Shown: piece after piece, positions 1 through 64,000 of the stretch
Numbering within the stretch: position 1 is the stretch's first letter
How the letters are laid out: each line of letters opens with the position of its first letter
IMG/VR virus record: IMGVR_UViG_3300001460_000004
Span: 166,037 to 230,036 of that record
Length of the DNA: 64,000 nt
Reading direction: 5' to 3' (one strand)
The notes under the pieces: generated by a model
What the model was told of the DNA's origin: nothing
What the model saw: only the letters and a program-made list of their open reading frames with translations
Database searches by the model: none
Position numbers and translations under genes: made by a program

Positions 1-4
1 GCAA

Positions 5-901
5 ATGGATTATAAACGTTGGCAATCGGTGTTAGACTCTCGTGACTTAATCAAAAAAGAATTTATAACTAGTAGTATTGCATTTGGAAATACATGCAAT
101 CTTAAATGTATTACATGCAGCAGCTGGGCTAGTAGTCGGTGGCACAAAGAATATAAAGACTTAACTGGTATGGATATTAAACCAGTACACTTTCGTAAAA
201 ATAAATTTGTAGAAGAGTTTGTTAAATGGGCACCTGATATGTTGCACATTGACATTCCAGGCGGTGAACCATTTTTAAGTGGTGTACCAGCACAACATCA
301 ATTATTAGACTACTATATTACAACAGGCAAAGCTCAACACATGACATTGCACTATACAACAAATGTTACAATTTGGCCTAATGACGAATGGTGGACTAGA
401 TGGCAACATTTTAAAAACGTAGAAATACAATTGAGTTTGGATGGTATTGATCAACAGTTTGAATACATTAGACATCCGGCAAACTGGAATACAGTATTAC
501 AACACATCAAACAATACCAAACCAAACAGATAAAATACATTAACGTTGAGCTAAGTGTTGCCCACACTGTAAGTGCATACAATGTTTATTACCTTGACAA
601 GTTTTATGCATGGTGCGAAAGCGTTGGGTTACCAAAACCTTGGTGCGGCAGAGTACATGATCCAAATGAAATGCGTCCAACTGTTTGGCATGGTAAAGCC
701 AAGCAAGCTATAATAAAAAGATTATATAAAAGTAAATTTATTGATGTAAGGAAATGGGCTCAACTGATGTTAGAAAATGATGACAGTGAGCATTATGATG
801 CATTTGTAAAACGTACGGCATGGCATGACCAATACCGCGGCACAAACTTTTCAAAAATTTTTCCTGAAATGTCTGAATATCTGTTGACACATGCGTCCTA
901 A
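5..901 (+). CDS. Radical SAM protein (twitch/SPASM-associated phage type); probably 5'-truncated by the window edge
   Basis: CNLKCITC (CxxxCxxC) cluster motif and GGEPF motif; the frame is open to the window edge. Confidence 0.85.
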   Translation: MDYKRWQSVLDSRDLIKKEFITSSIAFGNTCNLKCITCSSWASSRWHKEYKDLTGMDIKPVHFRKNKFVEEFVKWAPDMLHIDIPGGEPFLSGVPAQHQLLDYYITTGKAQHMTLHYTTNVTIWPNDEWWTRWQHFKNVEIQLSLDGIDQQFEYIRHPANWNTVLQHIKQYQTKQIKYINVELSVAHTVSAYNVYYLDKFYAWCESVGLPKPWCGRVHDPNEMRPTVWHGKAKQAIIKRLYKSKFIDVRKWAQLMLENDDSEHYDAFVKRTAWHDQYRGTNFSKIFPEMSEYLLTHAS

Positions 902-912
902 TAACGTATAAT
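884..912 (+). promoter_or_regulatory. Consensus sigma70 promoter; the ATG at 919 lies 6 nt after the -10 box (leaderless)
   Basis: TTGACA (884-889), 17-nt spacer, TATAAT (907-912); no SD before the ATG. Confidence 0.8.
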
Positions 913-918
913 AATTAT

Positions 919-1701
919 ATGTCAAAAAAAGTATTAGTAACTGGCTGTAGTATGACCCGAGGGCATGGATTACGCAATGAACAAGACGATAAATGTCTAT
1001 GGGTCAATGCATTGTTACCTAACTGTATAATTAACAATTATGCAGTTGATGGTGCAAACAACTATAGTATTTTTATGCAAACTCTTGCACACTTACGACA
1101 AAACTATTATGATGTAGTATTAGTTGGCTGGAGTGCAATACCTCGTTGGTGTTTTAATGTTGGACTTGAATTGTATCAAACACACACTGTACTTAGAGAT
1201 GACGGACACAGTATAAACACAAACGACGGTGGACATTTTACTAGCAAATGGTTAGGCGAAACTGGTGACCGACTACGTAAAATACAAAACGATCACTGGG
1301 ATCTATTAGACTTAGTTGCATTTGTGAATGTAATACGTGACATTCAAGTTACAATGAGAGGTGGTAAACTTGTATTTGTTAACACCCTTGGGCCATGGCC
1401 CAGTGAATACTTTGAAAGAAAAAACATTTCATTACCAGACGAACTAGACGAATTTGAAAAAGTCATGTATAATATAAACAATAGAGATGATGAAGAAATA
1501 TTAACCTTGTACAATAAAGTTCACGACGACTACAAATACAATGGCGGAATTCGTAGTGAATTGTGGTTGAACTTGTACAACAGTTTAGCATCTCTACAAC
1601 AAGACACGGTAAGTGCAGAAGATTTACATCCTGGGTATGCTAGCCAAGCACATTATACTGATGCTTTTAAAAATAAAATTGATCGGATGATTGCAGAATG
1701 A
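919..1701 (+). CDS. SGNH/GDSL-like hydrolase or acyltransferase
   Basis: VTGCSMT block I, NYAVDGANN block II, C-terminal DLHP. Confidence 0.6.
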   Translation: MSKKVLVTGCSMTRGHGLRNEQDDKCLWVNALLPNCIINNYAVDGANNYSIFMQTLAHLRQNYYDVVLVGWSAIPRWCFNVGLELYQTHTVLRDDGHSINTNDGGHFTSKWLGETGDRLRKIQNDHWDLLDLVAFVNVIRDIQVTMRGGKLVFVNTLGPWPSEYFERKNISLPDELDEFEKVMYNINNRDDEEILTLYNKVHDDYKYNGGIRSELWLNLYNSLASLQQDTVSAEDLHPGYASQAHYTDAFKNKIDRMIAE

Positions 1702-3164
1702 AACAAGCAACTCTCATAGTACGAGACGAAGTTAATATTAAATTTGAAGGCTTAGATTTAGATACTCGCAAAAAACTGCATGCTAAATTTAAATTTCCTG
1801 TACCTTATGCAAGATATTTACCAGCAGTTAAACTTGGACGATGGGATGGCAAGATTGCATTTTTTCAAATGGGAGGTAGTAGCTATGTAAACTTATTGCC
1901 ACAAATACTTCCGATGGTAGTTGACGAAGGATATGACATAGAATTAAGTGACCTGCGTGAATATACAACCACATTTGATTTTGACAAAGTAACGAGTAAT
2001 TCATTTGCACATATCAAATGGCCAGAAAAACATCCAGCTGCTGGCGAAAGTATAACATTACGTGATTATCAAGTTGAAATAGTTAATAAGTTTTTAGAAA
2101 ACCCACAATGTTTACAGGAAATTGCAACCGGCGCAGGTAAAACTATTATGACTGCGGCACTGAGTCAACGCATTGAATCATATGGACGTAGTATTGTTAT
2201 TGTTCCCAATAAAAGTTTAGTAACACAAACTGAAAAAGATTACATCAACATGGGATTGGATGTGGGTGTATTTTTTGGTGACAGAAAAGAATTTGGTAAA
2301 ACACATACAATTTGTACTTGGCAAAGTTTGAATATACTGTTAAAGAATACAAAAAGTTTTGAAGCCGAAGTTACAATACAAGATTTTTTAGAAGATGTTG
2401 TTTGTGTTATAGTTGATGAAGTACATATGGCTAAAGCAGACGCACTAAAAACACTATTAACTGGTGTAATGAGTCAAATACCTATACGTTGGGGATTAAC
2501 AGGAACAATACCCAAGGAAGCATTTGAATTTGAAGCATTACATGTAAGTATAGGCCCAGTTGAAAGTCAACTGAGTGCTAGTGAATTACAAGAGAGAGGT
2601 GTATTGGCAAATTGCCATGTGAATATTGTACAATTAATTGACCAGGTAGAATATAATAATTATCAAAGTGAATTAAAATACTTATTGGAAGAAACAGGTA
2701 GACTGGATACTATAAGCGAACTTGTTAGTCGAGTTAACTTAACTGGAAATACATTAGTATTAGTTGATAGAATTAGTGCAGGCACAGCATTACAACAAAG
2801 ATTGCCTGACAGTGTTTTTATTAGTGGTGGTACTAAATCAGGTGAAAGGCAAGATGAGTATGATGAAGTGGCTACTGCCCAAGGTAAAATTATTATTGCC
2901 ACTTATGGGGTGGCTGCTGTGGGGATTAATATTCCCCGTATCTTTAATTTGGTTTTGTTGGAACCTGGAAAAAGTTTTGTTCGAGTTATCCAAAGTATCG
3001 GGCGTGGGATAAGAAAAGCAGAGGACAAAGATCATGTGCAAATATGGGATATCACTAGTACATGTAAATACGCCAAACGACATTTAACAAAAAGAAAAAC
3101 ATTTTACAAAGAGGCAAATTATCCCTTTAGTATTGAAAAATTAGATTGGATGAAAATTAAATGA
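1698..3164 (+). CDS. uvsW: UvsW-like SF2 DNA helicase
   Basis: LRDYQ, ATGAGKT Walker A, DEVH, TGT, QSIGRGIR motif VI; 488 aa. Confidence 0.9.
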   Translation: MKQATLIVRDEVNIKFEGLDLDTRKKLHAKFKFPVPYARYLPAVKLGRWDGKIAFFQMGGSSYVNLLPQILPMVVDEGYDIELSDLREYTTTFDFDKVTSNSFAHIKWPEKHPAAGESITLRDYQVEIVNKFLENPQCLQEIATGAGKTIMTAALSQRIESYGRSIVIVPNKSLVTQTEKDYINMGLDVGVFFGDRKEFGKTHTICTWQSLNILLKNTKSFEAEVTIQDFLEDVVCVIVDEVHMAKADALKTLLTGVMSQIPIRWGLTGTIPKEAFEFEALHVSIGPVESQLSASELQERGVLANCHVNIVQLIDQVEYNNYQSELKYLLEETGRLDTISELVSRVNLTGNTLVLVDRISAGTALQQRLPDSVFISGGTKSGERQDEYDEVATAQGKIIIATYGVAAVGINIPRIFNLVLLEPGKSFVRVIQSIGRGIRKAEDKDHVQIWDITSTCKYAKRHLTKRKTFYKEANYPFSIEKLDWMKIK

Positions 3165-3177
3165 TAAGAGACTTAAA

Positions 3178-3681
3178 ATGAAAATACTACAACTTGATAC
3201 AAATAGATCATACAACTTAGAAACACTGCCAGATGAAATTGGTGATTTACGTTTTGCAATATTTGACAATAGTGATCCTACTAATCCAGATTATTTCTTT
3301 ATACCTTTAATTTACTTAGAGTCTTTTAGTAGCCCTGCATTGGTGTTACGCATTGGAGAACATACAGTAAAAATGCCAATGGATTGGCAACTTTTAATTG
3401 GTGAACATGATACTGGAGATCTTGAAGTATTGCCATTGACCAGTTTAAACGATCGAGGATTTAGTGCATTTAAATTTAATCCATTAACTGATTTTCGACC
3501 CGAGTTTTACCCTGTAGAAGTAATTGATGTCTATCAAGATGTTACATGGTATGCGCCTAAACTTAAAAACGGACAATTACTTTGTGTGCCACTTAGTGAC
3601 GACCCAAAGCCAGAATGTGTATACTTTGTTAAGGATGTAAACCGCAACAGTGAAATTGTTGATTATAACAAGGCTTGGTAA
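3178..3681 (+). CDS. Conserved phage hypothetical protein
   Basis: 167-aa ORF directly after the helicase, normal codon pattern. Confidence 0.7.
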   Translation: MKILQLDTNRSYNLETLPDEIGDLRFAIFDNSDPTNPDYFFIPLIYLESFSSPALVLRIGEHTVKMPMDWQLLIGEHDTGDLEVLPLTSLNDRGFSAFKFNPLTDFRPEFYPVEVIDVYQDVTWYAPKLKNGQLLCVPLSDDPKPECVYFVKDVNRNSEIVDYNKAW

Positions 3682-4005
3682 ATGGGAAAATATTTAATTG
3701 TCTTTGTGACACTGTTTGTTGGTGCTTGCAGTAATTTACCTCAACCGCCTATAAGTTTTAATAAAAAAACAGTTATTATACCAAGAATCACTCCAGTTAA
3801 ATTAAGAGAGGTTGACTGGATGACAATAAGCATGTATAATATAGATGAAACAATTACAACCCTGCAATCTAAAGGACAGCCTGCTACAGTGTTTGGTCTC
3901 AGCGGTCAAGACTATGAGGACATAAGCGTAAACTTTGAAGCAATGCGGGACTATATAAAAGCACAACAACGTATTATTGATGCATATGAGGAATATCTCA
4001 AGTGA
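3682..4005 (+). CDS. Lipoprotein (candidate outer-membrane spanin)
   Basis: Signal peptide with lipobox LFVGAC, Pro-rich linker, C-terminal amphipathic helix. Confidence 0.55.
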   Translation: MGKYLIVFVTLFVGACSNLPQPPISFNKKTVIIPRITPVKLREVDWMTISMYNIDETITTLQSKGQPATVFGLSGQDYEDISVNFEAMRDYIKAQQRIIDAYEEYLK

Positions 4006-4457
4006 GTGAAAAACTAAACATAGCAAATGAAATGCGATGTGTGGATCAAAAAGATCGAGCCTTCTATGACAGTTTGACTGACGAAGAAAGAAAAAAGTTT
4101 TCAAACTTTCTTATGATACGGTGGAGTAGTTGTGTTAGCGGTGGTCGAGAAATGCAAGAGTACTATGTACAAAGTTGCAATCATTTTTTAAACAAACATT
4201 TTTTTACTATTAACAAACATCCTAAACTACAATGGTTATGTGCTACAGCTATTAGTCCAGGAATGGGAACGCATCGACACAATTGGATAAGCCCTAAAAA
4301 GAAAAATAAAGGAACTGATGCAAAGGTTCGCAAAATACTTTTACAAGAATTTCCTAATACAAAGTCTGATGACTTAGATGTACTATTAAAAATAAACAAT
4401 TTAAAAGATGTACGAGCGTTTTTAAAAGAACGAGGGCATGATTCTAAAAGTCAGTAA
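4002..4457 (+). CDS. Probable clamp-loader small subunit (gp62-like)
   Basis: Size, replication-gene context and FSxFLMxRW...HxWIxPKK pattern; recognition from memory only. Confidence 0.5.
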   Translation: MSEKLNIANEMRCVDQKDRAFYDSLTDEERKKFSNFLMIRWSSCVSGGREMQEYYVQSCNHFLNKHFFTINKHPKLQWLCATAISPGMGTHRHNWISPKKKNKGTDAKVRKILLQEFPNTKSDDLDVLLKINNLKDVRAFLKERGHDSKSQ

Positions 4458-5184
4458 TATTGTATTCAAACCCTTTATTACGTATGCGTTCTAATACAGT
4501 ATCAAATACAGTACCATCATCCCCAATAGATATTAGTATTACATTAGGAGATTGGTAAGTTAATCCGGTTAAACGCCCGTCCTTTAAGGCACAATTTATT
4601 AATTGATGATCATGTGGACCAAACCAAAATTGATTTTGTATTTCTTCTTCAGAATTGGCTATTATCTCTAACCGTTTTCCACTAGTTGCATGTGGTAAAA
4701 GTGATCGGCAGTGCAAGTGTATCCGACTTTCAGTTCCATAATTTTGTGCAGTATGTGTTAAGCCAGTGTCCATTAAACTCCAAACACCGTTAACAGGCAT
4801 ATGGTGTATAGTTTGATTATCAAAGTCCATCATAACAGCTAGTGGATTTGTAGTAATAGCTAAGTGATACCGATCATCTTGATCACTGTGGGCACCGTAA
4901 TACCTACGTGGATCTAGTTTTCTTAAATAGGCACCACCAACTGGTCCTAATAAATTTAATGCATCTCCAACAGGAGTATTTTCAAATTCTGGTAACAACA
5001 CATATGGATCGTTTACATTTAAATTGGCTCCTGGTTTGACAACTGCATCGCTACCATCTGGGGCAGTGTTTACTTTGTATGCCCATCCATTGTCTTTACC
5101 ATTTGCCCATGGCATATTTAACACTTGCTCTATGAGCAAAGCTGTGTTAATATTAGCTAAGTGTGTTAGAGGTGTGAGTAGCAT
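4444..5184 (-). CDS. Asp/Asn beta-hydroxylase-like 2OG-Fe(II) oxygenase
   Basis: HSD...H facial triad (GAHSDQD...THTAQN) and R-I-H-L; start moved to ATG 5184, which has TAAGTA 5 nt upstream. Confidence 0.65.
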   Translation of the reverse strand: MLLTPLTHLANINTALLIEQVLNMPWANGKDNGWAYKVNTAPDGSDAVVKPGANLNVNDPYVLLPEFENTPVGDALNLLGPVGGAYLRKLDPRRYYGAHSDQDDRYHLAITTNPLAVMMDFDNQTIHHMPVNGVWSLMDTGLTHTAQNYGTESRIHLHCRSLLPHATSGKRLEIIANSEEEIQNQFWFGPHDHQLINCALKDGRLTGLTYQSPNVILISIGDDGTVFDTVLERIRNKGFEYNITDF

Positions 5185-5189
5185 GTTAG

Positions 5190-5195
5190 TACTTA
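5190..5195 (-). promoter_or_regulatory. Late-promoter variant TAAGTA, 5 nt before ATG 5184
   Basis: Same geometry as the six exact TAAATA-N5-ATG cases. Confidence 0.5.
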
Positions 5196-5202
5196 TTAAG
5201 AA

Positions 5203-5877
5203 ATGAAATACAAGTGTAAATATTGCAAAAAAGAATTTCAAAGGGAGAATACTCTTGCAGTGCATGTGTGCGAAAAGAAACGTAGATATTTAAATCGTAA
5301 CGAACCTGGGGTATTAATTGGCTACAAGGCATATCTACGTTTCTATGAAATAACACAGGGCAGTAAAAAAACAAAAACATATGAAGAATTTAGTAACACT
5401 GCATATTACAGAGCATTTGTAAAGTTTGGTTATTCTTGCAGAGACATTAGATGTGTTAACATTGTACAGTTTACAGAATGGCTAATCAAACATAATAAAA
5501 AATTAGACAATTGGTGCAGTGACCGATTGTATACTGAATTTCTTGAGGTGTACTTAACAGTAGAAAGTGTAAACGATGCACTCACTCGAGCAATTGAAGA
5601 AAGCATACGCTGGAATGAAAAAACTGGTAATCCAACACATGATTATTTGCGTTATGGAAATATAAATGAATTGTGTTATGCAGTTACAACAGGTAGAATA
5701 AGTGGATGGGTGTTGTATAACTGTAATAGCGGCCAGGAGTTGTTGACTAAGTTAAATAAAGAACAAATTGAAATGCTTTGGCCATGGATTACTAGTGATA
5801 TTTGGGCTAAAAAGTTTAAAGAGTATCCAGAAGATATGAAATATGCAAAACACATACTTAAAACAGCAGGTTGGTAA
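5203..5877 (+). CDS. Conserved phage protein with an N-terminal C2H2/C2HC-like zinc finger
   Basis: YKCKYCKKEF...LAVHVC. Confidence 0.7.
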   Translation: MKYKCKYCKKEFQRENTLAVHVCEKKRRYLNRNEPGVLIGYKAYLRFYEITQGSKKTKTYEEFSNTAYYRAFVKFGYSCRDIRCVNIVQFTEWLIKHNKKLDNWCSDRLYTEFLEVYLTVESVNDALTRAIEESIRWNEKTGNPTHDYLRYGNINELCYAVTTGRISGWVLYNCNSGQELLTKLNKEQIEMLWPWITSDIWAKKFKEYPEDMKYAKHILKTAGW

Positions 5878-6863
5878 TGATACTAATTGATTTTCCAGGT
5901 GGTGCACACGGCAACTATGTTGAATACATTTGCAATAGATTTCTAGCCGGAGTAAAAACCAATCCTAGTCCTTTTAAAAGCAGTGGTGTGAGTCATGCCA
6001 AAGAATACTATAGTCCAATTAAATTTGAGGCTAAACATTATTTTCAATTTGAACCCAAAAGTGTGCTAGGTAGTACCCTAATTTCAATACAAGTAAAACA
6101 GCAACATTTGATGCAATTAATAGCGATCAATTTTTTACGTGCAGGCGAAGGAAATATTGATGTAAGAAAATTAGAAGATACACTGTATGATAGGTTAAAA
6201 GTTACCAACACTGGAATGATTGATAGCATACGCAAGAATTATATCAACCAAAGTATACTTGGATACAAAGATATCAAGGATCCTAAGTGGCCCAATTGTG
6301 ATAGTATAGAAGAATATCATCAATTACCACAGTACATTAAAAAAGAATTAACTGAACTACACAACTTTGAATTTTGGGAGTTTGATGAAAACAACCCTTA
6401 TTGTCCACGATGGATAATGAGAGATTATTTTTATCAAGGATTTATGGCCGAAGAAAACAGCGGTTTTTGGCAGTTTTGTTTAACACAAGAACGTGTGCGT
6501 CAAACAGCCCAACAAAGTTTGAGCATTGATTTTATGGATTTGTATAATATAGATAGTTTCACAAATATTGTACAGCAAATTGCTAACTTTACTGGGTATA
6601 CATTTGAAGAGACACAAGAGTTTAGAAACATACATCAAACATTTTTAAATAACCAACCTTTTAAAAACAGCTACAATTTTTGTAGTATGTTAATTACCGA
6701 TATTATTAATAACCAAATTGATAAATTACCAGAACTTGATGTCTTGCAAGAAGGTTATATCTGTGCTAAACTATGTAAACATTATGACACCACTGTAGAT
6801 TTAAGCGATGCCAGAGACTGGTTTAAAACATCAATATTACTTAAAGGATTTGTAAATGATTAA
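5871..6863 (+). CDS. Hypothetical protein (possible sulfotransferase/P-loop-like fold) with an inserted DPxWPxC module
   Basis: 330-aa ORF; 34-aa segment shared with the protein at 11938. Confidence 0.6.
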   Translation: MVMILIDFPGGAHGNYVEYICNRFLAGVKTNPSPFKSSGVSHAKEYYSPIKFEAKHYFQFEPKSVLGSTLISIQVKQQHLMQLIAINFLRAGEGNIDVRKLEDTLYDRLKVTNTGMIDSIRKNYINQSILGYKDIKDPKWPNCDSIEEYHQLPQYIKKELTELHNFEFWEFDENNPYCPRWIMRDYFYQGFMAEENSGFWQFCLTQERVRQTAQQSLSIDFMDLYNIDSFTNIVQQIANFTGYTFEETQEFRNIHQTFLNNQPFKNSYNFCSMLITDIINNQIDKLPELDVLQEGYICAKLCKHYDTTVDLSDARDWFKTSILLKGFVND

Positions 6864-7137
6864 GCCAGTGATACAGTTTTTTAAAGAAAGCTATAGGCTT
6901 TCACCGCTTGCATATTATTGCGAATTAGCAGAAACTATATTATTAGTTTCTGCAAGTGCAATTCTTACATTAACAGTACTGGATCCTGCAACAAAGATTT
7001 TTATTCCGTTGTACCTGGCAGGCAGTATACTTGGAGTAGTTAGCACAGTAATTCGCAAAGCAGGCTTTGCTATTGTATTGTGTGGGTGGTTTGTTGTAAT
7101 GAATAGTATTGCAATGGTACAACTTTTTATACTATAG
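6856..7137 (+). CDS. Small membrane protein (3 predicted TM helices)
   Basis: Three hydrophobic stretches in 93 aa. Confidence 0.65.
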   Translation: MIKPVIQFFKESYRLSPLAYYCELAETILLVSASAILTLTVLDPATKIFIPLYLAGSILGVVSTVIRKAGFAIVLCGWFVVMNSIAMVQLFIL

Positions 7138-7144
7138 GTGAATA

Positions 7145-7708
7145 ATGGATATTGATATTGACTTTGCAGATCGTAAACATGTTTTAGATAGTCTAAAACA
7201 TGTGCCAGCAAGAATGGACACTGTAAAAGGAGTGCGTAATCACAATAGTGGTGTGTACTTTACTGAAATTCCATATGATAGTAAACATCAATGTGCTAGT
7301 ATTGATTATGAAACTGCCGAAGAACGTGGGTATTTTAAAATTGATTTTTTAAATATGCATGTATACAATTTAATTAAAGATACTAATCATTACACAGCAA
7401 TGCAAAACGCACAAGTACCGTGGGAACGATTATGGGAAGATGTTGAATTTGCTCAACTGTTGGTTCATGTTGGTAATCATACCAACTTGTTGCAATCAAT
7501 GCGTCCGGACAGTATAACTAGAATGGCTGCATTTATAAGTGTAATACGCCCTGGTAAAGCACATTTACAAAATAAACCCTGGGATCAAGTCTTTGACAGT
7601 GTATTTGACGGTGACAACAGCAAAGGGTTTATCTTTAAAAAGAGTCATGCAATCAGTTATGCAGCTTTGGTAGCATTGCATATGAATTTAATCCACTTTG
7701 CGGACTAG
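7145..7708 (+). CDS. Miniature DNA polymerase III alpha (DnaE, family C)-like protein
   Basis: DIDIDF, HNSGVY, GYFKIDFL, IRPG and FKKSHAISYA occur in the same order as DnaE palm/finger motifs. Confidence 0.8.
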   Translation: MDIDIDFADRKHVLDSLKHVPARMDTVKGVRNHNSGVYFTEIPYDSKHQCASIDYETAEERGYFKIDFLNMHVYNLIKDTNHYTAMQNAQVPWERLWEDVEFAQLLVHVGNHTNLLQSMRPDSITRMAAFISVIRPGKAHLQNKPWDQVFDSVFDGDNSKGFIFKKSHAISYAALVALHMNLIHFAD

Positions 7709-8065
7709 CATAATACTACGGCGCCTACCTTTGTTACGTTGTATATTCTTTAAACTACACACAGGACCATGAATTATTTGTAGATGTTTGTTGCTAAAAG
7801 TTTTTAAACAAAACTTAAATGGTTCCCAATCCTTCTTTAAAAACAAGTTTATTGGTATACTTCGATTGCTCTCCCACCACCATTGATGTGCTAATTCTAA
7901 GTATTCTTCCTTGAGTCCTCTTTCGATTACATCACCAAAGTCATATATGCTTGTTAGCGTATCGCCTCGATTTTGTATTACGCCTATGTGTTCATTTCCC
8001 ACATAGTCGACAAGGCTCAAGAAGGGGTAATTTTGGTTTAGTTTGTTAAAGACATTGTTTACCAT
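7688..8065 (-). CDS. Conserved phage hypothetical protein
   Basis: 125-aa ORF filling the gap between convergent and divergent genes. Confidence 0.7.
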   Translation of the reverse strand: MVNNVFNKLNQNYPFLSLVDYVGNEHIGVIQNRGDTLTSIYDFGDVIERGLKEEYLELAHQWWWESNRSIPINLFLKKDWEPFKFCLKTFSNKHLQIIHGPVCSLKNIQRNKGRRRSIMLVRKVD

Positions 8066-8070
8066 AAATA
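8065..8070 (+). promoter_or_regulatory. T4-type late promoter TAAATA followed by SD AAGGAG
   Basis: Lies upstream of structural-type gene 8088. Confidence 0.55.
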
Positions 8071-8087
8071 TTATAAGGAGTTCCTAG

Positions 8088-8867
8088 ATGTATGCAGCTA
8101 CAGTATATTTATACCAACAAATTCAGAAGGTCTTACTTGTGGACAACTCTGATGGAAGTTACTTTGACCGGAGGTGGAGTGAAGTGTATTCAAAAAAATT
8201 AAAATTAAATTTAGGAGTCGATAATGTTATTTTGTTTGCATTTGAAAATCAAGATCAAAAACCAGTAAACATTTCAGGCAGTACATTCACATTTCGTCTC
8301 ATAAGCCAAAATGGTGAACAGTTACTATTAGCCAAAGAGTTAGTTAGTCTCAATAATGCCAAAGGACGTGCTAAAGTTACCATTACCAGTGCTGACATAA
8401 ACACATTATTTGAGCAACCTGCTAGTTGGAGTATTGAGCAAGCAAGTGGTAATCTTGAAACCGCAGTATTAGTAGATGCATACAGTGGTGCTCGCGGAGA
8501 CATTGAAGTTAATAACAGTGTGTATCCTGCATTTGTGCCCAGCAAAACATTAACTATTCCTGCACAAGCGCCAGACAGTACAATTTATTATACTAGCACA
8601 GTAACAACAGAAGGTGTAGACCAAACAACATTTGTAGTAACTCCTAATGGATTCACAGGAGAGATAAGAGTTAATGGTGCAGTTGATACTAGCGGTGATT
8701 GGTATGATATTACTTTTGTAGACTTTTCAACACAAGCAACTGTTGACGAAGTGCAACTTGTCAATAGCAGTGATTTAATTGGACTCAACGTCCCAGGATA
8801 TCATCCCTATTTGCGTTTAGAATTTGTTATAAGTGCAGGAAGCATTAGCAACATACTTTATCGATAA
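8088..8867 (+). CDS. Putative virion/baseplate protein (BppU-N-like)
   Basis: Beta-rich composition, GVDNVILF...DQKPVNISG pattern, late promoter and SD. Confidence 0.5.
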   Translation: MYAATVYLYQQIQKVLLVDNSDGSYFDRRWSEVYSKKLKLNLGVDNVILFAFENQDQKPVNISGSTFTFRLISQNGEQLLLAKELVSLNNAKGRAKVTITSADINTLFEQPASWSIEQASGNLETAVLVDAYSGARGDIEVNNSVYPAFVPSKTLTIPAQAPDSTIYYTSTVTTEGVDQTTFVVTPNGFTGEIRVNGAVDTSGDWYDITFVDFSTQATVDEVQLVNSSDLIGLNVPGYHPYLRLEFVISAGSISNILYR

Positions 8868-9571
8868 TGAAAAAAATTGTAAGTTTTGGAGATAGCTATG
8901 TTTGGGGCGATGAATTAATTGATCCTAAATTAGCAACACAACCTGATGCACATCCAGTGTTGATTGAAAATACCAAATACAGAGAACAAAACTGTTATAC
9001 GGGTTTGTTGGCCAACAGCTATGGTATTCCATACGAAAACTTTGGAATACCAGGTGGAAGTTTACAAAGCACAGTTTGGACATATCTTTGGTGGCTTGAT
9101 AATGAAAAACTACCCATTGAAGATTGTTTAGTTCTAGTTGGACTTACTGAACCTGGTAGGCACAGTTTTTATAATCCAAAGCATCGTGTGTATCCAAATG
9201 ATACAGATTGGAATCGTTTTGTACACAGTAGCTGGATACATAGTAACAATAGCAGTGACAATGAACAGTGGCATGAACTTGTTAAGTTACACACAGTATT
9301 GACAGATTGTCAAGCGTTAAGAGATCTAACACTACATACCACTCAATTGTTTTTTGAAAACACACAACATTCACATCCTGTGGTACAATTTTTTACATTG
9401 AATCACACAGCTACTAAACCATACTCCACATTGTGGAATTCTACACAAAGCCTACGTGACTTAACCCTGTCACCAAAATTACAAAAACCAAATGGTCATC
9501 CCAACGAAATTGGACATAAAATTATAAAAGAAGTCTTGCAAGAATACATATACCGTGCTATACTAAGTTAA
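8867..9571 (+). CDS. SGNH/GDSL-like protein
   Basis: FGDSY, NFGIPGGS, PNGHPN. Confidence 0.65.
   Translation: MKKIVSFGDSYVWGDELIDPKLATQPDAHPVLIENTKYREQNCYTGLLANSYGIPYENFGIPGGSLQSTVWTYLWWLDNEKLPIEDCLVLVGLTEPGRHSFYNPKHRVYPNDTDWNRFVHSSWIHSNNSSDNEQWHELVKLHTVLTDCQALRDLTLHTTQLFFENTQHSHPVVQFFTLNHTATKPYSTLWNSTQSLRDLTLSPKLQKPNGHPNEIGHKIIKEVLQEYIYRAILS
9536..9564 (+). promoter_or_regulatory. sigma70 promoter with extended -10; primase ATG 6 nt downstream (leaderless)
   Basis: TTGCAA-N17-TATACT with TGn; ATG at 9571; no SD. Confidence 0.7.
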
Positions 9572-10524
9572 TGTTAAATGCAATTGAATTATTTCCAACT
9601 GGTAAACAAACCAGTAGTGGCTGGTACAGCTACAATGCTCCTTGTTGTGTACACAATGGAGAAAATGCCGATCGACGCAAGCGTGGTGGACTAAAGCCAC
9701 GTGACAATGGTTGGAGTTATCATTGTTTTAATTGTGGATATACTGCTAGTTTTACAATTGGTAGACAAGTAAGTTTTAAAGCAAGACGCTTACTGTCCTG
9801 GTTTGGTGTTGATAGTTCTGATATTGATAGATTAAATTTAGAAAGTCTACGCCAACGCAGTTTATTGGATGCAATTGATCAACAACCCAAACGTAAAATA
9901 ACATTTGATTTTGCAGAAAAACAATTGCCAGATGGGTGCTCTAACCCAACAGAACAAACAAATGAATACATAATTAATCGTGGCATACATCAAGTGGGTT
10001 TTCCTTTTTTAAGTTATAAAAGAGGACCAAGACTTGGTATTGTAACTCCGTTTACGTACAACGACACGATAGTAGGAAGTAGTATACGTTTCCTAGATGA
10101 TCGTATACCTAAGTATATTAACGATAAACCACAAGGATATGTTTTTGGTATAGATTTGCAACGTAATAACTGGGAACATGTATTTGTAGTTGAAGGTGTA
10201 TTTGATGCGTTGTCAATACAAGGTGTTGCTGTGTTACATGACGATGTAAATGATGCACAAGCTGAACTCATCAACAATTTAAGACGTAGTGTAACAGTAA
10301 TACCTGACCAAGACAACGCAGGTGTAAAACTAATAGACCGTGCAGTTGAACTAGGTTGGGCTGTAAGTATACCAAAGTGGCCCAACAACGATATCAAAGA
10401 CGTAAATGACGCAGTTGTAAAATATGGAATGACAGCAACAATGATTTTTATAATGCAAGCACGTAATACAAGTAAAATTAAAATTGAATTAGCAAAAAAA
10501 GCATTGGTTAGGAAGTTAAAATGA
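9571..10524 (+). CDS. gp61: DNA primase (gp61-like)
   Basis: Zn ribbon CCVH...HCFNC; TOPRIM VVEGVFD and DQD. Confidence 0.9.
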   Translation: MLNAIELFPTGKQTSSGWYSYNAPCCVHNGENADRRKRGGLKPRDNGWSYHCFNCGYTASFTIGRQVSFKARRLLSWFGVDSSDIDRLNLESLRQRSLLDAIDQQPKRKITFDFAEKQLPDGCSNPTEQTNEYIINRGIHQVGFPFLSYKRGPRLGIVTPFTYNDTIVGSSIRFLDDRIPKYINDKPQGYVFGIDLQRNNWEHVFVVEGVFDALSIQGVAVLHDDVNDAQAELINNLRRSVTVIPDQDNAGVKLIDRAVELGWAVSIPKWPNNDIKDVNDAVVKYGMTATMIFIMQARNTSKIKIELAKKALVRKLK

Positions 10525-10552
10525 TAAACAACTGTACGCAGGAGAACACTTA

Positions 10553-11941
10553 ATGCTTAAAGAATACAATCTCGATGTACAGAAATTGTTTTTAGAAATG
10601 ATGTTAGAAGATGCACAAAGTTATGTGCGTATTCAAAACATATTCAATCCAGAAAACTTTGATCGAAGCTTGATCGAAGTAGCTAAGTTCATTAAAGATC
10701 ATTGTGATGATTACAAAACAATGCCAGAGATAGCTCAGATAAACTCCAGCACTGGCGTGACACTAAGTCCAGTACCTGATCTCAACAGTGGACACTTTGA
10801 ATGGTTTATGACCGAGTTTGAAAACTTTACTAAAAGACAAGAACTTGAACGAGCAATACTAAAAGCTGCAGACTTATTAGAAAAAGGTACGTATGAGCCA
10901 GTTGAAAAACTTATCAAAGATGCAGTACAAATAAGTTTGACACGTGATTTAGGAATAAATTATTTTGATGATCCACGTGCCAGGCTAACTGCTTTAAAAA
11001 ACAACAATGGTCAAAACAGCACAGGCTGGAAAGCACTTGATAAAATGTTGTATGGTGGGTTTAACAGAGGCGAACTACAAATATTTGCAGGCGGATCGGG
11101 CTCGGGCAAGAGTTTGGTTATGCAAAATTTAGCAGTTAACTGGATACAAGCAGGACTCAATGGTGTGTACATTACACTAGAATTAAGTGAAGGCTTAACT
11201 GCAATGCGTGTTGATAGCATGTTAACGGGCACCAGTAGCAAAGACATTTTTCGAGAGTTAGATAATGTTGAAATGAAAATTAAAATGGCTGGCAAAGCAA
11301 GTGGGCAACTACAAGTCAAGTACATGCCAGCACAAAGCAATGTAAATGACATTAGGGCGTATTTAAAAGAATTAGAAATACAAAGTGGTTACAAAACAGA
11401 CTTTTTGTTAGTTGACTATCTAGACTTATTGATGCCGGTTAGTGCAAAAGTTAGCCCAAATGATCAATTTATTAAAGACAAGTATGTAAGCGAAGAACTA
11501 CGCAATTTAGCAAAAGAGTTAAATGTATTGTTTGTAACAGCATCGCAATTAAATCGTAGTGCAGTTGAAGAAATTGAATTCGACCACAGTCATATTGCTG
11601 GTGGTATTAGTAAAATTAATACAGCAGATAATGTGTTTGGTATATTTACTAGCAGGGCAATGCGTGAACGTGGGCGATATCAGATACAAGCAATGAAAAC
11701 ACGTAGTAGTAGTGGAGTTGGACAAAAAATTGATTTAGATTTTGATATAGCTAGTTTAAGAATTATGGATTGCGATGAAGATGCACAGCAAAGCAGTAGC
11801 GGGCATGGTAACATATACGAAAGCATTAAAGCAACAACAAATGTTAACGACACAAGTAGTCCAGTTACCGAAACTCGAAAAGTTGAAGCAGATGTGCAAA
11901 GTAGTAAACTTAAAGGCTTGCTAGCATCAATGAAATCATGA
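10553..11941 (+). CDS. gp41: Replicative DNA helicase (gp41/DnaB-like)
   Basis: GGSGSGKS Walker A, YITLEL, VDYLDL, TASQLNR. Confidence 0.92.
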   Translation: MLKEYNLDVQKLFLEMMLEDAQSYVRIQNIFNPENFDRSLIEVAKFIKDHCDDYKTMPEIAQINSSTGVTLSPVPDLNSGHFEWFMTEFENFTKRQELERAILKAADLLEKGTYEPVEKLIKDAVQISLTRDLGINYFDDPRARLTALKNNNGQNSTGWKALDKMLYGGFNRGELQIFAGGSGSGKSLVMQNLAVNWIQAGLNGVYITLELSEGLTAMRVDSMLTGTSSKDIFRELDNVEMKIKMAGKASGQLQVKYMPAQSNVNDIRAYLKELEIQSGYKTDFLLVDYLDLLMPVSAKVSPNDQFIKDKYVSEELRNLAKELNVLFVTASQLNRSAVEEIEFDHSHIAGGISKINTADNVFGIFTSRAMRERGRYQIQAMKTRSSSGVGQKIDLDFDIASLRIMDCDEDAQQSSSGHGNIYESIKATTNVNDTSSPVTETRKVEADVQSSKLKGLLASMKS

Positions 11942-12795
11942 TATTACCTAAGTTAGTTATTCCCAGTAGAATTAATCAACATTGGATAGAGAGTGGAATG
12001 GACTCGTACGATCTCTGTGTTGACAAAAAACATTTTAAAAAATACCCACACACTGTAAAATATTATTACAACAGCCGTGGTTTTCGTGACCGTGAATGGC
12101 CTAACTCAGTAGATGATTGCATATGGTGTGTTGGTGATAGTTTTACAGTAGGGTTAGGGGTACCACATGAACACAGCTGGAGTTATATACTAGGGGAACG
12201 TTTGAATAAACGCACAATAAATGTTAGCATGGATGGTGCTAGCAACACATGGATACGCAGGCAAGCTGTACAAATACTAGAACTACAACCCAAGTTACTA
12301 ATACTACAATGGAGTTACATCACTAGACGAGAAGCAACTATGGATCAATTGTGGCAAAAGTTCTACGATAGTGTGAGAGATCCAAGTTGGCCAGAATGTA
12401 AAACCTATGCACAAATTTCAGAGTTACCCGAGTGGATAAGAACTGAACTTGAAACAGTGCATAACTGTAGCAATGTTATGGAAAACATCGACGATACTAA
12501 TAAGCGTCTACGTTATACTCATACCAGCGACGAACAAGACAAAGAACATTTATACGATCAAATTACACAAGTTGAAAGTGCAGTAGATTCAACTTTATTA
12601 ATACATAGTTTTGTGCCTCATTTTAGTCCAAATGGATATGCTGTTCCCATTCCTAAAAGTATACAACCAAGACATATACCTGAAATAACTAAATTAGATC
12701 TTGCTCGGGACGGTCATCACTATGATCGGTTAACTGCTGAACATTTTGTTGATCAGTTGGAGAATTTAATAACTGAGAACAGTGCCATTTCCTAA
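11938..12795 (+). CDS. SGNH-like protein with an inserted DPxWPxC module
   Basis: VGDSF, NVSMDGASN, DGHHY. Confidence 0.65.
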   Translation: MILPKLVIPSRINQHWIESGMDSYDLCVDKKHFKKYPHTVKYYYNSRGFRDREWPNSVDDCIWCVGDSFTVGLGVPHEHSWSYILGERLNKRTINVSMDGASNTWIRRQAVQILELQPKLLILQWSYITRREATMDQLWQKFYDSVRDPSWPECKTYAQISELPEWIRTELETVHNCSNVMENIDDTNKRLRYTHTSDEQDKEHLYDQITQVESAVDSTLLIHSFVPHFSPNGYAVPIPKSIQPRHIPEITKLDLARDGHHYDRLTAEHFVDQLENLITENSAIS

Positions 12796-13900
12796 GTTCT
12801 TCGGATTCTTTTACAGCACTATCATCGCTGTTGTATGGCTTACCTATCCCGTTTTCTGCAACCCATTCGTTATACCAACCAGCAACTTCATCAAAGTTTT
12901 TAATCATTAATTTTTTTTCAGCCATAGTTTGTAATTTTATAGGCATTCCGGTTACTAATGCACCACGATCGGTTAGCTCTTTGATTGCTAGAAAACTTTT
13001 GGTGTATGCTTTGCTATTGTTTAACAAGTACTGTTGATCAGTATTGCTTAAACTTTGAATAATACCATTACGAGTGCTAGTATCATCTGGCACACTTAAT
13101 TGAAAGTTTGGTTTGTTACTTTTATCTTCTAACAGCAATGTTGGTTCTACTTGTTTACTAAGTCCACTTATATCTCCCAGCAAGTAATGACATCGATTCC
13201 AGTCTTCAAATTCAATGCCAAATATATCATTCCAGTTACGTTTTTCTTGATGATTAAAGCAAGGTAATTCTAAACAAAATTCTTCAGCTCGAGGCATGTC
13301 TTGCTCGTAAACAAAGTAACTACCAACAGTAAAATATTGATCTACCCACTCTAAGTATTTTGCATAGTCTTGAAGATATTTTATTAAACTCATGCGAGGA
13401 ACTTTAATTTTTATACTGTAAAGGTCTTCGTAGTAATCTGCTTTATCTAATGGGTTGTAAACATTAAGTTTGTCACTGCGGGTTACAATAACCCAACTTA
13501 GTGCATGTTCAAACAAATTTTCTCTTTGGGCACTAATAATATAAAAATGTTCATTTAGATATTTGTAAAATTCAACTTGTTGTGCAATTGGGTCATTGCG
13601 ATTGCGAATATGATATTGTGCTAATCTGCTAGTTTTATAATGATCTACACTGCTTAGTAAATCTGTTATTTCGCTAAGTGTTTGATGATATCCTCTAGGT
13701 TGGTCAATTCTTTCTGGCTTTCCAAGAATTTCACTATTGTATTCTGGGCTAAAGTATCGTATAATACCATTAGTAAGTTCGTGTAAGTTTATTACTGGAC
13801 GATCGTATTTGTGTGCATTCATTAAAATAGTCAGTAATCTTTGCAAAAAAGTACTGCCAACTCGATCTGGAGTTAATATTAATACATTGTTATGGTTCAT
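12689..13900 (-). CDS. Sulfotransferase-like protein
   Basis: N-terminal TPDRVGSTFL resembles the PAPS 5'-phosphosulfate loop; 403 aa. Confidence 0.5.
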   Translation of the reverse strand: MNHNNVLILTPDRVGSTFLQRLLTILMNAHKYDRPVINLHELTNGIIRYFSPEYNSEILGKPERIDQPRGYHQTLSEITDLLSSVDHYKTSRLAQYHIRNRNDPIAQQVEFYKYLNEHFYIISAQRENLFEHALSWVIVTRSDKLNVYNPLDKADYYEDLYSIKIKVPRMSLIKYLQDYAKYLEWVDQYFTVGSYFVYEQDMPRAEEFCLELPCFNHQEKRNWNDIFGIEFEDWNRCHYLLGDISGLSKQVEPTLLLEDKSNKPNFQLSVPDDTSTRNGIIQSLSNTDQQYLLNNSKAYTKSFLAIKELTDRGALVTGMPIKLQTMAEKKLMIKNFDEVAGWYNEWVAENGIGKPYNSDDSAVKESEELRKWHCSQLLNSPTDQQNVQQLTDHSDDRPEQDLI

Positions 13901-13905
13901 GATAA

Positions 13906-13913
13906 TATTTATA
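13906..13913 (-). promoter_or_regulatory. Full T4 late consensus TATAAATA, 5 nt before ATG 13900
   Basis: Plus-strand TATTTATA. Confidence 0.75.
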
Positions 13914-13950
13914 ACTACCCTAACTGCCCCAGGCTATAAGTAACACTGCA

Positions 13951-15213
13951 ATGAGCAAACTATTCCCTGGAAAAGAAATATTCCCTGTTAACTCGCCAAC
14001 TGCTTGTATGTTAAAATGGAGTTGGAGTACAATAAACCTGCAGGATGCATACACTAGTAGTTGTCACCGGGTAGAAGGTGAATATTTTGATATTGAACAA
14101 TTTGATAATTTTCATAACTTACCTGAGAAAATCCTTGCAAGAGAAAAAATGCAACAAGGTATTTGGCCAGGCAAAGGATGCGAGTATTGCGAACGTGTTG
14201 AATGTGCCGGCGGCATCAGTGACAGGACAATGACACTAGAAAGGCAACACACCCGAGATAAAATACCACCTGAGTTGCATGACAACCCCAATGCCACACA
14301 TGTAACACCTACAATACTCGAAGTGTACTTTAATAATACGTGTAATATGAGTTGTGTGTATTGTGCACCAAGTGTAAGTAGTCAAATAAATGCAGAAGTT
14401 ACAAAGAATGGTGGTTTCAGTGTAGGTAACATGCATGTTGAACCTTTTGTTACTAACAACACAAGGCAAAAACTATTAGTAGAAAAACTTTGGAAGTATC
14501 TAAGTACTAACAATCGATATCAACACATACGGCACTTTAATATATTGGGTGGTGAACCATTATTACAACAAGAGTTTGATCAGTGCATACAATTTTGGAA
14601 TGACCATCCCAATCCTAGTTTAACTATTAATTTAGTGAGCAATTTAAACTTTGATCCTAAATTTTTTAAAAACAGAATAAACCAACTGCGCCAGTTAGTT
14701 GATGAATATAAAATATTTCAAGTTGAAATTACTGCAAGTTTAGATTGTTTAGGACCAGAGCAAGAATATGTTCGCCGTGGACTAAAACTACAAGACTATT
14801 GGGTACCAAACTTTGAATTTTTATTACAACAAGATTGGATCAAACCCAGTGTACACAGTTGTATAAGTAGTCTCACAATTAAAACATTTGATCAATTAGT
14901 CAACAAACTTAACAGTTGGAACCACCAATACAATACTACAATAGATCATTCGTTTGATGTAGTAGTGGGGAAAAGTTGGCAAGAAATTGCTATGCATCCT
15001 ATGTTTTTTGGACCTGGCGTATTTGACGAAGATTTTGATCGAATAATTCAAGCTATGCCACAAGGACACAGTCGACAACACATGCAAGGAATTGCTGATA
15101 GTATTCAAGCCGCCCAACGTGATGAAGTTAAAATAAACCAGTTAAAACAGTATTTACGGATACTAGACACTAGAAGAAATACAGATTATACAGAATTATT
15201 TCCTTGGCTTTAG
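13951..15213 (+). CDS. Radical SAM protein with N-terminal twitch-like Cys domain
   Basis: CNMSCVYC, GGEPLL, N-terminal C...SCH...C..C. Confidence 0.88.
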   Translation: MSKLFPGKEIFPVNSPTACMLKWSWSTINLQDAYTSSCHRVEGEYFDIEQFDNFHNLPEKILAREKMQQGIWPGKGCEYCERVECAGGISDRTMTLERQHTRDKIPPELHDNPNATHVTPTILEVYFNNTCNMSCVYCAPSVSSQINAEVTKNGGFSVGNMHVEPFVTNNTRQKLLVEKLWKYLSTNNRYQHIRHFNILGGEPLLQQEFDQCIQFWNDHPNPSLTINLVSNLNFDPKFFKNRINQLRQLVDEYKIFQVEITASLDCLGPEQEYVRRGLKLQDYWVPNFEFLLQQDWIKPSVHSCISSLTIKTFDQLVNKLNSWNHQYNTTIDHSFDVVVGKSWQEIAMHPMFFGPGVFDEDFDRIIQAMPQGHSRQHMQGIADSIQAAQRDEVKINQLKQYLRILDTRRNTDYTELFPWL

Positions 15214-15227
15214 AAGTCATATTACAA

Positions 15228-15233
15228 TAAATA
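15228..15233 (+). promoter_or_regulatory. Late promoter TAAATA
   Basis: Intergenic; followed by SD GAGG and ATG 15258. Confidence 0.55.
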
Positions 15234-15257
15234 CATTTAGACAAAAGAGGTAGTGAC

Positions 15258-15515
15258 ATGCAGAGAAAGACTAAAAGCATACTTGAAGAATTAGATAGTA
15301 TCTATAAAGATAAGTATGCCAATATTGACCGCCAACAAACTATTAACAATAGGGCAAATCATGTTATTGCTAGTGCAATTCGTCTTTTAGAAGATTTTGA
15401 AACTCATTATAATGATGAAGATGCTCAAAAATTGCAACGCAAATTGCTCAATGCTATTCGGACCAAAGAACAAACTAAATTTACAAACACAATGAGACGA
15501 GTAAATGTCAAGTAA
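15258..15515 (+). CDS. Hypothetical protein
   Basis: 85-aa ORF with SD. Confidence 0.7.
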   Translation: MQRKTKSILEELDSIYKDKYANIDRQQTINNRANHVIASAIRLLEDFETHYNDEDAQKLQRKLLNAIRTKEQTKFTNTMRRVNVK

Positions 15516-17418
15516 TATTCTTTTAACTGAAGGCGGTAATGTTTTTAAAGACCCTGAGGGCAATATTAAAACTCAGCGTATACAGCTTGCCGACATTGCC
15601 CCCACCATTAAATGGTTAGAAAACTTAACTGGATTACCATTAAGTGTTAACATGTTGGGAAGTACCGGGCAAAAACCTTCTAGTGGTGATTTAGATTTAG
15701 CAGTTGATATTAACAAAGTCAGCAAAGAAGAACTTGACAAGACTCTTACAGATTGGCTTGTAAAGTCTGGCGTTGCTCCAGAAGATGTACATAAAAAACC
15801 CAATGGCTGGGTTATAAAGACTGGCATTAACGTACACTTCCTCACACCTATAGCCGGTAATCCTAAAAATGGTTATGTTCAAACTGATTTTATGTTTTTG
15901 CGTAAACCTGACTGGAGTAAGTTTATACTAACACAGGATCCCAACAGCGAATACAAAGGCGCAAGTCGTAATGTATTGTTAAACAGTATGGCTAAGAGCA
16001 TGGGGTTGAAACTAAATCAAAATGATGGAATTATGTCACGTGAAGATAATAGACTTATTAGTGATGATCCAGATGTTGTTGCAGAACTGTTACTAGGTAA
16101 GCCATACACTGCTCAAGACTTGATGAGTGTTGAAAAAATAATGAAAGCTCTCCAGAGTAATGGTAATCGAGACGCACTTATTGCTGATTGGCTAGCACAT
16201 ATGGAACGTCAAGGTACTCCATATCAAGGTGAAGTAAACGAAGATAACGAAGTAAGTTTAATGGCTAGGTTGCGTGATAGAATTATCAATCAAGGCATGA
16301 GTGTTATTACCGAAAACCCATATAATTTATATGTATTAAAAGAAGGAGCACGTATTGCACATCCTGAGGATCTAATATTTGACTTAGGTGCTGCAGGAGC
16401 AAACGATGCAATGCGGCAATTACAAGCTACTAGCGATAGTCCTACTAGTGCTACAGTTAAATGGGACGGAAAACCTGCAATTATTTTTGGTAGAGACGAA
16501 ACTGGGCAGTTTATACTCACTGATAAGAGTGCATTTGTGGCAACTAAATATGATGGTATAGCAAAATCACCCAAACAGTTAGCACAAATAATGAATATGA
16601 GAAAAGGTGACAGGACTGATTTAAATAAAATGTATGCTAGTATATGGCCAAAAGTAGAAGCTAGTTTACCTCAAAACTTTAGAGGATTTGTAATGGCTGA
16701 CTTGCTATACAGTAATACACCTCCTTTAAAAAATGGAAATTATATTTTTAAACCCAATACTGTAACTTACAGTGTAAATGCAAATAGCGAATTGGGCAAA
16801 CGTATTGCTGACAGTAGTGTAGGATTAGCAGTACACACTTACAAAAAAGGACCAGGTGACAGCGGAAGTCCTATACAAAGTTTAGATATAAATCCAGGTA
16901 CAGGTGTTACCATATTTGGTAGCAAAGATGAAGGTATACAAAGTGCAAAATTAAATAGTGCATTATACAAACAAACAGCCGGCATGATAAAACAACATAC
17001 TTCTGGTATCAACACACTGTTTGCACCAGAGAATTTGAGAAGTAATAAAATAAGCAACTTACCCGAGCTTATGAAACAGTATGTTAATCACAGAGTACGC
17101 AGTGGGGGATTTAAAAACTTGCTCACAGATTTTGCCCCTTGGGTGCGAGCTAAAGCACCGACTAAAAGCGAACGTATACTTAAATGGGCAAATGAAAACG
17201 AAGCTGCATTCGTAGCCGTATTTGAGATATTTTTAAAGATAACCCAACTCAAAAATGATTTAGTTGCACAGTTTGATAAACAAACAAAAGACGTACAAGC
17301 AAGCTATGATACTGGTGATCGTGGCCATGAAGGGTATGTAGCAAACGATTTAAAATTTGTAGATCGTTTTAAATTTAGTAGAGCAAACTTTGCACAAAAT
17401 AATCCTGACTTAACATGA
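15505..17418 (+). CDS. Two-domain putative internal head protein: Pol-beta-type nucleotidyltransferase plus ATP-dependent ligase-like domain
   Basis: LGSTG...SGDLD and QTDF; KWDG, EGYV and LKFV; LTE|G and LKE|G precede the two domains. Confidence 0.6.
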   Translation: MSSNILLTEGGNVFKDPEGNIKTQRIQLADIAPTIKWLENLTGLPLSVNMLGSTGQKPSSGDLDLAVDINKVSKEELDKTLTDWLVKSGVAPEDVHKKPNGWVIKTGINVHFLTPIAGNPKNGYVQTDFMFLRKPDWSKFILTQDPNSEYKGASRNVLLNSMAKSMGLKLNQNDGIMSREDNRLISDDPDVVAELLLGKPYTAQDLMSVEKIMKALQSNGNRDALIADWLAHMERQGTPYQGEVNEDNEVSLMARLRDRIINQGMSVITENPYNLYVLKEGARIAHPEDLIFDLGAAGANDAMRQLQATSDSPTSATVKWDGKPAIIFGRDETGQFILTDKSAFVATKYDGIAKSPKQLAQIMNMRKGDRTDLNKMYASIWPKVEASLPQNFRGFVMADLLYSNTPPLKNGNYIFKPNTVTYSVNANSELGKRIADSSVGLAVHTYKKGPGDSGSPIQSLDINPGTGVTIFGSKDEGIQSAKLNSALYKQTAGMIKQHTSGINTLFAPENLRSNKISNLPELMKQYVNHRVRSGGFKNLLTDFAPWVRAKAPTKSERILKWANENEAAFVAVFEIFLKITQLKNDLVAQFDKQTKDVQASYDTGDRGHEGYVANDLKFVDRFKFSRANFAQNNPDLT

Positions 17419-18029
17419 TACAATTAGACCGTAGCAGTCTTATTTTAACAACATATCGTACTGGAAGTACAGCCCTGTGTTCGCAACTGCAAGATAGTGG
17501 ATACCACAATCACGACGAAGCATTTACGTGGGGTAAAAATGCATTTGATTTTACAGAAGCTGTTAGGAATATTGATTACAAATTTGTTGTTAAAGTTATG
17601 CCTGATCAACTCAACGATAGCATTATTGCATATCTTAATAGGTTAATTAAAACAAATCATGTACAAGTAATTAGACTATATCGACGAGATATTGTTGCAC
17701 AAATTGCTAGCATTTATATTGCAAAAAAAACAAAAAATTGGCATGTTACTGATAGAGAAGATACAACTCAACAACAGATTGCAATTGATGATCGATTCTT
17801 AGCAGAAACAGTACACAACATGTTATCAATGTCATATAACTTAACACAATTGCCTATAGGTATTGATACACAATTAGTTTATGAAGATTTAGATTTATCT
17901 AACAGTCAGTACAAAGTAAATCCAAAACCCAATAACTACAATACAATATTAGATAAAATTCAAACAATTATACATAATAATACAGATTTAACCAATCAAT
18001 ACAGTACATTTTACAGTTGGTATGAATAA
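17415..18029 (+). CDS. Sulfotransferase-like protein (Stf0-like)
   Basis: TTYRTGSTAL, LYRRD..AQIAS, VYEDL. Confidence 0.6.
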   Translation: MIQLDRSSLILTTYRTGSTALCSQLQDSGYHNHDEAFTWGKNAFDFTEAVRNIDYKFVVKVMPDQLNDSIIAYLNRLIKTNHVQVIRLYRRDIVAQIASIYIAKKTKNWHVTDREDTTQQQIAIDDRFLAETVHNMLSMSYNLTQLPIGIDTQLVYEDLDLSNSQYKVNPKPNNYNTILDKIQTIIHNNTDLTNQYSTFYSWYE

Positions 18030-18046
18030 GTTTTGCTCAACTGGGC

Positions 18047-18052
18047 TAAATA
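18047..18052 (+). promoter_or_regulatory. Late promoter TAAATA followed by a short 5' hairpin (GGACT...AGTCC) and SD AGGAG
   Basis: Intergenic, upstream of 18099. Confidence 0.55.
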
Positions 18053-18098
18053 AAAGTAGGACTTAAATTAAAGAGTCCACAAACTTAGGAGAAATACA

Positions 18099-18566
18099 AT
18101 GGCAGTTTTTAACCCGTTTAACGGTGATGCACAACCGGTAATGAACACAGACGTTCATAACGGATCACAATCAGGTGCAATTTCATCAGCAGCATTGGTC
18201 CAAATGGACGGACCAAATCTAGACTTTTTTGGACTAACAGTTCAAAACAGTGGTAACACAGACCAAGACCTACGCAGTGAGCTAGGACTTTACAGTAGTG
18301 CAGTGTTTGATCCAGGCATTTTTGTACAAATTTTGCAAGCAATTCAAACTAAAGGCACAGTTGCTAAGTACCAAGTTGAAGCATCAGCTGGTGGAGAAGC
18401 ATCTTTTGCTGTATATCCACAAGGCGCATGGACACAAGCTACACTACAAGCAGCTATCCAGGCACTGGGTACAGTTACAGTAACTAAATCAGATGGCACA
18501 ACACGTACAGTTGACGTATCTGGTTCAGACGTAACTGACACAGGATTTAAACTAGCAGCAGCATAA
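18099..18566 (+). CDS. Putative virion structural protein
   Basis: A/G/T/S-rich; late promoter, strong SD and its own terminator. Confidence 0.6.
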   Translation: MAVFNPFNGDAQPVMNTDVHNGSQSGAISSAALVQMDGPNLDFFGLTVQNSGNTDQDLRSELGLYSSAVFDPGIFVQILQAIQTKGTVAKYQVEASAGGEASFAVYPQGAWTQATLQAAIQALGTVTVTKSDGTTRTVDVSGSDVTDTGFKLAAA

Positions 18567-18587
18567 GCTAGTAATTAACTAAACTTT

Positions 18588-18618
18588 AAAGGCTCAGTTT
18601 TTACTGGGCCTTTTTTTT
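18588..18618 (+). terminator. Rho-independent terminator
   Basis: AAAGGCTCAG-TTTTTA-CTGGGCC followed by T8. Confidence 0.85.
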
Positions 18619-18624
18619 GTGCGT

Positions 18625-18630
18625 TAAATA
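18625..18630 (+). promoter_or_regulatory. Late promoter TAAATA, 5 nt before ATG 18636
   Basis: TAAATA-CTGTT-ATG just after the terminator, no SD. Confidence 0.7.
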
Positions 18631-18635
18631 CTGTT

Positions 18636-19046
18636 ATGCATACTATCACACTTTATACACGTTTTGACATCACGTATACTGGAATCAGACAACATCATAG
18701 TAAACTGATACCGACTACAGATCGCAGCGGTTATGAAATTTCTACACTGTTACAATTTAATGTTAGTCGTAGTCAACAAAGTAATTGGGAAACAATTAAT
18801 CAACTTATAAGTTTACGTACATTACCGGATAACATCAAAGATCCAGTAGTGGACACAGTTGATGGTAAAAAAGTGTGGAGATTTAGCTTTGATGTATCAA
18901 ATCTTGATGCAATTGGCTCAGAAGACACTCCACTTAGTATGTTAATTGGCGATTGTAAAGGTACACCATTTATAACGGGACTTACAGAAGAGACTTCTGA
19001 TATTACTATCTCAGATAAAAACACTTGGTTTAAGATAAGTAATTGA
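18636..19046 (+). CDS. Conserved phage hypothetical protein
   Basis: 136-aa ORF. Confidence 0.7.
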   Translation: MHTITLYTRFDITYTGIRQHHSKLIPTTDRSGYEISTLLQFNVSRSQQSNWETINQLISLRTLPDNIKDPVVDTVDGKKVWRFSFDVSNLDAIGSEDTPLSMLIGDCKGTPFITGLTEETSDITISDKNTWFKISN

Positions 19047-19064
19047 ATACTATGGAGCTATAAA

Positions 19065-19334
19065 ATGGTACAAATACAATCAACTGATTTAGAAAAGAAA
19101 AACCTGGAGGCTCATGTTGATTTATGTGCCGAGAGATACAAGTACTTGGAACAAGCATTAGCTCAAACTAATGCAGACATGCAAGAATTAAAAGTTATGA
19201 TGCAACAACTACATGAGTTGCAAATAGCTAGTAATTCAAAAAGCCTGGCTCGCATATGGCAAATTGGTGGTGGAACTATTGGTACATTACTAATTATAGT
19301 TGGATATCTTTTAACAACATACGTATTGGTATAA
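19065..19334 (+). CDS. Coiled-coil protein with C-terminal TM helix
   Basis: SD GGAG; heptad pattern followed by a hydrophobic tail. Confidence 0.7.
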   Translation: MVQIQSTDLEKKNLEAHVDLCAERYKYLEQALAQTNADMQELKVMMQQLHELQIASNSKSLARIWQIGGGTIGTLLIIVGYLLTTYVLV

Positions 19335-19339
19335 AACAC

Positions 19340-19774
19340 ATGAATAAACCTAAAGCGTTAGAAACTTTTTTTAGCAAACATCTGGGCTCAGTGATGCATA
19401 AAATTATCCTTCCTTTGGATGATAATTGCTATCGTGTGTATAAAGAATATATTTTAACAAAAGCCGGAGCTTCAAAGGTCACTATACGCAAATCTGGGCA
19501 TGATGTTCAAACATTTATTGATGCAAAAACTGCTATATCGTGGTGTGCATATGATAAGAAAAATAATTTTGTAGATGCAAGAATGGTACTACGACTTGAT
19601 AAAGATCGCCGACGTATACGAGATGATGTGTTTTTTAGTAACCAACAACTTAGAGTGTGCCCAAGCGAAGACCGCAAGTACACATTAGAACTAAAAACAC
19701 AACATAAGCAACGTCTATTGGATGGTGTAGAAAACCAGATAAATAAATTCGTAGATAAAGCTAAATACGTATAA
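19340..19774 (+). CDS. Hypothetical protein
   Basis: Start moved to ATG 19340 to avoid overlap with the upstream gene. Confidence 0.65.
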   Translation: MNKPKALETFFSKHLGSVMHKIILPLDDNCYRVYKEYILTKAGASKVTIRKSGHDVQTFIDAKTAISWCAYDKKNNFVDARMVLRLDKDRRRIRDDVFFSNQQLRVCPSEDRKYTLELKTQHKQRLLDGVENQINKFVDKAKYV

Positions 19775-19794
19775 TATATACAAAGGAATCGATT

Positions 19795-20661
19795 ATGAAA
19801 TTACACGAGTTAGATAACCCATCGCGTGTTGCAAACATTTCAAAAGTATTTGAATCACAGTATGGTGTGCCATTCAATGCAGAAAAACTTTCAACAAACA
19901 GCGCCAGGGCGTTACTTAAAAAAGTTCGTAAAACATTAGGTGAGCAACGTTCGCTAACTTCGTTTTACACTAGTCAAAACAATCCTAGTTATCTTAAACT
20001 AGTAATAATGGAACAAGCATTAGAACAGCACATTGACGAGGACGAAGGTCTTCCAATTGACATGAATGATCCAAAATTAAAACAAACCATGGACAAAGCC
20101 AAGCGTGGTTCCCAACTTAGTCCCGAAGAACAAAAAACTATGACAGCCGTTGCACTTGCACAAGGTGTTAAGAAAGAAAGTTCACATAGACAAAAACGCA
20201 TGGTTAAAGAAGGTGAAATGCAAGAAGCCCAGGTGGTACTTGCAGCACAGGATTTTGTTGATCGTATCCAAGACATGATTGAAGATGTTAGCTCAATGCA
20301 ATATAAAGATTTACCTGCATTAGTTGATACTATACGTGCTGATATTGGTGCTGATCAAGCTGCGGCATTTAACACTGCCTCCATTAACGGTCTTACAAGT
20401 TTGCTAGATTGTTTGCAAACCAGTAAAGTTGACCTTGAAGCTGCACAGTCTACTCTAACTGGTGATGATGTTATTATCCCAGGTGCCGAAGATGTTGCAC
20501 CAGATGTAGATGCTGAAGTAGATGCACTTGACATTGATGCAGAAGAAATTGATGTTGACGTTGATACTGACGGAGATGTTGCAGATATGGATGACACCGA
20601 AACAGTTGATGTTGATATTGACATTGACGATGTACAAGACGTTGGTAGAGAACGGAGGTAA
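19795..20661 (+). CDS. Putative prohead core/scaffold-like protein with acidic tail
   Basis: MKLHEL N-terminus, helical core, D/V/I-rich C-terminus. Confidence 0.5.
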   Translation: MKLHELDNPSRVANISKVFESQYGVPFNAEKLSTNSARALLKKVRKTLGEQRSLTSFYTSQNNPSYLKLVIMEQALEQHIDEDEGLPIDMNDPKLKQTMDKAKRGSQLSPEEQKTMTAVALAQGVKKESSHRQKRMVKEGEMQEAQVVLAAQDFVDRIQDMIEDVSSMQYKDLPALVDTIRADIGADQAAAFNTASINGLTSLLDCLQTSKVDLEAAQSTLTGDDVIIPGAEDVAPDVDAEVDALDIDAEEIDVDVDTDGDVADMDDTETVDVDIDIDDVQDVGRERR

Positions 20662-20667
20662 ACTTCA

Positions 20668-21000
20668 GTGTTTGCTCGTGAGATACTTGAAACTACATCA
20701 ACAGAAGTAGAACAGTTAGCAGCTATCACTCGATTCCTGATAGGTAGAGCTGACGATGAAATGGCTGAGAAAAAAATCTCAGTTGACGTATTGATTTCAC
20801 TAGCAAATGATTTTGGACTTCCTATAAACAAAAGACAATTGCGTGACTTATCCCAAAAACCTCCAATGGATAGCTTTATTCAAAAAATCACCAATGATGA
20901 AATTTTCTTTACTGGAGCAACACAAGATATGGATGATAACATGGATATTGATAAAGCTAGAGATACTGTAAAGAAGATGGCCAAACGTGCAGCAAAGTAA
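20668..21000 (+). CDS. Hypothetical (head-associated?) protein
   Basis: GTG start with SD GGAGG; begins MFAREILE. Confidence 0.6.
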   Translation: MFAREILETTSTEVEQLAAITRFLIGRADDEMAEKKISVDVLISLANDFGLPINKRQLRDLSQKPPMDSFIQKITNDEIFFTGATQDMDDNMDIDKARDTVKKMAKRAAK

Positions 21001-21011
21001 TATTTGCAAAA

Positions 21012-21629
21012 ATGTTTCAAAAATATCAGCTTACCCCAACTAACTTAGAACACGATTATCTTTGGTATAATAACAATTGCGGATGGGTAAGTGTTCCTAA
21101 AAATGCAAATATGATGATTCGTAATATTTGCGAACATTTCAACATGGATTATAAATTAAAATCTGTAGCAGAACGTCCTGTTGAAATGTTTTGTGTTGTA
21201 CGCAATCCATGGCTGCGTTTTGTAAGTGGCATGGCGGAGTGCTTGTATCGACGGCACAACGGAACTACTCGCACAAGTATGAATGAGTTGCTGTTAGCAA
21301 TAGATCAATTTTACGAAGAGCCACATTTGTTTGATGAACATTTAGAACCGCAAATTGCATATGTACACGGGTATACTTTTACTAAAATTGTAAAATTTGA
21401 AAACTTACTAAATGACTTATTAAAAGTTGAGTATTTAAACAAGGACAAATACTTAGTAGCAAGATATACAAACCCTAGTTTAACACAAGTGAGTAAATAC
21501 TTTAACAGTATACATCAAGTTGTCAAACAACATGAATTATTAATTAATAAAGTAATTGAAAAGTATTATGCACGTGATTATGAAATATGGCTTTGCCCGC
21601 CAGAATACGAAAACAAACTTATAACTTAA
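21012..21629 (+). CDS. Sulfotransferase family 2 protein
   Basis: VPKNAN and VVRNPWLRFVS 3'-phosphate-binding motif. Confidence 0.7.
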   Translation: MFQKYQLTPTNLEHDYLWYNNNCGWVSVPKNANMMIRNICEHFNMDYKLKSVAERPVEMFCVVRNPWLRFVSGMAECLYRRHNGTTRTSMNELLLAIDQFYEEPHLFDEHLEPQIAYVHGYTFTKIVKFENLLNDLLKVEYLNKDKYLVARYTNPSLTQVSKYFNSIHQVVKQHELLINKVIEKYYARDYEIWLCPPEYENKLIT

Positions 21630-21639
21630 AGGAGCACAC

Positions 21640-21972
21640 ATGTTTAAATTTACTAAGCCAGCATTATCGAGAATAGTTAATGCTATTGAAGGCACTGACT
21701 ACAAAGGTATTTTTGTAGATATTAAAAAAAGTGGTTGCACTGGATATAGATATGTGTTACAATATGTAGATACAGTTGATGCAGAATGGAGTAAAAGCAC
21801 TTCGGATGGCATTGACATTTATTGTGATAAAACACAATATTTTATTAATACTACTATTGACTATAAAAGTGATATCTTTAAGGAAGGTTTTGAATTTGTT
21901 AATCCTAATGAAAGTGCCCAATGTGGCTGTGGGGAGAGTGTAAACTTTGATATCCCATCGCTACGAGTATAA
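21640..21972 (+). CDS. iscA: A-type Fe-S cluster carrier (IscA/HesB family)
   Basis: SGCTGYRY and CGCGESV. Confidence 0.88.
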   Translation: MFKFTKPALSRIVNAIEGTDYKGIFVDIKKSGCTGYRYVLQYVDTVDAEWSKSTSDGIDIYCDKTQYFINTTIDYKSDIFKEGFEFVNPNESAQCGCGESVNFDIPSLRV

Positions 21973-22660
21973 AAATTTAACTAGAAAAAACGTTAACGGA
22001 CAAAGATTGTACAGTACACCAGACGGTGAAGCACTACCTAGTGTTACAACTATCCTTGATCGTACTAAACCTGAAGCTGCTAGGCAAGCACTAGCCAATT
22101 GGAAAAAACGTGTTGGTACAGTTAAAGCACAAGCAATTACAACTGAAGCTGCAAACCGCGGCACACGTATGCACACTTATCTTGAAAACTACGTTAAAGA
22201 CGACACACTCGGAGAACGTGGTACCAATCCATTTAGTTGGAGTAGCCATGCCATGGCACAGCAAGTGGTTGAAAAAGGGTTGCCCAAGGCAGATGAATAT
22301 TGGGGAGTAGAAGTACCTTTGTACTATCCCGGTGTATATGCAGGGACTACAGATCTAGTAGGAGTTCATCAAGGCAGTGATGCCATTATGGATTTTAAAC
22401 AAAGTAATAAACCTAAAAAAGAAGAATGGGTTGACGATTATAAACTACAACTTTGTGCTTATGCTGAGGCTCACAATCAAGTATACGGTACTAATATACG
22501 CAAAGGTGTAATACTAATGTGTGTAAAACCAGAAGTTGACGACAATATGAACATGATAACTGCTCCTGTTTATCAAGAATTTATTATTGAAGGTGAAGAG
22601 TTTGAACTGTGGCGTCAGCAATGGTGGAAGCGTGTTGAGAAGTACTATTTGGCTAAATAG
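21947..22660 (+). CDS. PD-(D/E)xK exonuclease
   Basis: LPSVTTIL, YAGTTD, DFKQS, QLCAYA; TTG start. Confidence 0.85.
   Translation: MISHRYEYKNLTRKNVNGQRLYSTPDGEALPSVTTILDRTKPEAARQALANWKKRVGTVKAQAITTEAANRGTRMHTYLENYVKDDTLGERGTNPFSWSSHAMAQQVVEKGLPKADEYWGVEVPLYYPGVYAGTTDLVGVHQGSDAIMDFKQSNKPKKEEWVDDYKLQLCAYAEAHNQVYGTNIRKGVILMCVKPEVDDNMNMITAPVYQEFIIEGEEFELWRQQWWKRVEKYYLAK
22654..22659 (+). promoter_or_regulatory. Late promoter TAAATA
   Basis: Upstream of structural gene 22692. Confidence 0.5.
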
Positions 22661-22691
22661 TATATAAGCATATGATTCAGGTGAAAAGACA

Positions 22692-24269
22692 ATGGCAATA
22701 ATTCAAATTAGTAAAATTACCAACCGTAAAGGGTTATACGAAAACCTACCACAACTTGGTGGGGCTGAATTTGGATGGGCAGTTGATTCACAACGCTTGT
22801 TTATAGGTAACGGCACACTAACTGAAGGTGCACCTGCTATAGGCAACACTGAAATACTTACTGAAGAAAGCGATATAACTGTATTAAGCAATTATGATTA
22901 TCGCGATATTGCAGTTGGTTACACTGCACAAACAGGCACAACAGCTAGTAGCCCAACTATACGAACGCTACAAGCTAAACTAGATGATCATGCAAGTGTT
23001 AGAGACTTTGGTGCTGTAGGTGACGGTGTTACTGACGATACTGCAGCAATTAACAGAGCATTGTACCAGTTATACTGTAGAGAAGCAACAAGCCAAGTTC
23101 GGCGTACATTGTTTTTTCCAGCTGGAACTTATCTTATTAGTGAAAGTTTATTAATTCCAACTTACGCAAGTTTGTTAGGAGAAGGCCTCAATCACAGTAT
23201 TATTTACATGGCTACTGATGCAACTCCTAGTTCAGTTAATGCATATGTTGCAAAGTTTGCAGACAGTTTGCAGCAAACAGGAGCAAATATTGGATCTAAT
23301 AGTGCAACAGCACCTACTAATATTGAAATTAGTAGTATGTCGTTTCAATCTACTGAAGCTAATGATGTATTTTTAATTGATCGTGCTACTAAATGTTGGT
23401 TCAACAGTGTTGAATTTAAAGGACCAGTTACGTTAACTCAAGTAACAGACAGCGGATCAACTGCACTAGATACCAAGCAAGCCGTTGTGTTTGATAGCAA
23501 TGCAAGCTATCCAATTGAAGATATTACTTTTGACAAATGTGTTTTTAGTAATATTAAAACAGGATTTGGAACCAGTGTACTAGCAAAGGCTGTTACTGTA
23601 AGCAATAGTAAATTTGAAACACTTGAATTAGGTGCAGTGCTTGGCGGCAGTGCAACTGGATTTAGATTTGTACACAATGCATTTAATAACGTTTACTCAC
23701 AAGGTATTAATTTTGGCGCTGCTAACTTAAATGTCAGTGCATACAACTTGTTTTTAAATGTCGGCGAAGCTATATCAAGTGGTAACCCGCAAACATCAAT
23801 TGTAGAATGGTCCAATGACAACAATCTAAGTTTAGGTGACTTGTTTGAACGCACAATTGCAGAAAGTGCCACACATCCTACTGTGTTAGCATCAGGTGCT
23901 GATGCTAGTACTGGACAAACTGCATTACACTTAGGACGTTTTACGCAAGAAAATGGTAAAACTTTTACCTTGACAGATAATACTAGTAATGCTACAATAT
24001 TTACAGTAGACACAACGTTTACTAAAGCATTTACTATGGCATACACTATTACTAGAAGCACAGACGTTAGACACGGTACAATGAGAGTTGTTGCTGGACC
24101 TGACGATAGTACTAACCCAGTTGTGTATGTTGACGACTACAGTGAAAATACCAATACTGGTGTAACACTATTTGCTTCACAAGCAAGTGATGTTATCACT
24201 ATAAAATACACAACCAATAGTAACACGTTTAACGGCACTTTAACTTATTCAATATCTAAATTACAGTAA
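22692..24269 (+). CDS. Tail/baseplate protein with pectate-lyase-like beta-helix
   Basis: SVRDFGAVGDGVTDDTAAI motif, LFFPAGTY, beta-helix repeats. Confidence 0.75.
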   Translation: MAIIQISKITNRKGLYENLPQLGGAEFGWAVDSQRLFIGNGTLTEGAPAIGNTEILTEESDITVLSNYDYRDIAVGYTAQTGTTASSPTIRTLQAKLDDHASVRDFGAVGDGVTDDTAAINRALYQLYCREATSQVRRTLFFPAGTYLISESLLIPTYASLLGEGLNHSIIYMATDATPSSVNAYVAKFADSLQQTGANIGSNSATAPTNIEISSMSFQSTEANDVFLIDRATKCWFNSVEFKGPVTLTQVTDSGSTALDTKQAVVFDSNASYPIEDITFDKCVFSNIKTGFGTSVLAKAVTVSNSKFETLELGAVLGGSATGFRFVHNAFNNVYSQGINFGAANLNVSAYNLFLNVGEAISSGNPQTSIVEWSNDNNLSLGDLFERTIAESATHPTVLASGADASTGQTALHLGRFTQENGKTFTLTDNTSNATIFTVDTTFTKAFTMAYTITRSTDVRHGTMRVVAGPDDSTNPVVYVDDYSENTNTGVTLFASQASDVITIKYTTNSNTFNGTLTYSISKLQ

Positions 24270-24281
24270 AAAGTAGTAAAA

Positions 24282-24704
24282 ATGATTTGGCAACAGTCAT
24301 ATGAAAAGCGTGTAGCTGCTTGGCAAGCTATGCGTTCAGAAATTCAAACTCTACCTTTTGAACAAATGCTTCAAACATGCAACGATTGGTGGTATACTGC
24401 GCCTTTGTATAGCAGATGGTTGTGGTATGAAGATTATAGCAATTGGCCAAATCCTTGGGAGTTGTTAGAAGAAAATAAAATATGCGAGTTATCTCGTGCT
24501 TTGGGAATGGTGTACACGTTGTTGCTTATTGACGAACAACTGGTGCACCAAATTTCAATTGATTATACCGGAAATGAATTTATTGTAAACGTAGAAAATG
24601 GGAAATATATATTGAATTGGTCTGACGAAAAGATAGTAAGTATTACATCGCTCGAAACAAACATACTACGTTCAATTAAAGCAACGTCCATTAAAAAAAT
24701 ATAA
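24282..24704 (+). CDS. Conserved phage hypothetical protein
   Basis: 140-aa Trp-rich ORF. Confidence 0.7.
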   Translation: MIWQQSYEKRVAAWQAMRSEIQTLPFEQMLQTCNDWWYTAPLYSRWLWYEDYSNWPNPWELLEENKICELSRALGMVYTLLLIDEQLVHQISIDYTGNEFIVNVENGKYILNWSDEKIVSITSLETNILRSIKATSIKKI

Positions 24705-24724
24705 AGAAGAAGTGGGAAGAGAAA

Positions 24725-27037
24725 ATGCAAAAATCACAAGTGTTAGTACAAAAACGTAATGGTGAAAAAGAAGAATTAGATATTGAAAAATTGCATAAAG
24801 TTGTGTTTTTTGCTTGTAATGGAATTACTGGGGTTAGTGCAAGCGAAGTTGAACTAAAAAGTCAAATTCAATTTTTTAATGGTATAAAAACTGCTGAAGT
24901 ACAAGAGACACTTATTAAAAGTGCTGCAGATCTTATTAGTGAAGAAACTCCTAACTATCAATATGTTGGAGGGCGTCTTGTTAATTATGCATTGCGTAAA
25001 GAAGTATATGGTGGATTTGAACCTTCTCATATTTTTCCATTGGTACAAAAAAATGTTTTGGACGGATATTACACACAAGACTTATTGGAAAAATACACTG
25101 AGAGTGATTGGGAGAAAATTAACAGCTATATCAAACACGATCGTGATGAAAATTTAACCTATGTTGCAATGGAGCAATTTAGAGGTAAGTACCTAGCACA
25201 GAATCGAGTTACAAAAGAAATACGTGAAACACCTCAAGTAACTTATATGTTGATTGCAGCTACATTGTTTGCTGACTACCCAGAAGAGACCCGCTTATCG
25301 TGGGTTAAAGATTATTATGATACTATTAGTTTACATCAAATTAGTTTGCCAACTCCTGTTATGGCCGGTGTGCGTACTCCACAAAAACAATTCAGCAGTT
25401 GCGTCCTTATTGAAACTGGCGATAGCCTTGATAGTATTAACGCTACTACTAGTAGCATCGTTAAGTACGTCAGTCAAAAAGCAGGAATTGGAATCGGAGC
25501 TGGTAGTATACGAGCTCTTGGAAGTCCCATACGTAAAGGTGACGCCTATCATACAGGAGTCATCCCATTTTATAAAATGTTCCAAAGTGCAACAAGGAGT
25601 TGTAGCCAAGGTGGTGTGCGAAACGGAGCAGCCACCTTATATTATCCCATATGGCATCTCGAAATAGAAGATTTGCTAGTACTTAAAAACAACAAAGGTA
25701 CAGAAGAAAATCGTGTACGGCACATGGACTATGGTGTACAGTTTAACAAACTAATGTATGAACGACTGTTAACTGGTGGAAACATTACACTGTTTAGTCC
25801 TCATGATACACCTGGATTATATGATGCATTTTTTGCTGATACTGAGGAATTTAAAAGGTTATACGAACAGTACGAACGGGCATACAGTATTAAAAAGAAA
25901 AGTGTACCCGCTATTGATTTGTTTACTTCGTTTATGCAAGAACGCAAAGATACCGGCCGCATATATTTGATGAATGTTGATCATGCAAATGATCACGGAA
26001 GTTTTATTAAAAAAGTAGCACCAATTAAACAAAGTAATTTGTGCTGTGAAATTAACTTACCAACCAAGCCTCTAAACGATATTAATGATGAGGATGGTGA
26101 GATTGCATTATGTACGTTGAGTGCAGTTAATTGGGGTGCTTTTAAATCACCAGAAGATATGGAAAAAGCATGCCGGATGGCAGTATATGGACTTGATGCA
26201 TTGTTATCGTATCAAGATTACCCAGTTAAGGCTGCACGTAACAGCACTAAAAAACGCCGTCCTCTTGGGGTTGGGATTATTAACTTAGCATATTGGCTTG
26301 CAAAACACGATTTAAATTATAGCAATAGTGCAAGTCTCAAAGAAGTAGATCGCTGGGCTCAGCACTGGAGTTATTATTTGATACAAGCAAGTGTTGAGTT
26401 GGCCGAGCGTGACGGTGCATGTTCTGGGAGTAATGAAACCAAGTATCACAGTGGTATTTTACCTGTGGACACGTATAAACCAGAAGTTGATAACTTATTA
26501 CCACACAAAGATGTAGTTGACTGGGAATCACTGAGACAACGATTGCGTAAAACTGGAATACGCAACAGCACGTTAATGGCACTTATGCCAGCTGAAACAA
26601 GTGCCCAAATTGCAAACGCAACCAATGGTATTGAGCCGCCACGTAGTTTTGTTAGTATTAAACAAAGTAAAGATGGTGTGCTTAAACAAGTTGTGCCTGA
26701 ATATCGTCGTTTAAAAAACAAATACGAATTGCTTTGGGATCACAGTAGTCCAGAAGGATATATGAATATTTGTGCTATACTACAAAAATACATTGACCAA
26801 GGTATATCAGTAAACACAAGTTACAATCCAGTGAACTATGAAGATGAAAAAATACCAACCAGTGTAATGCTAAAGCATATTATTGATTTTTACAAATATG
26901 GTGGCAAGCAACTTTATTATTTTCAAACTTTTGACGGACAAGGTGAAATAGATGTTGACAAAATGAATCAAATGCAGTATACTGAGTTAGAAGTAAACAA
27001 TCAAGATGAAGAGAATTGCGACAGTTGCGTTCTATGA
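24725..27037 (+). CDS. nrdA: Ribonucleotide reductase class Ia alpha subunit with ATP-cone
   Basis: VQKRNG ATP-cone, QFSSC, SNLCCEI, PAETS, C-terminal CDSC. Confidence 0.97.
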   Translation: MQKSQVLVQKRNGEKEELDIEKLHKVVFFACNGITGVSASEVELKSQIQFFNGIKTAEVQETLIKSAADLISEETPNYQYVGGRLVNYALRKEVYGGFEPSHIFPLVQKNVLDGYYTQDLLEKYTESDWEKINSYIKHDRDENLTYVAMEQFRGKYLAQNRVTKEIRETPQVTYMLIAATLFADYPEETRLSWVKDYYDTISLHQISLPTPVMAGVRTPQKQFSSCVLIETGDSLDSINATTSSIVKYVSQKAGIGIGAGSIRALGSPIRKGDAYHTGVIPFYKMFQSATRSCSQGGVRNGAATLYYPIWHLEIEDLLVLKNNKGTEENRVRHMDYGVQFNKLMYERLLTGGNITLFSPHDTPGLYDAFFADTEEFKRLYEQYERAYSIKKKSVPAIDLFTSFMQERKDTGRIYLMNVDHANDHGSFIKKVAPIKQSNLCCEINLPTKPLNDINDEDGEIALCTLSAVNWGAFKSPEDMEKACRMAVYGLDALLSYQDYPVKAARNSTKKRRPLGVGIINLAYWLAKHDLNYSNSASLKEVDRWAQHWSYYLIQASVELAERDGACSGSNETKYHSGILPVDTYKPEVDNLLPHKDVVDWESLRQRLRKTGIRNSTLMALMPAETSAQIANATNGIEPPRSFVSIKQSKDGVLKQVVPEYRRLKNKYELLWDHSSPEGYMNICAILQKYIDQGISVNTSYNPVNYEDEKIPTSVMLKHIIDFYKYGGKQLYYFQTFDGQGEIDVDKMNQMQYTELEVNNQDEENCDSCVL

Positions 27038-27051
27038 AAGCAGGATAAAAG

Positions 27052-28179
27052 ATGGCAGTATTAAATCTAAATAAAGGAAATGATCATACCCAAGCAAAAG
27101 CATTTCTTGATAGCAGTGGTAGTTTGGGATTTCAACGTTATGATACGTTGAAGTATCGTCAGTTTGATAAGTTAACTGACAAGCAATTAGGTTTCTTTTG
27201 GAGACCAGAAGAAATAGATGTAGGCAAGGATTCTAAAGACTTTAGGGATTTAACTGACCACGAGCAACACATTTTTACTAGTAATTTGAAACGTCAAATT
27301 GTATTAGACAGTGTACAAGGCCGCAGTCCTAATTTAGCATTTCTTCCAGTGTGTACACTACCTGAATTAGAAACATGGATTGAAACATGGGCATTTAGTG
27401 AAACAATTCATTCACGTAGCTATACACATATTATTCGTAATGTCTATACTGATCCTAGCAAAGTTTTTGATAATATGCTTGACATTGATCAAATTGTAGA
27501 GTGTGGTGAAGATATTAGTCAACACTATGACGATCTCATTGAAGCCACACAATGGTATCAATTGCTCGGTGAAGGCACACACAAAGTAAACGGTAAAAAA
27601 GTTGAAGTTGATTTGTATGACATTAAGAAAAAACTATGGCTTGCTATTAACAGTGTAAATGTTCTTGAAGGTATTCGTTTTTATGTGAGCTTTGCATGCA
27701 GTTGGGCATTTGCTGAACTCAAAAAGATGGAAGGAAATGCTAAAATTATTAAATTAATTGCACGTGATGAAAACTTACATTTAGCAAGTACACAACAATT
27801 AATGAAAGTACTTCCAACAGATGATCCAGACTTTGCTAAAATTGAAAACGAATTAAAAGATCAATGTACTAAATTGTATGTTGATGCGGTGGAACAAGAA
27901 AAAGAATGGGCCGATTATTTGTTTAAAGATGGCTCAATGATTGGGCTCAATGCGGAACTTCTCAATCAGTATATTGAATGGATTGCTCATAAACGTATGA
28001 CCGCTGTTGGACTTGAATCACCGTTTAAAGGGAGTAGTAATCCTTTACCTTGGACACAAAAATGGATTAGTGGTGGTGAAGTACAAGTAGCACCACAAGA
28101 AACTGAAATCACAAGCTACGTTATTGGCGGCACTAAACAAGATGTTACATCAGAAACACTTGCAGGATTAAGTTTATGA
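27052..28179 (+). CDS. nrdB: Ribonucleotide reductase class Ia beta subunit
   Basis: FWRPEE, ETIHSRSY, LEGIRFY, RDENLH. Confidence 0.97.
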   Translation: MAVLNLNKGNDHTQAKAFLDSSGSLGFQRYDTLKYRQFDKLTDKQLGFFWRPEEIDVGKDSKDFRDLTDHEQHIFTSNLKRQIVLDSVQGRSPNLAFLPVCTLPELETWIETWAFSETIHSRSYTHIIRNVYTDPSKVFDNMLDIDQIVECGEDISQHYDDLIEATQWYQLLGEGTHKVNGKKVEVDLYDIKKKLWLAINSVNVLEGIRFYVSFACSWAFAELKKMEGNAKIIKLIARDENLHLASTQQLMKVLPTDDPDFAKIENELKDQCTKLYVDAVEQEKEWADYLFKDGSMIGLNAELLNQYIEWIAHKRMTAVGLESPFKGSSNPLPWTQKWISGGEVQVAPQETEITSYVIGGTKQDVTSETLAGLSL

Positions 28180-28457
28180 CACTAATTGTCTATACTAAAC
28201 CACGTTGTGGATACTGTGATGCATCAAAAACATTACTCGATTCCCATGACATTGAATACTCTACTATTGATATAACTGAATATCCACAAGCAATGAATAT
28301 GCTGATGGAAGCAGGGCATCGAACTATGCCGCAAATTTACTGGAACGATCAAGTATTTGTTGAGGGTGGCTACAATGGGTTAAGTAAGTATACAGGCGCA
28401 GAATTACATGACAAAATTAATTTATTATCTGGAAACATTAACTTAGGATCATTATGA
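28176..28457 (+). CDS. Glutaredoxin
   Basis: CGYC active site, TMPQI, GGY; follows nrdB. Confidence 0.9.
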   Translation: MTLIVYTKPRCGYCDASKTLLDSHDIEYSTIDITEYPQAMNMLMEAGHRTMPQIYWNDQVFVEGGYNGLSKYTGAELHDKINLLSGNINLGSL

Positions 28458-28780
28458 AACTTCCAATAGAAAAAAACAACATTTATACATTTAAGAGTAC
28501 TACTGGCGAAGAGTTTATAGCTCGTGTCAAAAGCACAGGAAATGATTATATTGTTATTGATCAACCTATACAAACTGTACTCAATCAAGCAGGCTTACAG
28601 ATGGTGCCTAGTTTGTTTAGTAGCGATGCTGACAAACCTGTTACCATAAATACTAGTACCATCTCAATGGTAGCAACTGCAAGGCAAGATGTTGAATTAA
28701 GTTATATTGAAGCAACATCAGGTGTGGCAACTGCAAAAACAATAGAAACTGGACAAAAGAGCCCAATCTTACACGGTTAA
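28454..28780 (+). CDS. Sm-like fold hypothetical protein
   Basis: FKSTTGEEFIA...DQP beta pattern. Confidence 0.5.
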   Translation: MKLPIEKNNIYTFKSTTGEEFIARVKSTGNDYIVIDQPIQTVLNQAGLQMVPSLFSSDADKPVTINTSTISMVATARQDVELSYIEATSGVATAKTIETGQKSPILHG

Positions 28781-29002
28781 ATGGCACATAGGTTTGAAAT
28801 AGTAGTTAACGGATCAACCGTTGTTTATGACAATTATGATGATATACCTGAACAAATAGAAAGAGTAATATCATTTGATCCTGACATACCACCTGAACCT
28901 CACAGTGATGCACAACACCATGAAATTGACAAGTGGCCCGCTCGATTCCAGCGTTTAATGGAGAAAGAATATGCCTTCTGGCGCAAGTTTTATAACAGCT
29001 AA
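28781..29002 (+). CDS. Small conserved phage protein
   Basis: 73-aa ORF with PPEPH motif. Confidence 0.65.
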   Translation: MAHRFEIVVNGSTVVYDNYDDIPEQIERVISFDPDIPPEPHSDAQHHEIDKWPARFQRLMEKEYAFWRKFYNS

Positions 29003-29270
29003 GTGCGTTCCACATTGTAGTCCACTCACCGTTGCAGGGCCAGGCGCTAGCAGCGTACTTGTAAATGGAAAACCAGCTGCACGGGCAGGTGATAAGGTCA
29101 CTCCACATTTAAAACCAGCAGGCAGGAAGTGTAAACCACATGCTCCTGCTATTTCTAAAGGCAGTACATCTGTTATAGTTGAAGGTAAACCGTTTGCTAG
29201 GATTGGCGATACTATTGCCGGTTGTACAGCAATTGCCCAAGGCTCTCCTGATGTTATTGTAGGTGGATAA
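28971..29270 (+). CDS. PAAR-domain spike-tip protein
   Basis: VNGKPAARAGD, EGKPFARIGD, His/Cys Zn ligands. Confidence 0.9.
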   Translation: MPSGASFITAKCVPHCSPLTVAGPGASSVLVNGKPAARAGDKVTPHLKPAGRKCKPHAPAISKGSTSVIVEGKPFARIGDTIAGCTAIAQGSPDVIVGG

Positions 29271-29272
29271 CC

Positions 29273-31300
29273 GTGTCTTATAGTAGTGTAATGGCAATAG
29301 CGGGTGCAGGATTTTTTAAACCTCCTCCAGGTGATGTGGGTACAAGTATTCATATTCCAACAACGTTAACTACGGCACTCAATAGTTACACTGGTCTTAC
29401 AACTATTACTAATGTACTGTCTGCAAAAACCAAAGCAAGTACCGCGGCTATTGCAACAAATATAAGTTTTAGTAACTATATTAAGATATTAAATTTAGGC
29501 AATACTACTCTAAGTCCATTAACAAATACTATACCTAGTGCTTATTCGGTTGATGATATATTACCAGCTAGTACGGTGTTACCATGGGACAGTGCATTGG
29601 TGTACGGTATTAATACAGTAGTTAGTTACCAAGGAAATTATTATATATCCTTGCAAGACAACAACCAAAGCAAAGTACCTACTACTGAAGCTACATTTTG
29701 GAAAATAGATTTTACACTTTACTCTTTTAGTAATGCACTATCGTTTAATGTAAATGCATTGCTGTTTGGAAACACCAGTGATCCAAGTATTTTTTGTCAA
29801 GTTTATGGCACCGCTGATGCTTACTTGACTCAAAGTAATGTTCTTATTAATAGTACTACTAGTACAGAAATAACAAGTCTTACTTTTAGTAACCTCACCG
29901 GGGGTATGAATAATTTAACAACCGGCAGTCTAAATCAATTTACTAGTAACTTTGCTGAAGTTGCAAAGGATATGAAAAATTTAGGATTTTTAATTGCACT
30001 TGATAGAACACAACAATTTGGATTACCAAGTGAGTTGGTGCGTAGGGTTGCTGATGTAACAGGAATTACAATTCCCTCATTGAATGATGCATTACTATTA
30101 AACGGTTTTGAGCAAGCAGAAATTGATGCAATAAATAGCGGATTGACAACTGCATTAACTGCCACCCAAGAAAAGTTACTATATGAAGTATTAACAACTA
30201 TTACCGATGATGATTTTAAAACAGTTTTATCATTGTTGCAAATAAAAGATAATCCTCAGATTGTACGTATGAGCGATTTACTTAACGTTGTTAAACTATT
30301 TCCTAACAGTTATCAATACCTTTTGACTCCACTTCCAAGTGGTCTAGAAAATCTTTTTATTAATGGAACTACAATTAATAACAATCTAGTTCTTAATCTT
30401 GAAGACAATCCAATTGTAACCTATATTGGACAGCCAAACTTATACGATTACCCAACTCTTAAATTAATATTACCAGCAGACCAAGCTGCGGCTGTTAAGG
30501 GAATAACCAAAGCATTAGAACAGATTCAAGACATAGCAAATTCAACATTACCTGGATTAGCAAAAGCACTAACCACAGTACAAGACAACACAGGGCTAGA
30601 CAAGGTAATAGCATTAACAACACCAGTTCCGGCTAATATAATCACATTTTATCAACAATCGCTTGGTAATGGGTCAGGTGCTGGAAATACACTTGTATTA
30701 AGTGATTTTTTAGGCACATTGAGTTTAAGTTTATTTCCAACAAATGTTAATACTGTTACAACTAACCTGACTGCAATTGATAATGCAAATGGATTAGACA
30801 CTTACAACAATGGGATCACCAACCTAATTAATTTGTTAGATGGTGATTATGGTCTTCCACTTGAAACAAACATTATTCCTAGTGGGCCCGGTGCAGGGAC
30901 TTATACTAGTTGGAACAATGCTCTTGATACATTAATCCCTGCAATTGAAACAGCTATTACTGGAGTAACAAGTGCATATCCTGCACAGTCCACGGCAATG
31001 AATAATGCATGGGCTTCTATGGTTGCTGAAATTGCTAGAGAAACAGCAAATCAAAAACTAGCTCAAATTGATTTAACAAACACAACACCAATGGATCAAA
31101 GTTTAATTTTAGCATGGGTGCAAGGTTTGCATGATTATGCGTTGGACACTAATACAAATGCACTATTAACAAATGTTGCTAATACAAGTACACTTGGCGG
31201 GCAATGCGTAATTGCAAGTTTACGTGAGGGAGTAAACATAGACACACTTGAAAATGATGCTGGAGTGTCAGTTCCAACAAATTTGCCTGAAAATCTATAA
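29273..31300 (+). CDS. Putative baseplate/tail structural protein with CBM5/12-like insert
   Basis: T/N/L-rich; PWDSALVY...VVSYQGNYY...FWK; adjacent to PAAR. Confidence 0.6.
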   Translation: MSYSSVMAIAGAGFFKPPPGDVGTSIHIPTTLTTALNSYTGLTTITNVLSAKTKASTAAIATNISFSNYIKILNLGNTTLSPLTNTIPSAYSVDDILPASTVLPWDSALVYGINTVVSYQGNYYISLQDNNQSKVPTTEATFWKIDFTLYSFSNALSFNVNALLFGNTSDPSIFCQVYGTADAYLTQSNVLINSTTSTEITSLTFSNLTGGMNNLTTGSLNQFTSNFAEVAKDMKNLGFLIALDRTQQFGLPSELVRRVADVTGITIPSLNDALLLNGFEQAEIDAINSGLTTALTATQEKLLYEVLTTITDDDFKTVLSLLQIKDNPQIVRMSDLLNVVKLFPNSYQYLLTPLPSGLENLFINGTTINNNLVLNLEDNPIVTYIGQPNLYDYPTLKLILPADQAAAVKGITKALEQIQDIANSTLPGLAKALTTVQDNTGLDKVIALTTPVPANIITFYQQSLGNGSGAGNTLVLSDFLGTLSLSLFPTNVNTVTTNLTAIDNANGLDTYNNGITNLINLLDGDYGLPLETNIIPSGPGAGTYTSWNNALDTLIPAIETAITGVTSAYPAQSTAMNNAWASMVAEIARETANQKLAQIDLTNTTPMDQSLILAWVQGLHDYALDTNTNALLTNVANTSTLGGQCVIASLREGVNIDTLENDAGVSVPTNLPENL

Positions 31301-31352
31301 TACACACTAACGGTATATAAATAAATTCTCCTTATATACACCAAAAACTAGG

Positions 31353-31358
31353 TAAATA
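31353..31358 (+). promoter_or_regulatory. Late promoter TAAATA, 5 nt before ATG 31364
   Basis: TAAATA-TTGTC-ATG, no SD. Confidence 0.7.
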
Positions 31359-31363
31359 TTGTC

Positions 31364-33913
31364 ATGATATTAATATTCTTAACTTTAATTACTGCATTAG
31401 CTTTAAGTGCAGTTGCAGCATTCTATAGTATAGTAGGTTTAACAACTATATTTGCAGCCAGTATACTGCCTGTTATTATTATGGCAAGTATACTCGAAGT
31501 TGGGAAACTTGTAACAACAGTTTGGCTACACGAAAACTGGCATCGTGTAAGATTTTTCATGCGTGTGTATTTGTGTATAGCAGTTGTCATATTAATGATC
31601 ATTACTTCAATGGGTATATTTGGGTTTCTAAGTAAAGCACACATTGAACAAGCAAGTAATGCAGCTCAAGGACAAGCACAAATTGAAAGAGTTGTCAGTG
31701 AAATTGAGCTTCAAGAAAACGTAATTGTACGAGCTAACAACCAAATTGAAAAACTTGAAGGACAAAGCACTAATACTAATATCAGCATACAAGAACAAAT
31801 TGCAGACGAACAAGCAAGAATTGACACCCAATACTCACGCATACAACCAGCAATTGATGAACAAAACAATATTATTGCAGACACTAGAGTTGATGATCTA
31901 GCACGTACTAACCCATACGAACAACAATTGGTTAGTTTATCAGATGAATTAAAAACTTTTAATGAACAAATACAAACATACGAAAGCAGTCTCAAAGAAG
32001 TTGGCAAAGACACCGCTAGCATTGATGCCAGCGTAAAGCCATATGAAGATACATTAAATAGTACTGCTGATGATGCAATACGTCCATATGTGGATCAAAT
32101 TGCTAGTATTAATAGAGATATTGAAAGTTTACAAAATTTAACAGCTAGTGGTAACAGAGAAGATATTAAACGAGCACAACAGTTAGTTGGTATAAGTGCA
32201 GATGGTATTTTTGGTACCGGCAGTGCTAGAGCAACTGATGAATGGAAAGACAAACAAGCACAGCGTATTGCTGAACTAAGTGCAACTATAACTGATTTAC
32301 GCCAACAACACCAATCTAAAATTGCTCAAGCAAGTAGTACTATTACCCAACTACGCAAAGAATTTGAAGATGGGGTAAGAAACGAGCGATCTCGTATAAC
32401 TGGTTTAATTAATGATATACAAAACGTACAAATACCTGCACTTAAAACTAGAGAGCTAGAAGTACTAGCAACCATTGACAATGTTAGAAGTACAGAATCA
32501 CCTATTATTATCCAAGCACGTGAAGAGATTGTTCGTATTAGATATGCAGCCAATCAAAACATAGAAGCCAGTCAAAAAATAATTGAACAACTACGAGATA
32601 AAATACAGATTGGTAGTACTGCAGAACAAGATGAATTAATTGATGCACAACGTTTGCGTATTACTACAGCAAACACACTAGTTGAACAACTAACTGACGA
32701 AAAATTTGCACTTGAGACCGAAGCAAGGGCATTTGAGGCTGAAGTAGGACCAGTTAAGTACATAGCAGCTTTGATATACGAAGACGGCGGCACTACTGAA
32801 TCTTTAGAAGATGCAGTGCGTTGGGTTATTATTATGTTGGTATTTGTATTTGATCCATTGGCAATTATGTTACTATTAGCTGCAACTGAAACAATATCTT
32901 GGCGTAGAAAAGAAAAACAACAGCAATTAGTAGATACACCACTTGAGACTAAACTAGAATCTAAAGAAGAAATAGTGTTTGAAGATGTTGACCAAGACAC
33001 ATTAGCCAAAGAAGCTGCCAATGAGGCCCAGCTTATTGAAGATGATATAGCCGAAGAAAAAAAACGTGAACAAGCTAGAGCCCAGGCTATAATTGATAAC
33101 CCTGGTTATCCCCCAAAAGAAAAGGATAATGACGATGTACCACAGGTTCACGTTAGCCGCAATGATGATCCAGTACCTTTTACTGAAACAACTGGAAGAG
33201 AACCCGACGGAGAAGGAGAAATAGATGGAACAGTGGTGGAACCTACAGACAGCAATATACAAGATGGTGATGTGGAACTTGATGAACGAGATCGAGAAGC
33301 CGATGATGCGGAAGGTCTATCAGGACGGAGCGATGTGGAACCTGCAGAAGAACAAGTACCTGACAGTGACCAAACCGAAGAAAGAACTAGTACCGAGCAG
33401 GACACCGGAGGAAGTGCTACAGCATCTGAACAGGTAGAAGGAGATATTACAGAAGAAAAAGATTGGGAAACATTAGCTAATGAAGCCGAAGCTATTGAAG
33501 GAAGTAACAATGTTCTTAAACAAGCAAAGCAGTTATGGAAACAGGATAACCCAGCCGAAACGTTAAAATTTGAACGTATAAAATTTATGCAAGGATTAAT
33601 TACAGACTTACCCTGGATGGAGTATATTGACGATCCACGTATTAATCGAGAAGTAAAATATGGTTCTGAATATCCAGCTGATGCATTACGAGGTGACTTG
33701 TTTATTAATACAAAACAAATACCAAGTAGTTTACACAAATTTAATGGTGAAAAGTGGATAAGTGTAAATAAACTTACTACAGACCAGTATGCATATAACA
33801 GTCAATACATTCAGTATTTGATTGGCCAAATAAGCGCCGGTGTGTACGACCCCGAACTGCTAACTGATAGCGAACGATCAATGATTGAGACACAATTGCA
33901 AAAAGATATGTAA
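31364..33913 (+). CDS. Large membrane protein: 3 TM helices, long coiled coil with peptidoglycan-binding-like motif, TM helix, acidic tail
   Basis: Hydropathy pattern; AQQLVGISADGIFGTGSARA. Confidence 0.7.
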   Translation: MILIFLTLITALALSAVAAFYSIVGLTTIFAASILPVIIMASILEVGKLVTTVWLHENWHRVRFFMRVYLCIAVVILMIITSMGIFGFLSKAHIEQASNAAQGQAQIERVVSEIELQENVIVRANNQIEKLEGQSTNTNISIQEQIADEQARIDTQYSRIQPAIDEQNNIIADTRVDDLARTNPYEQQLVSLSDELKTFNEQIQTYESSLKEVGKDTASIDASVKPYEDTLNSTADDAIRPYVDQIASINRDIESLQNLTASGNREDIKRAQQLVGISADGIFGTGSARATDEWKDKQAQRIAELSATITDLRQQHQSKIAQASSTITQLRKEFEDGVRNERSRITGLINDIQNVQIPALKTRELEVLATIDNVRSTESPIIIQAREEIVRIRYAANQNIEASQKIIEQLRDKIQIGSTAEQDELIDAQRLRITTANTLVEQLTDEKFALETEARAFEAEVGPVKYIAALIYEDGGTTESLEDAVRWVIIMLVFVFDPLAIMLLLAATETISWRRKEKQQQLVDTPLETKLESKEEIVFEDVDQDTLAKEAANEAQLIEDDIAEEKKREQARAQAIIDNPGYPPKEKDNDDVPQVHVSRNDDPVPFTETTGREPDGEGEIDGTVVEPTDSNIQDGDVELDERDREADDAEGLSGRSDVEPAEEQVPDSDQTEERTSTEQDTGGSATASEQVEGDITEEKDWETLANEAEAIEGSNNVLKQAKQLWKQDNPAETLKFERIKFMQGLITDLPWMEYIDDPRINREVKYGSEYPADALRGDLFINTKQIPSSLHKFNGEKWISVNKLTTDQYAYNSQYIQYLIGQISAGVYDPELLTDSERSMIETQLQKDM

Positions 33914-33920
33914 AAACTTC

Positions 33921-33949
33921 TTGCTTTTTGTGTTGCACTAGTATATAAT
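33921..33949 (+). promoter_or_regulatory. sigma70 promoter for guaC-aldolase
   Basis: TTGCTT-N17-TATAAT. Confidence 0.65.
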
Positions 33950-33979
33950 AAAACAATAAAAGCAAAGATAGGTTATAAC

Positions 33980-35158
33980 ATGCGTATAGATCAAGAAATC
34001 AAACTTGATTATAAGGACGTTTTAATTCGTCCAAAGCGTAGTACACTACAATCACGCAAAGAAGTAGATGTATCACGTAAATTTGAATATAGACACTATA
34101 AACCATACGTAGATACATCTGTTCTTCCCAATGGCTATCCTGCAGGACCTTATCCCGAAGACTCGCACTATCATGCAATTCCATTAATGGCAAGTAATAT
34201 GGATGGTGTTGGCACATTTCAAATGGCTGACAGTCTAGCTAATTTAGATTTTTTTACATGTCTTGTAAAAACATATCCTGTTGATAAACTAATTGGATAT
34301 TTTAATACAGATTGTGGTATTCGCCGTACAGAAAATGTTGCTATGAGTATTGGTACAAGCGATGCTGACTTTTTAAAGTTAGTTGAAGTTCAAGCACAAG
34401 TTGGTAGCAACTTAAAATATGTATGTATGGATATTGCAAATGGGTATAGTGAACACTTTGCGGCAAAAGTACGTAAAGTACGTGACCAGTTTCCAAACTT
34501 GGTTATTATTGCTGGGAACGTAGTAACAAGAGAAATGACGGAGGAACTTATTCTTGCAGGAGCTGATATTGTTAAAGTGGGTATTGGTCCCGGCTCTGTT
34601 TGCACTACTAGGATTCAAACTGGTGTTGGATACCCGCAGTTATCTGCGGTTATCGAATGTGCAGACGCCGCCCATGGACTTGGCGGTCACATTATTGCTG
34701 ACGGTGGGTGTACTTGCCCTGGAGATGTCGCTAAAGCCTTTGCAGCTGGAGCAGATTTTGTTATGCTCGGTGGTATGCTTGCTGGGCATGATGAAGGCGG
34801 TGGCGAAGTAATCACTAAAACTTATGAAACCAACGAAGTTATTGTAGATGCTGACGGTTTCTACGATTCGGTCTATTCTGAAAAACAGTTTGTACAGTTC
34901 TACGGAATGAGTAGTGAAAGTGCAAATGACAAACATTTTGGCGGACTAAAAGATTATCGTTCATCAGAAGGTAGGACTGTAATGGTACCCTACAGAGGCC
35001 AAGTAAAACACACAGTACAAGAAATACTTGGTGGTGTACGTAGTGCTATGACATACACCGGAGCAAAAAAACTAAAACAATTAGCTAAATGTACAACATT
35101 TGTTCGTTGCAGTCAAACACACAACGGGGTGTACGAAAGCTCAACTATAGGGAAATAA
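33980..35158 (+). CDS. guaC: GMP reductase
   Basis: [45 protein letters not shown]. Confidence 0.95.
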
Positions 35159-35159
35159 A

Positions 35160-35957
35160 ATGAGTAACAGATTTATTGCAGCAATGGATCACAGCGGTGG
35201 TTCAACAGGTGGCGTACTAGAACGATACGGACAAGCGTACACAGAAGACGACAAGATGGATAAAGTACATAACATGCGTTTACGTATGGTAAATTCCCCA
35301 ATGTTTACTAAAGAAAATATTTGGGGTGCTATTTTATATAAAGACACTCTCGAGCGAGGTATGTGTAAAGTCTTAAACAGTAAGGGGATTGAAACATTTT
35401 TAAAAATTGACAGCGGCTGCGAAGATGACGGTACACTGAAAGATTTTGACATCGAGCACATGATTGATTTGGCCGTAAATAATTTTTGTTTTGGTACAAA
35501 AATGCGATCTGTAGTTAAGACAGAAAATATTATCCAACCCTTAGTTAGGCAGCAGTTTAAGTTTGCTAAAAAGATTTCTAACAGAGGACTAATCCCTATT
35601 GTAGAACCTGAAGTTCCCATTGATCATCTTGATAAAAATAATATTGAAATAACTTTAGAAGCTTACCTTAAAAATAAGTTAGACAAATTTCATGGAAAAA
35701 TGATTTTAAAACTTACCTTGCCAGAGCAGGATAATTTATACTATGACTTATCGCAACATAAGAACGTGCATAAGTTAGTTGGACTAAGCGGTGGATATAA
35801 TACATCAGAAGCGTGTGAAAGATTAAAAAAGAATAAAAATATGTCTGCTAGCTTTAGTAGAGCATTAAGTGAAGGATTGCTTGTAACACAAAGTAATGAT
35901 GAATTCAATAAAAAAATTAATCAAAATATTGAGCAAATTGTAAAATCATCAGACTAA
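35160..35957 (+). CDS. fda: Class I fructose-bisphosphate aldolase (bacterial Fda type)
   Basis: FIAAMDHSGGST, FLKID, GTKMRS, PIVEPEV, LSGGY, SFSRAL. Confidence 0.9.
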   Translation: MSNRFIAAMDHSGGSTGGVLERYGQAYTEDDKMDKVHNMRLRMVNSPMFTKENIWGAILYKDTLERGMCKVLNSKGIETFLKIDSGCEDDGTLKDFDIEHMIDLAVNNFCFGTKMRSVVKTENIIQPLVRQQFKFAKKISNRGLIPIVEPEVPIDHLDKNNIEITLEAYLKNKLDKFHGKMILKLTLPEQDNLYYDLSQHKNVHKLVGLSGGYNTSEACERLKKNKNMSASFSRALSEGLLVTQSNDEFNKKINQNIEQIVKSSD

Positions 35958-35971
35958 TTTGCTAAATATAC

Positions 35972-36000
35972 TTGACAATATAGTAACAAGATGTTATTAT
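35972..36000 (+). promoter_or_regulatory. sigma70 promoter for hsp20
   Basis: TTGACA-N17-TATTAT with TGn. Confidence 0.7.
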
Positions 36001-36002
36001 AA

Positions 36003-36053
36003 TGTAGTAGTGCCGAAAGGGCTACAAATTTAATCTTGCTTTTTTAAAGGAGA
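36003..36053 (+). promoter_or_regulatory. ROSE-like RNA thermometer in the hsp20 5'UTR
   Basis: GAAA-loop hairpin, then TCTTGCTTTTTTAAAGGAGA pairing UUGCU (bulged G) with the SD. Confidence 0.65.
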
Positions 36054-36059
36054 AACAAA

Positions 36060-36512
36060 ATGACAAGACTTACAACCCTAAATCTACCTCAATTTACTCA
36101 AGCCACAATTGGTTTTGATAGACTATTTAATGAAATGGAACGCAAGTTCGCTAATAGTCCAAATGGCAACGGGTATCCCCCTTATAACATTGCACAAATT
36201 AACGACGACGAATATATGATTTCTGTTGCAGTTGCAGGATTTGGTATGGATAATTTAGAAATTACCAAAGATGGCAATGTTTTATCTATTGAAGGAACTA
36301 GTCCCAAAGGTGACGAAGATGTTAATTACTTGCACAAAGGTATTGGTGCTCGTAACTTTCGCAGAGAGTTTACAATTGCTGACTATGTGGAAGTAACACA
36401 TGCTGGACTTGAATTAGGTATGCTTAATGTACATCTAAAACGTGAGGTTCCAGAGGAAATGCAACCTAAAAAGATTAAAATTAGTTCTACACAAACATTA
36501 GAAGCTAATTAA
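36060..36512 (+). CDS. hsp20: Small heat-shock protein Hsp20 (IbpA-like)
   Basis: YPPYNI, AVAGF, YLHKGI..RNF, GMLNV. Confidence 0.95.
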   Translation: MTRLTTLNLPQFTQATIGFDRLFNEMERKFANSPNGNGYPPYNIAQINDDEYMISVAVAGFGMDNLEITKDGNVLSIEGTSPKGDEDVNYLHKGIGARNFRREFTIADYVEVTHAGLELGMLNVHLKREVPEEMQPKKIKISSTQTLEAN

Positions 36513-36526
36513 TTGAAATAAATACA

Positions 36527-36550
36527 TGGTAGGGGAGAAATCCCCTATCA
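36527..36550 (+). terminator. 10-bp GAAA-loop hairpin between hsp20 and clpS (terminator or processing site); TAAATA at 36519-36524
   Basis: TGGTAGGGGA-GAAA-TCCCCTATCA; weak U-tract. Confidence 0.5.
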
Positions 36551-36567
36551 TTAATTGAAGGATAACT

Positions 36568-36879
36568 ATGTCAAACGAATCACAAACATATATAAAAGTC
36601 GATGAGAGTTTACATCAACCTCCGATGTATCGTATTATATTTGTAAACGATGATCGAACTCCATTTGAATATGTTACTTCGTCAATAATGGGGCATTTCA
36701 AATATACGGCTATAACAGCAAGTAATATTGCACAAGAAATCCATAACAAAGGCGAAGAAACAGTTGCTATTTTACCGTTTGAAATTGCAGAACAAAAGGG
36801 TGTTGAAATAACAACTGAAGCCCGAGGACATGGATTTCCATTGCGTGTTAGACTAGCACCCGACGAGCCAATACTTTAA
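36568..36879 (+). CDS. clpS: ATP-dependent Clp protease adaptor ClpS
   Basis: PPMYRIIFVNDDRTPFEYV, IHNKG, AEQK, GFPL. Confidence 0.9.
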   Translation: MSNESQTYIKVDESLHQPPMYRIIFVNDDRTPFEYVTSSIMGHFKYTAITASNIAQEIHNKGEETVAILPFEIAEQKGVEITTEARGHGFPLRVRLAPDEPIL

Positions 36880-37658
36880 TCAATCTCAACTCTCAGAGGA
36901 TTATAAGGATCTTGTAACCATTTACTTCCAGTACGACCACGTGGGTTAGAAAAAAAGTTAGTATATGCTACTTGGTCAACAACTTTGTTATGATAATGAC
37001 CAAAGCACCAAGTTTTAATTTTTTGTTCAGTATCAACTTGAAACACCAAAGGCATATGATTGTTAACACTTGTATTAATGCGATAATGTTGATTCATATC
37101 CGGATCATCTTTAATAAATCTTCCCATTGGTAAAAAATGTGTAACACAAACTATATGTTTAACATCAGGCATTTTTTGAAGTTTACTTATACTTCTTTCC
37201 ATATACTGTGCATCGCTCCAGGCTCTAGCTTGTATTTCAGTAGTAACATCACGTGATATATCATAATTTTTTTCCATACCCAGCATACATTCCTCAGTTG
37301 AAAATCGTTGATCATAATCCATACTGTACCAACCGTTAGTACCAACAAAAGCAACACCTTCAAGAGTAGTTACGTTGTTGTGCATATTAACAACATTAGG
37401 TATTTTTCTAATTAGGTTGTCTAATTCGTGATAACTACTGATGAGATCATTGTAAGTATAACGATGTTCTTCATTACCATCAATGTAGAGTACCAAATGA
37501 TATTGCTCACTGATGTGTTTTAGTGTATTATATAGTTTAGTGCGATCAAGAGAAACATCGCCTGCTATAACACAAAGACGAGAGGTAGCTTTGTTAGACC
37601 AATTAAAATCCCAATCGTCTACGTGTAAGTCACTTATTAAATCGAATGAATCAAGCAT
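36876..37658 (-). CDS. Calcineurin-like metallophosphoesterase
   Basis: SDLH, AGD, GNEEH, THFLP, FGHYH. Confidence 0.85.
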   Translation of the reverse strand: MLDSFDLISDLHVDDWDFNWSNKATSRLCVIAGDVSLDRTKLYNTLKHISEQYHLVLYIDGNEEHRYTYNDLISSYHELDNLIRKIPNVVNMHNNVTTLEGVAFVGTNGWYSMDYDQRFSTEECMLGMEKNYDISRDVTTEIQARAWSDAQYMERSISKLQKMPDVKHIVCVTHFLPMGRFIKDDPDMNQHYRINTSVNNHMPLVFQVDTEQKIKTWCFGHYHNKVVDQVAYTNFFSNPRGRTGSKWLQDPYNPLRVEID

Positions 37659-37663
37659 AATAC

Positions 37664-37669
37664 TATTTA
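37664..37669 (-). promoter_or_regulatory. Late promoter TAAATA, 5 nt before ATG 37658
   Basis: Plus-strand CAT-AATAC-TATTTA. Confidence 0.7.
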
Positions 37670-37684
37670 AGGAAAGTTAATCAC

Positions 37685-38038
37685 ATGCAAATAATTATGG
37701 GAACAGAAAACGCTCAAGCCGCTGATACAAAGTATACCACGCTTCCAGTAGACACGTTTAAATTCCATAACTTGGAAGAACCAGTAACAGCATATGCACT
37801 TGTTGAAAGCAATCCATATGAGGAAATGAGTCAAGTTGAGGAATATAAAGCTCTGCATTATAAACTTATGGAAAATTTCTACAAACAAAATTGGGATTTT
37901 TGTCAACAAGCAATTGAAAATTTAACAGGGCGTTGGGGCAACGAGCTAGATACTTTTTACATAGATTTACTAGAACGTGTAGTTGATCACAAAGAAACTG
38001 CACCAGGTGAAGATTGGACTGGCTGGTTAGATCGTTGA
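37685..38038 (+). CDS. Hypothetical protein
   Basis: 117-aa ORF with SD AAGGA. Confidence 0.65.
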   Translation: MQIIMGTENAQAADTKYTTLPVDTFKFHNLEEPVTAYALVESNPYEEMSQVEEYKALHYKLMENFYKQNWDFCQQAIENLTGRWGNELDTFYIDLLERVVDHKETAPGEDWTGWLDR

Positions 38039-39333
38039 AGTCCACGCACTTCTCGTAATTGATTAGCTAATTGTTGTCTTGTGCGATATTCATTTGTTTG
38101 GACCAACTCTAATCGACACATAGGATCTTTGCTTGCAGTTTTCCAAAAGTTATACCAATTTTTTCCAGTTGCATTGATTTCACATTTATCTAATGCTGTT
38201 TGATAGTTTAACTTGAATTCATCAATTATTATGTTAAAAAAATTATCGCTAAAGAAATGTTTTTGATTGTATTCAGCAATTTCTGCTAATGGCCCAGCAA
38301 TGTTATCATAGTTGTTTTGAGCTTGTTTTAAACTATACACTACACGTTGCAATCTTTTAACAGGATCAGTTTCGGTGTCATAGCTTTCATCTAAGTAAGG
38401 AGCAAATGTTTTAAATCCATAACTACGTAAAAATTGTAAACTATTAGGAGTAGCTGCCAACACAAAAGGTTTACCACATGCAATTGGTCTAAGTGTTTTT
38501 TCAGTTAAGTGTATACGTTGATCATCAAACAGTGTTTCACCAACAACGTCTAACCAAGTATCAGTATAGTCACTAGCACAATATGTAGCACTACTATTAC
38601 TTGAAGCAGTATTATTTGATAATACTTCTAAATTGTTACGAGGAATAAACGCTGGGTTTTTAAAGATATGGTTTTTATAATGTATATTGTCGTCAATTGG
38701 ATTAAAACAAATATTACTGTGTTCGCATAGACCGGTTTGGATTAATAAATCTGTTAATTTAAGTCTATATTCTCTACTACCACTCCATGCACGATTATAA
38801 ATATTAAAGTAAAGTTTAGAAGAGTTATCTTTTTTTAATTGGGGGTCAATCTCTGCATATCTATACCAATCTCTAGCAATCACAGCATGTGACCACCAAT
38901 ATACTGTATTAAATCCATGCTGTTCATAAAAATCAACCTCTAGGCTATTCTTTTCACTATGACACAACAACTGAGTATCATATAATACTATGCTATCAAA
39001 CAATGCACAAAGATTTAAATCATTACGATGCTTTCGTATTATACTATTGTTATTATAAAAATACTCCCAACCAGGAAATGTATCTGCATACCATGAACTT
39101 AAATTTTTATCCATGTATTCACTATCGTACAATTTGTGATTTAAAGGTTCTTGATCATGCATCAACATTGCAATGGTGTGTACAAATGTTTCGTGTGTGT
39201 TTTGTGTTCTTGGCCGTAACAGTTTTACATCAGCAAGATTTCTACTACCAGCTGGAAAAAACTGATAAATTAAAGTATGGTCTGTTACAAGATTATCTAA
39301 AAAATTGTACAACTTATCAAAAGGAATGTTCAT
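37987..39333 (-). CDS. Glycosyltransferase-like protein (GT10-like ET...TEK..PI...PF family)
   Basis: VVGETL...LTEKTLRPIACGKPF...GFKTF...DESYD; start set at MNIPF. Confidence 0.6.
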   Translation of the reverse strand: MNIPFDKLYNFLDNLVTDHTLIYQFFPAGSRNLADVKLLRPRTQNTHETFVHTIAMLMHDQEPLNHKLYDSEYMDKNLSSWYADTFPGWEYFYNNNSIIRKHRNDLNLCALFDSIVLYDTQLLCHSEKNSLEVDFYEQHGFNTVYWWSHAVIARDWYRYAEIDPQLKKDNSSKLYFNIYNRAWSGSREYRLKLTDLLIQTGLCEHSNICFNPIDDNIHYKNHIFKNPAFIPRNNLEVLSNNTASSNSSATYCASDYTDTWLDVVGETLFDDQRIHLTEKTLRPIACGKPFVLAATPNSLQFLRSYGFKTFAPYLDESYDTETDPVKRLQRVVYSLKQAQNNYDNIAGPLAEIAEYNQKHFFSDNFFNIIIDEFKLNYQTALDKCEINATGKNWYNFWKTASKDPMCRLELVQTNEYRTRQQLANQLREVRGLQRSNQPVQSSPGAVSL

Positions 39334-40579
39334 GAATAATACTACTATTGGCTTTATCGGTTTAGGCAAATTAGGCCTAGATTGTGCTGAAGTCTTTGCT
39401 ACTTACTACAACACAGTGGGCTATGATATTTACCCGCGATCCAGTGACAGTGTAAAAGTTTTAGAAAGCATTGATGCTGTTGTTCAATTTGCTGACTGGA
39501 TTTTTATTGCAGTACCAACACCACATGATGAAGGATATGACGGAAGCGTACCAAGTTCACACAAAAAACCTAGAGATTTTGGGCATGATGCAGTTGAAAA
39601 TTGTTTAAAAGAAATCAATCGTGCGGCTATAACGCCAAAAAATATTGTGTTGATTAGCACAGTTCTTCCAGGTACTACAGCTCGCAAATTTAAACCTTTG
39701 CTTAGTGATCAACATAACTTTTTATATAATCCATATTTAATTGCTATGGGCAGTGTTAAGTGGGATATGGTAAATCCAGAAATGGTTATGATGGGTAGTG
39801 AAACTGGTGATGAAACTGAACTGAACAAACTAATTGATATCTATACACCAATTATGGAAAATCATCCACGTTATATTACAGGAACATGGGAAGAATGCGA
39901 AGCTATTAAAATCTTTTATAATACTTTTATCAGTGCCAAAGTTGGGTTAGCAAATATGATTCAAGACTTTGCACTAAAAATTGGAAATATTAATGTTGAC
40001 GTTGTAACAGATGCACTAGCAAAAAGTGATATGCGTATTATGGGTCCAAAGTATATGACAGCAGGGATGGGAGATGCAGGAGCATGTCATCCACGTGATA
40101 ACATTGCATTGCGTTGGCTAGCTGATGAACATGAGATTGGGTATGATATGTTTGATACAATTATGCATGCCCGAGAGAAACAAGCTGAAAATCTTGCTAA
40201 GTTTTTAATTGACCAAAAATCTACAGATGCAACACCTATTGTAATACATGGTAAAGCATACAAACCAGATGTTGAATACTGTATTGGAAGTTATAGTACA
40301 TTAATTGGACATTACATTAAACAAGCTGGGCATACTGTTTTCTACGTAGATCCATTAGCAGACAATCATGATGATTTGGTTACAGATGTTGACGAGCCTG
40401 CAGTTGTACTAATGGCGCACAATCGTTTTGTTACGTATGGATACACAGGTGAAGTGGAAGAAGATCCATTTTACTATAAAATAAAAGCAGGTTCAGTTAT
40501 TGTAGATCCATGGAGAACATATCCTAAAGACAGTAATATATACACAGTAGTACACTATGGCAACACGAGAAAACACTAA
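39332..40579 (+). CDS. ugd: UDP-glucose/GDP-mannose 6-dehydrogenase
   Basis: IGLGKLG Rossmann motif, IAVPTP, EAIK..YN, GACHPRD, GKAYKPD; SD AAGGA. Confidence 0.88.
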   Translation: MNNTTIGFIGLGKLGLDCAEVFATYYNTVGYDIYPRSSDSVKVLESIDAVVQFADWIFIAVPTPHDEGYDGSVPSSHKKPRDFGHDAVENCLKEINRAAITPKNIVLISTVLPGTTARKFKPLLSDQHNFLYNPYLIAMGSVKWDMVNPEMVMMGSETGDETELNKLIDIYTPIMENHPRYITGTWEECEAIKIFYNTFISAKVGLANMIQDFALKIGNINVDVVTDALAKSDMRIMGPKYMTAGMGDAGACHPRDNIALRWLADEHEIGYDMFDTIMHAREKQAENLAKFLIDQKSTDATPIVIHGKAYKPDVEYCIGSYSTLIGHYIKQAGHTVFYVDPLADNHDDLVTDVDEPAVVLMAHNRFVTYGYTGEVEEDPFYYKIKAGSVIVDPWRTYPKDSNIYTVVHYGNTRKH

Positions 40580-41078
40580 CTGGAAACAATACTCTATTGA
40601 ACCAAGTTGGTTTGCACATAGGGATATTGACTATCAAAATTCACCATTTAATGATGCTGTAAGTTTAAACTATTGGCAACAAGTAGGCTTTGCTAATACA
40701 AAATTTACAGGGGATATGTATGACATGAAACGTACTGCCCCGGAATGGATGGACAGTGTACTACTTCATTTTGCACATTGGAAACATGCTAGTTGGAGTA
40801 TATATAGAATGAGTCCTGGGACATGTTTGCCTAGGCATAGCGACAAATATGTAAAATTTAAAAAAATACATAACTTGAGTGAAAAAGATACAATCACAAG
40901 AGCTATTATATTTTTAGAAGATTGGGCAAGTGGACATTACTTTGAAATTGGTACTACACCTATAGTAAACTGGCAAGCCGGAGATGTTGTAGAATGGACA
41001 AACACTGTACCCCACCTGGCTAGTAATATGGGATACACAAACAGGTATACATTGCAAATAACAGGACTACAAGATTGA
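40557..41078 (+). CDS. 2OG-Fe(II) oxygenase (prolyl-hydroxylase-like)
   Basis: LPRHSD...PHLASN...RYTLQ. Confidence 0.75.
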   Translation: MATRENTNWKQYSIEPSWFAHRDIDYQNSPFNDAVSLNYWQQVGFANTKFTGDMYDMKRTAPEWMDSVLLHFAHWKHASWSIYRMSPGTCLPRHSDKYVKFKKIHNLSEKDTITRAIIFLEDWASGHYFEIGTTPIVNWQAGDVVEWTNTVPHLASNMGYTNRYTLQITGLQD

Positions 41079-42001
41079 CACTAAATTCACACAATGAATG
41101 GGATCCACTTGAAAAAATCATAGTAGGAGATGCCACAGGTGCTAATTGGCCATGGCACGATCCTAATTATAGAATTGAAGAAGTTAGAACACTGTGGAAA
41201 GAAACGCCTCTGCCACAAGGTAGAGTTGCACAGCATGTAATTGACGAAAGTAATGAAGATTTACAAATACTAGCCAACACATTGGAGAAATTGGGTATAG
41301 AAGTTTTACGTCCTATACCAAACGACTTTGCCAAAAGCATGGGTATGTACAATTATTGTCCACGTGATCGAGTATTAATTGCCGGTGATACTTGGATTGA
41401 TCCTGCTATGATGTATAGTAGTAGAGAACAAGAAACACAGTATTTGCAACATCATTTTGGAACAACAGCACCACACATAAAAATGCCACGTGATCAACGC
41501 ATGACATTAGATGCAGCAAATATCTCACGTTTTGGAGATACATGGTTATATTTGATAAGCAACAGCGGAAACAAGCTAGCATTAGAATGGTTACAACAAC
41601 AAGTTCCGCACATTAATATCATACCTGTTAATTTTTACGCAGGAGTACACATTGACAGCACTATATGTCCAATAAGTGAGGACACTGTTATACTAAATGC
41701 TCATAGAGTAAACAACGAGAACATGCCTGAGTTTTTAAGAGACTGGAATAAAATTTGGGTTGAAGATTGTGTACCGCAAAGTTTTTATGAATATCCCTAT
41801 GCTAGTAAATGGATAGGAATGAATGTACTTAGTGTTGATCCCAAAACTGTAATTGTAGACCGTGAACAAAAACAACTAATAAATAATTTAGAGAAGCAAA
41901 ACTTTACAGTGATTCCGTTAGCGTTACGTCATAGCAGAACATTAGGTGGTGGTTTTCATTGTGTCACATTGGATCTAAGGAGAACACATGTTAAAAGTTG
42001 A
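41075..42001 (+). CDS. Amidinotransferase (glycine/inosamine-phosphate amidinotransferase family)
   Basis: NSHNEWDPL, CPRD, LDAAN, HIDST, GGGFHCVTLD; TTG start. Confidence 0.88.
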   Translation: MTLNSHNEWDPLEKIIVGDATGANWPWHDPNYRIEEVRTLWKETPLPQGRVAQHVIDESNEDLQILANTLEKLGIEVLRPIPNDFAKSMGMYNYCPRDRVLIAGDTWIDPAMMYSSREQETQYLQHHFGTTAPHIKMPRDQRMTLDAANISRFGDTWLYLISNSGNKLALEWLQQQVPHINIIPVNFYAGVHIDSTICPISEDTVILNAHRVNNENMPEFLRDWNKIWVEDCVPQSFYEYPYASKWIGMNVLSVDPKTVIVDREQKQLINNLEKQNFTVIPLALRHSRTLGGGFHCVTLDLRRTHVKS

Positions 42002-43268
42002 AACAGGTGCAATTGAAGAATTAATTCAAGACGAAGTTTCGTTACAAGTCCAAGAAGCGTTGGCTGACGGTAAGTGGTTAGTCAGCTTAGAACAACGCAT
42101 TACTGACTTTGTGCAAGGTAGAATTACTAAACGTTTTGCTAATATTGATACTGTGCCCGACTTAGTTAAAAGTGTTGAAACAAGTGTAGAGAAATTGTTT
42201 AATGATGGATTTATTCCAGACTTACATCACTTAGTGAACACAAGTGTTTTAACAAATGCAGTTGATACTGCTATCCAACAACAAATAGCCACCACCATTG
42301 ATCAATTAATAATCAATGATGAATGGATTAAAAAAATTGAAACACTAGTAAACAATAACTTTGCACGTAAAATACAAAACAAAATTAATGAAGTCGATTT
42401 TAATCTATTAATAGTAGAACAAATTGATAAAGGTGTAACACGTTGGCAAGATAAACTACTTGACCAACTAAACACACAAGGTATTGATGACCAAGCATCA
42501 AAAAATGTTCTTAGACTCAATGATTTGGGTGTTGACATTACAGGTGAACTTATTGCAGACAGTGCAGATATTTCTGATGTGACTGTAAGTAACGCACTAG
42601 TAGTTAATGATTTAGTAGTTAAAAATAGTGTAAATACTGACAGTCCTAAATGGGATGAACTAAAACGCAGCATTACTGACAAAACATTAGAAAGTCTTAA
42701 CTTTGAATGGCGTGATAGTTTGGTTAAACAAGTACTAAGCGATGCTGAAACTAGTGGCATTGAGTTTGATCATGTGTTAGTTGATGGACAACCATTAGTA
42801 GCTAACCACACATTAGGACACCAAGTTAGTAAAAGTTCACTACAAAGTGTTGGTGTATTAAATGCTTTACAAGTTGCAGGTGAAGCTGAAATAAACAATA
42901 CCATGTATGTGCTTAGTGGTCGTGTAGGTATTAATACTACATCACCCGACAGAGCTCTTAGCATATGGGATGAAGAAGTAGCAATTAGTATTGGTAAAGG
43001 CAGTGCTGAAACTGCTTTAATTGGAACAACTCGAAACCATAAACTAAGTTTTGGAGTCAACCGAAAAAGTAATATTAGTATTGACCTTGATGGTACTACA
43101 TGGTTAGATAAACTTAAAGTTGATAGATGGGAAATTGGAACACACAAAGGTGTACCAGGTCACAGCGGAACACGTGGTGACATCTTATTCAATAATGATC
43201 CCAAAGAAGGTGAAGCATTTTGTTGGCAATGCCTAGGCGGATATAAATGGAAAGAAGTCCGGTTATGA
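41988..43268 (+). CDS. Hypothetical, possibly virion-associated protein
   Basis: Helical N-half; GRVGINTTSP tail-fibre-type repeat. Confidence 0.55.
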   Translation: MLKVETGAIEELIQDEVSLQVQEALADGKWLVSLEQRITDFVQGRITKRFANIDTVPDLVKSVETSVEKLFNDGFIPDLHHLVNTSVLTNAVDTAIQQQIATTIDQLIINDEWIKKIETLVNNNFARKIQNKINEVDFNLLIVEQIDKGVTRWQDKLLDQLNTQGIDDQASKNVLRLNDLGVDITGELIADSADISDVTVSNALVVNDLVVKNSVNTDSPKWDELKRSITDKTLESLNFEWRDSLVKQVLSDAETSGIEFDHVLVDGQPLVANHTLGHQVSKSSLQSVGVLNALQVAGEAEINNTMYVLSGRVGINTTSPDRALSIWDEEVAISIGKGSAETALIGTTRNHKLSFGVNRKSNISIDLDGTTWLDKLKVDRWEIGTHKGVPGHSGTRGDILFNNDPKEGEAFCWQCLGGYKWKEVRL

Positions 43269-43822
43269 AAATAGCATGGTGCTTTGCTAGTGGCACTCAA
43301 ATTGATCCTGCAATTGAAATAGAACAGATAAAGAAAATTGGATCCAGCTGGGGAAGTTGGAACACATGGCGCGGCTGTGAGACAGAAAATATTGTGTGTT
43401 ACGATTTACAAAAGGCTGTTGAGCTAAACAAGAGAGCATTACAAGCTGTTACTAATTTGTATGTTCCTGAAAACTTTTATCAAAAAATGAATCAACCAGT
43501 AGGATTTAAATATTATTCTGGCGAATTTAATGAAAATGTTGACAACATTGAAGATATAGTTTCAATGCATTTAGCTGCTAGTAGCGGCAATCCTGTTGTG
43601 TTGTTGTTGGGATATAAATTTAAAATTAGTGGAGTTACTGACAATCCTTTAGCTCTACACAAGCAAAAAAACTATCACGGAATGTTACGTAGTGTCTTAA
43701 ACGAGTATAAAGATGTTCAGTGGGTTGCAGTAGATATAGCTGAAGATGATTTAGATAATGCATATAGTGAATTAACAAATTTTACTTGCGATACTATGGA
43801 AACTGTGCTAAACTTGCTGTAA
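43265..43822 (+). CDS. Hypothetical protein (Rossmann-like, possibly nucleotide-sugar related)
   Basis: ATGA overlap with the upstream gene; MKIAWCFASG...LLGY. Confidence 0.55.
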   Translation: MKIAWCFASGTQIDPAIEIEQIKKIGSSWGSWNTWRGCETENIVCYDLQKAVELNKRALQAVTNLYVPENFYQKMNQPVGFKYYSGEFNENVDNIEDIVSMHLAASSGNPVVLLLGYKFKISGVTDNPLALHKQKNYHGMLRSVLNEYKDVQWVAVDIAEDDLDNAYSELTNFTCDTMETVLNLL

Positions 43823-43841
43823 CAAAAAGAGGAAACAGGCA

Positions 43842-44285
43842 TTGTTACGTGAATTAAGTAAAGAAGAAATAAAAAAAATTGTTCATGATGATCCAGTACG
43901 TCCACATATAAGTGCAGCTTGGCGTTGTCGTAGTGGCAGAGAAGTATATGGATTATTCAATGACGTTACAGGAGATATTAGGGCAGTTATTTGTGTAGCA
44001 TACACAGATGAAGTACCATCATGCGAACGTGATATGGGGTGGGTTGGTACTAATGTAGCAGTTTTTTATACAGTGTGGAGTTACGACAAGGGTGCTGGTA
44101 AAGAGATTGTACTGAGTGTAGCTGATCATATAAATTGCAAAAATCATTATGTAAAAAGATTTGTAACACTTAGCCCGTTAACTAATATGGCTGAAAGATT
44201 CCATATAAAGAATGGTGCTAGTTTCTTGAATCGACATATTAAATGTCAAAACTTTGAATATTTTTTGCAACCTGTTGAGCTGTAA
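43842..44285 (+). CDS. GNAT-fold protein resembling the malonyl-CoA decarboxylase catalytic domain
   Basis: AVFYTVWSY.KGAG...FVTLSP. Confidence 0.45.
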   Translation: MLRELSKEEIKKIVHDDPVRPHISAAWRCRSGREVYGLFNDVTGDIRAVICVAYTDEVPSCERDMGWVGTNVAVFYTVWSYDKGAGKEIVLSVADHINCKNHYVKRFVTLSPLTNMAERFHIKNGASFLNRHIKCQNFEYFLQPVEL

Positions 44286-44298
44286 ACAAATTTTTTTC

Positions 44299-44327
44299 TT
44301 GACCTTTTGAACAACATATGTTAATAT
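44299..44327 (+). promoter_or_regulatory. Early sigma70 promoter
   Basis: TTGACC-N17-TAATAT with TGn. Confidence 0.65.
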
Positions 44328-44356
44328 ACATGTATAGCTAATAGAAAGGTTCACTG

Positions 44357-44554
44357 ATGTTACGTATTTTCAACTCAGCTTATTATGCTCAAACTGGCGA
44401 CGAGCGTTTTATTGATTTAAGTGAAGTTAATATCGTAGAACAAAAAATTGACTGGAATGGTCGTCCTTACATTTTGTTTGAACATACAGACTTTCCTCTT
44501 GGTTGCTTAAAAGCAACATATGACGGTACCTATTGGGGTTGTGATTTAGATTGA
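44357..44554 (+). CDS. Small early hypothetical protein
   Basis: 65 aa, SD AAGG. Confidence 0.65.
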   Translation: MLRIFNSAYYAQTGDERFIDLSEVNIVEQKIDWNGRPYILFEHTDFPLGCLKATYDGTYWGCDLD

Positions 44555-44688
44555 AGCGTGTTAAACTATACAGACAATGGTACAAGCAATTAAGGCAGAA
44601 TCCAAACTATGCATGGTACAACTGTATAGTATGGGCAATTTACAATTCAGGCACACACGAACTAGACGGTTCGTACAGGAAGTTCTAA
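44551..44688 (+). CDS. Small hypothetical protein (45 aa; not in the ORF track)
   Basis: TTG start in a TTGA overlap; fills the gap to uvsE; MKRVKLYRQW...RKF. Confidence 0.45.
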   Translation: MKRVKLYRQWYKQLRQNPNYAWYNCIVWAIYNSGTHELDGSYRKF

Positions 44689-44725
44689 TATGCAAGATCT
44701 TAAATTTACAACATGTGGAGATTAT

Positions 44726-45862
44726 ATGAATCAATCAAAACGGCGTATTGGCTTTGCATGCAAGTATCTACATGAAGATCAATCACAAAAACCTAAGTTA
44801 CTCGAAGAACTACAGCGACCTTTAACAGAAAAGAGTACTACTGTAACTTGGCTAAATAATCAAAGCAGAGATGTTGCTGAACAACGTTTGTGGGACATCA
44901 TGGTACACAATGCAGCAGCTGCAGAAAGGTTGGTAAAGTATGTGGGAAGCCTTGATCCTGAGCTTAGAATGGTCCGACTGGGTAGCAATCAGCTTCCTTG
45001 TGCTACCCACCCTGATTGGATGTATTTTTGGAGTAAGCCTGATGTTATTGCCTACTGTGAAAAACACTATGCCAAAGTCGGTGAAGCGGCAAGAGCCCTC
45101 GATGTCCGATTATCGATGCATCCCGGTCAATTTGTCGTACTGGCCAGTGACAACGATGACATTGTCAAACGATCAATAGAGGAGTTTGAATACCATGCTA
45201 ATCTCATCAGGTGGATGGGCTTCGGCCGAGAATTTCAAGACTTTAAATGTAACATCCACATATCGGGTCGTAAAGGCCCGGCAGGCATCAAAGCAGTTCT
45301 CCCAAGACTCTCGCAAGAAGCGAGAAACACTATTACAATCGAAAACGACGAAAACAAGTGGGGAATTAACGACAGCCTCGAACTTGCAGACGACCTCGCA
45401 CTCGTACTTGACATACACCACCACTGGTGCCGTGAAGGTGAATACTTCAGCCCCACCGACGATAGATATCAACGCATAATTGATAGTTGGCGTGGTGTGC
45501 GGCCTGTGATACATTACAGTTACAGCAGGACTGAGCAATTGCCCCAAGGCTATGCACACAATACACTACCTGATATGCCAGCACTATTAGAAGCAGGCTA
45601 CAAAAAAGGTAAGCTACGTGGACACAGTGACTACTATCCTAATCAGCTTGTAAATGACTATGCACTAAGTTTTTGGGACTATGCAGATATTATGTGCGAG
45701 GCTAAAATGAAAAACTTGGCTAGTTTTCAATTGTATCAACAATATCAGACACAATTAGAGCAACCCAATCAGTCTCAAACATTAATTGAAAATTGTGCTC
45801 CACAATTGGTTTACATTGCGCCAGGTAATGATCAACATCAAGTTGATTTACAGCCAGTATAG
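44726..45862 (+). CDS. uvsE: UV-damage endonuclease
   Basis: RIGFACK, RLSMHPGQF, IENDE, LDIHHHW, RPVIHYS, HSD, MCEAK; start at the SD-preceded ATG 44726. Confidence 0.92.
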   Translation: MNQSKRRIGFACKYLHEDQSQKPKLLEELQRPLTEKSTTVTWLNNQSRDVAEQRLWDIMVHNAAAAERLVKYVGSLDPELRMVRLGSNQLPCATHPDWMYFWSKPDVIAYCEKHYAKVGEAARALDVRLSMHPGQFVVLASDNDDIVKRSIEEFEYHANLIRWMGFGREFQDFKCNIHISGRKGPAGIKAVLPRLSQEARNTITIENDENKWGINDSLELADDLALVLDIHHHWCREGEYFSPTDDRYQRIIDSWRGVRPVIHYSYSRTEQLPQGYAHNTLPDMPALLEAGYKKGKLRGHSDYYPNQLVNDYALSFWDYADIMCEAKMKNLASFQLYQQYQTQLEQPNQSQTLIENCAPQLVYIAPGNDQHQVDLQPV

Positions 45863-46706
45863 AACTAGCAACATCACTCATACGATTTACTAGAAATGGT
45901 TGCTGGTCATAACTTTCATTAATAATTCCATCAAATGTTTTAAAACCTAACTTTCTCAAATTTTTTAAATAATGTTGGCCACTAGCAACAACAAACGGAC
46001 GTTTAGCCAATATAGGTTTTACTATTTTTTCTGTAAAAAAACTAAATTCATTATCGCTTTGTGTTTCGGCAACAACTGTACTATGAGTAAGAGCATAGAT
46101 GTCGTGCGGTAATATTTGACTTAAACTTACAATAACACCATCTACTGTTACTTCATCAACTGTTTGGTATATGTTGGATTGTTGGGGGAGAATACTAGGC
46201 CAAACAAATTCTTTATCTGAAAGTTGTGCAATATCGTTGTTGTTATATTCTTTAAAATATTTTACAATGTTTTGTGATGTACCCATGTAATGTTTTAAAA
46301 GATCTCTGTGATATTTTTTTCTTCCTAGTAGTGCATCAAATCCGTTGGTACCATGTTTGGTTTCTAAGTGGCGTGGAAACTGTTTGTAAAAAGCTATAGT
46401 GCTATCAAAAAAATACATATAAGTTTTTACAACAGCATCCCGGGTTTGGTAGTTTAAATAACCAGGAATAAAAATAGTAACATTAGGCAAGTCAAATTTA
46501 TCAATTAATGCAGTTGATGTTAATTCTTGTAAAAACAACAACACAGGTTTACCGGTGTTAACAAATGGCATTATATTTGCAAAATCATTGTCTTGATATT
46601 CAATAATCTCAATTATTGCAACATCCCAAATGTTGTCCTCAGTGATAGTATAAGTGGTTTGATTAAGCCACCATTTTACTTGTTCTGATTGCGTATATAC
46701 TAACAT
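45720..46706 (-). CDS. Glycosyltransferase-like protein (GT10-like family)
   Basis: VVAETQ...FTEKIVKPILAKRPF...GFKTF...NESYD. Confidence 0.6.
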   Translation of the reverse strand: MLVYTQSEQVKWWLNQTTYTITEDNIWDVAIIEIIEYQDNDFANIMPFVNTGKPVLLFLQELTSTALIDKFDLPNVTIFIPGYLNYQTRDAVVKTYMYFFDSTIAFYKQFPRHLETKHGTNGFDALLGRKKYHRDLLKHYMGTSQNIVKYFKEYNNNDIAQLSDKEFVWPSILPQQSNIYQTVDEVTVDGVIVSLSQILPHDIYALTHSTVVAETQSDNEFSFFTEKIVKPILAKRPFVVASGQHYLKNLRKLGFKTFDGIINESYDQQPFLVNRMSDVASSILAVNQLDVDHYLAQCKPIVEHNFQLMFETDWVALIVSDIVDTIEN

Positions 46707-46711
46707 ATTGA

Positions 46712-46717
46712 TATTTA
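46712..46717 (-). promoter_or_regulatory. Late promoter TAAATA, 5 nt before ATG 46706
   Basis: Plus-strand CAT-ATTGA-TATTTA. Confidence 0.7.
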
Positions 46718-46775
46718 AGGATAAAAAAACTTTCAGAAAAATTATAAGTCATTGAAATCATTGAAAACGTTTTGG

Positions 46776-46804
46776 TTGACCATTTGAACTTTATGTCGTA
46801 TAGT
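46776..46804 (+). promoter_or_regulatory. Early sigma70 promoter
   Basis: TTGACC-N17-TATAGT. Confidence 0.75.
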
Positions 46805-46835
46805 GTATATATAAGTTAAGCAAAACGGAGACAAT

Positions 46836-47234
46836 ATGTTAGACCAAACAGTACAATTTGAAGATGTAGACACTTACACACTATGCGTTGAACACTTTGA
46901 CAATATGAAAGACCAGTTGGGTATGTCAACTGTTTGGAGCATGTGGGACGGCGGAACAATGTCCGCAGAGCAAGCTATCTTTAGCGATAAGATGCGTAAA
47001 GTTACATATAATTTTGTACGTCATGATGCAACAATCGAAGAGCTTGATGCAGACTTGGATAATGGCACTAACAATACAATGGCTCAAGTTAGTTCGTTTG
47101 CAGTAAACGGAACAGTCAAAGCACTTTGGGCGGCTGCTGAAAGTTGCATTAAACAAAGCGGAACACATCATTCTTTCATTGAAGACTTTGAAATGCAAGA
47201 TGATGGATCGCTTGCACTAGTAACAGGATCTTAA
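46836..47234 (+). CDS. Early hypothetical protein
   Basis: 132 aa, SD GGAG. Confidence 0.75.
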   Translation: MLDQTVQFEDVDTYTLCVEHFDNMKDQLGMSTVWSMWDGGTMSAEQAIFSDKMRKVTYNFVRHDATIEELDADLDNGTNNTMAQVSSFAVNGTVKALWAAAESCIKQSGTHHSFIEDFEMQDDGSLALVTGS

Positions 47235-47258
47235 AAGATAGAAACAAAGGAATGTTTT

Positions 47259-47516
47259 ATGCGTATTAAAGGTGCAATGACTGTTTTAGAAAGACGTGCT
47301 AAGTTTTATGGTAAAACTGTCGACTGGCTAATTGATGCTATGGATAATCATATGGATGAAAATATGACTGTTACACAAGCATATGAGGTTTACAAAATGG
47401 ATCAAGGTCTAGTTTGGTGCGGTGTAAATGGTGTTGGTTTTACTACACCTGAAAAATCCTCAAACGAATGGAAAATATTCCGAGGTGAAGGTGTACAGTT
47501 GGAGATGGCAATATAA
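47259..47516 (+). CDS. Early hypothetical protein
   Basis: 85 aa, SD AAGGA. Confidence 0.7.
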   Translation: MRIKGAMTVLERRAKFYGKTVDWLIDAMDNHMDENMTVTQAYEVYKMDQGLVWCGVNGVGFTTPEKSSNEWKIFRGEGVQLEMAI

Positions 47517-47662
47517 TGTATACAGTTGAATATGGTTACTATAATTACCCTACTAAAATACGTGAGTTTAAAACTTACCAAAGTGCAAAGAAGTTCTTCT
47601 ACTACATCACTAAACAAAAAGGTGTAAAGAAGACCGAACTTATAGTCCCAGGAGGTTACTAA
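47516..47662 (+). CDS. Small hypothetical protein (48 aa; not in the ORF track)
   Basis: TAATG coupling at both ends; MYTVEYGYYNYP... Confidence 0.55.
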   Translation: MYTVEYGYYNYPTKIREFKTYQSAKKFFYYITKQKGVKKTELIVPGGY

Positions 47663-47958
47663 TGAATAAATTACAAAATGCAATGGATGCAATTCGTGCA
47701 ATTGAAACACAAGCTGATTTAAATGAATTAGCAGATGTTTGGAAACAACAAATGACCTATATTGGTCGTAATGCAACACGTGGTATGAAACGAGGCGATA
47801 CTGTTACTTGGGAGTCACGTGGATTTGTGCGTACTGGTGTTATTAGCAAAATGAATCGCAAGACTACTGAAATTACAGCTAGTGGCGCTACACCGTTTGG
47901 ACGTACCACAACACGAGTTCCAAATAGTATGATAACAGGAATAGTAGAAACTGCATGA
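47662..47958 (+). CDS. Early hypothetical protein (SH3-like C-terminal half)
   Basis: SD GGAGG; GDTVTW...G.I.KMNRKT. Confidence 0.7.
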   Translation: MNKLQNAMDAIRAIETQADLNELADVWKQQMTYIGRNATRGMKRGDTVTWESRGFVRTGVISKMNRKTTEITASGATPFGRTTTRVPNSMITGIVETA

Positions 47959-48524
47959 TAATATCTAGTGCTTGGGGTGGCTGTGGAAATCTTGTTAGTA
48001 ACATAATACACAGCTCATCTGATTATAAAAATATTATAAATTATTACAAAAGTATTAATTTACGCAGGAGTTGGACTGATCAAGAATGGACAATGGGGCC
48101 ACGCTATATTTACGATGATATAAAACATACATATATACCAGATAGTATCATGGTAGGATGGAAAAATAGTAGCGATACATGTTTTCACTATGCTATAAAA
48201 AATCCTAAAATAAATCATTTAATTGGTAACAGTATTGAAAGACATCGTGCATTGTTGGATAATAATCGATCGTTAGAAAACAAATTTAAGAGAACAGAAT
48301 ACTGGCAAATGGATCATTTGCTTATAGATTATGATGCATTTTATAATAAATGTATTGGTGTAAATAAAGATGTGCAACGAGAACACATGGAAGAAATCAT
48401 TAACTTATGGAAAGAAAAAACTTTGAAGTTTTATAATAAAAATAAAGATTCTGTACTTGAGGACTTGGTGAAACTAGTACCAGATTACAATACAACAAAT
48501 TTTGAATCAAAGTTAGTAGGATGA
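47955..48524 (+). CDS. Hypothetical protein
   Basis: 189 aa, ATGA overlap. Confidence 0.65.
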   Translation: MIISSAWGGCGNLVSNIIHSSSDYKNIINYYKSINLRRSWTDQEWTMGPRYIYDDIKHTYIPDSIMVGWKNSSDTCFHYAIKNPKINHLIGNSIERHRALLDNNRSLENKFKRTEYWQMDHLLIDYDAFYNKCIGVNKDVQREHMEEIINLWKEKTLKFYNKNKDSVLEDLVKLVPDYNTTNFESKLVG

Positions 48525-48685
48525 TACGTTGGTATGACTATCCTGCTAGTTTTTTGTTTGCTTACATGATGCTAGCATTGTTTTTTAATTATGCAATGCT
48601 AGGAGGTATTCTAGCATATGGTGTTTATAAATTATGGATTGACATGTATTGTGATTGGCGCCACAAACAAGAACATGGATATTAG
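48521..48685 (+). CDS. Small membrane protein (54 aa; not in the ORF track)
   Basis: ATGA overlap; MIRWYDYPASFLFAYMMLALFF... Confidence 0.5.
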   Translation: MIRWYDYPASFLFAYMMLALFFNYAMLGGILAYGVYKLWIDMYCDWRHKQEHGY

Positions 48686-50046
48686 TCACTTACTTGATAA
48701 CTAATTTTACCTTTATCTGCACCGGCGCTGCTTTTGCTTCTTAATGCTACTTTACCGTCAACTTTTGCTGGCCAAAATGCTTTAACACTAAGCTGACCTT
48801 TTTTAATGTTACTGTAAATTTGCACAAAGTTAAATCCTAAGCTGGTTAAAATACATTCTCTAAAGTTTGGAATTGCTCCAGCGTTTACTACTTTCATAAC
48901 ATCACTAATAACACTCCAGAAAACTTTACCACCGTCGGTTGCATTGCCTTCTTTGACTTTAGGACTTAATCTTGCCATTGCAGCTTGCATTATATCATCA
49001 GGTATGTTAGCATCTTTGCCTTTCATACTTGTTTGTATAGCTTGCATGTCGCTTTCACTAAACGGAACTACGTTACGCCATGCTTCTGGTAATACATCAG
49101 GTTCGTTTTGTGCTATCCAGTTCATTAAATACATAGGTTGTGTAATACCAGTACCTTTTGTTTGTGCTACACGTATAAATTGATATGCTTCTGGATATTT
49201 ACGTGATAAGAAATCAGGCATCTTCAAACTAGTTAATGCAGGAGGCGCACCTTTGCCAGCTGCTTTACTACTAATAGCTAATGCATTACCAGTTTGGTTG
49301 TTTAGCAAACTGTAGCTGTCTGCAATTGGATTGTTTGATGCTTTAGGAAAGTATAACAACAAGCTACCAAGATCGGTTCCAACCCATTGTAAAAAAGCAT
49401 CTCGTTTATCAAAATCAGCAACACCTTTGATTACTGCTAGCACACCTAAAAATTCTGTAGCATAAAGTTCAATTGCTTTTATCTCTTCGTCACTCAACCC
49501 ATCTGGTAGTGTAGCTGTTTGCCCTTGATCCAATTGTTTGGCCATACTAATTATTGCTTCACCAACTTTACCAAGACTTTTCAACTGTTGATTACTTGCA
49601 AGTTTTTTGTACATATCATTGGCTCGAAACGCACCAGCCTGAAGCATAGTATCAACATTTCCGCCAACTTTATCAACATCAACATCAACTGTATCTGAAA
49701 ATACGTCACTAGGTTTAACTGCAATTTTTTGACGATCTAGACTACCAAATTCACTAGTCTTTTGCAACTGCGTATTAGTAACTATACCACCGTCATTTGT
49801 TTTTAATCGAATTATGCCAGTAGGTCCACTTTGTAACCATTTTTTTACATTTTCGGCTTCGCCAGGATCAACAATAACATCATTTCCATCAACATGTTTA
49901 AATGGTGCATTGTTAAGTACCTTAAACAGAAATAATTCTTGCCGAGTCAAGGGCTTTTTAGTCTTTGGATTAAACACAGCACTTAACTTATTTGACGGTA
50001 TTTGATTTGAAGCCAGATTAGCTTCTTTAAGATGTCTTATCTTCAT
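48682..50046 (-). CDS. Putative internal head protein with PD-(D/E)xK-like motif
   Basis: MKIRHLKE|A N-terminus; E...NPIADSY...ISSK; late box at 50087-50092. Confidence 0.5.
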   Translation of the reverse strand: MKIRHLKEANLASNQIPSNKLSAVFNPKTKKPLTRQELFLFKVLNNAPFKHVDGNDVIVDPGEAENVKKWLQSGPTGIIRLKTNDGGIVTNTQLQKTSEFGSLDRQKIAVKPSDVFSDTVDVDVDKVGGNVDTMLQAGAFRANDMYKKLASNQQLKSLGKVGEAIISMAKQLDQGQTATLPDGLSDEEIKAIELYATEFLGVLAVIKGVADFDKRDAFLQWVGTDLGSLLLYFPKASNNPIADSYSLLNNQTGNALAISSKAAGKGAPPALTSLKMPDFLSRKYPEAYQFIRVAQTKGTGITQPMYLMNWIAQNEPDVLPEAWRNVVPFSESDMQAIQTSMKGKDANIPDDIMQAAMARLSPKVKEGNATDGGKVFWSVISDVMKVVNAGAIPNFRECILTSLGFNFVQIYSNIKKGQLSVKAFWPAKVDGKVALRSKSSAGADKGKISYQVSD

Positions 50047-50086
50047 TTGTTATATCCTAGTATGCTTCAAATTACTTTGATGTACA

Positions 50087-50102
50087 TATTTACCAATAAA
50101 TA
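50087..50102. promoter_or_regulatory. Back-to-back late promoters (TATTTA-CCAA-TAAATA); the + box is 5 nt before ATG 50108
   Basis: Lies between divergent genes. Confidence 0.65.
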
Positions 50103-50107
50103 TCTGT

Positions 50108-51043
50108 ATGCATAGATTTGAAATTAAAGCATCTGGTGATAGATTTACTAATCCAACAGAGTTTACTAAATGGCTAAGTGAAGTTCCAGATGATGCCCGA
50201 TTAGTATTGGACATGCAAAGTGAGGCACCATGTTTAGAAATATTAGGTATTGTTGCACAAATAAAAGATAGAGATTTTATTGTGCTGAATTACCCCAATG
50301 CACATCGAGATTGTACATATCCTACTGTAGGAGAACACCATGTAAGTCATTTTTGGTGGCTTAGTGAAAGATATGATCGCGGTACATTTTCTTGGAACAA
50401 AAATTATGTATTTGGTTGTTTTATAGGTAGGAAAACACTAGCAAGATGTGTTATACTATATGAGATGCAAAATTATAGATGCATATCAAGTTTAATGGAC
50501 AAAGAACCTGGGCCCTGGATTGTTAAGCCAACAGGCACAGATTATGAAACTGTTGATGAATGGGATGCAAACTTAGATCAATTCTTTTACGGATTTGATT
50601 TTGATAGTATTAAAAGCATCGATGACCACGAAGTTCGAGACCAATATAATAGTAAATACAATACAAACAGAGATATACTTAATTGGTACCATGATTTTTT
50701 AGTTGAAGTGAGTGCGGAAACATACACTTTGGGTAAAACTTTTTTTGTTACTGAAAAAACAGTTAGACCATTATTGAGTGGCAAAGGTTTAATAATGTAT
50801 GCACCAATTGGGTATATGCAACATCTAAGAGATTTAGGATTGAAAACATTTGATACACTTTGGAACGAAGATTACGACAATTACCAAGGATCAGAAAGAT
50901 GGCATCGTATGCAACACTCGATAAATCAACTTGGAATGATGAGTCACAATCAATTGCATGATTTAGATGTTGAAATACAAAAAATAACTCAACATAACAG
51001 GACTGTAATTGCTAACATAATTGAAAAGAATAAACCACAATGA
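50108..51043 (+). CDS. Glycosyltransferase-like protein (GT10-like family)
   Basis: VSAETY...VTEKTVRPLL...GLKTF...NEDYD. Confidence 0.6.
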   Translation: MHRFEIKASGDRFTNPTEFTKWLSEVPDDARLVLDMQSEAPCLEILGIVAQIKDRDFIVLNYPNAHRDCTYPTVGEHHVSHFWWLSERYDRGTFSWNKNYVFGCFIGRKTLARCVILYEMQNYRCISSLMDKEPGPWIVKPTGTDYETVDEWDANLDQFFYGFDFDSIKSIDDHEVRDQYNSKYNTNRDILNWYHDFLVEVSAETYTLGKTFFVTEKTVRPLLSGKGLIMYAPIGYMQHLRDLGLKTFDTLWNEDYDNYQGSERWHRMQHSINQLGMMSHNQLHDLDVEIQKITQHNRTVIANIIEKNKPQ

Positions 51044-52002
51044 TACAACATGAATATAATGCTGGTTGGGGGAATGAATGGGCCACCAAACAGTTTGAAA
51101 ATGAATTGCTTGATAAATTGTATGTTCATCATAATGACGTAGCAGTTGTCAACAGTGTTTGGTACAACAAAGAGTATCATAAATCAGTGCTAGCTGATAT
51201 AAAACAAAAAAACTATAGTATGGTTGCTGTTAGTGCTATGTTAGATTACAGTATACCAGACCTAGACTGGTTTGACAGTTTAGATATACCTGTACATTTT
51301 GTAGGATATTATCCTGGTAAGCATATGATTGATTACTGGGCATTATTTATTAATCAATACTTTACAGAATATACTCGAGAAGATATAGTATCACCAATTA
51401 TTGACAGAGCGTTCATGTGCATGAACCGTAAACCACATTGGCATCGAAAACAACTTTTTGGTTGGTTACAACATTATGGCATAGTTGATGGTCAACTTGT
51501 TAGCATGGGAACAGATAACGGAGTTGCATTACATACATTACCTGATGACGATAATCAAAGTAACTTAGCACCCAATGGTGGAAAACAACAAAATGGAATT
51601 GGAAATGATATTGCAAGTTTAGGTAACTTGCACAACTGGCGTAGACACCTAGTTAATATTGTTTCTGAAACTGTTTACGATATTGAAAAACATCAGTTTG
51701 TAAGTGAAAAGATATACAAACCTATTATAGGATGTAAACCATTTTTGATTTATGCCAACGGTGCTAATAAATGGCTACACGACAGAGGGTTTGAAACATA
51801 TGAAAACGACTTTAAAGACTTGACTGATATAGATTTAAATGTAACTGCTAACATACCACCGTTCTTAAAAATACTTGATGCAGCAGGTCCAAATTATTGG
51901 CAAATGAAACACAAACAATTGCGAGAAAAAACTTTTCGCAATCAACAAAACTTCACTAACTATATACAACAACAGAAAATTATTTTAAACTCGGGATTTT
52001 AA
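51040..52002 (+). CDS. Glycosyltransferase-like protein (GT10-like family)
   Basis: IVSETV...VSEKIYKPIIGCKPF...GFETY. Confidence 0.55.
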   Translation: MIQHEYNAGWGNEWATKQFENELLDKLYVHHNDVAVVNSVWYNKEYHKSVLADIKQKNYSMVAVSAMLDYSIPDLDWFDSLDIPVHFVGYYPGKHMIDYWALFINQYFTEYTREDIVSPIIDRAFMCMNRKPHWHRKQLFGWLQHYGIVDGQLVSMGTDNGVALHTLPDDDNQSNLAPNGGKQQNGIGNDIASLGNLHNWRRHLVNIVSETVYDIEKHQFVSEKIYKPIIGCKPFLIYANGANKWLHDRGFETYENDFKDLTDIDLNVTANIPPFLKILDAAGPNYWQMKHKQLREKTFRNQQNFTNYIQQQKIILNSGF

Positions 52003-53145
52003 ATGTTTTTTAGCATTAGCAGAGTACATGATCAACGTTTTCCATACCACACACCTTTAGGAGATACTCGTTGGATATGTTCACATGATGAAGGCTGGCA
52101 AGTTTATAACTCTCCCTCTGCACCGCTGCGGAAAGGCTATGTTGTTGGCAATCACAAAAATGCTAATAGTTTAACAATTACTATACATAAAGATAAAGTT
52201 ATACTACAACATGAAAACATGCGTAGTTTTCCACTGTGGTGGTATCCTAAACGTGCAGTATTAACCAATTTAAGTATACTTGATGAATTTAATGTTGAAA
52301 CAATATTTGTTGATCAACAAGTAACCTTGCAAGGACTTAGTTTAAAATTACACAAAATAGATCCACTTGGTGATATAACTCATATTAAACCTAACAGCAA
52401 AACCATTACCCAGGTTGTTAATGAAACAAAGTCAATACTAACAGAAACATGCATTGATTTCTTTACACAATACAAAAACGTTAATTTATTTGTTACTGGT
52501 GGCATTGACACAATGTTATTGCAAAGTATAATTGATTCTTCAGGGTTGCATTGTAACACAATTGATCGTGAACATTTTGAGTATGACTTGTTTACTAACA
52601 AAAACATAGAACAGCTACAAGAACTTCACTGGGCATACAAGCAAATACATCATTGGCGTGGTCCAAACATATTAATGACTGGGGGGTGCGGAGATGAGTT
52701 TATGATGCGTGGCCCAAACATGGTTGGGTTGTATTGTGCATGGCATAACATTGACATACTTGATATTTTACGATTAACTAAAAACCAGTATCATAGTGTT
52801 TATTATCTTAAAGATAAAAATGTTCGTGTGTTTGATGATCTTTGGAAAAATCGATGGGAATGGCAAGATCGACTCCCTACATATAAAGACTTAGTTGAGT
52901 ATATTCTCAATTATAATGCTAACGATCACCAGCATTGGCACCTTGGTAATACCCTTACATTTACGCCGTTTAAAAATATTGATCTTACTAAATTATTGTT
53001 GCAACTGAGTCCAGAGCAGCTAACAACACAATTTACTGATGCAAATGTAAACAAACAAATAATATATAACTTATCACCTAATAGACTTAAAGAAGTAAGC
53101 GAGTTTAAAAATATTATGACCCGGGGCAATCTTGTGGTTAAATAA
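52003..53145 (+). CDS. Asparagine-synthetase-like (PP-loop) ATP-dependent ligase
   Basis: LFVTGGIDT (cf. SGGxDS) and LMTGGCGDE (cf. GxGADE); no N-terminal catalytic Cys. Confidence 0.55.
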   Translation: MFFSISRVHDQRFPYHTPLGDTRWICSHDEGWQVYNSPSAPLRKGYVVGNHKNANSLTITIHKDKVILQHENMRSFPLWWYPKRAVLTNLSILDEFNVETIFVDQQVTLQGLSLKLHKIDPLGDITHIKPNSKTITQVVNETKSILTETCIDFFTQYKNVNLFVTGGIDTMLLQSIIDSSGLHCNTIDREHFEYDLFTNKNIEQLQELHWAYKQIHHWRGPNILMTGGCGDEFMMRGPNMVGLYCAWHNIDILDILRLTKNQYHSVYYLKDKNVRVFDDLWKNRWEWQDRLPTYKDLVEYILNYNANDHQHWHLGNTLTFTPFKNIDLTKLLLQLSPEQLTTQFTDANVNKQIIYNLSPNRLKEVSEFKNIMTRGNLVVK

Positions 53146-53149
53146 TTAT

Positions 53150-53224
53150 CTGAAGCGTGGCAGAGTGGTTATGCACTTCTCTAGGGGAGAAGACTACGGA
53201 GGTTCGAATCCCCCCTTCAGACCA
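53150..53224 (+). tRNA. Atypical tRNA with AGG anticodon (Pro-type) and irregular acceptor/T-stem junction
   Basis: D-arm GCA/TGC with GG, anticodon stem CTTCT/AGAAG with loop CT-AGG-GG, GGTTCGAATCC T-loop, CTGAAG/CTTCAG acceptor pairing, encoded ACCA. Confidence 0.75.
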
Positions 53225-53238
53225 AACAGAGGAAAATA

Positions 53239-53943
53239 ATGAAACGTATTGGCTTTTATGGACACAGTGCTGCATGTTGGGCAAACTTCCCTATATATGA
53301 CCAAACTAGCTTTATTGATATGACTATTGAAAAAACTGGCTATAAACTGGTCAATAAAGGTGTTCCGCAAGGTTCACAAGAACGTATACTATTTGAATTA
53401 AAAAAAACTAAAAAGCTAGACTTTGCAATAATATTTCATAGTATCCCAAAGTTTGTTTTCTTGCCCACAGCAGATCGTGATGTAGACATAAATGATATTG
53501 ATCAACGAAAATGTACATACATGTGGAAAGAAAAACAAGAACGCAACGAACTTGAATCAATGCGAGATGATTATTTTAACTACGGTGGAATAAAGGAAGC
53601 ATTTGGAGATATCAAAAACTTTATTACTACGTTTGCAAGTTACAGGGAATATTTGCATCATCCAGATTTACAAATGAATAGATTTTTTGGTGCATTAGTG
53701 CAAATCGATCAGTACGTAACACATATGAAAATACCCACTATACACATTTACGGCACAAAGCATATACCAAATTGGTTTGAATTTAATAAAACAAGTTTGC
53801 AACGACCAGACATACACGAGCTATGTGAGCAACACTACCAAGGGGGTTATCCAAATAACATAAGTGCCGAAGGACAACATATTATTGCTGAAGAGTTGAT
53901 TAATCAACTTTACATACTTGACGAAGATCATCATTTAGATTAG
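53239..53943 (+). CDS. SGNH-like hypothetical protein
   Basis: FYGHSA, NKGVPQGS; SD GAGG. Confidence 0.5.
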   Translation: MKRIGFYGHSAACWANFPIYDQTSFIDMTIEKTGYKLVNKGVPQGSQERILFELKKTKKLDFAIIFHSIPKFVFLPTADRDVDINDIDQRKCTYMWKEKQERNELESMRDDYFNYGGIKEAFGDIKNFITTFASYREYLHHPDLQMNRFFGALVQIDQYVTHMKIPTIHIYGTKHIPNWFEFNKTSLQRPDIHELCEQHYQGGYPNNISAEGQHIIAEELINQLYILDEDHHLD

Positions 53944-53953
53944 GAGAAATTAA

Positions 53954-54307
53954 ATGGGAATTAAAGCAGGCAAAGTATGGGGAAACACAGAGTTAATCCA
54001 TGCTAATGGTGTATTAGAGTTTCACCGTATTGAGTTTAATGCAGGATATAAATGCAGTGAACATGAACATAAGTTTAAATGGAATGGGTTTTTTGTTGAA
54101 TCAGGAAAAATGATTGTTCGAGTTTGGCAAGATGATCAAGGATTGTTAGATGAAACTATTCTTGAAGCCGGAGACTTTACACAAGTAAAGCCTGGAAAAA
54201 TTCACCAGTTTGAAGGTTTAGAGGATGGTGTCGCTTTTGAACTATATTGGGCAGAATTTAATCACGATGACATTGTTCGTCGGACTAGCGGCACAGAGGT
54301 AAAATAA
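53954..54307 (+). CDS. Cupin (sugar-isomerase-like)
   Basis: CSEHEH, ESG, KPGKIHQF. Confidence 0.75.
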   Translation: MGIKAGKVWGNTELIHANGVLEFHRIEFNAGYKCSEHEHKFKWNGFFVESGKMIVRVWQDDQGLLDETILEAGDFTQVKPGKIHQFEGLEDGVAFELYWAEFNHDDIVRRTSGTEVK

Positions 54308-54642
54308 TGGGAGATCTTTTGCAAGGCGAAGCATTAATATATGAAAGAGTTGATAGTGTTGTATATGCTCGATATAGAGATCCCCCACATAACAAAATAC
54401 CTCGATGGATTATTGGTGGTGATGCAGATGGCATAGCACGTACAAAAGCTAAAGAACCATATCGTAAAATAGGTGATAACAATTGGCTAATAGAAGTGCA
54501 AGAAAATGGCAAAACCAAAGAACTGTTTATAGAATTCCCACCTGGGTGTTTAGATCAAGTTGGTTGGGATGTTGGCGATACTCTTATTTGGGAAGAATTG
54601 GATCACGGCGCCTGGAGTATTAAAAAAGCAGGGCAATTGTGA
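54307..54642 (+). CDS. Hypothetical protein with AbrB-like C-terminal half
   Basis: LFIEFP...QVGWDVGDTLIW. Confidence 0.55.
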   Translation: MGDLLQGEALIYERVDSVVYARYRDPPHNKIPRWIIGGDADGIARTKAKEPYRKIGDNNWLIEVQENGKTKELFIEFPPGCLDQVGWDVGDTLIWEELDHGAWSIKKAGQL

Positions 54643-54905
54643 AACGTATATTTAAAATCATATTATGGCCATTAATAATGTTTAAAAATATTTTAGATGC
54701 AGGTTGGTGGGCAGAAAAGATATGGACTAAAAATAATTTAGAAGAAAAAGTCCAAGGAAGTAGATTTAATAGATGGCAGAACAGTTTACCTCAACCATGG
54801 AGATTTATATTTAAAACATCTATGTTAGTAATATGTGTTTATCTAATTGAAATGTATTTTAATCTGGTAGATATGTCAATACTACCGTGGAGATGGGATT
54901 GGTAA
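54639..54905 (+). CDS. Small membrane protein
   Basis: GTGA overlap; hydrophobic C-terminus. Confidence 0.6.
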   Translation: MKRIFKIILWPLIMFKNILDAGWWAEKIWTKNNLEEKVQGSRFNRWQNSLPQPWRFIFKTSMLVICVYLIEMYFNLVDMSILPWRWDW

Positions 54906-55003
54906 TGGATCCTCAAAAGCGTATTGTATATTTGATGTTGGGTATTTGTATTGCTTTACATTTTATTATTATTCCAATATGGATGTGGAGTTTAGGACTG
55001 TGA
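54905..55003 (+). CDS. Small membrane peptide (32 aa; not in the ORF track)
   Basis: TAATG and GTGA coupling; MDPQKRIVYLMLGICIALHFIIIPIW. Confidence 0.4.
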   Translation: MDPQKRIVYLMLGICIALHFIIIPIWMWSLGL

Positions 55004-55173
55004 GTCTTGAACCTAAAGACACATGTAGTATATGCGATAGTCCTTATGACGAGGATGCAGGTGGCATACAAGGATATTTTGGTATAATGCCAGTTACATT
55101 TTGTGAATGGTGTTACAGTAGTATGTACGATATGATAGCACAAGATATAAAGGACAGTGAAGTCGATGAGTAA
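55000..55173 (+). CDS. Small Zn-ribbon protein
   Basis: CSIC...CEWC; GTG start coupled to the upstream stop. Confidence 0.6.
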   Translation: MSLEPKDTCSICDSPYDEDAGGIQGYFGIMPVTFCEWCYSSMYDMIAQDIKDSEVDE

Positions 55174-55199
55174 GTTAAATATTAAAGAAGAGATGAGAA

Positions 55200-55385
55200 A
55201 TGAAATATAAAAAAAATATGTACGATATAATTTATACACCAAGAATACACGACGAGGTTTCTGTTGCACGTTTCCATACTGAAACAGAAGCACAGAAATA
55301 TTTAGAAAAAATCAAAGAGGTACGCCCAAAGGCATATCTACATCACCGCATTGAAGAGGTGATAAACAAAGGAGAAACAGTATGA
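55200..55385 (+). CDS. Small hypothetical protein
   Basis: 61-aa ORF. Confidence 0.55.
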   Translation: MKYKKNMYDIIYTPRIHDEVSVARFHTETEAQKYLEKIKEVRPKAYLHHRIEEVINKGETV

Positions 55386-55507
55386 CATTTTTAGTATGGC
55401 ACTTGCTAGCTATAGGAACAGTAATGGCGTTGTCTTTTTTTGCTGGTTACAAATTTGCTAGACGTAAAGAAGATAAATACTACTTGAGTAAGATAAATAC
55501 TATTTAA
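55382..55507 (+). CDS. Small membrane peptide (41 aa; not in the ORF track)
   Basis: ATGA overlap, SD AAGGAG. Confidence 0.45.
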   Translation: MTFLVWHLLAIGTVMALSFFAGYKFARRKEDKYYLSKINTI

Positions 55508-55510
55508 GTA
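55471..55510 (+). repeat. Tandem 20-nt duplication, each unit carrying GATAAATA
   Basis: AGATAAATACTACTTGAGTA / AGATAAATACTATTTAAGTA (18/20 identical). Confidence 0.7.
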
Positions 55511-55551
55511 ACAGTGCAGTAATCGTTACTACATTTTCAAGAGGAAAATTT

Positions 55552-56841
55552 ATGAAATACATTACAGCAGCACTAGCAGCTTTATTCCCACTTGTCCTAT
55601 CAGCACAAACATACACTAGCGAAGTAGCAGATATCATCAACGATAACTGTGTAGTGTGTCATCGTGCAGGCGGCATTGGGCCAATGAGCTTTGAAACATA
55701 CGAGCAAGTAAGACCTTGGGCACCATTAATATCACTTAAAGTAATGAAAAGAGAAATGCCACCATATGCGTATGACCATGGCATTGGAATTCAAGACCTT
55801 CAAGGTGATTGGCGCTTATCACAAAAAGACATAGACGCAGTAGTTGAGTGGGTAGATAACGGAGCAAGTTATGGAGATCCAGACAAGGTAGTACAGCCAG
55901 CAAATTTACGTGATCCAGAAGCATGGAACTTTGAAGGAGACTTTGGCGCACCGGACACAATTATTGCAAGCGTAGCAATAGATATTCCTGCAAGCGGCAA
56001 CGACTTGTGGCATAAGCACAATGTTCCAACAGGACTAAGCGAAGACCGTTGCATTAAAGCAGTACAAGTTAAACCACGTGGCGATGCAAAATCAGTAGTA
56101 CATCATGCCAACTCAAGTATTATAACTGAGGGAGGCAGACAAGGTATGCTAACTGAGTATGCTATGGGAAAGTGGGGAGAGATAGTTCCAGAAGGAGTAT
56201 GCAGAACTATCCCAGCAAACGCAGAAGTAGCATGGGATATTCACATGTTCCCAGGTGGACTTGGAGCAATGGCACCAGGATCAGTTATTCGAGACAACGT
56301 GGTAGAGATTGGTCTTTGGTTATACACCGAAGAGGAAAGCCAAGAACTGAAATACAAACAAGATTTGAGTTTGTATCGCCTGGGCGATCAGGACGATATT
56401 ACTATCCCACCACACGGCTATTACATGACACAAGGCTTCCACAGTTTTGATCATCCAGTTAGACTAGATAGTTTTCAACCACACGGACACTTGCGTATGA
56501 ACGCAGCAAGTTTGGAAATATTCTATCCAGAGACAGGACGCACAGAACAGATTAGCCAAGTAAGTAATTGGAGTGCAACATGGCATCACAGTCATTTGTA
56601 TGACCCGGACGTTGCACCACTCCTACCAGCTGGAGCAGTTATTGTTCTAAAGCAATGGTATGACAACACAGCAGAAAATCCAAACAATCCAGATCCTGAT
56701 ATGTGGGTAATGGGCGGTTCACGTACAGGTGATGAAATGACCCATGCATGGCTTGCTATCACACACTTAGACGATGAAGGATACAACAAACTAAAGGAAG
56801 AAAGGAATGGCATATTCAAGCAAAGTATTGGATCATTATGA
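55552..56841 (+). CDS. Secreted c-type-heme / Cu type II monooxygenase (PHM-like)
   Basis: Signal peptide, CVVCH heme motif, VVHHA (CuH), PHGH and DEM (CuM). Confidence 0.75.
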   Translation: MKYITAALAALFPLVLSAQTYTSEVADIINDNCVVCHRAGGIGPMSFETYEQVRPWAPLISLKVMKREMPPYAYDHGIGIQDLQGDWRLSQKDIDAVVEWVDNGASYGDPDKVVQPANLRDPEAWNFEGDFGAPDTIIASVAIDIPASGNDLWHKHNVPTGLSEDRCIKAVQVKPRGDAKSVVHHANSSIITEGGRQGMLTEYAMGKWGEIVPEGVCRTIPANAEVAWDIHMFPGGLGAMAPGSVIRDNVVEIGLWLYTEEESQELKYKQDLSLYRLGDQDDITIPPHGYYMTQGFHSFDHPVRLDSFQPHGHLRMNAASLEIFYPETGRTEQISQVSNWSATWHHSHLYDPDVAPLLPAGAVIVLKQWYDNTAENPNNPDPDMWVMGGSRTGDEMTHAWLAITHLDDEGYNKLKEERNGIFKQSIGSL

Positions 56842-57181
56842 AAATCCAAGAAACGTAGGAAAATGGGATCCTGCAGATAATATTGGCACAGGTATGGTAG
56901 GAGCGCCTGCCTGTGGCGATGTTATGCGTCTACAAATTAAAGTAGAAGATAACATAATCACTGATGCTAAGTTTAAAACATATGGGTGTGGTAGTGCTAT
57001 TGCAAGTAGTAGCTTACTCACTGAATGGGTTAAAGGAATGACATTAGAAACAGCAGGTGAAATAAAGAATATAGATCTTGCAGAAGAACTTGCATTACCT
57101 CCAGTTAAGATACATTGCAGTGTATTAGCCGAAGATGCTATTAATGCTGCAATAAAAGATTATACGGATAAACAACAATAA
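56807..57181 (+). CDS. iscU: Fe-S scaffold protein IscU
   Basis: YSSKVLDHYENPRNVG, GAPACGD, GCGSAIASSS, LPPVKIHCS. Confidence 0.95.
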   Translation: MAYSSKVLDHYENPRNVGKWDPADNIGTGMVGAPACGDVMRLQIKVEDNIITDAKFKTYGCGSAIASSSLLTEWVKGMTLETAGEIKNIDLAEELALPPVKIHCSVLAEDAINAAIKDYTDKQQ

Positions 57182-57188
57182 ATAAAGG

Positions 57189-57250
57189 TTGCATGTACAC
57201 CAATTGTTTGTTATAATAAAGTATTACAAACTTGCAAACAAGGTGTACAT
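57189..57250 (+). promoter_or_regulatory. sigma70 promoter embedded in a 16-bp inverted repeat that sequesters the downstream SD
   Basis: TTGCAT-N17-TATAAT; ATGTACACC-AA-TTGTTTG ... CAAACAA-GGTGTACAT. Confidence 0.65.
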
Positions 57251-57251
57251 T

Positions 57252-57449
57252 ATGAACAATCAACAAAATATAGCACAAACACTTCAAGCCGCCAGTGACA
57301 TGTGTAAACAAGCTAAAAACAAAGAAGAATTAGAGCGAGTCTTAAGAGTAACCAATGATCTTATTACTTGGACTGCTAGTCAATTGACCAAAGAAGATAC
57401 AACTATTGATATTAAATCAATTTGGAGAAAAGTTAACGAAAAAGTGTAA
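57252..57449 (+). CDS. Small helical hypothetical protein
   Basis: SD AAGGTG; start moved to ATG 57252. Confidence 0.6.
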   Translation: MNNQQNIAQTLQAASDMCKQAKNKEELERVLRVTNDLITWTASQLTKEDTTIDIKSIWRKVNEKV

Positions 57450-57459
57450 AGGAAAGCAA

Positions 57460-58560
57460 GTGGCATTTAAAATATCCCCTATTAAAGAATTTGGAACATT
57501 TGGTGTATATGTAGATAATGTAGATATGGACCATATGACTGATGATGATTGGTTAGAACTAGGTCAATTAGCAGTGGAAAAATTAGTAATTGTTTTTAGA
57601 AATATTAACATGAGCAAAGGACAATATGCCGATTGGATACCAAAATGGGGACCACTTAAAGCTGATCTTAGAGCTAGATTTAGAAGAAAATACGGACAAG
57701 ACTTTGACGCACTTAAACCTGAAACATGGGAAGGCATTGATGGGGTTGACCGAACATGGTTAGAAACTAGAGGAAATGCACTAGAAGCAGTTGATGATGG
57801 AAGCGGTCGTCACTTAACACGTATATACGGAGGCAAAGACGGACAAGGTAAAATGATGGGTGCCTTTGCATATGGAGAATTGTACTGGCATAGTAACGAA
57901 AGCAGTAGTTTAACTTTTAGCCCAATGGTGAGTTTGTTAGGTTGGGAAGAAATGCATAATAGTTGCACAGGATTTGTACAAACAATTGATTACTACGAAT
58001 CACTAAGTGATAGTTTTCGTCGTGAACTTAATGACATGATTGTAGTACATGGGTATAAAGCAGGCTTTGTAAACGATAACGAACACACTGATGAAGTTTT
58101 TAGTGCCCATGTTAAGATGAGTTTTTGTCCAGATGAAGGTACTGAAACACCATTAGTGTGCGTTGCACCAAATGGTCGTAAAGGGTTGCATTACACAGTT
58201 AATAGTGCAGTAAAGATAAAAGGTATGAGCGACAACGAAAGTAAAAAATTGTTTACACGTTTAGATCACGAATTGTTTACAAGTGAAAATATATTTGATC
58301 ATCATTATGCTGTAGGTTCAAAAGATCTGCTGGTATTTGATAACAGTGTAACATTACATCGTCGAGTAGGTGGAGAACCAGGGCGTAAAGCATTTAGAAT
58401 GCAGTTTGATATATCACCATTGATAGATAAACCCTGGAGACCGTTTTTAGCACATCCTGAATACGATAAAGAATACGTTGAAAAAACACATGATCTTGTT
58501 AATTTAGTAGGAGGCGATTTAGGTGAACGCTTTAAATTGCCTTCAAGGGGTGTGAACTAA
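57460..58560 (+). CDS. TauD/TfdA-family 2OG-Fe(II) dioxygenase
   Basis: LYWHSNE, FDNSVTLHRR; GTG start with SD AAGGA. Confidence 0.8.
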   Translation: MAFKISPIKEFGTFGVYVDNVDMDHMTDDDWLELGQLAVEKLVIVFRNINMSKGQYADWIPKWGPLKADLRARFRRKYGQDFDALKPETWEGIDGVDRTWLETRGNALEAVDDGSGRHLTRIYGGKDGQGKMMGAFAYGELYWHSNESSSLTFSPMVSLLGWEEMHNSCTGFVQTIDYYESLSDSFRRELNDMIVVHGYKAGFVNDNEHTDEVFSAHVKMSFCPDEGTETPLVCVAPNGRKGLHYTVNSAVKIKGMSDNESKKLFTRLDHELFTSENIFDHHYAVGSKDLLVFDNSVTLHRRVGGEPGRKAFRMQFDISPLIDKPWRPFLAHPEYDKEYVEKTHDLVNLVGGDLGERFKLPSRGVN

Positions 58561-58592
58561 ATAGATGCAGTAAAACATAGCAACCCAAATTT

Positions 58593-58637
58593 GGCTCTGT
58601 TGGCGATAGTGCTGGCAGAGCCTACTCTTTTTAGAGT
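58593..58637 (+). other. Tandem hairpins in the intergenic leader after a TAAATA box (58558-58563)
   Basis: GGCTCTGTTGGC-GATAGT-GCTGGCAGAGCC, then ACTCT-TTTT-AGAGT. Confidence 0.5.
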
Positions 58638-58675
58638 TTAAACTATAAACGCAAACCATATGAGGAAAGAAAGAA

Positions 58676-58900
58676 ATGCGTATTACAATAATGTTAGTTG
58701 GAATGTTAGTGGCCTTAACAGGCTGTAAAAATGTAGATGAAGTAATTGATTTTGAAACAATGGAATTTAATTTTGAAAATTTAATCCCAGAACAACCCAA
58801 ATTTGATTGGGCTCCTGAGCCTGAGGTATTTCAGCAAAATATAAGAGACTGTCGATCACAGCCTGTTTGTCGTGCCGAAACTCTTTTCCGGGTAAGTTAA
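58676..58900 (+). CDS. Small lipoprotein
   Basis: Lipobox ALTGC; SD GAGGA. Confidence 0.6.
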   Translation: MRITIMLVGMLVALTGCKNVDEVIDFETMEFNFENLIPEQPKFDWAPEPEVFQQNIRDCRSQPVCRAETLFRVS

Positions 58901-59013
58901 TCTTTAAATGCTTCGTGTCCTTCAAAATACATTTGTATCATAACATGTATAGCAACATTAATACCTGCTACAATCAACATGTATGTAAAGAACATTGGAG
59001 CTCCACCGATCAT
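58897..59013 (-). CDS. Small membrane peptide (38 aa)
   Basis: ATG follows the upstream stop; hydrophobic core. Confidence 0.45.
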   Translation of the reverse strand: MIGGAPMFFTYMLIVAGINVAIHVMIQMYFEGHEAFKD

Positions 59014-59014
59014 A

Positions 59015-59176
59015 TTATTCGGATTTCCAAATGGTCCAAGCACCATAGGCAATAGCAAGTCCCGCAGCAATTTTTGCCAATGGTGCAAGGAACAACACCA
59101 TAAGTCCTAGTACTACTAGTGCAGCACCATCCCAAGACGTGCGTTCTTTCATGCGTTTATCAATCCAATTTTTCAT
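59015..59176 (-). CDS. Small 2-TM membrane protein (53 aa; not in the ORF track)
   Basis: SD GGGAG; MKNWIDKRMKERTSWDGAALVVLG... Confidence 0.65.
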   Translation of the reverse strand: MKNWIDKRMKERTSWDGAALVVLGLMVLFLAPLAKIAAGLAIAYGAWTIWKSE

Positions 59177-59197
59177 TAAATTTCTCCCTAATTTACC

Positions 59198-59209
59198 ATA
59201 AATATTTAT
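59198..59209. promoter_or_regulatory. Palindromic bidirectional late promoter ATAAATATTTAT
   Basis: Perfect 12-bp palindrome containing TAAATA on both strands, between divergent genes. Confidence 0.6.
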
Positions 59210-59231
59210 CTACAAAAGAAAAGGAAAGACA

Positions 59232-59873
59232 ATGTTAGGAATTTTTAAAGACGTAGACCGAACTATGATGCTGAAACTAGCGTTATTGCATGTTGCAGTA
59301 ATCACAGTGTCAAATGCTTTAGTAAGTATTCCAGTAGAATTTTTTGGAGTTAAACTAACATGGGCAGCATTTACCTTCCCATTGGTTGTTCTTGCAACCG
59401 ACCTAACAGTACGAATGTTAGGTAAAAACATTGCCCGAGCAACTATTGCGGCAGCGTATCCATTGGCTATTATTGGATCTATTGCAGTTGTAATGCTAGA
59501 AGGAGCTCCACAAAGTGTTGCATTACGCATTGGTTTTGCAAGTGCTACTGCTTACGCAGTTGGTACAATGCTTGATGTATATGTATTTCAATACCTACGT
59601 GAGAATTGGGCCAAGCAATGGTGGCTAGCACCAGCAGTGTCAACAGTAGCCGCAAACATTATTGATACGTACACATTCTTCTGGGTAGCATTTAATAACT
59701 CAGCAGACGAGTATATGGCAGCTAACTGGATGGAAATTGCAGGATCACAAGTTGTACTTAAAATTGCTGTGGGATTAATTATCTTCCTTCCAGCATATGG
59801 CGTACTGTTACGTTATCTAAATGGAGCGTTAAGTGAATCAGTCGTTAAGAAGAAAAAGACTGCAAAAAAATAA
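59232..59873 (+). CDS. yhhQ: Queuosine precursor (preQ0/preQ1) transporter, YhhQ/Vut_1 family
   Basis: SNALV, TWAAFTFP..LATDLTVR..G, RIGFAS, IIDT..FF..AF. Confidence 0.85.
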   Translation: MLGIFKDVDRTMMLKLALLHVAVITVSNALVSIPVEFFGVKLTWAAFTFPLVVLATDLTVRMLGKNIARATIAAAYPLAIIGSIAVVMLEGAPQSVALRIGFASATAYAVGTMLDVYVFQYLRENWAKQWWLAPAVSTVAANIIDTYTFFWVAFNNSADEYMAANWMEIAGSQVVLKIAVGLIIFLPAYGVLLRYLNGALSESVVKKKKTAKK

Positions 59874-60170
59874 CTAACCTTTTTTACTTGTACCAGTGTA
59901 CAAGCCAAACCAAGCTGCGCCTGCACCAACAACAATACTTACTAAACCAGATTGTTCAAGTGTAGGCGTAGGTAATGCCATATACCACTCCACAACCCTA
60001 TATAGTAAATAAATGTACACAGTTAAAAACAATCTTGGAAAAATTCGCCAGGCATCAACTGCTTTAGCAAGGTCAATTAAAAATTGAAATCTATTTTTGC
60101 TACTATCAGTTACACTAGTGTCAACTTCAAGATCAATGGTTACTTTTTTAGTTTGTGTATCATCGCTCAT
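59874..60170 (-). CDS. 2-TM membrane protein (holin-like candidate)
   Basis: DAWRIFPRLF...EQSGLVS...WFGLY. Confidence 0.6.
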   Translation of the reverse strand: MSDDTQTKKVTIDLEVDTSVTDSSKNRFQFLIDLAKAVDAWRIFPRLFLTVYIYLLYRVVEWYMALPTPTLEQSGLVSIVVGAGAAWFGLYTGTSKKG

Positions 60171-60453
60171 ACTTTAATCCTTCTAATTTCTTAATACGAC
60201 CTTCAAGGTCTTCAATCTTTTTTGTTAACTTGGGATTTGCAGATTTCCATGCATCTGGATTGTGTTTGAACCAAGTCCAGCCCCACCGATTAACCAAAAA
60301 GTCTAATGTTGCTTCCCACTTGTTAATTGCCCAAAAAGCAATGTATGTATCTTTGATCCAGTAAACAAACAATGCGCCAAATATACTACCTGCTAATGCT
60401 GTATAAATCCACAACCGATCTGTGATCATTCTTTCAATTATTTCCCACATCAT
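60160..60453 (-). CDS. Membrane protein with C-terminal coiled coil
   Basis: One TM helix; 97 aa. Confidence 0.65.
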   Translation of the reverse strand: MMWEIIERMITDRLWIYTALAGSIFGALFVYWIKDTYIAFWAINKWEATLDFLVNRWGWTWFKHNPDAWKSANPKLTKKIEDLEGRIKKLEGLKYER

Positions 60454-60854
60454 TGACCCTCTATTTTATCAATACGTTTTTTATTTTGAGCTATATCGTG
60501 ACTGTTGTTATCTGGTGTATGGTCAAATATAACTTTTTCTAATTTTAAAAACGAAATACGTTCATTAGGAACATATCTCCATACATAATCTCCGTCAAAC
60601 TCTCCAGACGTTTTAGTAACACCAAACACAGTTTCTGTAATTCCAATTTTTACAATTAATGCACGTTCGCCATCAAGGATAACTTTGTCACCTTCTTGGA
60701 ATTGCTTGTTCATTTGAAATGCCAGGCCTTTAGCAATTTTAGTTGCATAATCTTTAAACCAAAGGGTAACAACAAGTAACATTAATGCACTCACAAAAGG
60801 CATCAATAGATTAGTTAATTCTAATCCAATGTCTGTAGATGCTATTGTTTCCAT
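60450..60854 (-). CDS. Mini MscS-like membrane protein
   Basis: TM helix then FQEGDKVILDG...KIG..ET, matching the MscS beta-domain signature. Confidence 0.55.
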   Translation of the reverse strand: METIASTDIGLELTNLLMPFVSALMLLVVTLWFKDYATKIAKGLAFQMNKQFQEGDKVILDGERALIVKIGITETVFGVTKTSGEFDGDYVWRYVPNERISFLKLEKVIFDHTPDNNSHDIAQNKKRIDKIEGQ

Positions 60855-60856
60855 GT

Positions 60857-61597
60857 TTAGTCCTTTGCATTACTTAAATATTTTATATATTCATTCATAC
60901 TATGGTCGTATAATCCATCAAAAGGTACACCTTTTTTAAAAGCACGCCAGCGTCCACGCCAGCTATCTTTTATACGTTGCCATTTTGTCATTTTACGAAC
61001 ATTACCAAAATAGTTTAGGTAAAATAATTCACCTACATGCTTGTACCCTAATAACCAAAACGGTACTTTTGTCACAACATCATTATTGTTTACTACTCTT
61101 ATTACTGGTACTGGGCATTTATAACTTTTACTTAAACTTGTTGCACGTGGTCCACCAAATGTAATAACATGCTTAACATTAAAATTTGGACCCGGGTCTT
61201 GTGGTTTACTAGCAAGATAATAAGATGCAACAACACTCATACCGCCACCTAAACTGTGTCCTGTAATTGTAACAGGCCGACTTTTCTTTTTGAGAAGCGT
61301 TTTTAATTCAATTTGTATTTTATTAATAAGTTTGTCTGCTTCAGTTTTAAATCCTGCATGAAACCCATTACTGTACCATGCTTTGGCATCAGCTGCAAGA
61401 TCGCTGATTTCAGACGGTTCGGTTCCTCTAAAACAAACAGTTATTTGATCCTTGTTGCTTACAATATATGCCTGAGCACCTTCATGTTCAATAAATTTAC
61501 TAACAGTATATCCTAATTTTTTAAATTTTGATCCACCTTTGTCCAAATAAGCCAATTGACTGCATTGAGCATAATGGTGTAATTTAGTTGCTTCCAT
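60857..61597 (-). CDS. Lipase class 3 (alpha/beta hydrolase)
   Basis: FRGTE, FHAGF, ITGHSLGG, FGGPR, NNNDVVTKVP, DHSM; start at the SD-preceded ATG. Confidence 0.9.
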   Translation of the reverse strand: MEATKLHHYAQCSQLAYLDKGGSKFKKLGYTVSKFIEHEGAQAYIVSNKDQITVCFRGTEPSEISDLAADAKAWYSNGFHAGFKTEADKLINKIQIELKTLLKKKSRPVTITGHSLGGGMSVVASYYLASKPQDPGPNFNVKHVITFGGPRATSLSKSYKCPVPVIRVVNNNDVVTKVPFWLLGYKHVGELFYLNYFGNVRKMTKWQRIKDSWRGRWRAFKKGVPFDGLYDHSMNEYIKYLSNAKD

Positions 61598-61632
61598 AAT
61601 TTTCTTGCTCTCCAACGAAGTTTGTGTTACTA

Positions 61633-61645
61633 TATTTAGTAAATA
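61633..61645. promoter_or_regulatory. Back-to-back late boxes TATTTA-G-TAAATA; a further TAAATA at 61668-61673 lies 4 nt before ATG 61678
   Basis: Lies between divergent genes. Confidence 0.55.
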
Positions 61646-61677
61646 ATACCTTAGATTAGGAGGCGCTTAAATACTAC

Positions 61678-62589
61678 ATGCTCACTGGCTTACACATCGA
61701 ACCCACAAACTTATGTACTCTCAAATGCGAAGGTTGTGCAAGAACTATATTTAGAAAACAATGGCTTAAACATTGGAAAAATTATAGTATTGATATTGTC
61801 AAACTACTACAATTTTTAGATATAAATCTCGATAACATGTTGATATATCTCTGTGGTAATTATGGAGATCCAATATATCATCCTAAATTTTATGAGCTTG
61901 TTACAGAACTTAAGGCACGTGGTGCCCAGTTAAAAATAACAACAAATGGTAGTTACAAGACAACAGCTTGGTGGAAAAAATTAGTTGCACAGCTAGATAA
62001 AAATGATACTATTGAATTTAGTATCGATGGTACACCTGAAACATTTACAAACTACAGAGAAAATGGTGACTGGAAAAGCATAAAACTAGGAATAGACGTA
62101 GCAACAGCGGCTAGTGTTCGCACAATTTGGAAGTATATTCCTTTTGCATTTAATGCCAATGACATTGATAATGTTGCCCAACTGAGTATAAAAATGGGGT
62201 TTGATGGATTTTTGTTAGACCGCAGTGATAGGTATGAGGGAGAACTTAGAGATTTGGCGCCAGACGATGAAAACTTAATACACCCAAGGGCCAAAGGAAG
62301 AGTTAAAGCCTTAGATGGAACAGCTGACATTGATGCAAAATGCGACAAAGGCAATATGCATTACATAAGTGCCGATGGTTACTATTCACCTTGTTGCTTT
62401 ATAGCTGATCATCGTTACTATTACAAAACACCTTTTGGAAAAAACAAAAACAATTACGGCATTGCCAATACAACAATAAGTAATATTTTAAAGCAGAATG
62501 ACACAGTTTCTTTCTACAAAAACATACACTTAACCAAACCATTATGTTGCACAATGAATTGTCCAAGGTTGAAAGGCACCAATGATTAA
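61678..62589 (+). CDS. Radical SAM protein with C-terminal SPASM/twitch domain
   Basis: CTLKCEGC, GNYGDP, TNG, SIDG, YISADGYYSPCC. Confidence 0.88.
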   Translation: MLTGLHIEPTNLCTLKCEGCARTIFRKQWLKHWKNYSIDIVKLLQFLDINLDNMLIYLCGNYGDPIYHPKFYELVTELKARGAQLKITTNGSYKTTAWWKKLVAQLDKNDTIEFSIDGTPETFTNYRENGDWKSIKLGIDVATAASVRTIWKYIPFAFNANDIDNVAQLSIKMGFDGFLLDRSDRYEGELRDLAPDDENLIHPRAKGRVKALDGTADIDAKCDKGNMHYISADGYYSPCCFIADHRYYYKTPFGKNKNNYGIANTTISNILKQNDTVSFYKNIHLTKPLCCTMNCPRLKGTND

Positions 62590-63097
62590 ACAATATATTA
62601 AAAGTTTTAACGACTTTCCAGTTAAGGGAGTAGTGTTTAAAGACACAGCTAGTCTTTGTTCTAGTCCTGGATTTGAATTAGTAAATGACAGTTTCTATAG
62701 TCAGTTGCTCAAGTATATGCCTTGTGATAAAATTATAGGAATTGATGCAAGAGGATTTCCTTTTGCTAGTGTCTTTGCATATCGTACCCGGCATCCTTTG
62801 GTACTTGCACGTAAAACAGGCAAGCTACCCGGTGCAACTATTTCTCAAGAATTTGAACTAGAGTATGGAAGTGCAACAATAGAAATACAAGCAGATGCTA
62901 TTAGCAAAGGAGATAGAGTTATTATATTTGATGACTTGTTGGCTACCGGCGGCACTATGAATGCTGTAATAGATTTAACCGAACGTGCAGGTGCCGAGGT
63001 AATTGCTGTAGCATGTGCAATTGATCTAACATACTTGCCAGGAGGAGATTCTATACGTAAGCGTGATATACCAATTTATTCAACAGTGGAGTATTAA
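62582..63097 (+). CDS. apt: Adenine phosphoribosyltransferase
   Basis: DFPVKGVVFKD, GIDARGF, RKTGKLPG, LEYG, IFDDLLATGGT. Confidence 0.93.
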   Translation: MIKQYIKSFNDFPVKGVVFKDTASLCSSPGFELVNDSFYSQLLKYMPCDKIIGIDARGFPFASVFAYRTRHPLVLARKTGKLPGATISQEFELEYGSATIEIQADAISKGDRVIIFDDLLATGGTMNAVIDLTERAGAEVIAVACAIDLTYLPGGDSIRKRDIPIYSTVEY

Positions 63098-63098
63098 T

Positions 63099-63281
63099 AT
63101 GTCAATGAACCATATGCCTAAAAAGAATACAGATGCAGATTTAATCGCCGAATACTTAGCTAAAGGCGGAGAAGTCAAAGTAGGAAAAACCAAACCCATG
63201 CCAAGCGAATTAGGTATTAGCAACAACACCTGGGGGAATAAATTAACAAAAGAAGAAAAAGCTGCAAAGAAAAAACAATGA
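63099..63281 (+). CDS. Small hypothetical protein
   Basis: SD GGAG; IAEYLAKGGEV. Confidence 0.6.
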   Translation: MSMNHMPKKNTDADLIAEYLAKGGEVKVGKTKPMPSELGISNNTWGNKLTKEEKAAKKKQ

Positions 63282-64000
63282 ACATTGAAATTACAACACA
63301 CCCAACAGGAAGAAGCCCAGAGAACAAATATTTCTTTGGACACAAAACAAAATGCTTAGACATGTCAAGGCCTAAGTATCATAAGATTGGCGAAGAAACA
63401 GATTTTAAAGAGTTTCATAATGATATGTATGAACTAGAATATAATCACAACCTAGTATTTTATACTTGTGGGTTATGTTTTAGAGTAGAAACAAATGACG
63501 ACAGACATGCACAGTTTGTACGCAATATGTTTACTGTAGAAGAAAACGGATTAGAACATACTGCTGACTGGACAATACTACACAACACAGACCTGATAGT
63601 ACCTAAGCCTAAAATATATGTACACTTAGATGAACAAGTGATGCTTATTGCAGGTACAACATTCTTAGGAGAGATTAAGAAAGGTGTATTTGGTATTGTA
63701 AGTTTTGTAACGCCAAGAAGAGATGCGTTGCCAATGCATTGTAGTGCATTTACATACAAAGATACAACTAACTTAATGTTTGGGCTTAGTGGCACAGGAA
63801 AAACAACACTTAGTAGTGACCCTGATTATCAACTTATTAGTGACGACGAAGTGTTGTGGGAACAAGACGGTATCCAAATGATTGAAACTGGATGCTATGC
63901 TAAAAGCGAAGGCTTAACACCAGAAACACATAAAACAATTTTTGATGCAGTAGAACTAGCACGTAGTAAAGATACATTAGTAGTAGAAAATCCTGGTGTA
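63278..64000 (+). CDS. pckA: Phosphoenolpyruvate carboxykinase (ATP); runs off the window (not in the ORF track)
   Basis: Hand translation: TGRSPENK, GEIKKG, LPMHCSA, FGLSGTGKTTLSSDP, SDDE, TGCYAK. Confidence 0.9.
   Translation, partial: MNIEITTHPTGRSPENKYFFGHKTKCLDMSRPKYHKIGEETDFKEFHNDMYELEYNHNLVFYTCGLCFRVETNDDRHAQFVRNMFTVEENGLEHTADWTILHNTDLIVPKPKIYVHLDEQVMLIAGTTFLGEIKKGVFGIVSFVTPRRDALPMHCSAFTYKDTTNLMFGLSGTGKTTLSSDPDYQLISDDEVLWEQDGIQMIETGCYAKSEGLTPETHKTIFDAVELARSKDTLVVENPGV

What the first reader, a model, noticed from the sequence alone, without database searches (positions are those of the whole stretch)
39332..42001. UDP-sugar dehydrogenase, 2OG oxygenase and amidinotransferase in one operon beside a glycosyltransferase
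Seen: three translationally overlapping genes divergent from a GT-like gene. Known: this amidinotransferase family moves the amidino group of Arg onto an amine (glycine in creatine synthesis, inosamine-phosphate in streptomycin synthesis), and Ugd makes UDP-uronates. Inference: a compact pathway for a guanidinylated, oxidised sugar or base. I know of no characterised phage product like this, so it is a strong candidate for new chemistry.
Basis: partly seen in the sequence, partly recalled or inferred. Interest (0 to 1): 0.62.

Follow-up and report, generated by a model that had tools for sequence, protein, structure and literature searches.

The report
Phage guanidino-sugar tailoring gene cassette
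An abundant but uncultured lineage of giant aquatic phages carries a tightly packed gene set (sugar-nucleotide dehydrogenase, iron/2-oxoglutarate oxygenase, streptomycin-type amidinotransferase, glycosyltransferase) that most likely makes a sugar carrying a guanidino group, a chemistry not yet described for any virus or glycan.

Summary
Window 39332-42001 holds three co-directional, overlapping genes. They are a UDP-glucose/GDP-mannose-dehydrogenase-family enzyme, a small 2OG-Fe(II) oxygenase, and an amidinotransferase closest to StrB1 of streptomycin synthesis (PDB 1bwd, E 3.7e-69), with its catalytic Cys-His-Asp intact. The divergent gene has a GT-B glycosyltransferase fold.

The block continues into two conserved genes of unknown function (41988-43822). 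The window is the end of a 230-kb record of a T4-superfamily jumbo phage, estimated 66% complete.

The linkage is strongly conserved. At least 596 IMG/VR contigs encode the amidinotransferase. In 80 sampled loci, 2OG is present in 76, Ugd in about 66 and GT-B in about 69.

It is not a closed three-step pathway:
- Ugd or 2OG is missing from the cassette in some lineages.
- The cassette has no amine-forming enzyme. A compact DegT-like aminotransferase sits inside the cassette in distant relatives and elsewhere in 6 of 6 near-complete related genomes.
- The genome has two more amidinotransferase loci, each with GT-B paralogs.

Best reading (about 0.5): guanidinylation of an amino sugar, probably an amino-uronic nucleotide sugar, which is then transferred to a glycoconjugate. 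The product and target are unproven. No published function exists.

The parts
37987..39333 (-). Divergent GT-B-fold glycosyltransferase (P0004/P0127 family). No Pfam, PHROG or NCBIfam match.
   Evidence: AF2 model has pLDDT 91.2. All top VIA matches are GT-B enzymes: T4 beta-glucosyltransferase 1c3j Z 11.7 (rmsd 4.5, 265 aligned), POGLUT2 Z 10.5, T4 alpha-glucosyltransferase Z 9.6. Foldseek hits are all GT-B but weak. 3461 homologues are all unnamed. The gene is divergent from the cassette in 61 of 68 eligible loci. The start was assigned from the family consensus and the sequence.
39332..40579 (+). Nucleotide-sugar 6-dehydrogenase family enzyme (Ugd-like), a divergent phage clade.
   Evidence: PF00984 at 54.6 bits and PF03721 at 46.1 bits, both above cut-off. 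phrog_9148 at 1.5e-85. TIGR03026 at 138.9 bits, below the 189.8 cut-off. PDB UDP-glucose dehydrogenases at E 1e-15, with the catalytic Cys motif aligned. Orthologues in Bellamy (53%) and HTVC008M (44%).
40557..41078 (+). Small (173 aa) 2OG-Fe(II) oxygenase.
   Evidence: PF05118 sits at its cut-off, 22.7 against 22.6 bits. H94, D96, H153 and R163 are invariant in 41 sequences. AF2 pLDDT is 93.7. It has a double-stranded beta-helix fold, with Z 13.0-10 to many 2OG oxygenases (prolyl hydroxylases, PolD, EvdO2, HygX, AspH, AlkB) and Foldseek probability 1.0.
41075..42001 (+). StrB1-type L-arginine amidinotransferase (308 aa, TTG start).
   Evidence: PDB 1bwd StrB1 at E 3.7e-69 (236 bits), against SxtG, HsvA and AGAT at about 1e-27. 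D98, D146, H192, D194 and C296 align with StrB1 D108, D179, H227, D229 and C332, and are invariant in 16 homologues.
41988..43268 (+). Conserved downstream gene of unknown function (426 aa), possibly a trimeric fibre-like protein.
   Evidence: Overlaps the amidinotransferase stop by 14 nt. Homologues are downstream of the amidinotransferase in 57 of 80 loci, and also in L109 at 30% identity behind a 50%-identical amidinotransferase. The fibre idea rests only on a weak Atlas lead to PTL_trimer. No PDB or isolate-phage match.
43247..43822 (+). Conserved downstream gene of unknown function (191 aa).
   Evidence: Homologues are next to the cassette in 28 of 80 loci and in L109. It belongs to a virus-only family, and the nearest named lead is MptE-like at 0.89, a lead only. 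It is not related to the mini-DegT family.
45720..46706 (-). Paralogue of the GT-B gene, next to UvdE. A syntenic member of the wider region.
   Evidence: tblastn shows the shared C-terminal domain, and the position is conserved in related loci.
36876..38038 (.). Metallophosphoesterase (36876-37658, -) and a 117-aa gene (37685-38038, +). Neighbours conserved in part of the lineage.
   Evidence: phrog_1649 at 3.3e-25. Syntenic in L003, L016, L018 and about 20 of the 80 loci.

Best explanation
The cassette is a glycan-tailoring module of an aquatic jumbo-phage lineage, and its signature step is guanidinylation of an amino sugar.

Shown here:
- The amidinotransferase has the complete StrB1/AGAT catalytic set.
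- The oxygenase has the HxD...H iron triad and the 2OG-binding Arg.
- The dehydrogenase keeps the catalytic Cys.
- The divergent gene has a GT-B fold.
- The genes are linked across hundreds of phage contigs.

Inferred mechanism:
1. The Ugd-like enzyme oxidises C6 of a nucleotide hexose to the uronic acid.
2. A ring carbon is oxidised to a ketone, either by an SDR encoded elsewhere or by the 2OG oxygenase. A compact DegT-type aminotransferase then makes an amino-uronic nucleotide sugar. This follows the logic of the WbpA/WbpB/WbpE and Ugd/ArnA/ArnB pathways.
3. The amidinotransferase takes the amidino group of L-arginine onto Cys296, releases ornithine, and passes the group to the sugar amine. 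This gives a guanidino sugar, +42.02 Da.
4. The 2OG oxygenase is the amidinotransferase's most constant neighbour. It hydroxylates or otherwise oxidises this sugar, either before or after guanidinylation.
5. The GT-B enzyme transfers the product to an acceptor. Candidates are the co-translated 426-aa protein, other virion proteins, or host envelope glycan.
For: - Family and catalytic residues.
- The nearest characterised enzyme acts on a sugar-like amine, inosamine phosphate, and scores 236 bits against about 95-99 bits for the glycine, polyamine and SxtG enzymes.
- Linkage in the 80 sampled loci: 2OG in 76 of 80, Ugd in about 66 of 80, GT-B in about 69 of 80.
- Four independent rearranged versions join the amidinotransferase and 2OG to a mini-DegT aminotransferase and usually to Ugd. 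L019 has Ugd-2OG-miniDegT-(GTP cyclohydrolase I)-AMT. L110 has AMT-2OG-miniDegT with a convergent Ugd. L112 has Ugd | miniDegT-AMT-2OG-GT-B-GT-B. S-SCSM2R has its pair inside a GT cluster with a mini-DegT.
- The mini-DegT keeps the PLP lysine motif. Its best PDB matches are WbpE, which acts on a 3-keto uronic nucleotide sugar, then perosamine synthase, with ArnB weaker.
- A mini-DegT is present elsewhere in 6 of 6 near-complete cassette-bearing genomes. In G001 it sits beside an SDR and a GT.
- In the window's own genome, all three amidinotransferase paralogues sit beside GT-B paralogues. One of them also sits with a 4,6-dehydratase and a full-length DegT.
- A bacterial StrB1-like homologue also directly follows a GT-B gene.
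Against: - No aminotransferase lies in or within 6 kb of the cassette in the window or in any of the 80 close loci.
- No mini-DegT was found in the held 230 kb. Only a full-length DegT was found, 170 kb away.
- Ugd is outside the cassette in about 12 of 80 loci, 2OG is missing in L065 and L074, and L027 has a solitary amidinotransferase among replication genes. The trio is therefore modular rather than obligatory.
- A megaphage has Ugd-like, SDR and mini-DegT without the amidinotransferase or 2OG. The oxygenase may therefore not be the ketone-forming step.
- StrB1's natural acceptor is a cyclitol phosphate, not a nucleotide sugar.
- To my knowledge no guanidino sugar has been found in a glycan.
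- The substrate, the order of steps and the acceptor are all untested. No RNA evidence was available.
Confidence: 0.5

Rival explanations
1. Post-translational modification of a virion or fibre protein. The oxygenase hydroxylates a residue such as Pro, Lys, Asp or Asn. The GT-B enzyme O-glycosylates it, as in collagen. The amidinotransferase converts lysine amines to homoarginine, or guanidinylates the attached sugar. The target would be the co-translated 426-aa protein.
For: The oxygenase's best structural neighbours are protein prolyl hydroxylases: 6t8m at Z 13.0, P. putida P4H 4iw3 at Z 12.9, and a viral collagen P4H at Z 12.0. The GT-B neighbours include the protein O-glycosyltransferases POGLUT1/2, SdgB, GtfA and EarP. 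The 426-aa gene overlaps the amidinotransferase stop and stays linked even at 30% identity. The S-SCSM2R virion proteome contained another amidinotransferase and a prolyl-hydroxylase-like protein (PMC12801897).
Against: The structural Z-scores are tied with oxygenases that act on small molecules and sugars: PolD, EvdO2, HygX and AsqJ. No protein-lysine amidinotransferase is known. The fibre-like nature of the 426-aa protein rests on a weak Atlas lead. This reading does not explain the Ugd and mini-DegT linkage unless a sugar is also involved.
Confidence: 0.15
2. Synthesis of a free small guanidino metabolite in the infected cell. This could be an aminocyclitol or aminoglycoside-like compound, an amidinated polyamine, or guanidinoacetate. 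It would serve as an antibiotic, a signal, or a DNA-condensing cation.
For: Every characterised relative makes a small molecule: StrB1, AGAT, SxtG and HsvA. The authors of the S-SCSM2R paper suggested an antibiotic-synthesis role. Elsewhere the genome also carries a kinase, a carbamoyltransferase and a DegT beside a paralogue, an aminoglycoside-like tool kit. The metallophosphoesterase neighbour recalls the phosphatase step that follows StrB1.
Against: The constant pairing with GT-B genes in three loci of the same genome argues for a transferred sugar. No inositol-phosphate synthase or inosose dehydrogenase was seen near the cassette. No exporter or resistance gene was seen. The S-SCSM2R pair sits inside a block of six glycosyltransferases.
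Confidence: 0.15
3. DNA hypermodification. The GT-B enzyme glycosylates a hydroxylated base, which the oxygenase might generate. Ugd and the amidinotransferase would elaborate the sugar donor.
For: The single best structural match of the GT-B model is the T4 DNA beta-glucosyltransferase at Z 11.7, and the T4 alpha-glucosyltransferase scores Z 9.6. The cassette lies among DNA-metabolism genes: UvdE, ribonucleotide reductase (RNR), and a DNA ligase in relatives. AlkB-type enzymes are among the oxygenase's neighbours.
Against: The lead of the T4 enzyme over unrelated GT-B enzymes is about 1 Z unit, which counts as tied. No ThyA-type hydroxymethylase was found, and ThyX is present in the held 230 kb. 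The oxygenase does not match the TET/JBP family. The six GT-B paralogues are spread among sugar-enzyme loci. The genome is only 66% held, so absence of a gene is weak evidence.
Confidence: 0.08
4. There is no single pathway. The genes are independent tailoring enzymes that share a variable glycan island and act on different sugars or steps of a larger, genome-wide glycan programme.
For: Ugd pairs with a NadE-like enzyme instead in HTVC008M, Bellamy, S-SCSM2R and G001. Ugd or 2OG can each be missing from the cassette. The Ugd orthologue in the complete genome G001 lies 117 kb from the 2OG-amidinotransferase pair.
Against: Overlapping reading frames, and retention of Ugd-2OG-amidinotransferase in about 80% of loci spanning 55-80% identity, argue for co-function. 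So does its re-creation in rearranged form in L019, L110 and L112.
Confidence: 0.1

Closest known systems
StrB1, L-arginine:inosamine-phosphate amidinotransferase of streptomycin biosynthesis (PDB 1bwd)
   Same: Sequence similarity over nearly the full length (E 3.7e-69). The catalytic Cys-His-Asp and both substrate-binding Asp residues are conserved. Like StrB1 it is short and lacks the extra length of AGAT, whose PDB chains are 385-423 aa.
   Different: It is 308 aa against 348 aa. It is phage-encoded. No inositol or streptidine pathway genes lie nearby. Its neighbours are Ugd, a 2OG oxygenase and a GT-B enzyme. The acceptor is unknown.
Amino-uronic and amino-pentose nucleotide-sugar pathways: WbpA/WbpB/WbpE (UDP-GlcNAc3NA) and Ugd/ArnA/ArnB (UDP-Ara4N)
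   Same: A 6-dehydrogenase of the Ugd family plus a DegT-family aminotransferase. The mini-DegT's best PDB match is WbpE. The end product is a cationic or N-decorated sugar that a glycosyltransferase transfers.
   Different: No NAD-dependent keto-forming enzyme lies in the cassette; a 2OG oxygenase is there instead. The aminotransferase is a roughly 195-aa compact form, and in the window's lineage it is encoded elsewhere. The amine would be amidinated rather than acetylated or left free.
Campylobacter phage CP220/CPt10 module of five radical SAM genes plus a 'glycine amidinotransferase' (Timms et al. 2010, PMC2853527)
   Same: A phage amidinotransferase embedded among glycosyltransferase-like genes, with function unknown. 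The window's own genome has a matching locus with five radical SAM genes, a GT-B paralogue and a paralogous amidinotransferase.
   Different: The CP220 enzyme is only about 25% identical to the window enzyme. It has no Ugd or 2OG partner, and CP220 gp085 is not a 2OG homologue.
Synechococcus phage S-SCSM2R ORF308-309 (annotated 2OG oxygenase + inosamine amidinotransferase; PMC12801897)
   Same: The only cultured phage found with the homologous 2OG-amidinotransferase pair, at 28% and 35% identity, overlapping, and inside a glycosyltransferase cluster with a mini-DegT.
   Different: Ugd is about 35 kb away beside a NadE-like gene. The GT-B family differs. The authors proposed antibiotic synthesis but gave no experiment.
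T4 beta- and alpha-glucosyltransferases (GT-B enzymes that modify DNA)
   Same: Best structural match of the divergent gene's model, at Z 11.7 and Z 9.6. Both are phage-encoded.
   Different: About 10% identity. The score is tied with many GT-B enzymes that act on proteins, lipids or glycans. No hydroxymethyl-base synthesis gene was found.

Membership tests
Amidinotransferase family (AGAT/StrB1; pentein / guanidino-group-modifying superfamily) | Significant full-length similarity to characterised members | tested here: met
   1bwd at E 3.7e-69. SxtG, HsvA and AGAT at E about 1e-26 to 1e-27.
Amidinotransferase family (AGAT/StrB1; pentein / guanidino-group-modifying superfamily) | Catalytic triad Cys-His-Asp (StrB1 C332, H227, D179), plus the Asp residues that hold the guanidino group (D108, D229) | tested here: met
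   C296, H192, D146, D98 and D194 align to these positions. They are invariant in 16 homologues. The StrB1 residue numbers are from my recollection of the published structure and are consistent with the printed alignment.
Amidinotransferase family (AGAT/StrB1; pentein / guanidino-group-modifying superfamily) | Match to the curated family models (Pfam PF02274, NCBIfam) | tested here: not met
   No Pfam hit at E <= 0.01. Only weak sub-threshold NCBIfam hits to DDAH and arginine dihydrolase. The models are insensitive to this clade, whereas the PDB comparison is decisive.
Amidinotransferase family (AGAT/StrB1; pentein / guanidino-group-modifying superfamily) | Transfer of the amidino group from L-arginine to a primary amine, with release of ornithine | not testable with these tools
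   Needs an enzyme assay.
StrB1 orthologue (streptidine pathway) | Genomic context of inositol-derived aminocyclitol synthesis (inosose dehydrogenase, StsC-type aminotransferase, kinase, phosphatase) | tested here: not met
   The cassette's neighbours are Ugd, 2OG, GT-B and unknown genes. A metallophosphoesterase is nearby, and a kinase and a DegT lie 170 kb away beside a paralogue. No inositol enzymes were seen.
UDP-glucose/GDP-mannose dehydrogenase family | N-terminal NAD-binding domain and central domain | tested here: met
   PF03721 at 46.1 bits (cut-off 27) and PF00984 at 54.6 bits (cut-off 25.4).
UDP-glucose/GDP-mannose dehydrogenase family | Catalytic cysteine in the conserved G-x-C-x-P-K/R-D segment | tested here: met
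   Aligned with the Cys motif of UDP-glucose dehydrogenase 3vtf.
UDP-glucose/GDP-mannose dehydrogenase family | C-terminal UDP-binding domain (PF03720) and the curated subfamily score (TIGR03026) | tested here: inconclusive
   PF03720 was not reported for the window protein and is only 'faint' in relatives. TIGR03026 scores 138.9, below the 189.8 cut-off. The nucleotide and sugar specificity is therefore open.
2OG-Fe(II) oxygenase superfamily | Double-stranded beta-helix fold | tested here: met
   AF2 pLDDT 93.7. Z 13.0-9.9 to 50 2OG oxygenases, and Foldseek probability 1.0.
2OG-Fe(II) oxygenase superfamily | HxD/E...H iron triad and a basic residue that binds the 2OG C5 carboxylate | tested here: met
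   H94, D96, H153 and R163 (in R-Y-T) are invariant in 41 sequences. Their assignment to iron and 2OG binding is by motif position, not from a docked model.
Aspartyl/asparaginyl beta-hydroxylase family (PF05118) | Score above the Pfam gathering threshold, and closest structural neighbour | tested here: inconclusive
   22.7 bits against a 22.6 cut-off. AspH scores Z 10.8, below prolyl hydroxylases and others.
GT-B glycosyltransferases | Two Rossmann-like domains with a GT-B topology | tested here: met
   pLDDT 91.2. 37 chains score Z >= 8, and the listed top matches are GT-B enzymes or their domains.
GT-B glycosyltransferases | Membership of a sequence-defined GT family, and a recognisable donor-binding motif | tested here: inconclusive
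   No Pfam, PHROG, NCBIfam or PDB-profile hit. An invariant E...T-E-K...C-G-K-P-F segment resembles the C-terminal motif of the GT4/GT1 group; this was judged by eye.
Amino-uronic sugar pathway (Wbp/Arn type) | A DegT-family aminotransferase that acts with the 6-dehydrogenase | tested here: inconclusive
   Not in the window's cassette or in the 80 close loci. In the cassette in L019, L110, L112 and S-SCSM2R. Elsewhere in the genome in 6 of 6 near-complete relatives. Not found in the held 66% of the window's own genome.

The most novel reading that the evidence does not exclude
These phages make a guanidino-substituted uronic or deoxy sugar from arginine, a permanently cationic sugar unknown in any glycoconjugate. 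They attach it, through a new GT-B family, to their own virion fibres or to the infected cell's envelope. Three separate amidinotransferase/GT-B loci per genome would then build a multiply guanidinylated glycan. The same chemistry would also explain the long-unexplained amidinotransferase modules of Campylobacter phages and cyanophage S-SCSM2R.
Probability: 0.3. Interest if true: 0.82.

Novelty: new variant of a known kind. Interest (0 to 1): 0.62.

Why it matters
If the reading is right, an abundant group of aquatic jumbo phages carries out a sugar modification that has not been seen before: amidino transfer from arginine onto a glycan building block. This would matter in several ways:
- It would add a new class of cationic sugar to glycobiology.
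- It would give a function to an unannotated GT-B family with thousands of members.
- It would give a function to phage amidinotransferases that have been noted without explanation since 2010.
- It would supply new enzymes for chemo-enzymatic guanidinylation of amino sugars and aminoglycosides.
- It would draw on host arginine during infection, which is relevant to nitrogen flow in marine virocells.

Even if the product turns out to be different, the conserved cassette is a well-defined and directly testable target.

Tried and rejected
- A megablast of the region against isolate phages found nothing.
- The first viral-contig scan with a single sequence found nothing. The scan with an alignment worked.
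- Sigma-70 promoter and terminator scans were no better than shuffled sequence, so no transcript boundaries are claimed.
- PDB profile searches of the GT-B family found nothing meaningful. For the 2OG family they gave only a non-significant AtsK match. The folds were needed.
- CP220 gp085 and the ORF after the HTVC008M Ugd are not 2OG homologues.
- The 191-aa downstream protein is not a diverged mini-DegT.
- The 426-aa and 191-aa proteins have no PDB or isolate-phage relatives. The Atlas gave leads only.
- A DNA-modification reading was considered and given low weight: no ThyA-type enzyme was found, and ThyX is present.
- A plain glycine amidinotransferase or creatine-type auxiliary metabolic gene reading, as in PMC11360552, was rejected because the enzyme is far closer to StrB1 than to AGAT.
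- The run search found only DNA holders (marine and brine metagenomes) and no RNA run. Read laying was therefore not used, because contigs cannot show expression.
- No alternative genetic code was needed.
- One literature search was badly framed and returned only general jumbo-phage papers.

Full report
**What is in the sequence.** The window is the last 64 kb of a single 230,036-bp IMG/VR virus record that CheckV estimates to be 66% complete. Its major capsid protein is about 69% identical to those of the PA5oct, CBB, Vibrio 2.275.O and Phosso group of T4-superfamily jumbo phages. G+C is about 35%. Nearly identical DNA occurs in marine and brine metagenomes from many studies.

Around the finding the genes are as follows:
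- IMPDH/GMP-reductase-like, Hsp20 and ClpS genes
- a metallophosphoesterase (-)
- a 117-aa gene
- a divergent 448-aa gene (37987-39333, -)
- then, on the + strand with overlapping frames: a Ugd-family gene (39332-40579), a 173-aa gene (40557-41078), a 308-aa gene (41075-42001), a 426-aa gene (41988-43268) and a 191-aa gene (43247-43822)
- further on, UvdE and a paralogue of the divergent gene

The start codons of the divergent gene and of Ugd overlap head to head.

**The enzymes.** The first protein matches the N-terminal and central domains of the UDP-glucose/GDP-mannose dehydrogenase family above threshold, and PHROG 9148 at 1.5e-85. It aligns with solved UDP-glucose dehydrogenases, with the catalytic cysteine motif kept. 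It falls below the curated TIGR03026 cut-off and has no clear C-terminal UDP-domain match. The family is therefore secure but the substrate is open.

The second protein touches the PF05118 threshold only. In 41 homologues, however, H94, D96, H153 and R163 are invariant. Its AlphaFold model (pLDDT 93.7) is a double-stranded beta-helix that matches dozens of 2OG oxygenases at Z 10-13. The neighbours include protein prolyl hydroxylases and also sugar or nucleoside-antibiotic oxygenases (PolD, EvdO2, HygX). They are tied, so the substrate class cannot be read from the fold.

The third protein has no Pfam hit. It matches StrB1 (1bwd) at E 3.7e-69, against about 1e-27 for SxtG, HsvA and AGAT. The catalytic Cys, His and Asp and both guanidino-binding Asp residues are aligned and invariant. 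It is a genuine amidinotransferase of the inosamine-phosphate type.

The divergent gene belongs to an unannotated family of at least 3461 proteins. Its model (pLDDT 91.2) has a GT-B fold. The best match is T4 beta-glucosyltransferase (Z 11.7), but this is tied with protein, lipid and glycan GT-B enzymes.

**Conservation.** The word search found more than 7600 amidinotransferase homologues, and the top 120 are all 58-80% identical. At least 596 IMG/VR contigs encode one, many of them 200-357 kb long. Only six contigs in 185,579 species genomes do. All six are MAG contigs, and all carry the adjacent 2OG gene; the longer ones also carry Ugd.

In 80 sampled loci, 2OG is present in 76 and is directly upstream in at least 70 of 79 eligible loci. 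In one case the gap holds a NUMOD3 homing-endonuclease-like gene. Ugd is present in about 66, the divergent GT-B in about 69, the 426-aa gene in 57 and the 191-aa gene in 28.

There are variants:
- About 12 loci have GT-B | 2OG-amidinotransferase without Ugd.
- Two loci have Ugd directly followed by the amidinotransferase.
- One has a solitary amidinotransferase among replication genes.

In the complete 344-kb relative G001, the missing Ugd (70% identical) lies 117 kb away beside a NadE-like gene. The same Ugd/NadE pairing is seen in HTVC008M, Bellamy and S-SCSM2R.

**Where the amine could come from.** An amidinotransferase needs a primary amine, and the cassette encodes no way to make one. 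More distant relatives supply the clue. L019 has Ugd, 2OG, mini-DegT, GTP cyclohydrolase I and the amidinotransferase in that order. L110 has amidinotransferase, 2OG and mini-DegT, with a convergent Ugd. L112 has Ugd | mini-DegT, amidinotransferase, 2OG and two GT-B genes. Cyanophage S-SCSM2R has the 2OG-amidinotransferase pair in a glycosyltransferase block with the same mini-DegT.

This roughly 195-aa DegT-like protein keeps the PLP lysine motif. Its best matches are WbpE, perosamine synthase and, more weakly, ArnB. It is absent within 6 kb of the 80 close loci. It is present elsewhere in 6 of 6 near-complete cassette-bearing genomes, and in G001 it sits beside an SDR and a GT. It was not found in the held two-thirds of the window's own genome.

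The mini-DegT is rare among isolates: 7 of 50,697 records carry it. It is not exclusive to amidinotransferase carriers. A megaphage has Ugd-like, SDR and mini-DegT without the amidinotransferase or 2OG.

**The rest of the genome.** The same genome has two further, more divergent amidinotransferase paralogues. One lies with a 4,6-dehydratase, a full-length DegT, two GT-B paralogues, a zeta-toxin-like kinase and a carbamoyltransferase. The other lies with five radical SAM/SPASM genes and a GT-B paralogue. That second locus has the same make-up as the unexplained module of Campylobacter phages CP220 and CPt10.

So each amidinotransferase sits beside a member of the new GT-B family. A bacterial StrB1-like homologue also directly follows a GT-B gene.

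**Interpretation.** The most economical reading is that this lineage guanidinylates amino sugars and transfers them. For the window's cassette the likely substrate is an amino-uronic nucleotide sugar, made as follows:
1. The Ugd-like enzyme forms the uronic acid.
2. An SDR or the 2OG oxygenase oxidises a ring carbon to a ketone.
3. A DegT-type aminotransferase makes the amine.
4. The amidinotransferase transfers an amidino group from arginine.
5. The 2OG oxygenase adds a further oxidation, and the GT-B enzyme transfers the sugar.

Only the family assignments, the catalytic residues and the gene linkage are shown here. The substrates, the order of steps and the acceptor are inferred. I put this reading at about 0.5.

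The rivals are protein modification of the co-translated 426-aa protein (0.15), a free guanidino metabolite (0.15), independent tailoring enzymes that share an island (0.10), and DNA hypermodification (0.08).

**Literature.** Phage amidinotransferases are mentioned only as annotations: CP220 and CPt10 in 2010 (PMC2853527), and S-SCSM2R in 2025 (PMC12801897), where antibiotic synthesis was suggested without experiment. No paper combined amidinotransferase, phage and UDP-glucose dehydrogenase or pelagimyophages. The cassette, the GT-B family and the mini-DegT link appear to be undescribed in the library searched.

**Limits.** The genome is incomplete. No expression data were found. Promoter scans were uninformative. 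The co-occurrence of the mini-DegT with the cassette lacks a matched negative control.

Noticed in passing
G000:C1 about 40.1-49.3 kb (locus L026), outside the window: Five radical SAM/SPASM genes, a GT-B paralogue and a third amidinotransferase paralogue lie in one minus-strand block. This is the same make-up as the unexplained 'five radical SAM + glycine amidinotransferase' module of Campylobacter phages CP220 and CPt10.
   Followed up: partly
G000:C1 about 28.3-38.0 kb (locus L023), outside the window: A second sugar locus holds a 4,6-dehydratase, a full-length DegT aminotransferase, two GT-B paralogues, a second amidinotransferase paralogue, a zeta-toxin-like P-loop kinase and a NodU/CmcH carbamoyltransferase. 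It is an aminoglycoside-like tool kit in a phage.
   Followed up: partly
window 37987-39333(-), 45720-46706(-), 50108-51043(+), 51040-52002(+): The window holds four paralogues of the unannotated GT-B family, and at least three more lie elsewhere in the genome. The family has thousands of members, all called hypothetical.
   Followed up: partly
window 39331-39334: The divergent GT-B gene and the Ugd gene have overlapping start codons (tCATGa) and no intergenic spacer. Related loci have a 1-2 bp spacer (L006, L009). Both promoters must therefore lie inside coding sequence.
   Followed up: no
L012 (HTVC008M), L002 (Bellamy), L108 (S-SCSM2R), L107 (G001): A NadE-like ATP-pyrophosphatase directly precedes the Ugd-like gene in four unrelated marine myoviruses, often with a carbamoyltransferase and a methyltransferase. 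This suggests amidation of the uronic acid to a uronamide.
   Followed up: no
L019 6647-7980; L114 8633-10091: The compact DegT-like gene (about 195 aa) lies directly before a GTP cyclohydrolase I gene in two distant phage contigs. The reason is unknown.
   Followed up: no
L033 4275-4805 (-): A 176-aa gene with a NUMOD3 motif, which is homing-endonuclease-like, is inserted between the 2OG and amidinotransferase genes in one sub-lineage.
   Followed up: partly
L108 2828-4420 (S-SCSM2R ORF235): The record annotates this gene as a 2OG-Fe(II) oxygenase. It matches the window genome's NodU/CmcH-type carbamoyltransferase (27% over 534 aa), so the deposited annotation looks wrong.
   Followed up: no
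window 33980-35158, 36060-36879, 44690-45862, 57406-58560, 22692-24269, 55552-56841: Other cargo genes in the window: an IMPDH/GMP-reductase-like gene, Hsp20, the ClpS adaptor, the UvdE UV endonuclease, a TauD-family dioxygenase, a pectate-lyase-like (tailspike-type) protein, and a protein with a weak cytochrome c domain match.
   Followed up: no

Follow-up and report, generated by a model that had tools for sequence, protein, structure and literature searches.

An irregular phage tRNA-Pro(AGG) gene belongs to a family of non-canonical tRNAs linked to a predicted SGNH-fold, esterase-like gene

Bacterial and phage elongator tRNAs share the 7/5 cloverleaf captured by Rfam RF00005, with a 7-bp acceptor stem, a two-base connector and a 5-bp T stem forming a 12-bp branch. 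Departures from this geometry include the 8/4 and 9/3 allo-tRNAs, the selC* tRNA-Cys and minor tRNA-Sec with an A51a bulge, and the 8/5 tRNA-Sec (Mukai et al. 2017, PMC5389517; reviewed in PMC7609411); they place diverse anticodons on one scaffold, and some of them are charged but not used in translation. Charged tRNAs also serve as aminoacyl donors outside the ribosome, as in Gly-tRNA(Gly)-dependent DNA modification by Mom of phage Mu (PMC13219725), an activity established only in 2026. In staphylococci, a non-proteinogenic tRNA-Gly is used by Fem transferases. Finally, phage tRNAs with altered anticodon loops evade anticodon nucleases (PMC10264068), and a phage tRNA neutralizes the PARIS system (PMC11464382).

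We examined a tRNA-like gene in a window of 64,000 nucleotides (positions 166,037 to 230,036 of IMG/VR virus record IMGVR_UViG_3300001460_000004). A preliminary description, made from the sequence alone, had noted a tRNA with an A34 (AGG) anticodon, a clean D arm, a 5-bp anticodon stem, U33, G37, an encoded A73-CCA and an acceptor/T region that does not fit the 7/5 pattern, preceded by a TAAATA box. Each of these features is present, and the observation is confirmed. ARAGORN finds a single tRNA in the window, tRNA-Pro(AGG), and RF00005 matches positions 53151–53220 at 32.6 bits (cut-off 29, E 0.006). The features of the locus are collected in Table 1; related loci and genomes are denoted by L and G numbers, respectively.

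Table 1. Features of the locus; positions are those of the 64,000-nt window.
Position	Strand	Feature	Observations
52003..53145	+	Upstream syntenic ORF, 380 aa, no assigned function	No Pfam or PHROG match; homologous-size ORFs (366–368 aa) precede the tRNA in L141, L142 and L228
53137..53144	+	Late-promoter-like box GTTAAATA	One mismatch to the phage's own NATAAATA type; ends 5 nt before tRNA base 1 (C53150); overlaps the stop codon of the upstream ORF (53143–53145)
53150..53224	+	Non-canonical tRNA gene, 75 nt, called tRNA-Pro(AGG)	Identical in five other assemblies
53150..53155	+	Acceptor stem 5' strand CTGAAG	Pairs with 53215–53220; A4:U changes to G:C in L137/L141; whole stem replaced (ATGGTG/CACCAT) in L142
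53156..53158	+	Three-base connector C7-G8-U9	In the family, N7 is C in 25, T in 9, A in 6 and G in 2 members; GT in 42 of 42
53159..53175	+	D arm (G10, 3-bp GCA/TGC stem, loop with G18G19) and A26	Pairs 11:26, 12:25 and 13:24 covary
53176..53192	+	Anticodon arm, 5-bp stem CTTCT/AGAAG, loop C32-U33-A34-G35-G36-G37-G38	Anticodon AGG at 53183–53185; U29:A41 changes to C:G in relatives; C32:G38 can pair and is closed in the minimum-energy fold
53198..53214	+	T arm GGAGG-TTCGAAT-CCCCC	A51.C63 mismatch; stem sequence invariant across the family
53215..53224	+	Acceptor 3' strand CTTCAG (6 nt), discriminator A (53221), encoded CCA (53222–53224)	In the family, the 3' strand abuts CCCCC in all members except L178; CCA encoded in 42 of 42
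53228..53241	+	Ribosome-binding site AGAGGAA and ATG (53239) of the SGNH-like gene	ATG lies 14 nt after the CCA; 10–30 nt in relatives with an upstream tRNA
53239..53943	+	Partner gene, 234-aa predicted SGNH/GDSL-fold, esterase- or acyltransferase-like protein	N-terminal motif GFYGHS; no signal peptide apparent by eye

Compared with a canonical tRNA-Pro, the gene retains the cloverleaf, the G18G19/TTCGAAT elbow, which is conserved in relatives, G35-G36-G37, A73 and C1:G72. However, it has only six acceptor pairs, one extra connector base, a mismatched T stem, a Watson–Crick C32:G38 pair and A34 in place of the usual U/G/C34, whereas canonical phage tRNA-Pro(UGG) genes in related arrays (L156, L172) look normal. 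ARAGORN draws this region with a C.C "pair" at 7:66 and a 4-bp T stem. The alternative 7-bp stem starting at T53149, raised in the preliminary description, is not supported, as the −1:72 pair is C.A in L141 and L142. Base N7 has no partner and does not covary with the base preceding the T stem. The GG-A-GG strand could be read as a 4-bp stem with a bulged A, as in the A51a class, with G8 paired to C65, and eight bases precede the U8 equivalent on the 5' strand, as in these re-partitioned tRNAs; 8/4 tRNAs were reported in alphaproteobacterial phages, and this phage carries an alpha-type tmRNA. G8, A51 and C65 never vary among family members, and nearest-neighbour energy favours the 6/5 reading in 40 of 40 members by 0.65–2 kcal/mol, a margin that is not decisive. 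Nevertheless, only six bases follow the T stem on the 3' strand (seven if C65 is borrowed), so neither an 8-bp acceptor nor a 12- or 13-bp branch can form. There is also no tRNA-Sec-like D arm, and the genetic linkage is to an SGNH-fold gene rather than to SelA/SelB or toxin–antitoxin genes.

The low Rfam score and an unremarkable single-sequence folding energy (z = −0.09) might suggest a decaying pseudo-tRNA or an assembly or sequencing artefact in the C6 run. This reading is refuted by conservation. The identical gene occurs in five independent assemblies (one from ENA, two Logan runs and two other JGI samples), and the flanks diverge while the gene is conserved. Relatives whose partner protein is 75–82% identical keep the structure through compensatory changes, and L142, representing the sister clade (61%), has an entirely different but still paired 6-bp acceptor.

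The gene belongs to a family of at least 42 distinct tRNAs sharing a 6-bp acceptor stem, the N7-G8-U9 connector, the GGAGG/CCCCC T stem and an encoded NCCA end; the window's gene has all of these. The six acceptor positions are 95–100% paired with 2–6 pair types each, and pairing at all six acceptor and five anticodon-stem positions exceeds all 2000 shuffles. The one-base-short 3' strand is present in all 42 members. Members carry ten different "anticodons", including Gly-, Phe-, Tyr-, Thr- and Asn-type loops, and most look Gly-like (G1C2G3, U73, C35C36). The ends co-vary with the loop: A73 and C1:G72 occur only with NGG, members with other loops have U or C as discriminator, and only the Tyr-type members have a long extra arm. 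The T arm is not unique on its own, as it also occurs in some ordinary 7/5 tRNAs. Members and relatives score 25–43 bits on RF00005, many below the cut-off, against 47–75 bits for neighbouring tRNAs.

The family is linked reciprocally to the SGNH-like gene. Of 66 distinct SGNH-family genes, 36 have a member within about 135 nt, located upstream in one monophyletic clade that includes the window, downstream elsewhere, and once on the opposite strand (L147/L250). The remaining thirty lack the exact T-arm motif, although several of these have other irregular tRNAs beside them. An unbiased IMG/VR scan for the T-arm motif found 23 loci with 6-bp-acceptor members, 20 of them 134 nt or less from an SGNH-family ORF; the other three could not be scored, as L238 and L252 sit at the edge of the stored stretch and L278 is only a 1.1-kb stretch. 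Both gene and tRNA were absent from 17 terminase-closest relatives, 185,579 species genomes and GenBank phages; the pair was found only in uncultured phages. A DNA search of the 17 relatives for the locus returned nothing, and an Rfam hit of similar score in G008 (L105) was not a tRNA by ARAGORN. Likewise, blastn of the locus against GenBank phages gave no match, a search for related loci with the upstream 380-aa ORF gave nothing, the exact anticodon-arm pattern yielded only a chance coding hit in IMG/VR, and a 20-mer with the window's own T-arm context yielded none there. Literature searches found nothing on an SGNH–tRNA module.

The partner protein has no sequence match in Pfam, PHROGs, the PDB, GenBank phages or the 185,579 species genomes, and its assignment rests on predicted fold alone. 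The AF2 model has a pLDDT of 89; Foldseek matches GDSL/TesA and AFDB SGNH clusters with a probability of 0.99–1.0, and the top 50 VIA-align matches are all SGNH enzymes (Z 10–13.3). Invariant residues include S10, H67, H169, R49, K55, K56, R80 and R148. S10, in a GxS motif after strand 1, G41/G45 and H169 are in plausible places for the catalytic Ser and His and the oxyanion position, judged from position only.

In the window's clade, the tRNA lies between the promoter-like box and the ribosome-binding site of the SGNH-like gene, and tRNA–mRNA co-transcripts are common, hinting at a cis-acting processing mark, 5' stabilizer or translational control element with no role in trans. We consider this very unlikely, as in most clades the tRNA lies downstream of the gene, often behind its own TATAAATA-type box, and in one case on the opposite strand, and because the encoded CCA, the elbow and the aminoacylation identity ends are conserved, which a processing mark would not need. 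Promoter function of the boxes is itself inferred. ATAAATA occurs 32 times in sense against 6 in antisense upstream of ORFs, 16 times the genome density, and relatives with a downstream tRNA have TATAAATA or CTAAATA 4–5 nt before base 1. However, the window's box departs by one base from the enriched NATAAATA, and TTAAATA alone is only weakly strand-biased (10 sense, 8 antisense), although it is invariant in the window, L174, L141 and L137 while the flanks diverge.

The preliminary description had proposed a tRNA-Pro for CCU, an A34/I34 wobble decoder resistant to host anticodon nucleases, or a tRNA mimic, and this interpretation is only partly supported. The gene is genuine and conserved, and the proline identity set (C1:G72, A73, G35, G36, G37) is specific to the window's clade: C1:G72, A73, G35 and G36, the elements established for E. 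coli ProRS, are present in the window, L174, L137 and L141, whereas L142 has A1:U72 with A73. Of the three options, the mimic comes closest. The decisive context, the linkage to the SGNH-fold gene, was not visible to that description.

A working elongator tolerating the unusual geometry and supplementing CCU decoding, through unmodified A34 or A34-to-I34 editing, cannot be excluded, as the window's copy has the full Pro identity set, U33, G37, a 7-nt loop and an encoded CCA. AGG is kept in four distinct close sequences, and CCT makes up 35% of Pro codons. Moreover, this genome carries a canonical tRNA-Ser(ACU) matched to its commonest Ser codon, AGT (53%), and the same type is present in at least 119 IMG/VR contigs, so A34 decoders of NNU codons may be in use in these viruses; literature searches found nothing on phage tRNA-Ser(ACU). 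The presence of this tRNA-Ser(ACU) also weakens the premise that A34 is exotic here, bacterial A34 tRNAs having been described as almost limited to Arg(ACG). Nevertheless, such a role is unlikely and not supported as the main one. U33 is replaced by A33 in the nearest relatives (L137, L141 and L175), three of the five distinct Pro-type sequences; L142 has U34 (UGG) in a GATGGGC loop; and C32:G38 covaries to G:C, a pair that would close the loop to 5 nt. Across the family, N33 is U in 17, G in 11, A in 6 and C in 5 members, 32:38 is G:C or C:G in 12 of 39, and three members have loops of 5 or 6 nt. The acceptor/T stack is one pair short, the T-stem mismatch lies at a pair contacted by EF-Tu, and the loop is unlike the tRNA-Arg(ACG) loop recognized by bacterial TadA. 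CCT usage in late genes, proposed beforehand as a check, showed no enrichment behind late-type promoters (0.31 against 0.36). Complete genomes G018 and G019 have 43 and 33 ordinary tRNAs, including Phe-GAA, plus the odd GAA-type element. This redundancy is seen in relatives, as the window's genome is 66% complete and shows no other tRNA-Pro.

Rapid diversification of anticodon loops (non-U33, closed 32:38) on a constant body is also what would be expected in an arms race, and the module is accessory and patchy in distribution. The RNA may, through its altered anticodon loop and body, escape host tRNA-cleaving or tRNA-modifying defence enzymes, or act as a decoy that soaks them up, and the SGNH-like esterase might then repair damaged or acylated tRNAs. 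We regard this as unlikely: no defence system or target is identified, escape tRNAs described so far keep a canonical body and remain decoders, whereas here the body itself is non-canonical and the loops include non-U33 and 5–6-nt forms, and escape alone does not explain the tight linkage to one enzyme family.

We therefore favour, with a probability of roughly 0.55, a late-expressed RNA of a previously undescribed class of non-canonical tRNAs, located in the tRNA regions of uncultured jumbo phages, probably charged with proline by the host ProRS and working with the neighbouring enzyme; its decoding surface is not under the usual constraint, and it is unlikely to be mainly a CCU decoder. In this model, a late-type promoter would start transcription at or next to tRNA base 1, the tRNA and the SGNH-like mRNA would be made together, and the (aminoacyl-)tRNA would serve as the dedicated substrate, aminoacyl carrier or ligand of the enzyme, outside normal EF-Tu/ribosome traffic. 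Our analysis establishes the structure, its conservation, the family, the linkage and the redundancy with canonical tRNAs, whereas transcription, RNA ends, any modification, charging, promoter use, exclusion from translation and any chemistry of the enzyme are inferred; adjacency is not proof of a biochemical partnership.

We further speculate, while considering it doubtful on present evidence, that the pair forms a two-part system in which a dedicated tRNA, charged by the host synthetase but kept out of translation by its geometry, hands its amino acid (proline here; glycine, phenylalanine or tyrosine in other phages) to the enzyme, which would transfer it to a phage or host macromolecule, or hydrolyze it in a controlled way, late in infection. 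This would be a new class of tRNA-dependent aminoacyl-transfer chemistry on an esterase fold, with the amino acid reprogrammable through tRNA identity. Mom and the Fem transferases offer a parallel in the use of a charged tRNA as a donor, and the T stem here is weakened where EF-Tu binds, with late timing, as for Mom, inferred from promoter boxes. However, those enzymes have the GNAT fold and use ordinary or near-ordinary tRNAs, no acceptor substrate is known for the SGNH-fold partner, and the window's member is Pro-type.

For annotation, tRNA finders miss or mislabel many members: ARAGORN calls none in several loci, and Rfam scores fall below the cut-off. An "A34 tRNA-Pro" call here should therefore not be read as a decoder. 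The 6/5 geometry is also a natural test case for what RNase P, the CCA-adding enzyme, the synthetases and EF-Tu will tolerate. Phage tRNAs are usually explained by codon supply or, more recently, by escape from tRNA-cleaving defences. Here, a conserved but abnormal body, a freely changing anticodon loop and a partnership with one enzyme family found only in uncultured phages point to a use of tRNA outside decoding. If the partnership is biochemical, it would add an esterase-fold enzyme to the short list of proteins that use charged tRNA for other chemistry.

The window covers the last 64 kb of a 230,036-bp IMG/VR virus record, which is estimated to be 66% complete and has a G+C content of 36%. 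The record belongs to a tailed jumbo phage, as shown by genes encoding ribonucleotide reductase, a DnaB-type helicase, tail-spike-like proteins, a portal protein and a T4-type large terminase. The terminase is 52% identical to that of Pseudomonas phage PA5oct and 70–78% identical to those of many uncultured marine and freshwater phages. An alphaproteobacterial-type permuted (two-piece) tmRNA, matched at 132 bits and assigned the tag ANDNYAPAMAIAA by ARAGORN, suggests an alphaproteobacterial host; a permuted tmRNA is also present in a relative (locus L144). DNA sequencing runs containing the locus are marine and brine metagenomes. A match to the 'freshwater-2' RNA motif (58.9 bits; cut-off 49.9) lies in the structural-gene region of the record. 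Coordinates of the features considered here are collected in the table below.

Coordinates of the tRNA gene, its neighbors and other features (L numbers denote individual sequence stretches; L005 and L010 are parts of the same virus record outside the window)
Feature	Sequence	Position
Non-canonical tRNA-Pro(AGG)	window	53150-53224
Cupin (cysteine-dioxygenase-like PHROG)	window	53954-54307
Weakly cytochrome-c-like protein, 429 aa	window	55552-56841
NifU-like ORF	window	56807-57181
TauD-family dioxygenase	window	57406-58560
Canonical type-II tRNA-Ser(ACU)	L005	5808-5897
Permuted tmRNA	L005	15190-15538
Match to 'freshwater-2' RNA motif	L010	12619-12701
Permuted tmRNA of a relative	L144	812-1182
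Irregular tRNA beside the SGNH-like gene	L144	3740-3815
Irregular tRNA beside the SGNH-like gene	L148	2161-2235
Irregular tRNA beside the SGNH-like gene	L206	1658-1732
Irregular tRNA beside the SGNH-like gene	L158	2222-2297
tRNA-Val(CAC) at the orthologous position	L145	2908-2983
Match to the selenocysteine tRNA model	L160	3363-3447
tRNAs with CUA anticodon	L099 and L100	1501-1574

ARAGORN finds exactly one tRNA in the window, tRNA-Pro(AGG), and the Rfam tRNA model matches it at 32.6 bits, just over its cut-off of 29. The gene fills most of a 93-nt gap between two + strand ORFs. The preliminary description had reported a tRNA with an AGG anticodon and an acceptor/T-arm helix departing from the 7/5 pattern, and this observation is confirmed: direct reading of the bases bears out every feature it listed and also pins down the defect. 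The 5′ strand is CTGAAG followed by C-G-T, the T arm is GGAGG-TTCGAAT-CCCCC with an A opposite a C, and only six bases (CTTCAG) remain before the discriminator A and the encoded CCA. The box GTTAAATA ends 5 nt before base 1. The folding energy of the gene is no better than that of shuffled sequence (z = -0.09), and the minimum-energy fold closes C32:G38; the case for function therefore rests on comparison with relatives, not on energy.

By this comparison the gene is neither an artefact nor decaying. The downstream ORF (234 aa) has more than 100 homologs, and contigs encoding the identical protein come from five further assemblies, all of which carry the identical tRNA. Relatives whose protein is 75–82% identical (loci L137, L141, L174 and L175) keep a 75-nt gene in the same place while their flanks differ, and inside the gene there are compensatory changes, A4:U to G:C in the acceptor stem and U29:A41 to C:G in the anticodon stem. 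A more distant locus, L142 (protein 61% identical), has a wholly different acceptor stem, ATGGTG/CACCAT, which again comprises six pairs, is again followed by C-G-T and again ends in ACCA. The alternative 7-bp stem starting one base earlier, also considered in the preliminary description, fails, because the extra pair is C.A in L141 and L142. At the orthologous position one relative (L145) has a tRNA-Val(CAC) with a 7-bp-length acceptor stem, carrying a U1.U72 mismatch and a C51.A63 mismatch, the mirror image of the A51.C63 mismatch of the family.

The decoding surface, in contrast, is not conserved. Within the closest relatives the loop changes from C-U-A-G-G-G-G to C-A-A-G-G-G-G, so that U33 is lost, and in L142 it is G-A-U-G-G-G-C, with U at position 34 and the 32:38 pair switched from C:G to G:C. 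Only G35-G36-G37 stay fixed, a pattern that fits selection for recognition by ProRS, and perhaps by TrmD, but not selection for codon reading. CCT makes up 35% of proline codons overall and is not enriched in genes behind late-type boxes (0.31 against 0.36). The interpretation offered in the preliminary description was thus only partly supported, as a role in decoding CCU through A34 is unlikely to be the main function of the gene. The record encodes a second A34 tRNA, a canonical type-II tRNA-Ser(ACU) with loop UUACUAA, in a genome where AGT accounts for 53% of serine codons. The same anticodon arm occurs in at least 119 IMG/VR contigs (91 distinct sequences), 112 of which ARAGORN calls tRNA-Ser(ACT). 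An A34 serine tRNA in a split codon box seems widespread in uncultured phages, and no paper on it was found.

Loci were retrieved through the 234-aa protein family, 27 from IMG/VR, 54 from JGI metagenomes and several from ENA/Logan contigs. They showed that the gene lives inside phage tRNA arrays and that a tRNA-like element with the same odd T arm lies beside it. In the clade of the window the element is immediately upstream of the gene, in more distant clades (31–45% protein identity) it is immediately downstream, and in one case (L147/L250) it is on the opposite strand.

Forty-two distinct members of this tRNA family were parsed. The acceptor stem has 6 pairs, which are 95–100% paired with 2–6 pair types each; base N7 is unpaired (C in 25, T in 9, A in 6 and G in 2 members) and is followed by invariant G8-U9. 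The GGAGG/CCCCC T stem is invariant while the T loop varies, the 3′ acceptor strand abuts the T stem in all but one member, CCA is encoded in all, and the discriminator is U in 33, A in 5 and C in 4 members. No shuffle out of 2000 reached the observed pairing at any acceptor or anticodon-stem position, or at 32:38. However, related sequences can exceed such shuffles without structure, and the many independent pair types are therefore the stronger argument. The 'anticodons' are GAA (10), UCC (8), GUA (5), ACC (5), AGG (4) and others; position 33 is U in only 17 of 39 seven-base loops, and three members have loops of 5 or 6 bases. The commonest type looks like a glycine tRNA (G1-C2-G3, U73, C35-C36) but with G33, the GUA type has the long extra arm of bacterial tyrosine tRNAs, and only the NGG type has A73 and C1:G72. 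The aminoacylation ends thus track the loop, which suggests, by inference, that charging matters.

Two readings of the fold at the seventh level are compatible with these data: a 6/5 branch with an internal A.C mismatch, or G8 paired to the last C of the CCCCC run of the T stem with a bulged A51, resembling the 'modified 8/4 with A51a bulge' class of Mukai et al. (PMC5389517). The bases concerned never vary, so covariation is silent, whereas nearest-neighbor energy favors the first reading by 0.65–2 kcal/mol in 40 of 40 members. Either way the branch is shorter than the canonical 12 pairs.

The linkage between the RNA and the gene is reciprocal. An unbiased IMG/VR scan for the T-arm motif returned 47 loci, of which 23 hold 6-bp-acceptor members; 20 of these lie 134 nt or less from an ORF matching the family profile (E 1e-53 to 1e-97), and the remaining three sit at the edge of their sequence stretch or in a 1.1-kb stretch. 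The other 24 hits are ordinary 7/5 tRNAs or unrelated sequence that happens to share the T arm; the A.C mismatch alone is therefore not diagnostic. On a tree of 66 distinct family proteins, members occur in both deep clades and the 'upstream' arrangement is one clade. In clades of the gene that lack the GGAGG/CCCCC arm, several neighboring tRNAs are still irregular (L148, L206, L158 and L144): those of L148 and L206 are Gly-like with G33 and an 8-bp acceptor with a one-base connector (a tRNA-Sec-like 8/5 branch), and that of L158 has an 8-base anticodon loop. In another phage tRNA array next to the module (L160), a match to the selenocysteine tRNA model lies just over its cut-off (48.4 bits against 47). 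Both the gene and the RNA are missing from the 17 terminase-closest relatives, two of which are at least 90% complete, from 185,579 species genomes and from 50,697 GenBank phage records.

Two complete genomes that carry the module have 43 and 33 ordinary tRNAs, including tRNA-Phe(GAA), and also keep the odd GAA-type element, a redundancy with canonical tRNAs. This element is not called by ARAGORN, and Rfam scores it at 25–27 bits against 43–75 bits for the rest; across loci, members score 25–43 bits and canonical neighbors 47–70 bits. tRNAs with a CUA anticodon, labeled 'Pyl' by ARAGORN, occur in terminase relatives (L099 and L100) and in the tRNA array of a complete 364-kb genome (G018), and may be amber suppressors. 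The genome of the window itself reads well under the standard code, being 92% coding with TAG the rarest stop.

The AF2 model of the 234-aa protein is confident (pLDDT 89), and Foldseek and an independent all-against-all structural search agree on the SGNH/GDSL esterase/acyltransferase fold, to which all of the top 50 matches belong (Z 10–13.3). There is no sequence-level match to Pfam, PHROGs or the PDB, so that the assignment rests on the predicted fold. Invariant residues include Ser10 in a G-x-S motif after the first strand, His67, His169 and a set of basic residues, R49, K55, K56, R80 and R148. Aminoacyl-tRNA is an ester, and an esterase/acyltransferase fold is therefore a chemically sensible partner, although this link is an inference. 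Just downstream lies a run of likely auxiliary metabolic genes, listed in the table.

The phage's own late-type box NATAAATA is strongly enriched and strand-biased upstream of ORFs. The box preceding the tRNA in the window differs from it by one base and is conserved with fixed spacing in near relatives, and several members that lie downstream of the gene have TATAAATA or CTAAATA 4–5 nt before base 1. By analogy with T4 late promoters, transcription would start at or next to base 1, and such a transcript would not need RNase P; we regard this as a lead and not a result.

The RNA passes the generic tRNA model but fails the defining 7/5 geometry. It is not an 8/4 or 9/3 allo-tRNA, but resembles those classes in being an irregular scaffold with diverse anticodons, some of which are charged but not translated (PMC5389517, PMC7609411). 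The closest functional precedents are non-ribosomal uses of charged tRNA, namely phage Mu Mom, which moves glycine from Gly-tRNA to DNA (PMC13219725), and the staphylococcal cell-wall tRNA-Gly species. Anticodon-nuclease escape (PMC10264068, PMC11464382) remains a live rival, and no paper describing this module was found. The existence of the family and its linkage to the gene are well supported by the analysis, whereas the mechanism, including charging, promoter use and any chemistry of the partner protein, is inferred. We conclude that the element is best described as the proline-type member of a new, phage-only family of 6/5 tRNAs that travel with a gene of predicted SGNH fold.
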